A stretch of 64,000 nucleotides of DNA from Phyllobates terribilis (Eukaryota). Positions within the stretch are counted from its first letter, which is position 1. Each line of letters begins with the position of its first letter. The DNA is taken from contig NW_027362763.1 in the NCBI RefSeq assembly GCF_046119375.1, forward strand, positions 669,600,001 through 669,664,000, in the 5' to 3' direction. The translations under genes were made by a program, and so were the position numbers. Below, piece by piece: positions 1 through 64,000 of this stretch. The notes under the pieces were generated by a model. It was not told the origin of the DNA, did not search any database, and saw only the letters and a list, made by a program, of their open reading frames with translations.

Positions 1-31
1 AGAGGCCAAGGAGGGATCTTAGGATTGCGTC

Positions 32-640
32 TAAAGCCCCCGTCTCACATAGCGAGATCCCTAGCGAGATCGCTGCTGAGTCACGGTTTTGGTGACGCAA
101 CAGCGACCTCACCAGCGATGTCGCTATGTGTGACACTTTGCAGCGATCAGGCCCCTGCTGTGAGGTCGCTGATCGCTGCAAAGTGTCCTGGACCATTTTT
201 TGGTCGTTGCCCTCCCGCTGGTCAGCACACATCGCTGTGTGTGACCAGCGGGAGCAGCGATCAGGCTGGTAACCATGATAAACATCGGGTTACTAGGGGC
301 ACACACGCGCACTTAGTAACCCGCTGTTTATCATGGTTACGAGCCTGCTAAAGTGAGCGGTAACCTCCCGCTCACCGTAGCAGAGTGGTAACCATGATAA
401 ACAACAGGTTACTAGGGCGTGTGTGCCCCTAGTAACCCGATGTCTATCATGGTTACCAGCCTGCTCCTGCTTCAACAGGCTGGTAACCAGGAGCAATACA
501 TCGTGGAAAGATTCTTTCCACGATGTCGCTGCTCCCCTGATCGTTGGTGAGCCTGCCTGTTTGACAGCTCACCAGCGACCACATAGCGACGCAGCAACGA
601 TCTATGCTATTTACAGCCTGTCAGCGCTGCATGCAGAAGT
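32..640. mobile_element. Multi-hairpin non-autonomous DNA element (MITE), probably T2/Kolobok-related, right end truncated
   Basis: Starts TAAAGCCCCCGTCTCACATAGCGAGATC. Contains repeated internal hairpins GGTAACCATGATAAACA..GGTTACTAG / TAGTAACCCG..TTTATCATGGTTAC (about 268-330 and 387-460) and CAGCGA/TCGCTG inverted motifs. No coding capacity. Confidence 0.65.
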
Positions 641-1020
641 TACTTTGAACGTGCTCTGCGCATTACCAAAGTTCCTGCCTCCTGGTGACCCCGATGTCGT
701 CATGACGACATCAGGTCACCATGACAACCACCAGGACCCAGCAGAGACAGCGCGGGACCCCGGAGAGGAGGTAAGTAAGCAGTGCTTACCTCCCCTTGCA
801 CCTGGAATGCTGCGATCGACTTCGATCGGAGTATTTCGGGGGTTAATGTGCAGGGAGTGGTGCGGCACCCCTCTTTGCACATAGTACCGGGTGTCAGCTG
901 TGACAATCAGCTGACACCCGGAGGCGATCGCGCCCGCACAACCTGTGTGCGGGCGAAATCGCCAGGGTGTACTAATACGTATCTGGCCCATAAGGCCCAG
1001 GGCACAGATCCATATTAGTA
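641..1020 (-). mobile_element. Terminal fragment of a T2/Kolobok-type non-autonomous element
   Basis: Reverse-complement similarity to 56400-56770 (shared GGGTGTCAGCTG..CAGCTGACACCCGG, GCGATCGCGC, TACTAATACG motifs), which is the left end of the TTAA-flanked element at 56377. Confidence 0.7.
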
Positions 1021-2725
1021 TGCCTTGGGTCAGAAAGGGGTTCATATTTAATTTGCTTAGACGAAGCCATAATTCTTCTTGTGTTCATAATCGTCTGTGG
1101 AAAACTTTGCAGCTTTACTGAATGATCCCTGGCAGAGGGAGCTCATTGGTGAACACGGATGAAAAGTTCATGGTTAATATCTCAGCCTTCTGTTTGTCCT
1201 CTATAATTATATTACTGTGATTATCTTTTAAGGTGCTGATGCCATCAGAGTTTTTGGGGGGCATTAATATATTTATATTTATAACATTTTTGGGGGATTT
1301 ATTTTAATGTTATTGGCGATTTCTTTCTCTGGTAACTTTGTAGCTTGATTTATTTTTTACAATTCCTAATGAGATCTTTATACTTCTGACTTCTCGGCCC
1401 TTTGTTTTTGTCTTATTATACTTTGAATTGTCAGATTTAATCATAATGGTTTCTTTTTATTTCTGGATATTTTGTTACCAGAGGGTATAATCTTCCTACA
1501 AGATTTTAGTACCATATCTTTAAACATGCCCACCCCATTTGTATACGGGATCCCCAGTTACCAGGACACGATCCCAATCTTCAAGACTGAGCTCTTCCAT
1601 TAATCACGTGAATTTTGATTTTCTAAAGTTCCAGGTTTTTATCTTTCCTCTTTGTAATCTTTTGCTGAATATTATATTGAAACTTCTCATATTGTGGTCT
1701 CTGCTACTCAAACGCTCATAGACCTGTAGATCTGAAAACTTACCGCTTTAAGCACAATCACAAGACACTATGTCCCATTGAATGTCTGGGGCGTTAAAAT
1801 CCCCCCTATTATTATTTGCTACCTTTTCCATTTGTTGCAGCATTTCATCCTGTACCAGTTCAGCTATATTAGGAGGCTTGTAGCAGACTTCAATTAGCAG
1901 CTTTCCATTGTTGTTATCCCCATGTACATTTACCCATACTGACTCTACATTGTCGCAGCTCCCCCCAATGTCGTCATTGAGCACAGGTCTTAAGTTGGAT
2001 TTAACACATACACCCCTGCACCTTTTTTTGTCTTTGCTGTCCTTTCTGAATGTAGTGTAACCCTCTACGTTTGTCACCCTGTCATGACTTTCATCCAGCC
2101 AGGTTTCCGTAATACCCATCACATCATATTCTGTGGCTGACATAAGGGTCTCCAATTCATTCATTTTGTTTGGAGGACTTTTTTGCATTCTCCAGCAGAC
2201 ATTTACTATTAGCACATTTATTACTCCTATTCACCTCCCTACTTTCCTTGCATATCCCAGCCCCCCCTAAATACTCATCAACTCTTAATGTCTCCCCATC
2301 TCTTTCTACTCTATCCCCTTTTTTGCACAACTACCTTCCCTCGCCCCAGATCCTAGTTTAAAAGCTCCTCCATCCGTCTGACCATTTTTCCCCCCAGCAC
2401 AGCTGCACCCTCACCATTGAGGTGCAGCCCGTCCCTACCAAAGAGCCTGTAGCCGACAGAGAAATTGACCCAGGTCTCCATGAACCCAAACCCTTCCTTC
2501 CTGCACCAATTTGTGCACCACTTATTTATCTCCTTAAGCTCCCGCTGTCTTTCTAGTGACGCTCGTGGCACCGGCAGTATTTTTGAAAACACCTTGGGGG
2601 TCCTAGACTTCAGCTTCTCACCTAGTTCCCTGTAATAGTTTTTAAGAACCTTCCATCTCTTTCTGACTTTGTCATTGGTACCAATGTGGACCATGACAGC
2701 TGGGTTTTCCTCAGCTCCACCCATC
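1021..2725 (-). mobile_element. Degenerate CR1 LINE fragment: ORF1 SGNH esterase C-terminus, ORF2 APE endonuclease and tether, no RT
   Basis: ORF 2353-2724 has VMVHIGTND..KILPVPRA..DGLHLNGEG (CR1 ORF1 esterase). ORF 1748-2215 has YDVMGITETWLDESHD..VCYKPPN (APE). Minus-strand frames at 1021-1700 give WNFRKSKF..IIPSGNK..RNKKKP and KAEIL..FSSVFTNE. Multiple stops and frameshifts. Confidence 0.85.
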
Positions 2726-2809
2726 CATCTGTCTATCCGATAAGCAATATGCTGAACTCGAGCACTTGACAGACAACACGCTGTTTAGCAATTATGTTTC
2801 TAAAATATG

Positions 2810-3430
2810 AGAGGTGGGAGGTGGGACCATGGGTTGCGGTATGTGTGTGAGAGAAGAGCAACCATGAGAAGCGGTCTGTGTGACAAAGGAGGCCATGGGC
2901 AACGATCTGTGTGAGAGAGGAGAGACCATGAGGAGCGGTCTGTGTGAGAGGGGGGACCATGAGGAGTGGTCTGTGTGAGAGAGAGGAGGCCATGGAGAGT
3001 GTTTTGTGTAAGAGGAAAGACCATGGGAAACGGTCTGTGAGAAAGGGGAGACCATGGGGAGCAGTCTGTGAGAGAGGGGAGGCCATGGGGAGTGTTTTGT
3101 GCGAGAGAGGGGAGACCATGGGGAGCGTTCTGTGTGTATGAGGAGAGACCATGGAGAGTGTTTTGTGTGAGAGAGGGGGAACCATCGGGAGCGGTCTGTG
3201 TGAGAGAGGGGGACCATGGGGAGCGGTCTGTGTGAGAGAGGGGGACCATGGGGAGCGGTCTGTGTGAGAGAGGGGGACCATGGGGAGTGGTCTGTGTGAG
3301 AGAGAGAGGACTATGGGGAGTGGTCTGTATGAGAGAGAGGTCCATGGAAAGCAGTCTATGTGAGAGAGGGGGCACAATGGGGAGTGGTCTGTGTGAGAGA
3401 GGGGGGACCATGGGGAGCGGTCTCTGTGTA
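2810..3430. repeat. 33-bp G-rich minisatellite, diverged distal block
   Basis: Degenerate copies of CATGGGGAGCGGTCTGTGTGAGAGAGGGGAGAC. Confidence 0.9.
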
Positions 3431-4261
3431 AGGGACCTAAGGTGGCTGTGATGGCGAGGGAATGTTGTACTCCTTCACCCCGTATCCCAAACAAAGACAA
3501 GAGTCCAAAACTTCCCATGTGGTAATTGTGTTGCATGGCACTTGCAGTTTGCTTGTAGTTCTGCATCATCTGCGATCCATTTCCTTCAGGGACCACCACT
3601 TGAACATTAACAGATTTCCACTCCATTTTTATATCAAAACACAACTTTACTTTCTTCTTTAGCATAGCAGAACATTCAGGGAAGGACAGTTACATTGGCA
3701 GAGTTAGTTATTTACACAGCACATGTTCTTGTTTATTGTCCATTTGTCCTGAGCTATCCCTTTTCTTAGCTGGCCACTTTGACCCTTGAGATAGCTGAGA
3801 TACTGCAGCCTTGTGATTCGGGACTAATCCTCGTCCGTCTAGTCCTCCACTTCCTGGAGGACTTAAAGGAAGCCACACCACTACCTCTTCTAGACTATAG
3901 GTCCCAAACGTGATGGGAAAGTCTTTGTCTGATTTACAGGCCGACAATCCTCTACTGCTGGACTGACCATGCTGTTGCTTTTTTCCCTGGTCCTGCCACA
4001 AGTGTCCTTTAACAGTCACTTCCTCCAGTCCCCACTGTCCTGCTCCTCCCACACTTTGCAACTCTTATTCTTTTAACTATTTCCTCCCTTAAATCTATTT
4101 TAAAGTGCCCACCTCTGCACTGTCCAGATCCTATCGAAACCTAAACTGCCCTTAAGCTAACAGGTCCGACAACTGTCACATACATGTTCGTATACATATA
4201 ATAAGAAGAGTATAATAAATTGTGCACAAGGAGGGAAGAGGCGCATGACCTTCACATGTCA

Positions 4262-7200
4262 CTCCCTTACATGTGTGAGAGAAGGGAGACCATGGGGAGC
4301 AGTCTGTGTGAGAGAGGGGAGACCATGGGGAGCAGTCTGTGTAAGAGAGGGAAGAACATGGGGAGCGGTGTGTGTGTGAGAGAGGGGAGACCATGGAGAG
4401 CGGTGTGTGTGTGAGAGGGGGAGACCATGGGGAGCGGTCTGTGTGAGAGGGGAGACCATGGGGAGTGGTCTGTGTGAGAGAGAGGAGACCATGGGAAGTG
4501 GTCTGTGTCAGAGAGGGGGGACCATGGGAAGTGGTCTGTGTGAGAAAGGGGGGACCATGGGGAGCGGTCTGTGTTAGAGAGGGGGGACCATGTGGAGTGG
4601 TCTGTGTGAGAAAGGGGGAACCATGGGGAGCGGTCTATGTGAGAGAGGGGAGACCATGAGGAGCAGTCTGTGTAAGAGAGGGGAGACCATGGGGAGCGGT
4701 CTGTGTACGAGAGGAGAGACCATGGGCAGCGGTGTGTGTGTGTGAGAGAGGGGAGACCATGGGGAGCGGTCTATGTGAGAGAGGGGAGACCATGGGGAGC
4801 GGTCTGTGTATGAGAGGAGAGACCATGGGCAGCGGTGTGTGTGTGTGTGAGAGAGGGGAGACCATGGGGAGCGGTCTATGTGAGAGAGGGGAGACCACTG
4901 GAAGCGGTCTGTGTGAGAGAGTGGAAGCCACAGGGAGCGGTCTGTGTGAGAGAGGGGAGACCATGGGAAGCGGTGTGTGTGTGAGAGAGGGGACACCATG
5001 GAGAGCGGTGTGTGTGTGAGAGGGGGAGACCATGGGGAGCGGTCTGTGTGAGAGGGGACACCATGGGGAGCAGTCTGTGTGAGAGAGGGGAGATCATGGG
5101 GAGCGGTCTGTGTGAGAGAGAGGGGACCATGGGGAGCGGTCTGTGTGACAGAGGGGAGATCATGGGGAGCGGTGTGTGTGACAGAGGGGAGACCATGGGG
5201 AGCGGTGTGTGTGACAGAGGGGAGACCATGGGGAGCGGTCTGTGTGAGAGAGGGGAGACCATGGGGAGCGGTCTGTGTGACAGAGGGGAGATCATGGGGA
5301 GCGGTGTGTGTGACAGAGGGGAGACCACGGGGAGCGGTCTGTGTGGGGGGAGACCATGGGGAGCGGTCTCTGTGAGAAAGGGGGGACTATGGGGAGCGGT
5401 CTGTGTGACAGAGGGGAGATCATGGGGAGCAGTCTGTGTGAGCGAGGGGAGACCATGGGAAGTGGTCTGCGTGAGAGAGGGGGGACCATGGGGGGAGCGG
5501 TCTGTGTGAGAGAGGGAGGACCATGGGGAGCGGTCTGTGTGAAAAAGGGGGGACCATGGGGAGCGGTCTGTGTGAGAGAGGGGAGACCATGGGGAGCGGT
5601 CTGTGTGAGAGAGGGGAGACCATGGGGAGCGGTCTGTGTGAGAGGGGAGACCATGGGGAGCTGTCTGTGTGAGAGGGGAGACCATGGGGAGCTGTCTGTT
5701 TGAGAGAGTGGAGACCATGGGGGGCTGTCTGTGTGAGAGAGAGGAGATCATGGGGAGCGGTCTGTGTGAGAGAGGGGAGACCATGGGGAGCGGTCTGTGT
5801 GAGAGGGGGGAGACCATGGGGAGCGGTCTGTGTGAGAGGGGGGAGACCATGGGGAGCGGTCTGTGTGAGAGAGGGGAGACCATGGGGAGCGGTCTGTGTG
5901 AGAGAGGGGAGACCATGGGGAGCGGTCTGTGTGACAGAGGGGAGACCATGGGGAGCGGTCTGTGTGAGAGAGGGGAGATCATTGGGAGCGGTGTGTGTGA
6001 CAGAGGGGAGACCATGGGGAGCGGTCTGTGTGAGAGAGGGGAGATCATGGGGAGCGGTGTGTGTGACAGAGGGGAGACCATGGGGAGCGGTCTGTGTGAG
6101 AGAGGGGGGACCATGGGGAGCGGTGTGTGTGACAGAGGGGAGACCACGGGGAGCGGTCTGTGTGGGGGGAGACCATGGGGAGCAGTCTGTGTGAGAGAGG
6201 GGAGATCATGGGGAGCGGTCTGTGTGAGAGAGAGGGGACCATGGGGAGCGGTCTGTGTGACAGAGGGGAGATCATGGGGAGCGGTGTGTGTGACAGAGGG
6301 GAGACCATGGGGAGCGGTCTGTGTGACAGAGGGGAGACCATGGGGAGCGGTCTGTGTGAGAGAGGGGAGACCATGGGGAGCGGTCTGTGTGACAGAGGGG
6401 AGATCATGGGGAGCGGTGTGTGTGACAGAGGGGAGACCACGGGGAGCGGTCTGTGTGGGGGGAGACCATGGGGAGCGGTCTCTGTGAGAAAGGGGGGACT
6501 ATGGGGAGCGGTCTGTGTGACAGAGGGGAGATCATGGGGAGCAGTCTGTGTGACAGGGGGGACTATGGGGAGCGGTCTGTGTGAGAAAGGGGGGACTATG
6601 AGGAGCGGTCTGTGTGAGAAAGGGGGGACTATGGGGAGCAGTCTGTGTGACAGAGGGGAGATCATGGGGAGCGGTGTGTGTGACAGAGGGGAGATCATGG
6701 GGAGCGGTCTGTGTGACAGAGGGGACACCATGGGGAGCGGTCTGTGTGAGAAAGGGGAGACCATGGGAAGCAGTGTGTGTGTGAGAGAGGGAGACCATGG
6801 AGAGCGGTGTGTGTGTGAGAGGGGAGACCATGGGGAGCGGTCTGTGTGTGAGAGGGGGGACCATGGGAAGTGGTCTGTGTGAGAGAGGGGGGACCATGGG
6901 GAGCGGTCTGTGTAAGAGAGGGGGGACCATGGGGAGAGTGGTCTGTGTGAGAACGGGGGGACCATGGGGAGCGGTCTGTGTGAGCGAGGGGAGACCATGG
7001 GAAGTGGTCTGCGTGAGAGAGGGGGGACCATGGGGGGAGCGGTCTGTGTGAGAGAGGGAGGACCATGGGGAGCGGTCTGTGTGAAAAAGGGGGGACCATG
7101 GGGAGCGGTCTGTGTGAAAGAGGGGAGACCATGGGGAGCGGTCTGTGTGAGAGAGGGGAGACCATGGGGAGCGGTCTGTGTGAGAGGGGAGACCATGGGG

Positions 7201-10200
7201 AGCTGTCTGTGTGAGAGGGGAGACCATGGGGAGCTGTCTGTTTGAGAGAGTGGAGACCATGGGGGGCTGTCTGTGTGAGAGAGAGGAGATCATGGGGAGC
7301 GGTCTGTGTGAGAGAGGGGAGACCATGGGGAGCGGTCTGTGTGAGAGAGGGGAGACCATGGGGAGCGGTCTGTGTGAGAGGGGAGACCATGGGGAGCTGT
7401 CTGTGTGAGAGGGGAGACCATGGGGAGCTGTCTGTGTGAGAGAGTGGAGACCATGGGGAGCTGGCTGTGTGAGAGAGAGGAGACCATGGGGAGCGGTCTG
7501 TGTGAGAGAGGGGAGACCATGGGAAGCGGTCTGTGTGAGAGAGGGGAGACCATGGGGAGCGGTATGTGAGAGAGGGGAGACCATGGGGTGCTGTCTGTGT
7601 GAGAGAGGGGAGACCATGGGGAGCGGTCTGTGTGAGAGAGGGGAGACCATGGTGAGCCGTCTGTGTGAGAGAGGGGAGACCATGGGGTGCTGTCTGTGTG
7701 AGAGAGGGGAGACCATGGGGAGCGGTCTGTGTGAGAGAGGGGAGACCATGGGGAGCGGTCTGTGTGAGAGAGGGGAGACCATGGGGAGCGGTCTGTGTGA
7801 GAGAGGGGAGACCATGGGGAGCGGTCTGTGTGAGAGAGGGGAGCCCATGGGGAGCGGTCTGTGTGAGAGAAGGGAGACCATGGGGTGCTGTCTGTGTGAG
7901 AGAGGGGAGACCATGGGGTGCTGTCTGTGTGAGAGAGGGGAGACCATGGGGAGCGGTCTGTGTGAGAGGGGAGACCATGGGGTGCTGTCTGTGTGAGAGA
8001 GGGGAGACCATGGGGTGCTGTCTGTGTGAGAGAGGGGAGACCATGGGGTGCTGTCTGTGTGAGAGAGGGGAGACCATGGGGAGCGGTCTGTGTGAGAGAG
8101 GGGAGACCATGGGGAGCGGTCTGTGTGAGAGAGGGGAGACCATGGGGAGCGGTCTGTGTGAGAGAGGGGAGACCATGGGGAGCGGTCTGTGTGAGAGAGG
8201 GGAGACCATGGGGTGCTGTCTGTGTGAGAGAGGGGAGACCATGGGGAGCAGTCTGTGTGAGAGAGGGGGGACCATGGGGTGCTGTCTGTGTGAGAGAGGG
8301 GAGACCACGGGGAGCGGTCTGTGTGAGAGAGGGGAGACCACGGGGAGCTGTCTGTGTGAGAGAGGGGAGACCATGGGGAGCAGTCTGTGTGAGAGAGGGG
8401 AGACCATGGGGAGCGGTCTGTGTGAGAGAGGGGAGACCATGGGGAGCGGTGTGTGAGAGAGGGGAGATCACGGGGAGCGGTCTGTGTGAGAGAGGGGAGA
8501 CCATGGGGTGCTGTCTGTGTGAGAGAGGGGAGACCACGGGGAGCAGTCTGTGTGAGAGAGGGGAGACCATGGGGAGCGGTCTGTGTGAGAGAGGGGAGAC
8601 CATGGGGAGCGATCTGTGTGAGAGAGGGGAGACCATGGGGAGCGATCTGTGTGGGAGAGGGGAGACCATGGGGAGCGGTCTGTGTGAGAGAGGGGAGCCC
8701 ATGGGGAGCGGTCTGTGTGAGAGAAGGGAGACCATGGGGTGCTGTCTGTGTGAGAGAGGGGAGACCATGGGGTGCTGTCTGTGTGAGAGAGGGGAGACCA
8801 TGGGGAGCGGTCTGTGTGAGAGAGGGGAGACCACGGGGAGCGGTCTGTGTGAGAGAGGGGAGACCATGGGGAGCGGTCTGTGTGAGAGAGGGGAGACCAT
8901 GGGGAGCGGTGTGTGAGAGAGGGGAGATCACGGGGAGCGGTCTGTGTGAGAGAGGGGAGACCATGGGGTGCTGTCTGTGTGAGAGAGGGGAGACCACGGG
9001 GAGCAGTCTGTGTGAGAGAGGGGAGACCATGGGGAGCGGTCTGTGTGAGAGAGGGGAGACCATGGGGAGCGATCTGTGTGAGAGAGGGGAGACCATGGGG
9101 AGCGGTCTGTGTGAGAGAGGGGAGCCCATGGGGAGCGGTCTGTGTGAGAGAAGGGAGACCATGGGGTGCTGTCTGTGTGAGAGAGGGGAGACCATGGGGT
9201 GCTGTCTGTGTGAGAGAGGGGAGACCATGGGGAGCGGTCTGTGTGAGAGAGGGGAGACCATGGGGTGCTGTCTGTGTGAGAGAGGGGAGACCATGGGGTG
9301 CTGTCTGTGTGAGAGAGGGGAGACCATGGGGTGCTGTCTGTGTGAGAGAGGGGAGACCATGGGGTGCTGTCTGTGTGAGAGAGGGGAGACCACGGGGTGC
9401 TGTCTGTGTGAGAGAGGGGAGACCACGGGGAGCGGTCTGTGTGAGAGAGGGGAGACCATGGGGAGCGGTCTGTGTGAGAGAGGGGAGACCATGGGGAGCG
9501 GTGTGTGTGAGAGAGGGGAGATCACGGGGAGCGGTCTGTGTGAGAGAGGGGAGACCATGGGGTCCTGTCTGTGTGAGAGAGGGGAGACCACGGGGAGCGG
9601 TCTGTGTGAGAGAGGGGAGACCATGGGGAGCGGTCTGTATGAGAGAGGGGAGACCATGGGGAGCGGTCTGTGTGACAGAGGGGAGACCATGTGGAGCGGT
9701 GTGTGAGAGAGGGGAGACCACGGGGAGCGGTCTGTGTGAGAGAGGGGAGACCACGGGGAGCGGTCTGTGTGAGAGAGGGGAGACCACGGGGAGCGGTCTG
9801 TGTGAGAGAGGAGAACCATGGGGAGCAGTCTGTGTAAGAGAGGGGAGACCATGGGGACCGTTCTGTGTGAGAGAGGAGAACCATGGGGAGCGGTGTATGT
9901 GAGAAAGGGTAGACCACGGGGAGCGGTCTGTGTGAGAGAGGGGAGACCATGGGGAGCGGTCTGTGTGAGAGAGGGGAGACCACGGGGAGCGGTCTGTGTG
10001 ACAGAGGGGAGACCATGGGGAGCGGTCTGTGTGACAGAGGGGGGACCACGGGGAGCGGTCTGTGTGACAGAGGGGAGACCATGGGGAGCGGTGTGTGTGT
10101 GAGAGGGGAGACCATGGGGAGCGGTCTGTGTGACAGAGGGGAGACCATGGGGAGCGGTGTGTGTGACAGAGGGGAGACCACGGGGAGCGGTCTGTGTGGG

Positions 10201-10445
10201 GGGAGACCATGGGGAGCGGTCTGTGTGGGGGGAGACCATGGGGAGCGGTCTGTGTGAGAGAGGGGAGATCATGGGGAGCGGTGTGTGTGAGAGAGGGGAG
10301 ATCATGGGGAGCGGTGTGTGTGAGAGAGGGGAGATCATGGGGAGCGGTGTGTGTGAGAGGGGAGATCACGGGGAGCGGTCTGTGTGAGAGAGGGGAGACC
10401 ATGGGGAGCGGTCTGTGTGAGAGAGGGGAGACCACGGGGAGCGGT
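4262..10445. repeat. 33-bp G-rich minisatellite, main array (~6.2 kb) with higher-order duplications
   Basis: Unit CATGGGGAGCGGTCTGTGTGAGAGAGGGGAGAC, translating as MGSGLCERGET (11 aa = 33 nt). It generates the many spurious long ORFs at 4176-10556. Confidence 0.97.
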
Positions 10446-10750
10446 TACTGGCTCCTTTCTGGTCTCAGTGATCTGTTGGAGGAGGCTGCTCTGTGTAGTT
10501 GTATAATCTTGTATCCTAGATACTACAGAACCTTTGGTGATGTCATGGTGATGTGATCAGTTACATGAGGGGAGGAGCAAAGCAATGGATATTTCCTGTC
10601 ATGTGACCAGCAGATCACATGGCAGTGACATCACCACAGGTCCTGTATCCCAGGATACCACATAACAGACCAGTGATCGTTCGGTAGGTGAGCTGCTTTG
10701 TCTCTTTCCTCTCTGTATAACTCTGTGAGTTCCCTATACCACAGGTGCAG

Positions 10751-10765
10751 CCAGCAGGGGGCAGC
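10751..10765 (+). promoter_or_regulatory. Candidate CTCF core motif
   Basis: CCAGCAGGGGGCAGC closely matches the CTCF core consensus CCASYAGRKGGCRS. Motif match only. Confidence 0.35.
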
Positions 10766-11101
10766 TTCTCCTTCACAGTCTCTGCTCCCATGTTTGTTGT
10801 CCCTGGATATTCTGGAGATAATAATAATAATAATAATAGTTTATTTTTATAGCGCCAACATATTCCGCAGCACTTTACAAATTTTAGGGGGGACTTATAC
10901 AGACAATACAGAATAAGCATATCTCATATCGAACGGAGTGAGGGCCCTGCTCGCGAGCTTACAGTCTATGAGGAAGTGGGGGAGACACAAAAGGTAAAAA
11001 GTACATATATTGTATAATGCAGCCTTGATATACTGAATAGGATAAATAATAATACATGGACTGGTCGCCAGCCAGTATGTGTGCAGTCCTGACAGAGGCT
11101 A

Positions 11102-14100
11102 TTATGTGCATGGTTGGTTTGAACCCGAAGTTGAAGAAGATTTTAATATGGGGGAAAGCTGGGATGGACAGAGTGTGTTTAGGTGATACGCCAGTCTAAA
11201 GAAATATGTTTTTAGGGTTCGCTTGAAACTGTGGGTATTGGGAATTAATCGAACTGTCCTGGGTAGTGCATTCCAGAGAATTGGCGCAGCACGCGAGAAA
11301 TCTTGGAGACGGGAGTGGGAAGTTCGGATTATGGAGGATTTTAGTTTCAAGTCATTTGCAGAACGGAGGGCACGTGTAGGGTGGTAGACTGAGACAAGGG
11401 AGGAGATGTAGGGGGGTACTGAAGCATGGAGCGCTTTGTGGGTAAGCGTGATAAGTTTAAAACGAACTCTATATTGGATGGGCAACCAATGCAATGACTG
11501 GCACAGGGAAGAGGCATCTGAGTAGCGGTTGGCGAGGAATATGATCCTGGCTGCTGCGTTCAGGACGGATTGGAGAGGGGAGAGTTTAGTAAGAGGGAGA
11601 CCGATTAGTAGAGCGTTGCAATAGTCAAGACGAGAATGAATAAGAGCGACAGTAAGAGTTTTTGCCGAGTCAAAGGTGAGAAAAGTCCTGATTCTTGAGA
11701 TGTTTTTGAGGTGTAGATGACATGAACGAGCGAGTGATTTGATGTGAGGAGTGAAAGAAAGATCTGAATCAAAAATGACCCCAAGACAGCGGGCTTGTAG
11801 CTGGGGAGTAATGGTTGAGCCACAAACGGAGATGGCAATATCGGGCACAGGTAGATTAATGGAGGGAGGAAAGACGAGTAGTTCAGTTTTTGACAGATTC
11901 AGTTTTAGGTAGAGGGAGGACATAATGTTAGACACAGCAGAAAGACAATCACTGGTCTTTTGTAGTAATGCCGGGGTGATGTCCGGAGCAGAGGTGTATA
12001 ATTGGGTGTCATCAGCATAGAGATGGTACTGAAAACCGAATCTACTGATTGTTTGTCCAATAGGAGCGGTGTATAAGGAGAAAAGAAGGGGGCCTAGGAC
12101 TGATCCTTGAGGAACCCCAACAGTAAGAGGAAGTAGGGAGGAGGAGGAGCCGGCAAAAGACACAGAGAAGGAGCGGTCAGAGAGATAGGAGGAGAACCAG
12201 GAGAGAACCGTGTCCTTGAGGCCGATAGAGCGGAGCATAGTGAGGAGGAGCTGGTGATCCACAGTGTCAAATGCTGCAGAGAGATCCAGGAGAATCAGCA
12301 GGGAGTAGTGACCATTAGATTTAGCTGTTAGTAGATCATTAGAGACTTTAGTGAGGGCAGTTTCAGTAGAATGTAAAGAGCGGAAACCAGATTGTAAAGG
12401 GTCAAGAAGAGAGTTGTCTGAGAGATAGCGGATTAGACGGGAGTGGACCAGGCGTTCCAGGAGTTTAGAGATAAAGGGAAGATTGGAAACAGGTCTGTAG
12501 TTGGCCGTGCAGTTCTGGTCGAGGGATGGTTTTTTAAGTAATGGTTGTATGCTGGCGTGTTTAAAAGAAGAGGGAAAGATACCAGATGAGAGGGAAAGGT
12601 TGAAAATTTTAGTTAGGTGAGAGGTGACAGCTGGAGCAAGGGACTGAAGGAGATATGAGGGAATAGGGTCGCTGGTGCAGGTGGTAGGGCGAGAAGATGC
12701 AAGGAGCCTGATCACTTCATCTTCCGTGACTGGTTCGAAGTCAGAAAATGAGCAAGATACAATGTGGCGGGGGGGAGCATGCATAACATTTGGGGATTGG
12801 GAGAAAATTTCCTGTCGGATATGGTCAATTTTTTCTTTGAAATAGTTAGCCAGATCGTCAGCGCTGAGGTCGGTGGTCGGGGCCTGTGCTGTTTGATTGA
12901 GGAGAGAATGAAACGTGTCAAAGAGTCGTTTAGGATTATTGGAAAGTGAGATGATGAGGTTGTTAAAGTAGGTTTGTTTGGAGAAGTGAAGGGCAGAGTT
13001 ATATGTTTTCAGCATAAATTTATAGTGGAGGAAATCTTCGGGCAGATTTGATTTTCTCCACAGCCGTTCAGCGCACCTGGAGTACCTCTGGAGAAGACGT
13101 GTTTGAGGCGTGTGCCAGGGTTGTCGCCGTCTATGCCGAATTGTTCTTTGTGTAGGAGGTGCGGCTTCATCCAGGGCGCATAGCATTATTTTGTTATAAT
13201 GCTTCAATGCAGATTCGGGACATGAGAGGGAGGAGATTGGGGCCAATGATGATTGCAACCTTTTTATAAATTTCTGGGTGTTAATGGCGCGTAAATTTCT
13301 ATAAGTGTGGACGGTGGGAGTGTCTTGAGTAGAGTCACAGTTCTTGACAGAGAATGAAAGAAGATTATGGTCAGAGAGTGGAAGGGGAGAGTTAGTGAAG
13401 TCATGTACTGAGCAAAGCCGTGAGAAAATCAGGTCCAATGTGTTCCCGTCCTCATGTGTAGGAGAATTAGCAAGCTGTGAAAGGCCGAAGGAGGAGGTTA
13501 ATGATAAAAGATGCGTGGCAGATGGGGAAAGAGGATCGCCAATTGGGATGTTAAAGTCTCCCATGATTATCGTGGGGATGTCGCAGGATAGAAAATTTGT
13601 AAGCCAGGCAGCATAGTGATCCAGGAATTGACGGGGGGGACCTGGGGGGCGATAGACAACCGCCACTCGCAGGGAGAAGGGCCGGTAGAGTCTGACTGTG
13701 TGGGCCTCAAAGGACGGGAAGATAAGGGAGGGTACAGGGGGGATAACCTGAAAAGTACATTTTGTTGAAAGAAGCAGACCAACACCTCCACCTGATCTGT
13801 TGTCAGGTCGCGGGGTATGAGAGAAATGTAGGCCACCATAGGAGAGAGCTGCAGCGGCGGTGGTGTCCGACTGCTGGATCCAGGTTTCAGTGAGAGCCAG
13901 AAGGTTGAGGGAATTAGAGAGGAAAAAGTCATGGATGTAAGAGAGTTTATTACAAGCTGAGCGTGCATTCCAAAGGGCACAGTTGAATGAGACAGAAGAT
14001 ATGCAGGGAATATTAATGAGATTAGCAGGGTTTCTGAATGTAACAGGGAAAGTGTTAGTGTTATTATTACTGGAGGGTCCTGGGTTGGGAGAAATATCAC

Positions 14101-14236
14101 CTGCGACTAATAGAAGGAAGATACAGAGAGTGAGCAGATGATTGAGTGATTTGTGAGAGCGTTTCCTGCGTTGTATGGTGGGAATGAATGGATCTGCGTG
14201 GTATAACATTGTGAAGAGAGCATGACAACTGTACAT
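11102..14236 (-). CDS. L2 ORF2: 2A-like leader, APE endonuclease and reverse transcriptase (1044 aa, uninterrupted)
   Basis: APE motifs [31 protein letters not shown] motifs [33 protein letters not shown]. No stops or frameshifts. Confidence 0.95.
14075..14164 (-). other. 2A-like (StopGo) peptide at the N-terminus of L2 ORF2
   Basis: [30 protein letters not shown] resembles the D(V/I)ExNPGP consensus with E replaced by S, directly upstream of the APE domain. Confidence 0.7.
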
Positions 14237-15544
14237 AGGAGAAGAGAGGAGTGAGGGATTAATATGGATGAAGTGTGCCGCATTTGTGGGTGAACGGTGA
14301 ATGTGGATGATTGTAGCAACCAGAGTATAAATGGCACAGATACAGAGTCACCAACTTGACTTTCTATTTTTTGTGGACATCTGAGCAAAAAAATCACGGA
14401 AACATCAGAAACCCATAATAAATCATTATGATATAAGTGATTTGTGTCTACAGCCCAGAGCTCTGATATGAAGACATGAACTGCAGTCACTGTAAACTGT
14501 AAAATGATGATAATTACAATCAGAATAGTCGTACAAGTTTCTTAACCATCAAAAAAATCACGGACGCCTTCAAATTTTTTTTTTTACTGGCCGGGCACAG
14601 AAGTGCATTATGTTAATGGAGGCTCCTGGACAGTTGGCGATCCTGCTGGGGGGTCTGTGGGACCTCGCTGACTCCGGTAAGAGCAGGATATTCCCCTGGG
14701 TGAATCGGGTTTTTAATACTTCCCAACTCTCCCAGAACATCTGAGCGGCTGCTGAAAAGAGAAAAGACCTCACGAAAGTTTGGGTGATTCTCCTGGTCAC
14801 ACAGGAGCCCCCCCAACGCAGCATTTTCCGTCCCCTCACGGCACTGTGACGCAGACGGTGCCATGGTGTAATCCTCTGCCTGTCTCTGTCACCATAAGCT
14901 CTGCCATAAGAGGTCAGAGAGAGTATGTAATAATGTAGTGAGGGGGACAGTGTGCCTAATTGTGTATCTGTTGTGTACTCGGGTACTTCTCCTTCAGCCG
15001 GCGCTGAGCACTTCGTCCTCCATCTGTAGCTGCCGGCTCCTGTGAGCGTCAAATTGTCACCCCATCCAATGAGCTCATGTGACATATGGCTCAGTGACGA
15101 GACACCACTCAAGAATTCTTTTAGTTGGCATCCATGACTCTTCTGTATGACATCAGTCTGCATGTGACTCTCTGCCAAACTCAGCTTTGCCACTGAGTCA
15201 ACTCAGCTATATCACTGCTTGAGCTCCCTATTGCATTCTGCGGCAAACTCAGCTTAACCATATTAGTGAGTCTATCCTTCTTCCTTTTGGATTACAACTC
15301 TGCTTCATCAGTCCCGGTGGTTCCAGTTCAGCGCCTCCTGTTGCTGTCCGGCCGCTACGGCCTCTGTGGTTCCACCATTGTCGCTAACGTCACCTGTTTG
15401 TATTGCATAATAGCTGCACATCCTGACCCACCAGGATCCACTCATAATAAGGGGGCACAGAGCACCAAATTATTTACTCAGCGGACTCTGCTTCATTCGG
15501 CAATTCCTAAAGTATGTATATCTCATGCCATCAACACATATGTA

Positions 15545-15585
15545 ATACCTGAAGAAGGCTCATATAGAGTCGAAACGCGTTGTAT
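15545..15585 (+). ncRNA. Minimal type I hammerhead ribozyme (Penelope-type)
   Basis: Reads ATAC-CTGAAGA-A-GGCTC-ATATA-GAGTC-GAAA-CGCGT-T-GTAT. Core CUGAAGA and GAAA; 5-bp stem II; palindromic ACGCGU stem III; GUU cleavage triplet; 4-bp stem I ATAC/GTAT. Confidence 0.7.
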
Positions 15586-16125
15586 GCTAATAAAATTAGA
15601 TTATTTAATGTATCTTCGCATCCTACCTACTGTGTTCCGGGAGCGCATACCGCCTGGAGAATGATTAGATATGTGATGCCATCAACACAGGAAGAAGAAA
15701 TATAATAAACCACTAAATCCACAATGAAAAGAGGAATAATGGGCGCTCATCACAAGATGGGTATAAGAAATAGCCTCTTTGCTCCTTTGTTCTCTGGTAT
15801 TATGGGTATAAAGCTAACAGCCGTTTCACGTTTATCTTATATTTGATCGCTTAGAGGAACATTACTAAACGTGGTACATCACAGTGTGTATCCTGTGGGA
15901 TACTGTATTCACCATGTAGCAGGGTAGTCAGCTAATATATTATAATATGACCAGCAGCCCGATATATATAAGCCACCTCCATTGTATACTGAGTATAACG
16001 CATTGTAAGTCCAGATTCATGAGACCCTGAATTTCATGTAATATTTTCCTCCGAATGTGATTTTGCTCAATCTTCAGTGTTTCCTCAGGTTCCTGATGTT
16101 CAGGACTTATTTATTTTCATAGCTG

Positions 16126-19100
16126 ATGGTCCTTTCCATCAGTGACCCCCCGAGGATGGAGCAGGGCAGAGACCACATGGCGGCTCGGATATTAGACCTC
16201 ACCCTGGAGATAATCTACTGGATCACTGGAGAGGTGAGAGCTTCACATCACATCACTCTGATCTCTAGTAATAAAGCCGAAAATGATGGGAAAGGTGAAG
16301 GATTCTCGGCCTCTGTGTAGTGATCGGCGTCTCCCCATACACAGGATCACACAGTAGTGAAGACGTCGTCTGGGGAGTGTGTGACCCCCCGTGTGTCAGG
16401 AGGGCGGAGCAGGACCCCCAGTGCCATCACCGAGCCTCCACCTCATTCACTGATACATGAGCAGAAGATCATAGAACTGACCACCAGGATCACTGAGCTG
16501 CTGAGCGGAGAGGTGAGCGCTGCCGGGAATGCTGGGACATTGTACAATAACGCCGGGGGAGGGGTCTGCTAATGACGGGTCATTGTGTGTGTCAGGTTCC
16601 TATAAGGTGTCAGGACGTCACCGTCTATTTCTCCATGGAGGAGTGGGAGTATCTAGAAGGACACAAGGATCTGTACAAGGACGTCATGGTGGAGAATCAC
16701 CCGTCCATCACATCACCGGGTAAGAGGAGACCTTCCTGGGTTGTAGAGGAGAGAACAGGTCTGAGAGTCGTCTAGATTCCCCATCATCTGCTCATCACAT
16801 ATAGACAATGTATTCAGACACTGCAGTTATTTCCTATAGATGGATCCAGTCCGAGAAATCCCCCGGAGAGATGTCCCAGTCCTCTGTATTCCCAGGATCG
16901 GCCAGAAAAGGAGGAAAATGTCCCCCGGGATCATCAGGTAGATGAGATGAGATTTCTACTATTCTTCTATACATTGATGTAATAAAGCTTTGTACAAAAC
17001 TCTTCCATCACCCGTGCAGTTTACACCTGGCAGTCCTCACAATATATATGCCGATCAGACATAACATGAAAAACTTTTGCTTAATATTGTGTCACCAGAA
17101 CAGTTCTGACTCATTAAGGCTCATGTGACGCTCGCAGTCCTGCCCTGAGAGGTGGGGGTACTCGGAGCCGGGTCAGATGTTTGGTGGGTTGTAGCCGTGG
17201 CCTGGACCCATTCCGTGCCCAGGGCAGTCACATTTTAAAAGGGTGTAATGGGCTTTCAGGGTTGGTGTTAATCGAGTGGTTGTATTGAGTACGCCACCTG
17301 TGGTGTCTGGTGATTCCCCACCAGCGCTGCGTTCAGTCCTCTGAGGCGGGATGTAGTGGCAGCCGGAGATGATACTACTCCCCACAGGCGGAGCAGGGCC
17401 TCTGGGCAGAGAAGACGGATCAGGGGAGTAGTAGTAGGAGATGTGGTGCGGTGCCGCGTTGCAATAAGAAACCGAAGGCCATAGGGGTAGTCTTCCAAAC
17501 TTTACTCACGGTGGTATGCACAGCTGCAAGGCTTCTCCCTTCTCCTCACGGCGCACTGCGGCCACCGGGACCGGGGGTCCGACAACCTCCAGGTAGTTCA
17601 GGTGCCTTGGTCAGGACCCCGCACCAGAGTGTTCCTAGACTTTTCCACTAGGTCCTCTCCGGTCCGTATGTGGTGCGTGTACTAAGGCTGGGTCTCCCTC
17701 TGGACTATGCACAGAACAAGGGTACGGGTGGCGACTCCGCTCCGTCCGTTACCCGGTGGGATCCACTGAGCCTCCGGGCTTCTCCGACTGAGACATAGAG
17801 TAACAAAGTCAGATATCGGGGGCCGGTACCCCTTTTGCAGCAGGAATCCCTCTGACTAGGCCAGAATAGCGAGGACAGGTGGCGTATACTGCTCCGTCTG
17901 CATCCCCCTGGGATCCTTTTGCCTGCGGAGCTTTACTCCTCCACTCCCCTCCAGGCCTTCTTGGGTAGGGACCTTGACCGGGTAGAGACAGCCGTTAACT
18001 CTTGCCCGCTCCTCGACTCAAGGCCAGAGTACGAGGACCGTGTCCCCATCAACTGCAGGTTCACACAGAAAGCCACGTTCAGTGATGAAGATCACAGTCA
18101 AAGACCATAAGCCCAAGATGGCTGTTTATTAAATATGAATTTTTGTTGTGTAACCTCCAAGTGTGTCCTCCACCCTCACCCACTACTAGGTTCCCCCTTA
18201 CTTTGGTTCCCCCATTTCCACTTATCCCGGCTGGGGCAGCACCCTGGTGCCTATAAGCCCCCCCACATGTGGGAGAGGTGTAGTGTTGGATGCAGAGGTG
18301 AGGTCCTGACAGTTGCACCATCCTTACCTCGAAGGAGGGATACCACACCTCATTAAAGAGATGCAGTACCCCTGTGGCGACCGAACCCTCAGGGGCACCA
18401 CATTCCTCCCTGGTGAAACACAGCACGTCCGCGGGCTGCAAAGAGAGCAAAACCTGGTACAGACTTTTTAAATTTTTGTATAACATTATAACAATCTTCC
18501 CATTATGGGAGGCACTTCTTCTTGAACGTTACAAACTTTAAATAGTATAAAAGTATACAAAAGTATAAAAACATCACAGAGACATTATGCAAATAGACAG
18601 ACTGATTAAAGTGCAGTACGCAAGAGTCAGTTCAGAAGCAAGAGGGACCTGTCCCAAACCCTCAACGTAGGCCCTGGGGTGGCTGCAGGGCATGAAGATC
18701 CGGAGTTGGACCTCCAGGAGAGCCACGCCAGACAGGTTTTTCTTCTGAGGTCTGAGGTAGTAGTAGAGCGGTTTTATATAAAACCAATAGGGAGCACCTA
18801 AAAAGATGCAAACTATTTACAAGAAGTAGAAGAGTCTGTCTACTGCCAGTCCGCAGGGACAAATATCTCTAGAATACGGCAGGAAAACATGGTTAACATA
18901 AGCAATAACAAATGAAGTCCAAAAGGTTACAGCCGCCGGGGCCGCTTAATCCATATCTCCCCACCGAGGAAAAGGCTCATTCCTCCCGACGGAGGCTGGT
19001 CGGTCCTCCACTGTCTTTCGCGAGGGGGCATCTCTCCTGGACACCTTGTGAACATCCAGGGCGTACCACCCCCACACCCCGTGGTGGCGGGTGTACGACA

Positions 19101-22100
19101 CGAAGTCACCCGAGAAGAGGTTCCGGCCAGGGTGTCCTTTCTTCAGCCGCTGCTCGACGTCCTGCCTGCTGACAAAGACGTCTTGCTCAAAGTGGGGACT
19201 TCTTATGAAGCCCCATCCTGCCTCGTGGTGGAAGCGGACGACTTGCCCGTGCTCCCGGGGGCTTGGACAGGCTGCCTCCTCCTGGCGGGCCCTGGATTTT
19301 GTGGCCTTGGCGCGCACCTCCAGGTGCTCGCAGCGGATTTCCCTCTGCCGTTGCTCCCTGTCAAGCTGGAGAATTTGCTGCCTACACAGCTCTCTCCTCC
19401 TTCGAGCTTCAGCTCGGGTCTCCTGGGGGAAACCCATCAGGTCCCCCCCCCTGGTTGTCCCAGGCCAACTCTTCCGCTGCCGGCCAGGCAACTGGAGGTG
19501 TGGGTAGCGGTGACAGCAGGGATTGCTGCAGGTCCTCGATCAGTGTGAACCAGTCCGGGTTGAAGTCGGTAGGTTCCCCAGTGGGCACAAGTTCCTCCGA
19601 GACAGGAGGCGGGAGGCAATGCAGGCCTCCGGCGATGGCGGAGGCTTCCAGCTCCGGGGCAAAGACCTGCTCCCAAATTACTGCACCAGGGAGCAGGTAC
19701 TCGGTCATCAGATCCAGGAGGGGCACAGTGTGCTCAGCAGCCGGGACGAGGGTTTCACTCTTACCCGATCCTGGGCTGCACGCAACCTCCGATGCTTCTT
19801 CCTCCTGGGTTGCTGCTCCTTGGCGGCAGGCCCGCATCTTTTGCAGCATCTCTTCTTGACACGCGGCGGACGCTGCACGCTGTGCCTCAGCAACCCTTCG
19901 GGCCAGGTCTGGGGTTTCCCGACGGAGAAACTCAGTATCTCCCGGGGTTAAGACCATGCCTCCCTCCTCTCCGACAGGAGTAAGACTTGGGCCGACTGCA
20001 GAAGGCTCGGGTTGACTTCCCTCAGCAGCGTCCATTACTGCTCCGGAGTATGGTAAGTCTCGAACTGTTATGGCCGCACCTTGTGGTTTCCTTCGTTTCC
20101 TCCTCTTTTCGGGGCGGCTCCAGGGCGGTAGGCTGACAGGCAGTCCTTGGGACGTCCCATCCGTCTTGACGGACACTACCTTGCGGACAGTCTCTGCTGG
20201 AAGGGGCGGTCTGCACTTTTGGCGCCTTGGGGGAGCCAGGCCCACCATAAGAGGTGCCAGGAAGCTGTCCTGTCTGCACATTATGGCGTCCATTCTTCTT
20301 GGGCGGGCGCCATTTTAAGTGGAAAGCGACAGTCTAAGGTAAAAGGTGCACAGTACCCGGTAGCAATGGGCAATTTCCTTCCGTTGCTGCGGGCACGCTA
20401 TCCTGCCAACTATGCCAAGTATGTGACGCTCGCAGCCCTGCCCTGAGAGGTGGGGGTACTCGGAGCCGGGTCAGATGTTTTGTGGGTTGTAGCCGTGGCC
20501 TGGAACCGTTCCGTGCCCAGGGCAGTCACATTTTAAAAGGGTGTAAAGGGCTTTCAGGGTTGGTGTTAATCGAGTGGTTGTATTGACTACGCCACCTGTG
20601 GTGTCTGGTGATTCCCCACCAGCGCTGTGTTCAGTCCTCTGAGGCGGGATGTAGTGGCAGCCGGAGATGATACTACCCCCCACAGGTGGAGCAGGGCCGA
20701 GAAGACGGATCAGAGGAGTAGTAGTAGGAGATGTGGTGCGGTGCCGCGATGCAATAAGAAACCGAAGGCCATAGGGGTAGTCTTCCAAGCTTTTCTCACG
20801 GTAGAATGTACAGCTGCAAGGCTTCTCCCTGCTCCTCACGGCGCGCTGCGGCCACCAGGACCGGGGGTCCGACAGCCTCCAGGTAGTTCAGGTGCCTTGG
20901 TCAGGACCCCGCACCAGAATGTTCCTAGACTTTCCCACTAGGTCCTCTCCTGTCCGTATGTGGTGCGTGTACTAAGGCTGGGTCTCCCTCTGGACTATGC
21001 ACAGAACAAGGGTACGGGTGGCGACTCCGCTCCGTCCGTTACCCGGTGGGATCCACTGAGCCTCCGGGCTTCTCCGACTAAGACATAGAGTAACAAAGTC
21101 AGATATCGGGGGCCGGTATCCCTTTTGCAGCAGGAATCCCTCTGACTAAGCCAGAATACCGCTCCATCTGCATCCCCCTGGGATCCTTTTGCCTGCGGAG
21201 CTTTACTCCTCCGCTCCCCTCCAGGCCTTCTTGGGTAGGGACCTTGACCGGGTAGAGACAGCCGTTAACTCTTGCCCGCTCCTCGACTCAAGGCCAGAGT
21301 ACGAGGACCGTGTCCCCATCAACTGCAGGTTCACACAGAAAGCCACGTTCAGTGATGAAGATCACAATCAAAGATCATAAGCCCAAGATAGCTGTTTATT
21401 AAATATTAATTTTTGTTGTGTAACCTCTAAGTGTGTCCTCCACCCCCACCCACTACTAGGTTCCCCCTTACTTTGGTTCCCCCATCTCCACTTATCCCGG
21501 CTGGGGCAGCACCCTGGTGCCTATAAGCCCCCCCACAGGTGGGAGAGGTGTAGTGTTGGATGCAGAGATGGGGTCCTGACAGTTGCACCATCCTTACCTC
21601 GAAGGAGGGATACCACACCTCATTAAAGAGATGCAGTACCCCTGTGGCGACCGAACCCTCAGGGGCGCCACACTCAGACTCCACAAGTTTCTGAATGTTC
21701 CCTGTGTAATCTGGAGCCAAAACATTGAAACATTAGCAACAAATCCTTTAATGTCTCGAATAGGATTCCCTTTTATTTTTTTAATTTATATCTTTAATGT
21801 GGGATTTTTACAGGAAAGTTCTGGTGAAATAACGAGAGGACTTGAAAACCCCACTTCAGCATCACTGACCGGTAAAAGCCACTCATGGGAAGATCAGTAA
21901 AATGTCTTATTTCTTTCTTTTTTGAACTTTTACAAGAAAATTAGGGTGAAGAAGGGCGATGTAGAGGGGTGTGGTCTGTAAATGGGACCTTTCCATGTGT
22001 TATTTTCCTCTATGTCCATTTTACTTTATTTACTCCTTGTCGTTGTCACAGACTTAGTAAAGCTTCATTAGTTTCTTTAGAAAAATGAAAACATGTTGGT

Positions 22101-22877
22101 TTCCTTTTTTCAGATGAAAACGGGATGAGCGGCTCCATTGCACATCACAATGTGTCTCTCTGTTATGAAGTAGAGGATAACAATATAATAGCCGATGATG
22201 AACCTGCCGTCAATCAGTGCATTCATTCATCCTCTGACCTCGCCGATTGCTGGATACCTTCATCTGATCAATCGCTGATCCAGGACCAAACTGGAAATGT
22301 ATGGAAATATTTAAAAAATAAATCTAATCGTACTTTGCCTGAGCAAATTGTGACAGACGCACAGCCATTTTTATGTTCCGAATGTGGGAAATGTTTCTCG
22401 AGGGAAATTCAACTTAAGAGACATCGGAGAACTCACACAGAGAAGAAGCCGTACTCTTGTCCTGAATGTGGGAAGCGTTTTCGTACAAAAACACTTCTTA
22501 AGAACCATGTAAGAGTACACACGGGGGAGAAGCCGTTTCCTTGTCCTGAATGTGGGAAGCGTTTTGGTACAAAAACACTTCTTAAGACCCATGTAAGAGT
22601 ACACATGAGGGAGAAGCCGTTTCCTTGTCCTGAATGTGGGAAATGTTTTAGACGGAAAACATATCTTGCGACTCATCTAAAAACTCACACGGGGGAGAAA
22701 CCATTTATATGCTCAGAATGTGGGAAATGTTTTAGCCATAAATCACATAAATTGGTTCATCTAAGAAGTCACACAGGGGAGAAACCATTTTTGTGTTCAG
22801 ATTGTGGGAAATGTTTTGCCCACAAATCAAATCTTGATAGACATAAGAGAAATCACAAGAAGGAGAAGAGATTTTAA
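16126..22877 (+). CDS. FAX/KRAB-domain C2H2 zinc-finger protein (ZNF-A), 6 coding exons, about 439 aa
   Basis: Model: 16126-16233, 16345-16512, 16596-16719, 16840-16937, 21814-21871, 22114-22877. All introns GT-AG with consistent phases (0,0,1,0,1); 1320 nt in total. The start could instead be 16156 or 16177. An extra linker exon cannot be excluded. Confidence 0.8.
16596..16719 (+). CDS. KRAB-A-like exon of ZNF-A
   Basis: [35 protein letters not shown] matches the KRAB-A pattern DVxVxFSxEEWxxL....LYxDVMxEN. AG acceptor at 16594-16595, GT donor at 16720. Confidence 0.9.
17124..18402 (-). repeat. 3' LTR (1279 bp)
   Basis: TGTGACGCTCGCAG...GAACCCTCAGGGGCACCACA. Direct repeat of 20422-21672, which lacks an 8-nt and a 20-nt segment. 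Confidence 0.95.
18403..18411 (-). promoter_or_regulatory. Polypurine tract
   Basis: Minus strand AGGGAGGAA immediately precedes the TG of the 3' LTR. Confidence 0.75.
18946..19491 (-). CDS. C-terminal part of the LTR-element internal ORF with a cold-shock domain (CSD at about 19042-19254)
   Basis: [56 protein letters not shown] aligns by eye to the CspA/Y-box pattern G-x-V-x-x-F-x4-G-[FW]-GFI, DVFV, L-x2-G-x2-V-x-[FY], G-x2-A-x2-V. Confidence 0.8.
   Translation of the reverse strand: MPGRQRKSWPGTTRGGDLMGFPQETRAEARRRRELCRQQILQLDREQRQREIRCEHLEVRAKATKSRARQEEAACPSPREHGQVVRFHHEAGWGFIRSPHFEQDVFVSRQDVEQRLKKGHPGRNLFSGDFVSYTRHHGVWGWYALDVHKVSRRDAPSRKTVEDRPASVGRNEPFPRWGDMD
19409..20293 (-). CDS. N-terminal part of the LTR-element internal ORF (Pro/Glu/Ala-rich, predicted coiled segments, unknown function)
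   Basis: 294-aa ORF, sense to PBS and PPT. Overlaps the next ORF across a G9 run at 19443-19451. Confidence 0.55.
   Translation of the reverse strand: MDAIMCRQDSFLAPLMVGLAPPRRQKCRPPLPAETVRKVVSVKTDGTSQGLPVSLPPWSRPEKRRKRRKPQGAAITVRDLPYSGAVMDAAEGSQPEPSAVGPSLTPVGEEGGMVLTPGDTEFLRRETPDLARRVAEAQRAASAACQEEMLQKMRACRQGAATQEEEASEVACSPGSGKSETLVPAAEHTVPLLDLMTEYLLPGAVIWEQVFAPELEASAIAGGLHCLPPPVSEELVPTGEPTDFNPDWFTLIEDLQQSLLSPLPTPPVAWPAAEELAWDNQGGGPDGFPPGDPS
20401..20417 (-). promoter_or_regulatory. Primer-binding site complementary to the tRNA-Ser(AGA/UGA) 3' end
   Basis: Minus strand TGGCATAGTTGGCAGGA lies 4 nt from the LTR. The complement of the vertebrate tRNA-Ser 3' end is TGGCGTAGTCGGCAGGA (2 differences). 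Confidence 0.8.
20422..21672 (-). repeat. 5' LTR (1251 bp)
   Basis: TGTGACGCTCGCAG...GAACCCTCAGGGGCGCCACA, adjacent to the PBS. Confidence 0.95.
22114..22877 (+). CDS. Zinc-finger exon of ZNF-A (6 C2H2 fingers)
   Basis: Six CxxC..HxxxH units with TGEKP-type linkers. Polypyrimidine/CAG acceptor at 22111-22113. Confidence 0.95.
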
Positions 22878-23221
22878 TGTTCCGATACTTGATTGAAATG
22901 TTTCAGAGATAGGACCTGCTGCCTATATATGCCTTCTCACATACAATGTGACCCTTACAGGTCTTGTGTTTTCACAGAAAGACACAGTCAGTACTCTGCA
23001 GACTAAAGTCCAACTCACTAGAGTAGGACATGAATGCGATAGAAGGAGTCTAATTTCCACATTTGGGCTTGGACACCCTACAGGTTTTGAAAGGTTAAGA
23101 AACTCACATTAAATGTCTGTCACATATAATCCACCTAAAACAGCAGATAGTCAAATCATTAAACTTACAAGCTATCCTAAAAAATTAGAATATAGATTAG
23201 TAAAAATAGACTATTTATTAT

Positions 23222-23685
23222 AGGGGTTGTCCACTATTAGGACAACCCCTTCTTATACCCCACGCTTGGCCCCGATAAAATAAAAAAGCTTATACTCACC
23301 TCCCATGCCAGCGCCGTTCCAGCGGTGTGAGTACTCACGGTCCCGGCGCTCTCATACTGTTGTTGTGATACGTGACCGCAGCACCCAATCAGCACTGGTA
23401 TCACTGTCCCCCCTGTGGACGTTTTGAACACGAGGAAGTCAGAGATCAGCCGCAGCCCAGACTTTCTCTTCATGTTCAAAACGTCCTAAGGTTGGGCCAG
23501 TGACGCTGGTGCTGATTGGGCACCGGGGTCACGTGTCACAACAATCGCACGAGAGCCCCGGGACCCCGAGTGCGGACACCTCTGGAATGGCGCCGGCACT
23601 CAAGGGGAGTTTATATAGTTTATATTGTTTTATAGGGGCCAAACATCTAGATCAAGAAGAGGTTGTCCTAGTAGTGGACAACCCC
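23222..23685. mobile_element. T2-type MITE with hairpin termini
   Basis: Left end AGGGGTTGTCCACTATTAGGACAACCCCT; right end GAGGTTGTCCTAGTAGTGGACAACCCCT. The ends are mutually inverted and each is self-complementary. Confidence 0.8.
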
Positions 23686-23884
23686 TCTAATATATGTAAT
23701 AAATCCAAGACAAACCCAACAAGAAAATACATATACAACCATCTAAAATACATGACTGGAAGCCCCAGTAAAAAAAACACCCTATTCACAAAACATAATG
23801 CACCCTGAATGGGAACCACAGAGTAAAAAAATACAATAATATCCACTTATTCAACAAATTATTCAAGCATTCATCTATTAACTG

Positions 23885-24135
23885 TGGTTCTGGCACTGCA
23901 TTCATGTACTGATGGTTGTTCTGGTGCTGCATTCATATACTGACGGTGGTTCTGGTGCTGCATTCTGGTACTGATGGTGGTTCTCTATTCATGTACTGAA
24001 GGTGGTTCTGGTGCTGCATTCATGTACTGACAGTGTTTCTGATTATGTATTTATGTACTGATGGAATTTCTGGTGCTGCATTCATGTAATGATGGTGGTT
24101 CTGATGTTGCATTTATGTAATGTTGGTGGTTCTGG
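23885..24135. repeat. Degenerate ~31-bp tandem repeat
   Basis: About 8 imperfect copies of TGTACTGATGGTGGTTCTGGTGCTGCATTCA. Confidence 0.8.
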
Positions 24136-25314
24136 ACTCATGCAATAGATAGTATTACAAATAGGCTAATCAGCATAATAGAAGATTAATGAGCAGAAGT
24201 ACCCAATATAACTTGTTTAAGCCAACAATGAAGTAGGTAAAAAATATAACTTTTAATATTCACATTAAAAAAACTAATTAGGGACAACAAAAAGCTGTAG
24301 CCATCTAAAATTATCATGCCATAGAATAAAAGGAACTAGATTAATATTCATCTCAGGTAATATCCCAGATCAGAGAATCTCCATAATATTCTCCCAAACT
24401 CTTTTGACTTAGAATCTAAAAAATACATTTGGTATCAATTTGGTGTGATTTTTTTTGTCCCTAATTAGGATGTTTTTAGTATTATAAATACTTGTCATTA
24501 TGATGGGGCTGGGTAATGGGATACCTGAGCAGAAGCCCCGATGTGTGTTTCGCTTCTTCATCAGGAGCCACATTAAATGTCTTTGAAGTTTTACAGATTT
24601 ACAAGTTGCCATACTATGGAATAGGGAAGTTCCAGAAGCCAGTACATTGACTCGTGCTTCATTTTGTGGATTGTTGATTAGATCGAAATACTGTAAATAA
24701 AAATATTAACTTCTTGGTTTCTAAAAATGTTCGGATTGGATTGTAAAATCCTTCATATTCAGTTCACAGAACAGATTATATGGAAGTATTTGTGATTCAG
24801 GTGGCCAGCGATGGGCTAAGTGAGCATTTCTGGCCATTTTCAATACTTCGAGACCATGAAGAAGAGATCAGCTGGGACCAGTTGAATATCAGAATGGGAG
24901 CTGCGAGAGATTAATGAAGGTGAGAATTCATTTTTTTTTAAATTTTTCTTTAGTCAGTCCTTTGCCCCAATTTGCGCCATGACCAATTTTTGTTTTTGTG
25001 CTTTCATGTTCTCATTTTCTAAGACCCGTAATATTTTTATCCTTCCATTGATGGCACTATGTGAGTAGTTGCTTTTTGGCATTTCTATTTGTAACATTTT
25101 GGGCTACCTGTTTTGTTTTGATTATGTTTTATTGCATTTTATAGAGAGATGTTGCGACTGAAAAAAACCTCCACAATCATGGACGTTCGATTTTTTTTTT
25201 TTTTTGTCTCTTTACAGTGTTTAGCAGATGGGTTAAGTAGTTTGATAGTTTGATCAGACGTTTAAGGATGTAGTGATAACAAAAAATGCTAATTTTTTAA
25301 CTTATTTAACATGC

Positions 25315-28300
25315 TGTGGTAGTGCTACTCGCTTATCTGCTCTCAGAGGTAGACACAGGAACAATTGGGGTTAATGTCCGTGGCTGGTTTATTACTTCAT
25401 AAACCAGAAAATAAAATGGTAACACAAAATGTCCCACTTTGGCATAAATGAAAATCCACAGCACTCAGAAAGTCTTTTCCGCTGCGGTTCCGGCCTTGTG
25501 GAAAATAACACACTTTAGCTCGCACTTGAGTACCCAACTGGAGACTTCTTTGTCTTCAAACACACAACAGAGAAAAAATCTCAGTAGCTGGACATTTAAC
25601 TTCCCCAACCACACCCTTGAAGTCGAGATATGGTGAGTGGCTGTCCCACTCCTCTCTTACAACCACTCACAAAAAAAGCCAACCCTGTCATTGCGGATTA
25701 ACATGCTGTAGAGAAACTCCTGGGTTTCACATCATGGAAGATAGTAATCTTCGTGGTACATATCTCCCCTCACATTCTTTTCCAGTAAACCTGTCGCATA
25801 TCCCCCCCTCTGCCCAAAGCCAGGGGTTTTGACACCAAACGGAATTCTGGAGAGGGCATCAGTGTTACTGTATAACTTTCCGGGCCTTTGCTCTATGTGA
25901 AAACTAAAGTCCTGAAGGCCTAAGAGCCACCTAGTCACCCGAGCATTTTTACCCTTCTTTTCACATAACCATCTCAGAGGGGCATGGTCTGACACTAGTT
26001 TAAACCTACGAGCTAGTCGGTAATTCATCAGCCTATCCTCTGCCCATTTGATGGCTAAGCACTCTTTCTCGACAATGGCATAATTATTCTCGCAGGAAGA
26101 CAGTTTCCGGCTCAGATACAGGAAGGGATGCTCTTCACCATTTATCTCTTGAGACAGCACGGCTCCCAAGCCAACTTCTGAAGCATCTGTCTGGACCACA
26201 AATTCTTTACTAAAGTCTAGTGTGGCCAGGATCGGCTGTTTACATAAGGCCAGCTGCAGCTCTTGGAATGCCATCTCCATTTTAGCAGTCTATTTGGCCA
26301 TCATCGATTTGGTGCCTTTAAGAAGATCCCTCAGTGATGCGGCAATCACGGTGAGATTTGGGATAAACCGCCAGTAATATTCTACAATTCCAAGAAACGC
26401 CCTAACCTGCTCCTTGGAGAGAGGTTGCGGCCGCTTCTGGATTTCCTCAACCTTGTTTACTTGTGGCTAGATTTCGCCTCTCCCGACGATGTAGCCTAAG
26501 TACTTGGCCTCTTCCTTCCCCATGGCTCATTTTTTTGGGTTTATAGTAAACTCCGCTTTTCTCAGAGCATCCAGAATCGCCTGTACCTTTGGTAGATGAG
26601 TATCCCAGTCTGGGCTAAGACCACAATTTCATCGTGGTAGGCTGCGGCATATTTCTTATGTGGAGGTAGGAGCCAATCCATGGTCCTTTGGAAGGTGGCT
26701 GGGCCAGGGTTTCGCTGCAGCAGTTCTCAGCACTGTTGCTTCTGGGCTGGCAATGGTGTCTCTGCAATCATGACTTCTACTTTGGCTTTGGGACTTGTTC
26801 CCAGACAAGGAGCTTCCAGCGTTTCCTGATCTCGCCATTGCTTGAGCAAGTTCATGTGGTATACTTGGTGTGGCTTCCTTCGTCCTGGCTGGTGGACCTT
26901 ATATCCCTGGCTGGAACTGCCTCAGCCTCGCTGATCAGTTATGTACCCTTGCCTGTGACTCCTGTGCTTGGAGAAGATTCGCCTTTAACGATAGGTATAA
27001 TTTTCGCCATTCTTTTCTGCTACTGGGCGACGTGCTCTATGACGCTCTGGTGGGGCGTGACCTTGGCTTCCCAGGTTTCCTTGGCGATGTCTACAAGCCC
27101 TCGTGGATGTCGACCATACAGGGGCTTGAACGGACAGAAACCAGTGGAGGCTTGAAGAACTTCTCTGACTGAGAAGAGCAGAAATGGAAGCAGATAGTCC
27201 CAGTCTCGACCGTCTTTCTCAATGACCTTCTTAAGCATGGCCTTTAAGGTCTTATTGAAATGCTCTACTAGGCTGTCTGTCTGCGGATAGTAGACTGAGG
27301 TTCGCAGTTGGGAAATCTGGAGGACCTTACACAACTCCTTCATCACCTTGCTCATGAAGGGGGTTCCCTGGTTCTTCAAGATCTCCTTTGGCATGCCTGC
27401 CCTGGCAAAAATATGAACATGTTTCCGGGCTATAATTTTGGCCAATGTGTTCCTTAGTTGTACTGCTTCTGGGTACCAGTTCGCATAGTCAATGACCACT
27501 TGAATGCATTGATGCCCCCTCACTGGCAATTGGACTAGGGGACTGCTGAAGTGAAAAGAAGGAGCGATTCTGGCAGGTGGGGCAGGACCTACAATAATTT
27601 AGGATCTCCCAGTAACATCCGGGCCAATAGAACCGCTGCATTATTATTATAAAATTCTCCGGTAGGGTCCTGGACCTAACAGCTGCTCCACTATGTCACC
27701 TTCCCTCAGTTTGGATACCTGATAAAATAACTCCCCATTAACTGCAAAATGTGGGAACCTGGTGTCTGCCCCTGGCTTTTGAGCAACCCTGTTATAGACG
27801 GTAACATTGCTAAACGCCCCTTTTAAGGTAAGTTCCCTAACTTGAGCAGTCCCAAAGTTCTCTCCGGACACTTCCAACTCAGGGAGGTTGGACTTCTCGG
27901 TCACCATCTCGTCCTCCTCACTGACTAGGATACACAGAGGAAACGCCTCCATCTTTGTTTTCGATGGAGTTTCTTCCTGAGGGATCTGACTTTTGTCTTG
28001 ACACTCTCGGTACGATCTTCTTTTGCCACATATCCCAAAACAAGGAAAAGTCTTGCCCCAATATGACCGGATGTATCAAGTCCTTGACTATCTTGATCTC
28101 ATGGGACTGGGCACCACAATCTGTTTCCATGGCCACAGTTTAGCACTTGGCGTCCCCGTGTATACAGCGAACAGCCATGGATTTGGCAGGGATCAACTGG
28201 TCAGGAAGTGTAGCACTGTTCAGGGTCACCAAACTTTCCGAATCCAAGTCCACACTACAGACCGGATAGGCTTAATAGGAACAACGTCGGCCTAGGATGC

Positions 28301-29766
28301 AGTCCATTGGTTCAGGGGACATATGACACCGGGTGGCTACGTGACCAGGATTGCGACATCGCTAACAGACCACGTCCATAACAACTGCCCTTTGGGAACC
28401 CTCAGCAGGATTGGGACGCCCCCCGTTTATGGCTCTAGACCCCTCCATGGTGAACCTGCCCCCTTTTGGGTACTCCAGTATGGGGAAGTAACGATGTTCA
28501 GTTTCCCGAGGGATTTCTCGACAACCTAATACCTCTCTACTAGGCCAACCAGGTCATCTGCTTTCTGAGAGTTGCACTAGGCAACCCAGGTCTATACTGG
28601 CCTGTGAGTGGATGAATCTGTCTATCAACACACGCTTGACCATCTGGGTAGGAGTGGAAGACCATTTTTGGACCAGATGCAGCAAGTCAAACATCTGCGA
28701 GTGAGGGGATTTGTCGCTGGCATACGCCCAGTGGTGAACTCGTTGGGCTCTAACCGACAGTCACTCCCAGGCGTGCCAAGATTTTGGCCTTCAACTTAGC
28801 ATATTCCTTGGCGTCCTGCAATGCTAAGTCATAATACGCCTTTTGGTTTTCCCCTATCAAATATGGCGCCAGCACCTCTGCCCACTGCTCTGGCAGAAGT
28901 CTCTCCCGATCTGCCACCCTCCCGAAAACTGTGAGAAAAGCTTTGACATCATCCCCCGGGGTCAACTCCTACATGGCCCATCTTACCGCCTTCCGGACGG
29001 TGGTGTCGTCACCTGGACTTCAGGGAGGGGCGGTTCTTCTGCTGCGGACAACCTCTGCCAGGAGTTCCATCTGCGGCATTAGGAGTTTTTGCCTCTTGCT
29101 GGGCCTGCTGCCGCTGTTGCTGCTCTTGGTGCTGCTGTGGCTGCTGCTGGTGTGGCTGCTGTTAGCTTAGGATCAGGTGCTTGATCAGCTCCTCCATTTT
29201 GTCTGACCATTATACCATTCCTATAGCCTCCTTTATCTATGACATACAGTTTTCTGTAGCAGCTACACATTTTCCTGGAACTTTGTCCGCATTCAAAACA
29301 TCAACTGTGGTAGTGCAACTCACTCAGCTGCACTCAGAGGTAGACACAGGAATACTTGGGGTTAATGTCCGTGGCTGGTTTATTACTTCATAAACCAGAA
29401 AACAAACAAAATGTGCCACTTTGGCATAAATGAAAATCCACAGCACTCAGAAAGTCCTTTCCACTGCGGCTCCGGCCTTGTGGAAAATAACACACTTCAG
29501 CTCGCACTTGAGCACCCAACTGGAGACTTCTTTGTCTCCAAACACACAACAGAGAAAAAAAGTAGCTGGACATTTAACTTCCCCAACCACACCCATGAGG
29601 TGGAGATATGGTGAGTGGCTGTCCCACCCATCTCTTAGAACCACTTACAAAAACCCAACCCTGTCATGGCTGATCAACCCCCTCAGCACATAACATGCTG
29701 GAGAGAAACTTCTGGGTTTCACATCACGGAAGATCGCAATCTTTATGATACATATCTCACCTCACA
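25315..29766 (-). mobile_element. Degenerate Gmr1-type Gypsy LTR retrotransposon (gag/SCAN-like, PR, IN, partial RT, RNase H)
   Basis: LTRs at 25315-25798 and 29306-29766 (the latter cut by Tc1); PPT GGGCAGAGGGGGGGATA. gag MTPGDDVKAFLTVF..WAEVLAPYL at 28750-28965; SCAN-like AQRVHHW..SQMFDLLHLVQKW at about 28600-28750. Integrase (27020-27529) lies upstream of the RT remnant (about 26300-26720) and RNase H (25732-26280, VQTDASEVGLGAVLSQ). Confidence 0.88.
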
Positions 29767-29770
29767 TATA

Positions 29771-30759
29771 CAAGTGCTTCTCACAAAATTAGAATATTAT
29801 GAAAAAGTTAATTTATTTCAGTTCTTCAATACAAAAGTGAAACTCCTATATTATATAGAGTCATTACACACAGAGGGATCTATTTCACGTGGTTATTTCT
29901 GTAAATGTTGATGATTATGGATTACAGCCAATGAAAGCACAAAAGTCATTATCTCAGTAAATTAGAATACTTTATAACACCAGCTTGAAAAATGATTTTA
30001 AAATCCGAAATTTTGTCCTACTGACATGTATGTTCAGTAAATGCCTCAATACTTGGTCTGGGCTCCTTTTGCATCAATTACTGCATCAATTCGACAATGT
30101 GGCATGGAGGCGATCAGTCCTGATGGTGGAAACTTCACAGTAGACCTCAAGCAGCTTGGATTGTGGCCTCTCCACTCTTCCTCTGGGACCTTGATTTCAA
30201 AATGCAAAATTTACTTTCATCTGAAAACAACACCTTGGACCACTGAGCAGCAGTCCAGGTCTTTTTCTCCTTGGCCCAGGTAAGACGCTTCTGGCGTTGT
30301 CTATTGGTCATGAGGGGCTTGACACCAGGAATGTGACACTTGTAGCCCATGTCCTGGATAAGTCTGTGTGTGGTGGCTCTTGAAGCAATGACTCCAGCAG
30401 CAGTACGCTCCTTGTGAATCTCCCCCAAATTTTTGAATGGCCTTTTCTTAACACTCCTTTCAAGGCTGCGGTTATCCCGGTTGCTTGCGCACCTTTTTCT
30501 ACCACACTTTTTTCCTTCCACTCAACTTTCCATTAATATGCTTGGATACAGCACTCTGTGAACAGTCAGCTTCTTTAGCAATGACCGTTTGTGGCTTATC
30601 CTCCTTGTGGAGTGTGTCAATGACTGCCTTCTGGACATCTGTCAAGTCAGCAGTCTTCTCCATGATTGTGGAGCCTACTGAAACAGACAAAGGGACCCTT
30701 TTAAATGCTTAGGAAGTCTTTGCAGGTGTTTTTTGTTAATTATTCTAATTTACTGAGAT
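29771..30759 (-). mobile_element. Internally deleted, truncated Tc1 transposon
   Basis: TA-preceded TIR CAAGTGCTTCTCACAAAATTAGAATATT. Frameshifted transposase pieces at 30499-30690 and 30147-30521 (RKRLTWAKEKKTWTAAQWSKVLFSDESKFCI). Only about 20 bp of the second TIR remains (30741-30759). Confidence 0.88.
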
Positions 30760-31110
30760 TCACTGTGACTTTCCAGCGCCTGCGCACAAGATCACTACTG
30801 GAAAAAATATAGCCTGCAGAAAAAAAGCGTGCCTTGCGTTATAGGTGATTTGCGCATGCGTCGGTTTTGGAAGACGAGACTGCACAGGGCAATGTGACGT
30901 GCAAGGGAGGGGTGGAACATTGTAATTAGCAAAGTAGGCAGGGATTTCTTCCCGCCCCTGGCTTGCAAGAATGAGAAAACTGACTGAATAAAAAGACATT
31001 TCAAAGCAACCAGACCTCTAATATGGGCCATACAGGTAAGTATAGATTTACATTTATATCACCTGTATTATAGGTCTGATAAGTCCCAGGGGGTGACAGA
31101 TTCCCTTTAA
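30760..31110. mobile_element. T2-MITE fragment (one terminus)
   Basis: Ends in TGACAGATTCCCTTTAA, a T2-type TIR with TTAA. The other end is not found. Confidence 0.55.
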
Positions 31111-31442
31111 ACCTTCAATCGTTTGTTGTATAGACTGCAACACTACTGTATTACAGAAAGTATAGCAAATGATTTTCTCCTATGATGCTCAGGCCCAGGC
31201 TTCACAAGAGGATGAAGGTGGCAGCTACTGGGTCCTTCAGGAGGGCCCCGAGTGCCCTAACAACCCATCAGAACCCAGCAATTGCATTATTGAAATTATA
31301 CTGTCGGTGATTTAAATGGTAAAATGGTTAAACAGCAGCAATCAGCGCAAGCTGCTGTTACAGGCGTATGCTGGCTGGTATGCTGCACAGGGACCTGACA
31401 TAGGACCTACTATTTTGTCCTTTGTCAAGAAGGGGTTATATA

Positions 31443-31875
31443 AGGGTTGTACTCAAAAGTTTACATACCCTGGCAGATTTTTTTCTGTTTTGGCATTGTT
31501 TGAGAAAATATGAATGATAACAAAAAAACTTTTTTTCCACTCATGGTCATTGGTTGGGTGAAGCCATTTATTGTCAAACTACTGTGTTTTCTCTTTTTAA
31601 ATCTTAATGACAACCAAAAACATCCAAATGACCCTGATCAAAAGTTCACATACCATGGTGATTTTGGCCTGATAACATGCACACAATGCGACAGAAATGG
31701 GTTTGAATGGCTACTAAAGGTAACATCCTCACCTGTGACTTGTTTGCTTGTAATCAGTGGGTGTGCATAAAAGCTGAGTGAATTTCTGGGATCCAGACAG
31801 ACTCTTGCATCTTTCATCCAGCCACTGACGTTTCTGGATTGTGAGTCATGGGGAAAACAAAAGAATTGTGAGGTG
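31443..31875 (+). mobile_element. Tc1 5' fragment (TIR to transposase start)
   Basis: AGGGTTGTACTCAAAAGTTTACATACCC TIR-like start; ends shortly after ATGGGGAAAACAAAAGAATTG (MGKTKEL). Confidence 0.6.
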
Positions 31876-32154
31876 GATCCTTGAAGTATTTGGTCTGGTT
31901 AAGCAGCTTTTATGCAGCACAGACAGATGATGTTGGTGCTGTCAGGAGATTCGGATGGAAGCTGTGATGGCAGAATGGGGGAGCAAATAGAAATTATGGC
32001 ATTGGATGAAGCGGAGTTAAAAATGTGGCAACAGGCATGACAGAGTTATAGACAACAAGAATGCAGCAGAGATGCAGTAATGTGGAAGAGGTGCAGCCGG
32101 GCTTGGCTTCACAGAAGGTTCGATAGCAAGACTAGACCATCAGCGTAAGGCTAC

Positions 32155-32920
32155 TGTTAAATGCACGCCGCTACGTTCAGATAGGGGCGAGACAGGTTAC
32201 ATGAATTCTTTGGAATCCTGGGGGAACCGTTACTCAGGGCAACCATAGACCATGTTCTGCAGCTTCTCTCAGGCGCACAGGGGTATTGACCCTCAGGCAC
32301 AGACACGTAGGTTGTTTCACTTGCTGACCAGACACACTTGACAAGAGTCCTCATAAATGGTAGAACAGTAGCATTTAATAAGAAGCCGCACAGCCAGTGC
32401 AAGTTAAGTCTTATGAGCAACAGGCTCCAGTGACAAACAGTACAGTTTACTTAGCATCACAGCAGTTCACAGTAGTACAGGACAGCACAGTTCTAATGCA
32501 AAGGCACATTAATGAACACAGCATTCTTTACAGCACAGTGAGATGGAGGAGGGGGGTTTGCTGAGGGAGATGATCCCTGTGACACCATTTCTTCCAGTCC
32601 TTATCTTTCTGCTTAACAATACTCTAGTTTAGTACACTGCTAGTTCAGGAACTCTACCTGACCTGTGCTTTGCTTCACTCCTGACTTGAATCCTTTTCAC
32701 TTGCAGGGGCGCTTCTGTGAGATACAGAACACACACACCACCTTTGTCTTCATCTCCAGCCAGACAGTAAACAACTTACCCACAATCCCCCTGGGGCTCT
32801 GCTAAAACACTCCCCTTCTCCTGTGACTGTGTTAACCCCACTAGTTGCTGGATGCTTTTAAAGCATCAACACTACTTCTGCAAGTCACACTCTGCAAAAG
32901 CACTACTTCTGCATGTCACA
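32155..32920 (-). repeat. 3' LTR (766 bp) of the Gypsy element whose internal region runs to 40615
   Basis: TG..CA ends. Minus strand ..GTCGAGGACGACATTC-AAAAAGGAGGGAAGAG (PPT 32921-32936) directly precedes TGTGACA. Confidence 0.8.
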
Positions 32921-33057
32921 CTCTTCCCTCCTTTTTGAATGTCGTCCTCGACATTCATCTTAATTGGTCTTAATTGGACAATCTAACCAATTCTGAGACA
33001 GTGGTGAAAGATAGATAACTTTATATACAAATTGGCATTGTGAAATTGGTAAAAAAA

Positions 33058-34315
33058 CTATACGTATGACACATAAACTAAATGCAGTATAAAATGTAAC
33101 ATTTATTAATGATAATTTAAAAATACATAATTGGAATAAAAGATGGGGAAAGGAGTCACAAAAAAGAAAGGCCACAGAGGTAAGTATCAGCAATACTAAG
33201 ATTAACATGCACGAGATGGATACATCAAAACAAATTCTCCACATGAAGTGTTAAAATGTTGTATATGCAAATAATAGAGTGAAACAGTGGTAAAGTGCAA
33301 TGTGCTAATATACTTCCCACAATATTAGATATATATAAAAGTAACAAGACAAGGTGAGAATGGTGTGCAAGGATAGGGCATGTGTTACATATTTAAGCTG
33401 GTACTGAACCGTGAGACCTGGATCCAACGCGCGTTTCGCCGAAGCTTTCACAAGGATATAGTGAGAGGAAGGATAGGAGGGTATTTATAAAAGGTCCAGC
33501 CAATGGGGGAACAGGGAATGATGAAAAAGTACTGCTTACACATGTGCTGTGCTACTGATATGGCGCCATATCGTGTGGCCGTGTAACCTTTCCCCACGCT
33601 GAGGTGCGACTCACAGGAGCGCAGATCAGCTGGGGAAGTCGGATGCCGGCGTGCGTGTCATTGAACCGGTGGAACGCACAAACCGGAAGTGACGTAGTGC
33701 CGGAGGCACAGGAAGTATGCTGAGGTGTGCGTTCCACTGTATGAGACGCAAAGAGGAACAGATGGGAGATCATATTAAGCGGTGAAGTGGAAGGAAAAGT
33801 GAAAGAAAATGTAAAGAGGTGTATAATGATGTAAATAAGTGCGTGTGTGAGATTTGGACAAAACATAAGTGTAAGAGAGTGAAGAGAAATGGTCATAAAA
33901 GTATAGTGTGAAAGAATATGTGAATATAAAAATATGAGTGCCGCGAAAATATTTAATACCATAGTGAAATGAATTGCAGTTGGCAAATACATTACCATCC
34001 TGAATTAAAACAAAAACTCCATACAATGTAGGAGAATTAGATAGATTAAAAGTTGAGTCCCTCTGATAAATAAATATATGGAGATCAATAAGATACTTCA
34101 ACAAAGCTTACATGTATAGCAAAATACCACAATATCAGAGAAAACAGCACATATAGAAACAGATATATATACAGAAATATATGGATGAAAGTCGAGCGCC
34201 AATGGCATATTCGTGAATACAAAGCAGTGATATGGAAGAAGTATCATGGGATCCTGATGTCATCAGCAGTCTGAAGGAAATGGCTGGAAGACGGACAAAT
34301 CAGCTGGCGAAAGAA
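33058..34315 (-). repeat. Left inverted arm (inverted copy of the 3' pseudo-LTR)
   Basis: Reverse complement of 36671-37928; about 9 substitutions seen by eye. Confidence 0.93.
33422..33457 (-). ncRNA. Second copy of the variant hammerhead-like motif (left arm)
   Basis: Same sequence on the minus strand, with a C(UUCG)G stem II loop. Confidence 0.5.
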
Positions 34316-36514
34316 TTGAAGACCACTTGGGTATTTGATAGACCTGCTGACATTGATTTATTCCCCACTGTAGAGGAACAAGCGGCACTGAGTACACTTC
34401 AGAGTCTTCTTGATGAGCAAGAACCTATTCAACCCAGTAAGTTACCTGTTTCCATCATTCCTAAATCACAACGTTTTCCACCCCTGTCAATGTATCCAAA
34501 TATAGATGTCTTTGTCCGTCTGGTTGATAATGAATTTAAACAGATTGCCTCCTCCTTACCTTATGACAACTGTACCAGGAATGAGCGAGTAGCAATCAAT
34601 GAACTTAAAAAACTACATGACGTTGTGATAAAGCCCTCTGACAAGGGTGGTAATGTTGTTCTTTGGCCTACCCATATGTATATACGGGAGGCCAAAAAAC
34701 AATTAAGTGATTGGAACACATATAAAAAACTGACTTTTAATCCTCTGTCCAAATACCAGGTGGAGCTAAGATCCCTCTTGGATGATGCAGTAACCCAGGG
34801 TACTCTTACAAAGAAAGATAGTGACTACTTATTTTACAAAGACCCTCGGATTGCCACGCTTTACCTTATCCCGAAAATCCATAAGGACATCAATAACCCT
34901 CCAGGTAGGTCCATTGTCTCAGGGGTGGGCAATTTCTGTGAACCTGTTTGTCGTTTCATAGATTACCTATTACGCCCCCTGGTACAAACCCTTCCCTCGT
35001 TTATTCAGGACACAACTGATTTCCTAAAAAAGATGGATGGGATACATGTGGATTGTGACGTCTTGATGGTTACATGTGATGTAGAATCACTCTACACCTC
35101 AATTAACCATAATGATGGCTTAAGAGCAGTGGAAACTTTTCTTGAAATGTCTGATTATGAAAAAAACTTGAGAGTACTGATTTTACAACTACTCCAATTT
35201 GCTCTAGGTCACAACTTTTTCCTCTTCCAAGATTCCTTTTACCTGCAGCTCCGGGGCACCGCTATGGGGGCTGCTTGTGCACCCTCATACGCTAATTTGT
35301 TCCTGGGGCTGTGGGAAAGGGAATTCCTCATGACTAACCCATTACCTCAGTCTAGTAACATCTTATACTGGGGGAGATATATAGATGATATTTTTTTCTT
35401 ATGGCAGGGTTCCCTGGAAGATGTTACATCGTTCATCAATCTACTCAACAATAACAACCAAAACATTAAGCTCACTTTCACTACTGGAAGAGAAAAGGTT
35501 GTATACTTGGATGTCATCTTGGAGGTTGATTTCAACGGTTTCATTCAGACGGACGTCCACCGCAAACCTACTGCAGCTAATACTTTACTTCACGCACAAT
35601 CCTCGCATCCCAGAAATTTAATTAAGAGTATCCCCACTGGGCAGTTTTTAAGAATGCGCCGCATCTGTTCTAACGATCTCAAATTTGAAAGACAAGCCTC
35701 ACTCCTAAAAAACAGATTTTACAATCGTGGATATAATGACAGCATTATACATCAAGGCTATCGTAGAGCAAAATTTTCTAAAAGAAAGGACCTCCTTTAC
35801 TCCACAAAGGCCAAAAACAGAGATGACACCGTGAGATTCATCTCTACCTACAACGCAAGAAATGGCGATATGTGGTTAGCCTTGAAAAAGCTTTGGCAAG
35901 TCTTGTAAATTGATCAAACCCTCAATAAATACTCACCATCCCATCCAACCATCACGTATAGACGCTCTAAAAATTTGAAGGATCTACTGGTCCACAGTCA
36001 CTTGGAATCCTCCAATACGAAAGGTCTCTTTGGTTCAAAGGGTCCACCCTGGGGTTGTCGCCCATGTGGCTCCTGTGTCGCCTGTATTAATATCGAGCCC
36101 ACTAAAGTTTTCTTCAACTGTGATGACACCAAAGAATTCAGGATTACCCACTCAATTAACTGTACAACTAATGGAGTGGTGTATTGTGCAAAATGCCCTT
36201 GTGGAAAAAAATACATTGGCCTAACTTCGAGAGAATTGCGGAGACGAACCAGGGAGCATGTCCTGGACATCAGATCAGCCAGGGAAGTCGATAATATGGA
36301 CCTTCTAAAGACACTTCCCCGCCACTTCAAACAATTTCACGACTGCGACCCAAGTGGTCTTCAAGTAAGTGGTATAGATCGAATCTACCCGAGGGTTAGA
36401 GGTGGTAACTGGAAAAAGCTTCTGGCACAAAAAGAGGCCAGGTGGATCACAATTTTGAACACATTAACCCCTTATGGCCTGAACGAAACAAATAGTTTTG
36501 TTTCTTTTCTTTAA
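34232..36514 (+). pseudogene. Penelope RT-GIY-YIG ORF with a single in-frame TAA at 35906-35908
   Basis: RT motifs KPSDKGG, PKIHK..PPGRSIVSG, GTAMGAACAPSYANLF, RYIDDIF. After the stop the same frame continues IDQTLNK..YRRSKNLKDLLVHS, CRPCGSCVAC, VVYCAKCPCGKKYIG..RTREH. Confidence 0.9.
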
Positions 36515-36670
36515 GTAGTATATTTATTAGGTATCTCTATGATCATTTGTTTTTATTTTTATTTTAATATTTATTTTCTTTTTACTATTTATTTGATTTC
36601 TTATATTTATTCCTGTGTTTCTTTATTTTACTTACCCTTTTTCTCTTTTTATTTTGCTATCTATATGTAG

Positions 36671-37928
36671 TTCTTTCGCCAGCTGATTTGTCCGTCTTCC
36701 AGCCATTTCTTTCAGACTGCTGATGACATCAGGATCCCATGATACTTCTTCCATATCACTGCTTTGTATTCACGAATATGCCATTGGCGCTCGACTTTCA
36801 TCCATATATTTCTGTATATATATCTGTTTCTATATGTGCTGTTTTCTCTGATATTGTGGTATTTTGCTATACATGTAAGCTTTGTTGAAGTATCTTATTG
36901 ATCTCCATATATTTATTTATCAGAGGGACTCAACTTTTAATCTATCTAATTCTCCTACATTGTATGGAGTTTTTGTTTTAATTCAGGATGGTAATGTATT
37001 TGCCAACTGCAATTCATTTCACTATGGTATTAAATATTTTCGCGGCACTCATATTTTTATATTCACATATTCTTTCACACTATACTTTTATGACCATTTC
37101 TCTTCACTCTCTTACACTTATGTTTTGTCCAAATCTCACACACGCACTTATTTACATAATTATACACCTCTTTACATCTTCTTTCACTTTTCCTTCCGCT
37201 TCACCGCTTAATATGATCTCCCATCTGTTCCTCTTTGCGTCTCATACGGTGGAACGCACACCTCAGCATACTTCCTGTGCCTCCGGCACTACGTCACTTC
37301 CGGTTTGTGCGTTCCACCGGTTCAATGACACGCACGCCGGCATCCGACTTCCCCAGCTGATCTGCGCTCCTGTGAGTCGCACCTCAGCGTGGGGAAAGGT
37401 TACACGGCCACACGATATGGCGCCATATCAGTAGCACAGCACATGTGTAAGCAGTACTTTTTCATCATTCCCTGTTCCCCCATTGGCTGGACCTTTTATA
37501 AATACCCTCCTATCCTTCCTCTCACTATATCCTTGTGAAAGCTTCAGCGAAACGCGCGTTGGATCCAGGTCTCACGGTTCAGTACCAGCTTAAATATGTA
37601 ACACATGCCCTATCCTTGCACACCATTCTCACCTTGTCTTGTTACTTTTATATATATCTAATATTGTGGGAAGTATATTAGCACATTGCACTTTACCACT
37701 GTTTCACTCTATTATTTGCATATACAACATTTTAACACTTCATGTGGAGAATTGGTTTTGATGTATCCATCTCGTGCATGTTAATCTTAGTATTGCTGAT
37801 ACTTACCTCTGTGGCCTTTCTTTTTTGTGACTCCTTTCCCAATCTTTTATTCCAATTATGTATTTTTAAATTATCATTAATAAATGTTACATTTTATACT
37901 GCATTTAGTTTATGTGTCATACATATAG
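36671..37928 (+). repeat. Right arm / 3' pseudo-LTR
   Basis: Downstream of the ORF and an AT-rich 3' UTR; carries the hammerhead-like motif in sense orientation. Confidence 0.9.
37529..37564 (+). ncRNA. Variant minimal hammerhead-like motif in the Penelope pseudo-LTR
   Basis: Reads ATCC-TTGTGAA-A-GC-TTCA-GC-GAAA-CGCGCGT-T-GGAT. Stem I ATCC/GGAT; palindromic stem III ACGCGCGU; core UUGUGAA instead of CUGANGA. Confidence 0.5.
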
Positions 37929-37994
37929 GTTTTATGGTTAAATAGACACATCTACATATATATTTTTTTCTCACACTGGCTATCTAATTTTCGT

Positions 37995-40615
37995 ATTGTG
38001 AAATTGGTATAACGTTCATAAACATTGCTAGCAACCTAATCTTACGACTTCTTGTAGGATGCCTGTAAGAAATAAACAATTAACACAATTAAAACATTCA
38101 GCATCTCTTCAGCTGGAGCTTTTCGTACGTCTTCAATCAGCTCTCTCTTTCTATGCTTGAACAGCTCTTTGTTTCTACAAAGTCTTTTAAGGAAAGTCAA
38201 AGCATGAAAACGAGTCTTTCTAGTAGGCAACATCTTCCATACTGCCTCTCGGTGGTGAATACCACTCAAGTGGGCCTACCTGGCCCGCAGGCAGAGATAC
38301 CAGTTTCCAGTCGACAGTTCTTGGCACTTGACTCGGTTCACCAAGTGTCTCATACGTCAGCATCACGGGCCTCCTCACTTCTTGAGTCGACATCCTCCTG
38401 GTGGGTTGTTCCTCCGAGACCACAGGTTCTTCGGTCACAGAAGTTTCTTCCGCCGCACTCATTTGCCGTGCTTCCTCAGATGCTATTGGAGCTGCCTCTG
38501 TAAGTTCCTGTACTTCTGAGTCGGTTGTTTCGGCATTGTCTGGTAATTCCGCTCCTCCTGAGTGTCGATCGGTCTCTTCAGGGGCCGGTGTTCGATCATC
38601 AGATCTGACTTCATCTGTACTCCTTGGTACAAACTCTGGAGCCTTAGTTCACACTCCTGAGGATGATACATCCCTCTCCTTGCTGGTCTGTGAAATACAA
38701 TGGAGTGCTGTTCTTCATCGGAACTTTCAAGGTCACTATCCACCTCTGGAGCTTCAGTCTGTATTGGTCCCTTAGTTGATCTCGGACGATGTCGGTCTAC
38801 TTCTGGGAAGTCTTGTTGTGGTGGGAGATAATCATAGGGTAGCTGTAAATTCCGATGGACTATTCTGGTTTTCTTGTCTCCCGTTTCCAATCGGATTTCA
38901 TACACTGGGCTGTCATAAGCTTTCCTCCTTATGACCACATACACCTTGTCTTCCCAGTACGAACAAAGTTTTCCTGAACCGCCTTTCTCATGTACGTTCT
39001 TGACTAGCACCCGGCTTACCTGTGCCAATTCTGCTCCATAACATTTTCGATCATAGTACTCCTTACTCTTGCTCTGTCCTTGCATAACCACTTTGGACGC
39101 TATGTTGTATGTCTCTGCCATCCATTCCTTCCATTTCCGAATGTACTCCGGATACGTTCTCTAAGTCTCTGACACCGGAGTATCAAACATGATGTCGATT
39201 GGCAGTCTTGGCGATCGTCCATACAATAGGAAATAGGGTGAGTAACCCGTTGCATTGCTCTTTATACAGTTATAGGCATGTACCACTTTTGACAGAGAAC
39301 TCTTCCAGTCTTTCTTCTCATCAGCTGTTAAAGTGCACAACATTGACAATAATGTCCGGTTAAAATGTTACACCTGTCCATTACCCTCTTGGTGATAGGG
39401 CGTAGTGTGGGATCTCTGAATTCTACAGTACTTTCCTAGCTTGGCAAAGAGCTGGTTCTCAAATTCTCTTCCTTGGTCATGGTGTAACCTTGAAACCTCA
39501 AAGCAAAATCATTGAAGATCTTTTCTGCTGCTGTTCGACCCTATTTATTGGTGGTGGCATATGCTTGAGCAAATCGAGTTAAATGGTCCGTCAGCACCAT
39601 GATGTATTCGTAACCACCCTTGCACGTCTCAAGATGTAGGAAGTCTATTGAGACCATCTCAAACGAATATGTAGTTTGGATGTTGCCCATAGGTGCCCGG
39701 GTTGATGTGCTGGGACGTTTATCTTTCAGACACCCACACTCCCTGGTCACGTACCTCTCAATATCTCTCTGCATGTACGGCCAGAAGAAACGTTCACGGA
39801 TCAAATTTGTTGTCCTTTCCACTTCCAGGTGTCCCATGTTTTCATGGAGTTCTTTGAAGACCAACCTACGGAATACTCTGGGTAGTACCAACTGTTGGTT
39901 TTGTCTTCCTTTATGATACAGGATACTGTCTTCACTGAGGTAGAGCTTCATCCATTCTTTAACTAAAACAGATACTGCTGGTGACTCATTGTCTCTCTCT
40001 CGTTTACTTGGAAACCGATTTTGGTCCACATAAAGTAGTATTCTACCAATTATCTGATCTTCCCATTGTGCTCTATGGATTTTCTCTTTTGGTAGTTGTT
40101 GAATAGACCGGGGGTGATCTTGATCTCTTGCTTTTATGGTGGTTTCCACAGTCAACGGACACCACTATGGTGTGTCTTCCTCCTGATAAGCTTGTACTGC
40201 TTGGGTAGTGCTCTTAATTGCTTCCAGACAGACTTCCTCCAAGCATTCTTGCATGAACTCCTCAGGCTCTAGTGGCATTCTTGACAATCTGTCAGCATTC
40301 ACATTGCATTTTCCTGGCCTGTACTTGATGCTGAAATTGAAGTCACCTAGTTCAGCGACCCATCTCTGACCCATTGCATTCAGTTTTTGTAGTAAGGACA
40401 TAGGTTAAAGTGTTGTTGTCAGTGTATACCTCAAACTTTTTGCTGTTGTAGAGATAATCTCTAAATCATTCACAGATAGCCCATTTCAATGCCAGGAACT
40501 CCAATTTTCAGGAATGTAGATGGTAATTCTTCCCGGCATCTGTCAACGTTTTAGAACCTTTTCCATCTTGATGCTGATACAGGGCAGCTCCCAGTCCAAT
40601 TTGAGAAGCATCACA
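37995..40615 (-). mobile_element. Gypsy internal remnant: RNase H C-terminus, integrase (zinc-binding, core, GPY/F-like) and tail; gag/PR/RT deleted
   Basis: ORFs 40165-40401 (QRWVAELGDFNFSIKYRPGKCNVNADRLSR), 39541-40155 (ELHENMGHL..SIDFLHLETCKGGYEYIMVLTDHLTRFAQAY), 39161-39349 and 38483-39121. The 3' UTR continues at 32937-33051 on the other side of the Penelope insertion. Confidence 0.9.
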
Positions 40616-40813
40616 ATGAAGAACAAAACAGCTTTAATACATGTGAGGAATGTGTAAGAAATAGACATTCCTCACATGTATTAAAGCTGTAAAACCATCG
40701 CAAATCATGCACACAGGAGTGATTCAAACATAATACGGAGCAGCTGTAACTACTCGGAGCTCGCCCGAGAGTACTCGGCGAAAGGGTTAACAAAACATAC
40801 TCGCTCATCGCTA
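40616..40813. mobile_element. Right-end fragment of a hAT-family MITE
   Basis: Ends TACTCGCTCATCGCTA, the reverse complement of a TAGTGATGAGCGAG-type TIR. Contains a perfect 26-bp hairpin (40628-40653 / 40665-40690). Confidence 0.7.
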
Positions 40814-40892
40814 AAAGGCACATTAATGAACACAGCATTCTTTACAGCACAGTGAGATGGAGGAAGGGGGAGGGTTTGCTGAGGGAGATGAT
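40814..40892 (-). repeat. 79-bp remnant of the Gypsy 5' LTR
   Basis: Near-identical to 32500-32574 (AAAGGCACATTAATGAACACAGC...GAGGGAGATGAT). Confidence 0.85.
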
Positions 40893-43800
40893 TAGTGATG
40901 AGCGAGCATGTTCGCTACTGCTCGGTGCTCGCCCAAGCATCTCACTGCTCGAGATGCTCGGCGTTCGCCGAGTATTTTCGGGGTTGCTCGGTGGGAGCTC
41001 AGGTCTCCTCCCTGCAGGTTTGGTGCTCTTTACAGAGCCAATGAACATGCAGGGATTGCCAGCCAGTCACTGTAATGCCGTAGCCATGTTGGTTGTGGCA
41101 TTACAGTGATTGGCTGGCCGCACAGCGTCATCAGGTGTATATCACACCTGGCGCCGCCATGCTCATCACAGTCACTCCGGAATTAGACAGTGTAGGGAGA
41201 GGTGCTGATGCGTCAGGGAGAGATTTGCTTGTTTCTAGTTAGTATAGGTATACCAAACTATATTAGAGACACATATCCATCTCAACAAACAGTCCTTCTG
41301 AGGACTAATCCATCTGCAGAGATCAGGCAGGCGGTGTATATAGGCACGCAGTGTATATAGCAGACTGCAGTGCATATAACACAAGAGGCTCCATTTCATT
41401 TCTGTCTGCTGCTGCTGTTAGATATTTTTAGAAATAGGCCCAGGTCTCGGGCCAGGCATAATTTCTTTGGGGATCTTAATCCTCATTATTTGCTTAAAAA
41501 GCAATCCACAGAACACAGTTTTTCTGCGCCATTTGCTTGTTGGCACTGCAGAATACAGCCAGGTCCTTTCCATATTACAGCGCTAAAAATCCAGCTATTT
41601 AAAACTGTGGTTTGTCCGTCACACGGATCACATATAATTGCGCTGAAAATACTGCCATTTCTGGCCTCCATTAAAATATTTTTCAGTGTGTTAGTGAAGC
41701 AATTGACACCAGTTTGCTGTTCAAAATAGTTACCTACAGGCCAGATATTTAAAAGTGTGTTTCTCCGTCACACTGATCACATACACGTTTTCATAAAATA
41801 ATGCCATTTCTCACCTCCATTAAAAATTTGTTTCAGTGTGTCAGCAAATTTTTTGACACTGGTTTGCTGTTCAAAATAGTTACCTACAGGCCAGGTATTT
41901 AAAACGGTGGTTTCTCCGTCACACGGATCACATATAAGTTCGCTCCAAATTCAGTCATTTACAGTGAGCGTGGAAGATATTGTCCTCTATTTAGAATGGG
42001 CAAGGCACGTGACAAGGAACGGGGAACTGGACGTGATGGTGATGATGGTGCATGCAGAGGCCGAGGCCGTGGGCAAGCTGAAATTGTGCCACAACAAACA
42101 CCCACATCTTCTCGCTCAAACTTCCTGTCCCAATTAATAGGGGACCACAGAACACCACTATTGAACACAGATCAGTGTGAAAAGGTTGTTGGTTGGATTG
42201 CAGATAATGCTTCCAATCACTTAGCCAACACCAACACCTTGTCTTCCACATGGTCAAGTCTCAGTAGCTGTGAGTCTGGACTGCATATTCCTCACCCTGA
42301 TCCTCCTTCCTCCCACCATGCCGAGTGCCCAGAGACAACTGATCCCACACTTGGACACTCTGAAGAGCTGTTCACTTCCATTTATAGATTCAGGCCTCTC
42401 GCCCAGTCCACTTGAAGCGGGGCAAGAGGAGATCGCGTGTAGCAATGCCCAAATATTTGAGCAGCCATGGTCACACCAAGGCGACAGTGGGAAAATGTCA
42501 CAAGAGGTGGACGATGATGAGACACAATTGCCAGAAAGTCAGGAGGAGGACCAGAGTGCGGAAGTGGAAGACGAGGTGGTAGATGATATAGTAACTGACC
42601 CAACCTGGCAGGAGAACATGCAGACGAGGACAGCAGCACACAGGGGGTGGGAGGCAGAGCACCCCAACAGGCAGGAAGAAGCAGTGTGGTGGCCGCAGAA
42701 AGAAGGCAGACAACCGTTCCCGTGACACCAACATGAAGGAATTTGCCAGTACAACTGTTACGTCTTCCCGAGTCTGGTTGTTTTTTAAAGACCACCTGCT
42801 AGGCCAGCATCAGCAGGGGTGGCAAAACGACCAGCCTGACCACCACCAGCATGATCAGGAACATGGCAGGAAAGCACCCGACTTTGTGGGCCGAACCCCA
42901 GGGTCCAGGAACAGTGTCTGCGGGTGGCACCATTGCTTCTTCCGCTGCTGTGCATGCAAACCAATCCCCTGTCCATGGTGCATGCGAAGATGCCTCCTGC
43001 CCTGCACCTGTCATTGCACACTATCAAGTAGCAGCATCAGGAAGCACATCCACGTCCTTGTCCCAGCGCAGCATTCAGTTGTCCATACCCCAGTCCTTGG
43101 AACGCAAGTGCAAATACACAGCCAACGCCCCACAGGCCGCACTACTAAATTCCCAAATTTCACGACTGCTTGCGCTCAAAATGTTGCCTTTTAGGCTCCT
43201 GGAGACGGAAATATTCCGCAACCTGATGGCGGCGGCTGTCCCTCGGTACTCGGGACCAGCCGCCACTATTTCTCCCGGTGTGCCGTCCCCGCATTACACA
43301 AGCACGTCTCCCAAAACATTAGCCTTGCCCTCAACAACGCAGTTACCGGGAAAGTCCACCTAACCGTGGACACGTGGACAAGTGCTTGTGGGCAGGAACG
43401 GTCCATCTTGCTGGCGGCACACTGGGTTAACAACGGAAGTCGGAACCCAGTTGGACCTTGGGACGGAACACGTCCTCTCGACGCCATGGATTGCGGGCCC
43501 TAGGTCAATCAGGGTTGCCCCCACAGTCTACAGCTCCTACACCTCAGCCTCCTCCTCCTCTTCAGCCTCCATCTCCGAAATGACCACATCAGTCACAAGT
43601 TGAAAGCACTGCAGCACTGCCTCGGCCAAGCGGCAACAGGCTGTGCTGAAGCTAATATGCTTAGGTGAGAAACCGCACAATGCTGAAGAGTTGTGGACAG
43701 CTCTGAAAGAGCATGCAGATCTGTGGCTCACACCACAGAACCTACAGCCAGGCATGGTCGTGTGTGACAATGGCTGGAACCTGGTGGCGGCTCTGAGGCG

Positions 43801-46640
43801 AGGCGAGCTCACACACGTACCATGCCTGGCCCATGTGCGTAACCTCGTGGTTCAGCGGTTTCTCAAATCCTACCCGGAGTTTCCAGATCTGCTTGTTAAA
43901 GTACGCTGCCTGTGTGCCCATTTTAGAAAGTCACCTACAGCTTCCGCCGCCCTTGCCGTGTTTCAGCAGCGTTTGCAGCTTCTGGCTCACAGACTGGTAT
44001 GTGATGTCCCCACGTGTTGGAACTCTACACTGCAGATGTTGGGAAGGATTTGTTAGCAGAAGAGGGCAGCTGTTGAGTACCAGCATCAACAAGGCCGTCG
44101 GTATTCAGTACAGACTCCACACATAAGACCTCAGGAGTGGACATGGATGTCAGACATATGTACCATCCTCCAAAACTTTGAGGACTCCACCAAGATGGTG
44201 AGCGGCGATGACGCCATAATTAGCGTCACCATCCCGCTTCTCTGTCTTCTGAAACGCTCTCTGCTCACAATCAAAGAGGATGCATTGCAGGAAGAGCACG
44301 ATGAGATGGAGCAAGGAACAATACAGGGTGATTACACACAGCCCAGCCTCATCTCATCCCAACGTGGATTGGGTGACAATGAGGAAGAGGAGGAGGAAGA
44401 ATAGGAGCTAGTTTCATGCGCTATAGACGGTACTACCTGCACAACTGTCATACCGTCTTTTCAGCGTGGATGGCCAGAGGACAGAGAGGAGGAGGAGAGC
44501 ATGGTCAGTCATCCTCTTGGTGAGGACACAGAAGTCTTGCCTGTTAGCAGTCTGACATGCATGGCTGAGTTTATGTTACGCTGCCTTTCCCATGACCTTC
44601 GCATTATCAAAATTTTGGGTGACAGTCATTACTGGTTCGTGACACTTCTAGACCCACGCTACAAGGAGAACTTTATATCTCTTTTTCCTGAGGTGGACAG
44701 GTCTACAAAAATGGGGCAGTACCAGAAGGCCCTTGTTGCGGAACAATTAAAAAAATTCCCATCTGAAAACGCTGGCGGCAGAGGTCACAGTTCGTTGGAC
44801 AACCAAGGAGTACAGGCGAGAGACATAAATGCAATCCAGCAGAGGCAGGGGAACACTGTCAAAGTTCTGGGACAGTTTTCTCAGACCCTCCCATCGCACA
44901 GGCCCTGAGGTGCGGGGTACTCTCACAAGGAGTGCAAAGTTTGGGAAGATGCTGAGAAAGTACCTTGCCGACTGTACCAATGTCCTCCGTGATTCCTCTG
45001 TGCCTTATAATTATTGGGTATCCAAGCTGGATACGTGGAATGAACTGGCTCTCTATGCCTTGGAGGTCCTGGCCTGCCCTGCCGCCAGCGTTTTATCAGA
45101 ACGGGTTTTTAGTGCCGCTGTTGGAATTATAACTGATAAGCGCATCCGCCTGTCAACTGAACATGCTGACCGGCTGACTCTTATAAAAATGAACAAGGGC
45201 TGGAGTGGGCCAGACTTCTCAACACCACCGAATGATAGCGTAACATAAACTCAAATCCAGTGTCTTTTTTGGGGGAGGTGTATTCCTATGCACCTCTTCA
45301 CACCCACACATGGGTATACGCTTCCTTATTTTGGCTATTTGCTCCTTCTCCTCATCCTCATCCTCCACCACCATATCACCAGGGTGACCGTGGTCCGTGA
45401 TGCAAAACCCACATCATTTTTTTAAAGGGTGTTTATGATGCCCGTAAAAAATTTTTATACAGTATGTTCATGTATACCCCCCAGGGGTAAATGTTTGTCA
45501 GCCCATACACTTAGTGCATGGGCATTACCAGTATAGGAGACCCGCTCCTTTCTAATGGGAACATTTTTTTGTGAGGCCCTCTAAGTCTCTTCCAAGGGGC
45601 ATTGGAGTGCCTCCCAATTTTTGGCAGCCCTTGCATTCACTGCATAGGCCAACACTATGGGAGACCCTCTCCTTTCTAGTGGGAATTTGTCGTTACTGTG
45701 GCCTTGCTCTATGTGTCTTTAATTTCTTAGTGGGGTTTTTCCTAAATTCGGTCAGCCGTTGGACTCACTGCATACCCTATAACTGTATAGCAGACCCTCT
45801 CCTTTCTAATGGGAACATGTCGTGCTTGTTACTGTGGCCCTGCTCTATGTGTCTTTAAATTCTTAGTGGGGTTTTTCCTAAAATTGGTCAGCCGTTGGAC
45901 TCACTGTGTTATGGTTAATTTTTTATATCTAGCTTCATCATTTAGGAAAACAATCTATTCTATTAAGCCTCTGCTTAAAACTTGCATTGTGGAATGTCTG
46001 ACTAAGATACTGGTTTCCTGTGAATTACCTGACAAGAAGGTTTTACGTTGGGCCAAGGGAAGTGTGTTATCACTGATTGTCTATTTCGGTTTCCTGTTCA
46101 GTTGTATGTAACAATTGTAGTTCCATTTTTGTCTAGCTAATAAATGTGATGAGTCTTAGTTGCCACACAGAAGACTCTACCTGCTGACAATGCATGTCGC
46201 ATGTATTTTGTCTCTCTCCCTCTCTCCATCGATGAAGTATTTTAATTTGAATCTCACTGGCAATGTGAAGACCCTTTGCTGTCTATTCCAAAGTTCTCCC
46301 TAATAACAAAGAGGGTCATCATAACAACTGCATACCCAATAACTGTATAGCAGACCCTCTCCTTTCTAATGGGAACATGTCGTATTTGTTACTGTGGCCC
46401 TGCTCTATGTGTCTTTAAATTCTTAGTGGGGTTTTTCCTAAATTTGGTCAGCCGTTGGACTCACTGCATACCCTATAACTGTATAGCAGACTCTCTCCTT
46501 TCTAATGGTAATTTGTTGTTACTGTGGCCCTGCTCTATGTATCTTTAAATTCTTAGTGGGGTTTTTCCTAAATTTGGTCAGCCGTTGGACTCACTGCATA
46601 CCCTATAACTGTATAACAGACTCTCTCCTTTCTAATGGGA
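40893..46640 (+). mobile_element. Degenerate hAT (Ac-like) transposon, right TIR missing
   Basis: Left TIR TAGTGATGAGCGAGCATG. Frameshifted transposase at about 41996-45248 (VHLTVDTW-like region, VVCDNG, CLAHVRNLVVQRFL, DVPTCWNST, dimerisation motif LEVLACPAASVLSERVFSAA). Subterminal tandem arrays at about 41440-41950 and 45530-46640. Confidence 0.88.
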
Positions 46641-47631
46641 ATTTGTCGCCGTTTGTTCAGTCTTCATGGTTTATGTAAGCAACAGTTACCTTGTTGTATG
46701 ACAGGACTCTTACATGGTGACCTCTCGATGGAAGGAGTTTTCTTAGTGACTGCCTCACTGCTAAGAGCACTTTTAGGTTGAAAGAACCAGATTTTTCTTT
46801 CCTCATCCATTGGCCCTAAACCAGGAGATCTCCCATATGTGCACCCCATCCTTGAGGGGTTGCATCTGTTGAAATAACTCAAAATATCTGACTCATCCAG
46901 GGAATGCCCCTGGACAGGTTTTCGGTCTCTAACCATCAGAGGAGGGACTGAGTCGTTGTTGAAGAAAGAGTTTGTTTTACATCTAATCGCCCTTTCAGTG
47001 CATACTTGTTCACCAAGATATCACATCGTAACACACGAGTGTGTACCTGAGCCCAAGCTACTGCCGAAATGCAGGAGGTTAGAGTTCTTAACAACGACAT
47101 TGCCTTCCTTACAGTTGTGACCGGATTGCCTATCGATTTCAACACTTGGCAAGACACCTTCTTCTTCTCCTCTGGGAGATAACTCTGATTCACTGAACCT
47201 AAGAAAACACCAAGGAAAACCTGTACTCTCTTGGGCTCTTACCTTTATTTCTTGACATTGAGTAGCCAACCTAGACGTGTCAAGGCACACCTGATTTCTG
47301 CCATCTGAGTTCTGTAGTGCTTGACAGATCTGCCCACAATCATGAAATTGTCGTGGTAAAGTATCACCAGTGCATTTTTCTCTTGCAGGTCAGCAGTCAT
47401 CAATTTTCGTAAAGACTCGAGGGGCCACCGACAACCTGAAGAGAAGGGCCTGAAACTGAAAATACTTGATCCTCTTCCTCTACCCTCAGGAATTTTTGGT
47501 GTTCTACATGAATTGGAACGAGATAAAATGCATCATTTAAATCCAAGACTACCATATAGCAATCTGGAAATAGAAGTTTTATGATGAATCTTAAAGACTT
47601 TATCTTGAACGATCGATTTCTTTTTTATATA

Positions 47632-49261
47632 AAGTACAGACCAAAAGTTTGGACACACCTTCTCATTTAAAGATTTTTCTGTATTTTCATGACAATGAGA
47701 ATTGTACATTCACACTGAAGGCATCAAAACTATGAATTAACACATGTGGAATTATATACTTAACAAAAAAGTGTGAAACAACTGAAAATATGTCTTATAT
47801 TCTAGGTTCTTCAAAGTAGCCACCTTTTGCTTTGATGACTGCTTTGCACACTCTTGGCATTCTCTTGATGAGCTTCAAGAGGTAGTCACCGGAAATGATC
47901 TTCCAACAATCTTGAAGGAGTTCCCAGAGATGCTTAGCACTTGTTGGCCCTTTTGCCTTCACTCTGCGGTCCAGCTCACCCCAAACCATCTCGATTGGGT
48001 TCAGGTCTGGTGACTGTGGAGGCCAGGTCATCTGGCATAGCACCCCATCACTCTCCTTCTTGGTCAAATAACCCTTACACAGCCTGGAGGTGTGTTTGGA
48101 GTCATTGTCCTGTTGAAAAATAAATGATTGTCCAACTAAACGCAAACCGGATGGAATAGCATGCCGCTGCAAGATGCTGTTGTAGCCATGCTGATTCAGT
48201 ATGCCTTCAATTTTGAATAAATCCCCAACAGTGTCACCAGCAAAGCACCCCCCCACCATCACACCTCCTCCTCCATGCTTCACGGTGGGAACCAAGCATG
48301 TAGAGTCCATCCGTTCACCTTTTCTGCGTCGCACAAAGACACGGTGGTTGGAACCAAAGATCTCAAATTTGGACTCATCAGACCAAAGCACAGATTTCCA
48401 CTGGTCTAATGTCCATTCCTTGTGTTCTTTAGCCCAAACAAGTCTCTTCTGCTTGTTGCCTGTCCTTAGCAGTGGTTTCCTAGCAGCTATTTTACCATGA
48501 AGGCCTGCTGCACAAAGTCTCCTCTTAACAGTTGTTGTAGAGATGTGTCTGCTGCTAGAACTCTGTGTGGGATTGACCTGGTCTCTAATCTGAGCTGCTG
48601 TTAACCTGCGATTTCTGAGGCTGGTGACTCGGATAAACTTATCCTCAGAAGCAGAGGTGACTCTTGGTCTTCCTTTCCTGGGGCGGTCCTCATGTGAGCC
48701 AGTTTCTTTATAGCGCTTGATGGTTTTTGCAACTGCACTTGGGGACACTTTCAAAGTTTTCCCAATTTTTCGGACTGATTGACCTTCATTTCTTAAAGTA
48801 ATGATGGCCACTCGTTTTTCTTTACTTAGCTGCTTTTTTCTTGCCATAATACAAATTCTAACAGTCTATTCAGTAGGACTATCAGCTGTGTATCCACCTG
48901 ACTTCTGCACAACACAACTGATGGTCCCAACCCCTTTTATAAGGCAAGAAATCCCACTTATTAAACCTGACAGTGCACACCTGTGAAGTGAAAACCATTT
49001 CCGGTGACTACCTCTTGAAGCTCATCAAGAGAATGCCAAGAGTGTGCAAAGCAGTCATCAAAGCAAAAGGTGGCTACTTTGAAGAACCTAGAATATAAGA
49101 CATATTTTCAGTTGTTTCACACTTTTTTGTTAAGTATATAATTCCACATGTGTTAATTCATAGTTTTGATGCCTTCAGTGTGAATGCACAATTTTCATAG
49201 TCATGAAAATATAGAAAAATCTTTAAATGAGAAGGTGTGTCCAAACTTTTGGTCTGTACTG
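47632..49261 (-). mobile_element. Full-length Tc1-superfamily transposon (DD38E), 266-bp TIRs, TA TSD
   Basis: TIRs at 47632-47897 and 48996-49261 ((C/A)AGTACAGACCAAAAGTTTGGACACACC...), with TA on both sides. Confidence 0.95.
47795..48847 (-). CDS. Tc1-type transposase, 350 aa, uninterrupted, DD38E
   Basis: HTH and GRPR motifs, WSDESK, FQQDND, SPDLNPIE; 38 residues between the second catalytic D and E. Confidence 0.93.
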   Translation of the reverse strand: MARKKQLSKEKRVAIITLRNEGQSVRKIGKTLKVSPSAVAKTIKRYKETGSHEDRPRKGRPRVTSASEDKFIRVTSLRNRRLTAAQIRDQVNPTQSSSSRHISTTTVKRRLCAAGLHGKIAARKPLLRTGNKQKRLVWAKEHKEWTLDQWKSVLWSDESKFEIFGSNHRVFVRRRKGERMDSTCLVPTVKHGGGGVMVGGCFAGDTVGDLFKIEGILNQHGYNSILQRHAIPSGLRLVGQSFIFQQDNDSKHTSRLCKGYLTKKESDGVLCQMTWPPQSPDLNPIEMVWGELDRRVKAKGPTSAKHLWELLQDCWKIISGDYLLKLIKRMPRVCKAVIKAKGGYFEEPRI

Positions 49262-49559
49262 TATATAACTGAGTTTTATAGAATTTTTCAAATATAAAAT
49301 TACAGAAAGACAACATAAAGAATACCCAAAGTATTAGCAAACACTACATCTTAGTTTGACTTGGTAATCTATCAGTAACAGGAAATGAACTCAACACTGA
49401 AGAACCCATATCCTGCAGCAGACATTAAACCTGGACAAAGACAAGACATATAAGACAAGACAGTTCCTTTACACCCAGTATGTGTTCCATTGAGTCCAGA
49501 CCACTTTGAAACTTTCAGTCGTCTTATTCAATAGAGCAGTGAGATATTTGTGAGATATT

Positions 49560-52110
49560 TGTGACGCCCACCCTGGACAAAAGGGTTTTACTCGGTGCCG
49601 GGCCGGTGGATGGTGTGGGGTGATGTCGTCGTGGCCATGGCCCGGTCCATGGCCCGGGGCTGTCACTCAAAAGGATTGGGCTTGGGGTGTTTGATTCGAC
49701 TACGCCACCTGTGGTGTCTGGTGAAGGTCACCAGCGCTGCAACAGTCCTCTGAGGCCGGTGTTCTGGCATTCTGGCAGCTCGGTTGGTACTACTCCCCAC
49801 AGGCGGAGTAGGCCTCAGGGCAGAAGAATGTACTGTAGTGCTATGGTGGGTGCAGTGCCGCGGAGAAATGAGCAAGCGGAGGCAGTAGTTGAAGTCACCC
49901 AAGTCTTTACTCACTTTGATGAATTATCAGCTGCAAAGCTTCTCTCTGCTTCACGCGGTTTACTGCGGCCACCAGGAAGGGGTTCAGCACTTTCCAGGGA
50001 TATCAGGAGCACCTGTCAAGACCCCGCTAGTGTGTTCCTCTCCTTCCTCTCTTCTCCCGCCTAGTGTCTCTCAACTGTGTCCCTTACTGGCGACGTGTGG
50101 TGAGTACATGGCGTAAGGCTGGGTCCCTCTGGATGAACTCAGATTAAGAAATACAGGTGGCGACTCCTCTCCTTCTGTATCTGACTCGCCCCCTGGGCCG
50201 TGGGGCACCCGGGACCAGGCTTCTGTGCGATGCTGGGGGCAGTAGTGGCAACCCGATCCCGTGGCTCAGGGTGGTCAGACCAAATGCTGTGGCAGTCTAT
50301 TTATCAGTGTTTTGAATGTCCGACTACGCCACCCGTGGATTGCGATCAGGGATGACCGCCGCTGCAAGGCAAACCGCTGAGGCTGGTGTTGGTGTGCAGC
50401 ACAGGGATAGGATAACTCCCCACGGGAAGAGTGTAGCCTCAGGGCAATGTAGGTGGATGCTGGGGGTGATGGTGCAGGCGCAGCATAAATCACACAGAGT
50501 CCAATGGTGCAGTTCAGGCCTTTTACTCACAGTTGATATCCAAGTCACCTCTGTCAGCAATGATTGACCAAGCCGTGCAACGTCCACCAGGTGAGGGGCT
50601 CAGTCAACCCCCAGGCAACTCAGGAGTGTGGCACACAACCCCCTTCTATCCTTTCCCTGGCCTCTCGTGCCCCACCAGTGACCACGCTTCTGTCCGGCTG
50701 CCTCGGGCCTTCTCTGGTAAAACTTGGCGCCAGTTTCCCTGACCCTATGTGGTGACTTCCTAGCGGGTGTAGCAAGGGGTCGCACCAATAAATGATCACG
50801 ACCTCCGGTTCTTGGCTGAGGGATGATTTACCTCCACCAACTTGGGAATCCGGTACCCTTCCGCGGCCTGACCCTTCACCCGATATAACGCGGGCTTGCA
50901 ACGGTTGCTGTCCGTTCTGCTCTCTTAGGGTCCCTTCTGCCTTCTTGTTTCTGGAGCCTTTCTACTCATCTGTCTCTCCTCTTTCCTTCCTTCTCCTTCT
51001 CCTCTTCTCCTCTCTGGCCCGGCCTTCTCTCCAGGCCTGCCTCGTGGAGCTGAGCTCAGGCTGAGCCACAGCTCCCTGTCAGCTCTGGCTGAACTACTTC
51101 TGAGAACCGAACTCTCCCACTCTCCACTCTCTTCTGACTTAAAATGGCTCCCACCTTTTATCTACCTCTCTGTGTCTGAGCTCAGGTGACCTGCACCCAA
51201 TGAGCTCCTTCCTATGCTCCAGAAACCGTCCCCTCTGCTCCTACATCACTGGATTCTCTCCCCCCTCCCCACTCCAGCCAGGGACATGGTCAGTTGTGCC
51301 TGCATAAATGGGAGCACGGTTGAGCTGTCCCCCGGAAATGGGGTGAGTGTGTGTATGCAGCTAACTGAGCCCTGGTCCACACTCCATCCTTACCTGGGAG
51401 TGGAATATCACACCTCTGGTTGAGGTGCAATACCCCTGTGGCAACCGAACCCTCGGGGCCCCACATATCCCTCTGGGATCCACTAAGCCTCCGGGCTTTT
51501 CCAACAGTGACATGAAGTACAAAGTCGGATATCGGGAACCGGTTACCCCTCTTGCGGCAGGAGTTCTCCGGCTAGGCCAGAATGAGGTGTACAGGTGGCG
51601 ACTCCGCTCCGTCCATACACCCTGGGTTCCTTTAGCCTGTGGAGCCTATCGCCTCTGCTCCCCTCCTGGGCCTTCTTAGAACAGGACCCTGACCGGGCAA
51701 AGACACTTGTTAACTCTGTCCCGCTCCTCATCTCCAGGCCTGAGACTGAGGACCGTGAATCTTCAGCCAGCTACAGGACTCTTGCTGGACCCCCGACTGA
51801 AGACCCACAATCAAAGACCTTAAATATAAGATGGCCTCCTAATATATATGATACTATTAAGTGCGCTGGTGTTTCCTCCACACTCACTCACTACCTGGTT
51901 CCCCCTCACTTTGGTTCCCCCCAACTCCACTATTCCGGCCCGAGGCAGCACCCTGGTGCATTTAGGCCCCCTACAGAACTGGAGTGGTGTAGTGTTGAGT
52001 GCGTGGTTGGGGTCCTGTGCAGTGTTCCATCCTTACCTGAAGGAGGAGATACCACACCTCAATCTGAGGTGCAGTACCCCTGTGGCGACTGAACCCTCAG
52101 GGGCGCCACA
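49560..52110. mobile_element. Solo LTR A (about 1263 bp net), related to the LTRs at 17124/20422
   Basis: TGTGACGCCC...GAACCCTCAGGGGCGCCACA with TATT TSD (49556-49559 / 52111-52114). Shares TACGCCACCTGTGGTGTCTGGTGA and GGGATCCACT.AGCCTCCGGGC blocks with the 17124 LTR. Confidence 0.88.
50182..51465. mobile_element. Solo LTR B (1284 bp) nested in solo LTR A
   Basis: TGACTCGCCCC...GAACCCTCGGGGCCCCACA with TATC TSD (50178-50181 / 51466-51469). LTR A sequence resumes in register after it. Confidence 0.85.
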
Positions 52111-54999
52111 TATTCCATACTTCGTATGTCTTGAATACGCGAGTGCAACTCATCATTTAAAGGGGGTTGAGTTGATTTCCACTTACACGCTATCAAACAT
52201 CTACCAGCCGTGGACACATGAAGCAAAAGTTGTCGAGTTTTGCGGTTAAACTGAAATGGCGTGAAATTGAGTAAGTAAAATTTAGGATGAAGTGGTATCT
52301 GAAGACCCGCAACCTTTAAAAAAAGGAGCTTTAATAGATTTCCAAAAGCCTTGAATACCCGTACAAGCCTAGAATAAATGAGGCAAGTCCCCCTCAGTGT
52401 TACCACATCTCCAACAGCAGCTACTGATATTAGGGTTAAGTTTAGGTAATAGAGAGGGGGTATGACAACAAAACATGAGTAGTTTATATGGATTTTCCCT
52501 ATAGGTGAAACATGTGGAGGTCTTAGCTGTACTCCTCCAGACTGCTTGCCAGGTACCAGGAGGCAAGGATTCCAGCAGAAATATCTCTCCAACTTATATA
52601 TGGGTGAATCGAGAGATCGTCTACATATGGGTTACGTCCAAATGATCTGATTCTTAAGAATCTGTTTAGCCTTGAGCAAGATTATTGTTGTCCTGAAAGT
52701 CAAGTAGAAGTCTTTTTCTTTCTCTTCTCCTGGGACCTCTCTGAGGGTGGATTTTTTTTTTACTAACTCTCGGACTTCTTCCTCCAGAGTCGGCTGTTCC
52801 CTCAGAGAATTCCGGGCCTTTGTTACCTCAAAATTCCGCAGGGGAACATCTAGAAACTCTAACCTTAGGCCTGATTCTATAATATTGAGAACCCAGCTGT
52901 TTGATGAAATCTGTGTCCAGGCAATTAAAAAAAAAAAGACAGTCTTGCCCCTACCTGGGGTATGGTATCACTGTGCAGGTTTTTGCCCCTCCAAGGAGGG
53001 TCCCCCAAACATGCAGCCTCTGCCTTTTTTTCCTCTGGTCCCTCAACTTGTCTTGGTCTCTTGGGGGCTTTTTCGACTGTATCTCCTTTGAAAAGTTTAT
53101 ACTATAGCAATACTAAATTAGGGAAGCCTTTCTTATTGTCACCTGCTTTTTTTAAGATGTCATCCAATACTGGGCCAAACAGGTATTCTCAGTGAGAAGG
53201 AATGGAACAGTCTAGAGTTTGATAGGATGTCTCCTGGCCAGCACTTCAACCACAGAGCGCGACGAGTCGTATAAGATAGAGCAGAAGACTTGGCTGCTAA
53301 CCACACTGTGTCTGCTGAAGCAACAGCCAAGAATGCTGCCGCCCTCTGCATCATAGGATAGCGGCGAGGATACTTTTCCTTGCTATCTTATTATTTAGCT
53401 TGCTTTCCATGCAGTCCAGCCATACCATCATTGCCGTATATGTTGCTGCAATGGCTGGTTTAAAGGAATCCGCTGTAGACTTCTAAGGTCTCCTTAAGAG
53501 ACCATCCGCCTTCCTATCAAGGGGGTCTTTTACAGCTCAAATACTGTCAAAGGAGAATGCATATTTCCTAGATGCTTTTCAAATGGCCACAACAATTTTT
53601 GGAGCTTTATCCTATATAGCCCAGGAGTCTTCCTCGAAGGGATATTTGCGTTTTGAGGCTTATAGCAAGAACCCTTTCCTTTTCAGGTTTTCACTCTCTT
53701 TTGAAAAGAGATAGAACATTATCATTAACAGGAATGTCTTAGAATCTATGTTGTTTTACTTTTCGGCCATCTTTTTGTGGTTTGCTGACTTCTAGTCTTT
53801 TCCTCTGGTGCTGGGTATCTTGGTCACGTGATCTCCTCACTCTTCATTACTCAGCACCTGTCTCCCATTCCTCGCTGGACATCAGTGTTGTTACGCTTGT
53901 GTTCTGGCTAAGTTGCCTTGTTAGTTCTTTGTGCTTAGGACTTAGTTCAGTGCAGGATCGTCGGTGGGGCTATTCACAAGGAAGAGGGCACCCACCCCAG
54001 CGTAGGGTTTAAGCGGAGTCTCAGAGCAGGGACAGCTCCCCCCCTCCCCATTCTTTAGTTCCTAGTTGCAGAACATAACAGAAAGCTTCAAAGTTTACGC
54101 TGCGCCAACCCACCAGACATTATGTCCTGAATGGATTTTGGAGCCTTGGGTTCTTCTACGTCCATAGTGGACCTAATAGCTTTAATCAGCTTGTCAGTGT
54201 CTACAATAGGAAAACACGGACGACCATCTTCCCCTTCAAACCAAAGAGGAAAAAGTAGAAGAAGACATATACTCCCCCCCCTCTGACAAGACCAGCTGAT
54301 CTGAATCCGAAGATACAACTCTGGGGTTCCTTATCTTTCCTCCATTAGCCTCTTTAAGGTAAATTAGGGACCTAAGAGAACTCTTATTTCTCCTTTAATT
54401 AACGATCTTATATCCAAAGTGAAGTTAGGGGATTCCTCAGAAAGACTTTTCTATGCAAAACTGACATAATCTCTTCTCTCATGAACTTGGTAACCTCCCC
54501 TTACATAGTACATATTCCCTGTGCTTGCTTTTTTGCCACAGATTTCCTAGGTATTTTCTAAATAAGAAATGCGACAAGAAAAACCCTATTACAAGGTGTA
54601 CATTCATGGAGGTCACTTAACACTCAGGAACAGTTTAGGTACCGGATTAGGAAGTGGAATCATTTCTACTGGAGGCCACCACTGCCATTCCTCCGCACTC
54701 CAGCCAATTTCCCCCAGGGAATTGCTGCGACGCTTCCAGGACCCACTTGCTGCGGCTGCAGCAGTACCAGACCACGACTGGACCAGGGCCTGGGTAAGTA
54801 GTTCTCAATGTCCCACGACAATCATTCCCCTGGACGAACTCTAGGGTGTAGGTTCTCCCTCCAAGAACAGGAAACCAACTGATGTGTTGGAGAGGCTTGC
54901 ACTTTTATTTTGCAGGTTTCCTGTCCTTGAAGGGCGGATCCTCGCTTCCTGTAGGTGCCGCCATGGATGATAAGAAAAGAGTACTATTTGGCTTTTGGA

Positions 55000-56370
55000 A
55001 TCCAGATTTTATGTGAATATTTTGTGGGCGCCATATCCAGAGCTCGAGAGGTGCCAGAACAGCAGGAACCCCAATTTGTAAACTACTCTGCTAAAGGAAT
55101 TTATCTAGGGTTGTAGTGAGTAATGTATGTTATATTAGCTGCAAATTTTTCATTTTCACAAGTGTTAATAGGAGAAAAACTAACACCAAAATTTGTTACT
55201 CAATTTCTCCTGGCTGTGATGATACCTCATATGTTGTCGGAAACGACTGGATACACGACAAGCCTCTGAAGGGAAGACGTGCCATTAACTTTTAGAATTC
55301 AGATTTTGCTGGAATAGTTTGTGGGCGCCATTTGCAGAACTACTAAAAGTTCCAGAAGAGCAGAAACTCCAAACAGTGACCCCTTTTTGGAAACTAGACT
55401 CCTTGATTAATTCATTTACCGGTCAAGTAACCAATATGTCAAGTGCTTTCCAGAAAAAAAAAAAAAAAGCACACAGTGGATGTTGTAGAGTGAAAATTGT
55501 GAATACGTCAGCTTAGTGGCCATACATTGTGGCCAGTTGGTGCTTCTAGAGACTCGTACCCCATCAGTTATTAAAGTGCTTCCTGCTACAGTAATAGCTA
55601 ACGTGGAGGATAGCTGTGATTTTGGCACACTGTGGGGATAAGAAGGAGGGGGCATTTGGATTCATTAGTGCAGATTTCGCTGTATTTTTTTTGGGGGAGG
55701 GGTCCATGTCACATTTCCAGAGCTTTTGTACTACCAGTAATGCGGAAACTCTCTCTGAGTGAGAGGTTGTTTTTGTGTGGGATGAGTTGAAGTTTAAATT
55801 TATACCATTTTGGGGTAGAAAGCATGTGCTGATCTCATTTATCCTGTGCTCTACGCTGAGCCCTCACGTCGGTGTTTCCATTCTAAGTCCCAAAAAAATG
55901 CGATCTAGTCTAAGCCCCCGATGCAGCCATTCACTATAATGAGGGAAGAGGAAATCACTTGGACTCCCGTTGGTCTTCTGTTCCAGCGGTGTCCCGTCTT
56001 TGTAGGCATTATGGTTGGCCACCCTTTTGTGCGTTAAGAAAATGGACCCCTATGAAACAGAGGGTAGACAGGGTCCATTGTTATTCCACCGTTGCCTCGT
56101 TATAATGAATGATTTAATCTGAGTTGCATTAGACAGAAACTTCAAGGTAAGTGCTCAGCTTAAATGTGAACTGAGCCTTATTCTGATTTTTAGGAGGCAG
56201 AATGAACAATTTAACTCCATTCACCCTGTGGTATAAGTGATGCCAGCTTCGCTCTTCAGGACAGTACCATTACAACGATGCCAGATTTCTTTAAGTTTTT
56301 TTTTAATGTTTTTCTACTTTTGCGCACTAAACGAAATTTGATTAAAAAAAAAATAAAAAAAAAATTTTCT
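55000..56370. mobile_element. Degraded T2/Kolobok-like internal fragments
   Basis: Blocks such as CAAACAGTGACCCCTTTTTGGAAACTAGAC and GAATTCAGATTTTGCTGG resemble internal segments of the 56377-60043 element in reverse. Boundaries uncertain. Confidence 0.45.
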
Positions 56371-57841
56371 CCTATTTTAACCCCTTAATAACATCTGACG
56401 TACTAATACGCGTCTGTGCCCTGGGACTTAAGAGCCAGACCCGTATTAGTACGTCATCGCGATCGCGCGCGCACACAGGCTGTGCGGGCGCGATCGCCGC
56501 CGGGTGTCAGCTGATTGTCACAGCTGACACCCGGTACTATGTGCAGGGAGCGGTCCTGCACCGCTCCCAGCACATTAACCCCCGCGATGCTGCGATCGAA
56601 GTCGATCGCGGCATTGCGGAGGCAAGGGGAGGTGATCGGCGATACTCACCTCCTCTTCCGGCTTCCAGCGCAGTCTGCAAAGGCTTCCCGGGTGTTGCCA
56701 TGACGACCCGATGTCGTCATGACAACATCCGGGTCACCAGAGAGCAGGAAGATTGCTTGGACATGCGCTGTGCATCTCCAAGCAATCTTCACACTGTGCA
56801 TTTCTGACAACCTTCATGGCATAGGGATGTTGCTGCATTCCTGTGCCATGCAGGCGATCAGAAAAAAAAAGTGAAAGTCCCAGAGTGGGACAAAGTAATA
56901 AAGTGTATAAACTGTGTGAAAGTGGAAAAAAAAAAAAAATGTGCAAAAATATTATAAAAAAATAAAAAAAAAATAATACACCAAAAATAAAAATATAATG
57001 TACCCATCAATAAATATTATTATAAAAAAAAAACAATAAAAGTACACATATTTGGTATCGCCGCGTCCGGAACAACCTGACCTATAAAACTGTCCCACTA
57101 GTTAACCCCTTCAGTGAACACGGTAAAAAAAAAAAAAAAAAAAAAACGAAGCAAAAAACAATGCTTTATCACCATACCGCCAAACAAAAAGTGGAATAAC
57201 ACGCGATCAAAAAGACGCATATAAATAAAAATGATACCGCTGAAAACGTCATCTCGTCCCGCAAAAACAAGCTGACATACAGCTCCATCAGCCGAAAAAT
57301 AAAAAAGTTATAGCTCTCAGAATAAAGCGATGCTAAAAAATATTTTTTTCTATAAAATAGCTTTTATTGTGTATAAGCGCCAAAACATAGAAAAATGATA
57401 CAAATGTGGTACCGCTGTAAACGTACTGACCCGAAGAATAAAGCTACCTCATCAATTTTACCACACGCGGAACAGAATAAAAAAAAAAAAAAAAACAATT
57501 CCTGAATTGTTGGTTTTTGTTTATTCTGCCTCCCAAAAATCGGAATAGAAAGCGATCAAAAAATGTCACGTGCCTGAAAATGGCACCAATAACAACGTCA
57601 AGTCATCCCGCAAAAAACGAGCCGTCACATGACTGTCTGCCAAAATCTGGAAAAATTATAGCTCTCAAAATATGGCGATGCAAAAACTAGATTTTACAAA
57701 AAATGCGTCTTTTAGTGTGTGACAGCTGTCAGTCATAAAAACCCCATATGATTCTGGCATTGCTGTAATCACACCGACCCGAAGAATAAAGTCGTCTAAT
57801 CACTAATACCGCACAAGGAACGGCGTCAAAAATAAACTCTT

Positions 57842-57964
57842 GGGTTAGGATTGGGCTAGGGTTAGGGCTGGGTTTGGGGCTAGGGTTGTGCTGGGGCTAG
57901 GGTTGTGCTGGGGCTAGGGTTGTGCTGGGGCTAGGGTTATGCTAGGGCTAGGGCTGGGGTTGGG
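57842..57964 (+). repeat. Telomere-like G-rich microsatellite/minisatellite
   Basis: GGGTTAGG, GGGCTAGGGTTAGGG and three or more copies of the 17-mer GGGGCTAGGGTTGTGCT. Confidence 0.8.
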
Positions 57965-58007
57965 ATTTTTTTCAAAAGTAAGAAAAAAAGATGACGATAT
58001 GGCGACT

Positions 58008-58301
58008 AGTGTTGAGAGCAAGTCCTCGCTACTTGAGTTTGCATCGGGTGCTCTGGTATGCATTGAGTATCGTGGGTATTTGAGTGACATGCTCGAGTCT
58101 CTGCCCCATATGCTTTGCGGCCAAAAAACTTTACGGGGATTGCCTGCCATGCACGAGCGATCCCCGCATGGTTTTTTTTGGGTGTCTAATAACCGTGAAA
58201 CATGCGGAGCAGGGACTCGAGCACGTCACTCGAGCACACGCTGTACATGGTGCATACCTGAGTACCCGATGCAAACTCAAGTAGCGAGCACTTGCGCTCA
58301 A
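58008..58301. mobile_element. hAT-family MITE
   Basis: About 42-bp inverted ends TTGAGAGCAAGTCCTCGCTACTTGAGTTTGCATCGGGTGCTC / GAGTACCCGATGCAAACTCAAGTAGCGAGCACTTGCGCTCAA. The left end starts (T)AGTGTTGAG, like the hAT TIR at 40893. Confidence 0.75.
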
Positions 58302-58496
58302 GAATAATGACAACTTATTCAATATGATGACCTAATGTAAACAAATTCTGTGCCGTACCTCTGGGTTCAAAATGTTCACTATACACCTTAATAAAATCCT
58401 TGAGGGGTATAGTTTCCAAAATGGGGACACTTGTGGGGGAGCTCCACTGTTTAGCTAACAGTCGGCTCAAATTGTTAGCGGATATCATGTTGCATT

Positions 58497-59190
58497 TGGA
58501 GAGTCCCTGTGTGCCCAAACATTGGAGCTCCCCCACAAGTGACCCCATTTTGGAAACTAGACCCCCCCAAGGCACCTATCTAGATGCATAGTGAGCACTT
58601 GGAACCCCTAGGTGCTTCACAAATTGATTCGTAAAAATGAAAAAGTGTTTTTTTTTTCACTTTTTCATTATTACGAATCAATTTGTGAAGCACCTGGGGG
58701 TTCCAAGTGCTCACTATGCATCTAGAAAGGTGCCTTGGGGGGTCTAGTTTCCAAAATGGGGTCACTTGTGGGGGAGCTCCAAAGTTTGGGCACAGAGGGG
58801 CTCTCCAAACGCAATGTGGTGTCCACTAACAATTTGAGCCGATTTTCCATTCAATTTGTTAGCGGATACCATGTTGTATTTAGAGAGTCCCTGTGTGCCC
58901 AAACATTGGAGCTCCCCCACAAGTGACCCCATTTTGGAAACTAGACCCCCCAAGGCACCTATCTAGATGCATAGTGAGCACTTGGAACCCCTAGGTGCTT
59001 CACAAATTGATTCGTAAAAATGAAAAAGTGGTTTTTTTTTTCACTTTTTCATTTTTACGAATCAATTTGTGAAGCACCTGGGGGTTCCAAGTGCTCACTA
59101 TGCATCTATAAAGGTGCCTTGGGGGGTCTAGTTTCCAAAATGGGGTCACTTGTGGGGGAGCTCCAAAGTTTGGGCACACAGGGGCTCTCC
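58497..59190. repeat. Two tandem long palindromes (about 58497-58805 and 58880-59190)
   Basis: Each has about 135-bp near-perfect arms (GAGCTCCCCCACAAGTGACCCCATTTTGGAAACTAGACCCCCCAAGGCACC..GCTTCACAAATTGATTCGTAA and its reverse complement) around an A/T-rich loop. Confidence 0.85.
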
Positions 59191-61168
59191 AAACACAACA
59201 TGGCGTCCGCTAATTATTCAAGCAAATTTTACAATCAAAAAGTCAAATGGCGCTCCTTCCCTTCCGAGCCCTGCCGTGCGCCCAAACAGTGTTTCTTCCC
59301 CAAATATTGGGTATCTGCGTGCCCAGGGGAAATTGCACAACAAATTTTGGGGTCCATTTTTTCTTGTTACCCCAGTGAAAATAAAAAAAATTGGGTCTAA
59401 AGTAACATTTTTGTGAAAAAAGTTAAATGTTAATTTTTTTCTTCCACATTCAAAAAATTCCTGTGAAGCACCTGAAGGGTTAATAAAGTTCTTGAATGTG
59501 GTTTTGAGCACCTTGAGGGGTGCAGTTTTTAGAATGGTGTCACTTTTGTGTATTTTCTGTCATAAAGACCCCTCAAAGTGACTTCAAATGTGATGTGGTC
59601 CCTAAAAAAATGGTTTTATAAATTTTGTTGGAAAAATGAGAAATCGCTGGTCAACTTTTAACCCTTATAGCTCCCTAACAAAAAAAAATGTTGGTTCCAA
59701 AATTGTGCTGATGTAAAGTAGACATGTGGGAAATGTTATTTATTAACTCTTTTGTGTGACATATCGCTCTGATTTCAGGGCTTAAAAATTAAAATTTTGA
59801 AAATTGCTAAATTTTCAAAATTTTCGCCAAATTTCCATTTTTTTCACAAATAAACGCAAGTGATATCGAAGAAATTTTTCCACAATCATGAAGTACAATA
59901 TGTCACGAAAAAAACAATCTCAGAATCAGGGGGATCCGTTGAAGCGTTCCAGAGTAATTACCTCATAAAGTGACAGTGGTCAGAATTGTAAAAATTGACC
60001 CGGTCATTAACGTGCAAACCACCCGCGGGGCTTAAGGGGTTAAGAGCTGTAACTTTTTTATTTTTTTGCCTGACGTTACTGAATGAGGGCTTGGTTTTTT
60101 TGCGGGACTAGATGAAGTTTTTATTGATACCATTTTGAGGACATAATATTTTATTTACTTTTTTCAATTCATTTTCAAACAAAACCCGGCAATTCCAGAT
60201 TTTTTTTTTATATCGGTCATTGTTGTGCCGTAAAAGTGATAAGACAACTTTATTCTTCAGGTCGGTACAGTTACACTGATATCACACCTAAAGGTTTTTT
60301 TACGCTTCGTTACTTTTCCACTCGAAAAACAATATTTTACAAACTTTAATCGCCATATTTTGAGAACTGGAACTTTTTATTTTATTGCCAAAAGAGCCAC
60401 AGGAAGCTTATATTTTGCAGGCCATTTCTTTTTTACATATGAAAGCTTCTTATTTCAGTTTTTCTGCGTCAGTATGGTGAAAATGCTACATTTTTTGGGG
60501 GGTATTTTAATTTTTTTTTACGGTGTTTACAGTATGGAACAAATAATGTAACAGTAACTATTTTTCTAATTTTGATCATTCCAGGCGTAGTGATACCAAT
60601 TGTGTATGTGTATCGTTTTGTTTATTTTATTTATTTTTTTACACAAGTGGCGTCTTTGGAGGAGAAAGTTTTTACATTTTCTTCTTTTACTTTCTTGTAT
60701 TTTTTTTTTTTTTTTTTTAGATTTTTACAAATGTTATTTAAAACTTGCTTTTACATTAGTCCCACTATGGGATTTGAATATTTTTCACTTTCTAATACTT
60801 TGCAGTACTTCTATACCGCAGTGCAGGAGACCTGTCAGTTTTACAATGGCACAGCCTTGTTAAACCTCCTTACCCAGAGGCCACTGCACGACCTTGGGTT
60901 GACATTACAACTATTGGGACCCGCAATCGTGGGGCCCTGATAGGGTTAAAGAGATAGGCCTCTCCCTTTGTTAACCATCACTGTCGTGATGGCAATGAAT
61001 TGGTGCTAAAAACCAATGGTGGATGATGCAGCAGTAGTATATAGCTGACACCCGCAACATTTTGACCATCTGAGAAAACTAGTTACTTAACCCCCAACAA
61101 CCATAAAAATCAGCACTGAGGACTAAGACCCCTTAATGATCACCACTAAGAAGTTAAAATTTTTTCTC

Positions 61169-62615
61169 CTATTTGTGAGTTCTCTTATGTCTATCAAGAT
61201 TAAACTTGTTGGCGAAACATTTCCCACATTCTGAACACGTAAATGGCTTCTCCCCTGTGTGACTTCTCAGATGTCCCAAAATATGTGATCTATTGCTAAA
61301 ACATTTCCCACATTCAGGACATGAAAATGGTTTCTCCCCTGTGTGACTTCTTAGATGCACCAAAATATGTGATTTATGAATAAAACGTTTCCCACATTCC
61401 GTACATAAAAATGGCTTCTCTCCGATGTGGATTTTTAGATGAGTCACGAGATATGATTTCCGACTAAAACACTTCCCACACTCCGAACATGAAAATGGCT
61501 TCTCCCCTGTGTGAACTCTTAGGTGGTCTATGGCGCGGGTTTTCTCACTAAAATGCTTCCCACATTCAGGACATGAATATGGCATCACTCCCGTGTGAGT
61601 TTTTTTATGTTTGTTAAGTTGAAATTCCTTGGCGAAACATTTCCCACATTCTGAACACGGGAATGGCCGTTCATCTGTCATTGTTCGCTGAGGCAAGGTA
61701 AGATTAGATTTCTTTTTAAAATGTTTCCATCTCTCTCCAGTCCTTTGTGTACCAATCGGCGACTTATCAGATGAAGAAATCCAGTGATCAGTGATGTCAG
61801 AGGATATATCTTTGCGATGAAGAACTGCCGATGCATCACTCGTTGATTTGACTTGTATGATATTGTTATCTTCTACATCATAACAAGAGGATAAATGAGG
61901 ATATCCATGGGAGCCGCCGCCTCTTATCCCATCTTCAACTGCAAAAAGAAATAAAACCTTGTATATTTTACTAAAAAAAAACAATCAAGCTATAGGCAAT
62001 AGCTACACTACGACTTTGACCTCAAGACTGGTCGCGCGGCCAAAGATAGTTATGCGTCGCTGCTACGTCACAGCACATTACAAATGAATGGAGTTGAATT
62101 GCGCCCCATAGGGTACCCCGACCGCGATAAGCAAATTATGAAAAATCAGACCGAGTTGGATGTTTTTAAGACTTGCTTATGGCGGTCATTATACGCAGAG
62201 GTCCTATGGGACCCCAATCATTCGTATTGCGCTGCCATGTAGCAGCTACTCATTACGATCTTTGGCTGCACAACTTATGTCGCAGCCGACGTCGCTGTGT
62301 AACCCTAAGCTTTACAGAGATGAAAACAAGCAGCAAACAAAGTAAAATGGATATGGAAGAAATTAAGAAATGGAAAGGTCCCATGATATAATCCCTTGTA
62401 GAGATTGGGGTAAACCATGCCCCACCCGATTTTACAGATCACACCCCTCTACCAGGTCCTCCTTCACCTTAATATTCTTGGAAAAGAGAAAGAAGGACAA
62501 TAAAAATGATCACTAAGAAGACATTTTTGTCACCTTTTGACACGTGAAATAAGGTTTAGAAGTGGATCTTACCAGTCACTAACACTGATGTAGGCGTTTC
62601 AAATCCCTTTGTCAT
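61169..62615 (-). CDS. C2H2 zinc-finger protein ZNF-B (6 fingers), apparently KRAB-less, about 270 aa
   Basis: Exons 62573-62630 (ATG at 62615) and 61169-61938; GT-AG intron, phase 1; 813 nt. The 58-nt exon and the ZF exon are homologous to ZNF-A exons 5 and 6. Confidence 0.82.
62000..62310. mobile_element. MITE-like insertion in the last intron of ZNF-B
   Basis: Imperfect inverted ends (GCTACACTACGAC.. / ..GTCGCTGTGTAACC). Absent from the homologous ZNF-A intron (21872-22113). Confidence 0.5.
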
Positions 62616-62782
62616 TTCAGCAGAACTTTCCTGCAAGAATTCCACATTAAAAACATGAGAAAAATGAAACAGAACCCCGGTTTATCTTATATCCAGATGA
62701 AAGTCATAATCGCCAAGAAGGTAAGACCGAAAATTGTCCTTAATGGTAAATGACAGTCCAAGTGTATTCAGTCTCCACTCAC

Positions 62783-62900
62783 CTGACTGACAGCTCCTCA
62801 GGGTCCCTCCTCCATGCTACTGCTGCTGATATCTCACACTGATCAGTACAAGCTGCAGCTGTCAGTCAGACACAGCGAGCAGAGACTGAACACACAGTCT
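62783..62900 (-). other. Putative first exon of ZNF-B
   Basis: Strong donor CAG|GTGAGT at 62783, 152 nt upstream of the 58-nt exon. Contains ATG GAG GAG GGA CCC TGA in frame with the ZF ORF. 5' limit unknown. Confidence 0.5.
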
Positions 62901-63007
62901 CAGATATCTATTTAATGATGTGTGCCATTTCCCTTGTGGAATTTTTTTTCTTTCTATCTGTTCAGTTTTCAGTTTTCTATTTTTGTTTTAACTTTTGTTC
63001 TTCTTGT

Positions 63008-63400
63008 TTAACCCCTTCCGGTCAGAGCTAATTTTCATTTTTATGCTTTCGTTTTTTTCCCTTCACCTTCTTCCAACAGTCATAACTTTTACATTTTTCC
63101 CCTAACATCTCCATACGAGGGCTTGTTTTTTTTTTTTTTGCACGAGTTGTAGTTTTGATTGACATCATTCATTTCACCATACAATGTACTGAACAACGTG
63201 CAAAAAAATTCCAAGTGGGGCAAAATGGTGTTTATTCTGTGGCAAAATTGACCCGGCAAGATGATTCTCCAGGGCAGTACCAAAAATTCTGAAATTGTAA
63301 AAAAAAAAAAAAAAAAATGAGACTAACTCTTTTTCATTTTTTCCCTTTATGCGTCCGAAAGGTTATTTTTTTTTTGCATAGTGAGTTATACACAATGTTA
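63008..63400. mobile_element. Left-end fragment of a T2/Kolobok-type element
   Basis: Starts TTAACCCCTTCC, followed by AT-rich sequence similar to 60045-60600. Confidence 0.5.
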
Positions 63401-63636
63401 TAGTCACTTTTTGATTTTTCTCCTCTCTACAGCATTTTGATTTTTCTCCTCTCTACAGCATTTACTTTAGCGGTTCAATAATGTCATATTTTCAAAGATC
63501 TTTCTTTTACAGATGCAGCAATACCAAATATGTTTTCTTTATTTTTGAATTGGGAAAAAGAATACGATTTATATGTATATATATATATAAATATATTTAT
63601 CTAAAACAAAACTTTTTAAAATGCATTCTTACTATA

Positions 63637-64000
63637 CAGAAACACCTTGACTTACGAGCTTAATTCGTTCTGTGACCAAGCTCTTAACTCAATTTGCTCT
63701 TATATCAAATTAAATTTCCCCATTAAAATGAATTGAAATGCTATTAATCCGTTCCAGAACCCCAAAAACCACACCAAATTTTTTTGTTATTTGTTTTTTA
63801 AATAAGAAAAATGTACTTTATTAATAACAAATACAGTACTGTATGAAAAACTATTAAACGTGTAATAAACTATTGTACTGTACTTTTTTTTCTTTTTTTT
63901 TAAATAACTTAATTTAATCATCTTCACTTTGCCTTTTTTTGCCCCACTTTCCTCACTTTCCCTTGCAGGGCGTTTCAATGAAAACCTATCCAAGGAGGTT
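63637..64000 (-). mobile_element. pogo/Tigger-like transposon 3' end (runs off the window)
   Basis: TA-CAGAAACACCTTGACTTACGAG TIR-like end; the minus-strand ORF end LDRFSLKRPA resembles Tigger transposase C-termini. Confidence 0.6.

Follow-up and report, generated by a model that had tools for sequence, protein, structure and literature searches.

In a 64,000-nt stretch of the Phyllobates terribilis genome (GCF_046119375.1, NW_027362763.1, positions 669,600,001-669,664,000 of the forward strand; hereafter called the window), we have identified an old, frameshifted copy from a very abundant family of enzyme-less LTR elements, in which the only gene encodes a protein with a cold-shock domain (CSD), and the CSD and its adjacent helix are under strong purifying selection. 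An autonomous Ty3/Gypsy helper likely copies this element, which would thus be its satellite, and a host Y-box gene is the likely source of the CSD gene; the protein is predicted to bind and stabilise the RNA of its own element, a reading that we regard as probable. Non-autonomous elements are usually regarded as parasites without coding capacity or as remnants of gag. In several old lineages of this enzyme-less element, strong selection preserves a host-type gene, probably a captured one, which raises the question of how a gene persists in an element needing no protein for its own copying.

The window carries the element on its minus strand. It has TG..CA LTRs, a primer-binding site (PBS), a polypurine tract (PPT), and a 4-bp target-site duplication as in Ty3/Gypsy, but no gag-pol, and its parts are as follows:

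17120-17123, plus strand: left target-site duplication, CTCA
17124-18402, minus strand: 3' LTR, 1279 nt, TG..CA
18403-18411, minus strand: PPT, 9 nt
20400-20417, minus strand: PBS, 18 nt, with a 4-nt spacer from the LTR
20422-21672, minus strand: 5' LTR, 1251 nt, TG..CA
21673-21676, plus strand: right target-site duplication, CTCA

The complete LTR element described in the original prediction is confirmed by the alignment of the two LTRs (1209 matches, 40 mismatches, and two indels; K2P 3.3%) and by the duplication on both sides. The PBS, which we take to be of the tRNA-Ser type, differs from that of young copies by two transitions. Also, the 2019-nt interior proved to be free of gag/pol, as had been claimed; namely, no family of gag, protease, RT, RNase H, or integrase was matched in a Pfam scan of 8 frames, and the gag, RT, and IN queries taken from the helper had no match in the window element.

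The open reading frame at 18946-19491, from which the CSD had been predicted, does contain the domain but is not a complete ORF, being just the 3' piece of a longer gene. Indeed, two frames in the window belong to one gene that is split by a frameshift; elsewhere, natural copies carry this gene intact, with 444 codons. Its features are:

18946-19446, minus strand: 3' piece, with a conserved DLMGF motif, a helix, the CSD, a short tail, and the stop
19051-19251, minus strand: Y-box-like CSD, located by Pfam, AlphaFold, and fold searches
about 19270-19416, minus strand: predicted 49-residue helix (helix 2), in the 3' piece before the CSD
19412-20314, minus strand: 5' piece, a 301-codon frame with helix 1 and a Pro/Ala/Glu-rich disordered stretch
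19443-19451, minus strand: G run, the frameshift site in the window copy
about 19795-19945, minus strand: predicted helix 1, within the 5' piece
20036-20281, minus strand: ~82 codons after the first conserved ATG, with an omega of 0.70 and near-neutral protein evolution

The protein is thus laid out as two long helices and the CSD with a tail of ~30 residues, and in one CSD lineage the protein apparently lacks the helices and starts directly with the CSD. In the region from the first conserved ATG, young copies have equal rates at the three codon positions; since this ~82-codon stretch evolves near-neutrally, it is likely an RNA leader and not protein, and translation may actually begin at the second conserved ATG, at 20035. 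Long antisense frames are also present in several copies, for which the high GC content can account. The CSD protein has no capsid fold, and its profile did not match that of the helper gag (probability 0.1%). A protein search with the 197-aa piece alone gave no match, nor did an alignment-based search covering only proteins of 962-2745 aa, which is uninformative for shorter ones; a second alignment-based search matched four proteins, all dendrobatoid. Matches in the ESM Atlas were generic CSD proteins only, and no relative was found in the viral contigs searched.

The CSD-like fold had been predicted together with a profile and structure check, and both agree with it. The window copy matches Pfam PF00313 with an E value of 8.5e-6 and 26 bits, slightly below the 27-bit cut-off, and related copies score 29-46 bits, above the cut-off (L281 was omitted from one Pfam scan of the relatives). 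In a PDB sequence search at E<=10, all five matches were CSD proteins, each of them weak. The AlphaFold model (mean pLDDT 83) is a five-strand OB barrel, for which cold-shock proteins rank top in both fold searches, including Foldseek; the predicted barrel superposes on CspA with an rmsd of 1.8 A (TM 0.90 by target), and the second fold search gave a Z of 11.6 and an rmsd of 2.9 with 70 aligned residues. As for the binding face, the strand-1 Trp and the RNP2 His are RNA contacts in YB-1; the former is lost in all lineages and the latter in 13 of the 15 aligned CSD members, and the window copy has neither. The aromatics and glycines of RNP1/RNP2 are retained across lineages that are ~30% identical, and the window copy keeps the Phe residues of both motifs. 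Furthermore, a new aromatic residue in strand 5 is present in all 15 aligned members and may or may not make up for the lost contacts.

With regard to the origin of the CSD, the family profile scores 48-51 bits against YB-1/YBX2, 40 against the best bacterial Csp, and 18, 17, and 16.5 against Lin28, CARHSP1, and CSDE1, respectively, and the divergent member L281 aligns with YB-1 without a gap over 70-71 residues. The Y-box proteins YBX1/YBX2 (FRGY2) are the best sequence match and agree with the element in the long loop that joins strands 3 and 4, but the element CSD is just ~25-29% identical to them, with the Trp and His contacts mostly gone. In the fold comparison, bacterial Csp is level with or above YB-1, and the likely Y-box origin hence relies on sequence and loop length. 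The flanks are also unlike: Y-box proteins are described as carrying, behind a near-invariant CSD, a long tail that alternates between basic and acidic (PMC6040738), whereas the element protein has no tail of this type, its long helices and Pro-rich disorder lying upstream of the CSD.

A widespread, multi-subfamily group, as originally suggested, is evident in the genome. The search yielded 36,408 and 33,380 first-look candidate CSD stretches (hence more than 33,000), spread over at least five LTR lineages. All 150 scored matches to PF00313 were above the cut-off; among them, the best eight are host CSDE1-like pieces, and L051 is a Y-box-like pseudogene. The matches are dispersed, and exact junctions of the LTR end and PBS occur 42,765 times in the genome and 0 times in the reversed control. 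A divergent, low-copy cluster (L281/L282) consists of three matches within 40 kb, and no flanking LTR pair was found around it. The two related solo LTRs that had been noticed in the window are real and nested, each with its own duplication:

49560-52110, minus strand: outer related solo LTR, TATT duplication, 70-73% to the LTR of the window element, interrupted by the inner solo LTR
50182-51465, minus strand: inner solo LTR, nested in the outer one and belonging to a sister subfamily, TATC duplication

Selection on the gene was evident from omega values of 0.073 for the CSD, 0.159 for the motif and helix 2, and 0.216 for helix 1, as estimated from ORFs picked for being open, with pairs that are not independent, and from a codon alignment excluding L164, L192, and L194, in which the start motif was unmatched. 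The log likelihood for the CSD was -2025 versus -2288 at an omega of 1 (kappa fixed at 2), and pairwise dN/dS of the CSD was 0.09 when young copies were compared with one another and 0.18-0.32 across subfamilies. Differences at third codon positions were 0.33 versus 0.08 and 0.05 at the other positions, and shared variants were under tighter constraint than singletons in all five regions; the first ~70-82 codons evolve near-neutrally. The dN/dS comparison proposed in the original prediction therefore places the CSD far from neutrality. What had been named as counter-evidence, namely no CSD match, a single-copy or neutral domain, or a gag fragment or recent host exon, was in no case what we observed.

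The autonomous partner was seen in a sample of 70 consecutive young elements on contig C1 with a common LTR end and PBS. Twenty-seven of these are Ty3/Gypsy elements of the gag type, none with a CSD, and 39 are of the CSD class, none with gag/pol between the LTRs; the remainder are three chimeras and one unclassified element. CSD-bearing and CSD-less copies in the sample number 34 and 7, and 29 of the 34 young CSD-bearing copies retain a frame of at least 500 codons. The proposed non-autonomous LTR family, with a CSD protein as its sole product, is hence upheld as high-copy, selected, and accompanied by an autonomous Gypsy. A rough extrapolation from 70 to 42,765 junctions gives ~24,000 CSD-class versus 16,500 helper copies. 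The helper has the domain order of PNMA-type gag, CCHC, protease, RT, RNase H, and integrase. Median LTR identity is 99.3% in 21 helpers and 99.7% in 30 CSD elements, with target duplications in 20/21 and 27/30, respectively.

The young sister lineage resembles the helper in the terminal ~300 nt of its LTR, and also in the PBS together with ~200 nt of the leader; both have the same PPT and a 4-bp duplication. Local alignments of this shared cis region score 290 and 168 versus 26 and 22 after shuffling, whereas U3 is not shared (31 versus 25 shuffled). The junction of a gag/CSD-tail chimera is found at 2,006 places in the genome, so that the two classes recombine, and a CSD-deletion junction is found at 62 places; as both of these CSD-less derivatives have spread, an element does not strictly depend on a CSD protein in cis. 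In the subfamily to which the window copy belongs, no gag was found at 30 junction loci and the 29 nearest U5/PBS matches; this subfamily has only 155 nt in common with the young helper, at 66%, and merely distant similarity to two helper subfamilies. The RT/IN matches near the CSD elements L174 and L194 (~41% identity) lie outside the 3' LTR on the opposite strand and are thus unrelated neighbours. Troyka, with a 3-bp duplication and CG ends, was rejected as the identity, and so was Lokiretrovirus, given that the helper domains are Gypsy-type and no env-length frame was seen.

In the mechanism that we favour, the LTR-driven transcript would serve as both mRNA and genome; the shared U5-PBS-leader would lead to its packaging by the helper Gag, and the helper RT and integrase would copy and insert it. 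The CSD protein would coat or chaperone the RNA of the element, favouring the molecule from which it was translated, the gain being better RNA survival or entry into helper particles, and this would account for selection in an element that needs no protein for copying. Its effect would be a boost and not a requirement, given that CSD-less derivatives spread too. Host YB-1 is reported to stabilise HIV and MLV RNA (PMC6040738). The original idea that the CSD substitutes for nucleocapsid is weakened; the helper Gag carries a CCHC zinc knuckle, which the CSD need not replace, and the CSD protein has no capsid with which a nucleocapsid would go.

A different and rather unlikely arrangement is a two-component system resembling a segmented retrotransposon, in which the CSD protein would act in trans for both helper and satellite as an RNA stabiliser, a translation enhancer, or a germline-silencing shield. 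The co-amplification of the two classes in similar numbers and at similar ages, the lack of the CSD in 27/27 gag-type elements, and the mobility of CSD-less derivatives would all fit, as would a PBS, presumably of the Ser-CGA type, that is found in the CSD element L275 and the gag element L274 with similar LTR ends. It is conceivable, with the same low probability, that a gag-pol Gypsy and a satellite-supplied domesticated Y-box protein needed by both jointly drove part of poison-frog genome gigantism; the role of that protein would then be, just as doubtfully, RNA stabilisation or escape from germline masking or silencing. Cheaters should, however, cause a purely shared product to decay, which agrees neither with an omega of 0.07 nor with the 34:7 ratio of CSD-bearing to CSD-less copies; the helper, furthermore, has a complete gag-pol.

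Maintenance at the level of the host appears less probable still; here, the frog would benefit from the protein or even depend on it, perhaps because it mimics a Y-box protein in its oocytes or embryos. Selection runs along replicating lineages, as seen from the tighter constraint on shared variants than on singletons; older copies such as that in the window decay by frameshift, and with thousands of copies the host selection on each would be weak. There is nonetheless a precedent in zebrafish BHIKHARI Bik-1, a pol-less single-ORF LTR element whose Gag is reported to be required for development (bioRxiv 2024.03.25.586437), and the low-copy L281/L282 cluster could be a host-fixed copy. Slightly lower again do we rate a barrel that no longer binds nucleic acid and has become a protein-interaction module or a decoy for helper Gag or a host restriction factor: while some of the canonical contacts through aromatics and His have disappeared and constraint extends to the conserved short motif and the 49-residue helix next to the barrel (omega 0.16), RNP1/RNP2 aromatics and glycines are kept among such distant lineages, the new aromatic is invariant, and the protein of one lineage seemingly lacks the helices altogether. 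That the gene is a neutral passenger, either a captured host fragment or decayed gag, is refuted by the selection tests (CSD omega, likelihood, and third-position excess), and the absent capsid fold and helper-gag match also oppose it, despite the frameshift and slightly sub-threshold Pfam score of the window copy and the near-neutral first codons.

The probable satellite with its own CSD gene can be compared with several known systems. TRIM, LARD, and Cassandra elements retain the LTR, PBS, and PPT, use the enzymes of a partner, and encode no conserved protein, and Cassandra carries captured host sequence; unlike TRIM/LARD, the frog family holds a selected ORF in its interior and is hence not non-coding. 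In helper-dependent oncogene-transducing retroviruses, a captured host gene replaces viral genes and the helper spreads them, these being short-lived somatic events, whereas the frog family is germline, old (lineages ~30% identical in the CSD), and without env. Plant TR-GAG and mammalian MaLR are pol-less single-ORF LTR elements with a Gag or Gag-like ORF. Xenopus 1A11 and Xretpos are also single-ORF pol-less LTR elements, and the ORF of 1A11 and that of BHIKHARI are reported as Gag or Gag-like (PMC4585706; bioRxiv 2024.03.25.586437). All these single-ORF elements resemble the frog family in having one ORF between LTRs, no pol, recent mobility, and dependence on a partner; the frog ORF differs from the BHIKHARI/TR-GAG/MaLR type in having neither capsid fold nor gag similarity, and the copy numbers of its family are ~100 times higher.

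In birds, ERVs are reported to have repeatedly captured a PF00313 CSD, which, it is suggested, may aid their proliferation; 46 among >470,000 carry the domain, are placed by RT, and vary in its position (PMC12287698, in which oncogene-transducing retroviruses are also mentioned). These are likewise LTR retroelements with a captured CSD, and the original remark that no description was known is hence only half right: CSD capture by LTR elements is already published for birds (PMC12287698), whereas the open-access literature yielded no description of this family or of any high-copy satellite in which a CSD gene stands alone and is under selection, and Repbase/Dfam may hold such families without a functional note. 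Relative to the bird ERVs as described there, the frog family has the CSD gene as its sole gene, is a pol-less and probable Ty3/Gypsy satellite, reaches tens of thousands of copies, and has a measured purifying selection. Together, the two cases point to recurrent recruitment of cold-shock domains by retroelements. Among the contributors to giant frog genomes, this family can now be named specifically; moreover, some dendrobatid gene models annotated as "uncharacterized" or "CSD domain-containing" are likely ORFs of mobile elements.

The LTR retroelement predicted in the window, with paired LTRs, a target duplication, a PBS and a PPT, was confirmed on the minus strand by the alignment of both LTRs and by CTCA flanking the element on either side. 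The LTRs are as follows:

20422-21672, minus strand: 5' LTR with TG..CA ends
17124-18402, minus strand: 3' LTR with TG..CA ends

Aligning the pair gives 1209 matches, 40 mismatches and two indels; the K2P distance between the LTRs is 3.3%, which makes this copy an older insertion. The PBS (18 nt, 4 nt interior to the 5' LTR) is presumably of the tRNA-Ser type, and the 9-nt PPT adjoins the 3' LTR. As for the cold-shock domain (CSD) protein proposed for the sense ORF, the domain stood, with a PF00313 match and a predicted CSD fold, but the ORF was incomplete; the gene joins two sense frames (301 and 197 codons), split at the G run 19443-19451. In three of the 29 nearest other copies compared (genomic stretches L009, L014, and L015), the gene is open over 444 codons from the first Met, and two more of them (L030, L012) have frames about as long. 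When eight frames of the element were scanned, PF00313 was the best Pfam match (E 8.5e-6; 26 bits vs a cut-off of 27), and nothing was matched outside the CSD-bearing frame and its sub-stretch.

In the 10.6-Gb genome searched, one type of LTR end plus PBS junction, different from that of the window copy, has 42,765 exact occurrences (reversed control, 0). We classified the first 70 of them (first 16.4 Mb of contig C1), a sample in which the exact-PBS filter favours young copies: namely, 27 gag-type junctions (the autonomous helper), 39 CSD-class junctions, three chimeras, and one unclassified. The CSD was present in 34, deleted in four and interrupted in one of the CSD-class elements, none of the 39 had gag or pol between the LTRs, and none of the 27 gag-type had a CSD. 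Gag, RT and integrase lay between paired LTRs in 21 gag-type cases, three had no 3' LTR within the stretch examined, and three were internally deleted. The helper has the Ty3/Gypsy order of PNMA-type gag, CCHC, protease, RT, RNase H, and integrase. LTR pairs have a median identity of 99.3% in gag-type (n=21) and 99.7% in CSD elements (n=30), with 4-bp duplications in 20/21 and 27/30, respectively. Common to both classes are the final 300 nt of the LTR, the first 200 nt of the interior (scores 290 and 168 vs 26 and 22 for shuffled sequences) and a nearly identical PPT; U3 is not shared. For the older subfamily of the window copy, no helper was found among the junction loci and nearest U5/PBS matches examined, and the similarity to two helper subfamilies is distant and confined to U5/PBS. 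As a separate observation, the window contains decayed Gypsy integrase fragments (27086-27647 and 39191-39831), 27-32% identical to that of the helper.

We hold with high confidence that the element is a satellite. Most likely, the helper would package and copy it via the shared U5-PBS-leader and PPT. Element RNA is the likely ligand of the CSD protein, which is predicted to favour its own transcript to some degree, and this binding would likely improve survival or packaging of the RNA; this mechanism as a whole is reasonably probable. Host YB-1 is reported to stabilise HIV and MLV RNA (PMC6040738), and high expression of Gypsy elements is reported from the ova of poison frogs (PMC6278860). 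The earlier idea that the CSD substitutes for nucleocapsid is unnecessary because the helper carries its own zinc knuckle.

Chimeras bear on whether the protein is needed in cis:

G000:C1:9.10 Mb and 15.96 Mb (L121, L202): chimeric non-autonomous family with helper LTRs, 5' gag, ~310 nt of CSD-class sequence (ORF tail and 3' UTR), and helper 3' UTR

This chimera junction is found at 2,006 places, and we infer that it would fit template switching inside shared particles. Another stretch (L155) has a helper-type 5' LTR followed by a CSD-class interior and 3' LTR. One CSD-deletion junction occurs at 62 places, for which recurrent deletion at a microhomology is possible. Since the CSD-less deletion form and the chimera have spread, the protein is not strictly required in cis. 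A trans-acting two-component system of helper and CSD satellite is an unlikely alternative to the mechanism above.

The original prediction of a widespread, multi-subfamily group was borne out by tens of thousands of CSD candidates in at least five lineages (the window type, two sister groups, a short form, and a distant lineage). First-look candidates numbered 36,408 with a CSD query and 33,380 with PF00313; all 150 scored PF00313 matches were above the cut-off, many within 700-800-codon frames, and of eight such loci opened to 20 kb, seven had one ORF between LTRs of 1.2 kb and the eighth had a single LTR. The window-type and distant-lineage junctions occur 459 and 469 (exact) times, respectively (reversed controls, 0). 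Among 1.84 billion representative proteins, 43 matched at E<=0.001. Ranitomeya, Phyllobates, and Anomaloglossus account for the four top-scoring ones and for three more with a single matching stretch, all named as uncharacterised or CSD-containing proteins, which makes a dendrobatoid frog the likely host; most of the remainder had several matching stretches each, the two looked up being protist-set transcripts. Further groups are:

L306-L311, L317-L320 (e.g., G000:C11:476650009-476654678): distant CSD lineage, 1.03-kb LTRs, 2.6-kb interior
L275-L276, L273-L274: short lineage, 1.4-kb interior, different Ser-type PBS
G000:C4:791483745-791520331 (L281, L282): divergent CSD cluster, about three CSD frames

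The distant lineage has an identical PBS, LTRs unrelated by blastn, and a CSD ~30% identical to that of the window copy; gag was absent in 30/30 junctions sampled. In the short lineage, the first in-frame Met is at the start of the CSD, and a gag element (L274) has the matching PBS type and a similar LTR end. The frames of the divergent cluster keep the RNP2 His and align without gaps to YB-1; no LTR pair was found around it, and it is hence possibly a host-fixed or relic copy. Host co-option of the CSD protein is an improbable explanation. CSD or PBS matches 3.3-3.6 kb apart (e.g., G000:C3:843718425 and 843721789; C3:355463527-355471094) suggest tandem LTR-interior-LTR-interior-LTR arrays. 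Also seen were intronless copies that we take to be CSDE1-like (L077-L078; G000:C1:734434001-734454000), with partial duplication and retroelement interruptions, and a decayed, presumably Y-box-like sequence (L051).

Structure prediction agreed with the proposed CSD fold: for the window copy, the model of the last 166 residues, built on a 29-row alignment, shows a helix of 49 residues and a barrel of five strands (mean pLDDT 83), and cold-shock proteins head both Foldseek (E 3e-7; 1.8 Å to CspA) and VIA-align, where CspB (Z 11.6, rmsd 2.9, 70 aligned), Lin28, Unr, and CRHSP-24 lead. A full-length natural copy is predicted as disorder, long helix, disorder, second helix, and CSD (mean pLDDT 54.5), with no capsid in the predicted fold and no match of its profile to helper gag. 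A 15-member family profile ranked YB-1/YBX2 best (48-51 bits), then bacterial Csp (up to 40 bits), with Lin28, CARHSP1, and CSDE1 far below (16-18 bits). Given this ranking and the gap-free alignment of a divergent member to YB-1 across 70-71 residues, the CSD likely descends, judging from sequence, from a Y-box gene; by fold score, Y-box and Csp proteins are not told apart. The window copy retains the Phe of RNP1 and RNP2, and 15/15 aligned members have an aromatic residue in strand 5; the strand-1 Trp is lost, as is the RNP2 His in 13/15. A decoy role not involving RNA is, in our estimate, slightly less probable still than co-option.

Copies were also compared for dN/dS, and the CSD was well below 1. 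For 32 natural open ORFs (25 young, four middle-group, three window-type; three more were dropped), picked for being open, the IQ-TREE omega was 0.073 in the CSD, 0.159 in the motif plus second helix, 0.216 in the first helix, and 0.695 in the first 69 columns. Fixing omega at 1 changed the CSD lnL from -2025 to -2288 (approximate, kappa fixed at 2). Pairwise CSD values, from non-independent pairs, were 0.09 among young copies, 0.18 for middle-young, 0.32 for window-young, and 0.29 among three window-type copies. In all regions, shared variants were under more constraint than singletons (CSD 0.14 vs 0.28), and 29/34 young CSD-bearing copies kept a frame of at least 500 codons. That the gene is a neutral passenger is hardly credible. 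The near-neutral evolution of the first part of the gene suggests that the second conserved ATG (window 20035) may be where translation begins.

The CSD satellite is a non-autonomous LTR retrotransposon. Searches of the open-access literature turned up no account of an LTR satellite that encodes only a CSD protein, and passages of PMC12440569, PMC7947760, PMC13583293, and PMC12822217 contain nothing on such a family. According to PMC12287698, 46 bird ERVs carry repeatedly captured CSDs and are likewise LTR retroelements with a captured CSD. BHIKHARI, 1A11, and Xretpos are known pol-less single-ORF elements; BHIKHARI and 1A11 are, however, described as Gag-coding.

Elsewhere in the window, a Tc1-like transposon (47625-49268) has 279-nt inverted ends and a 356-codon open frame. 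At 33053-37933, 1263-nt inverted repeats (99%) flank frames (34217-36511) that we assume to be look-alikes of a Penelope-type RT and a GIY-YIG nuclease. Two related C2H2 zinc-finger-like exons lie in opposite orientations (22089-22885 and 61154-61984), and a long, G-rich minisatellite of 31/33-nt units occupies 2800-14000.
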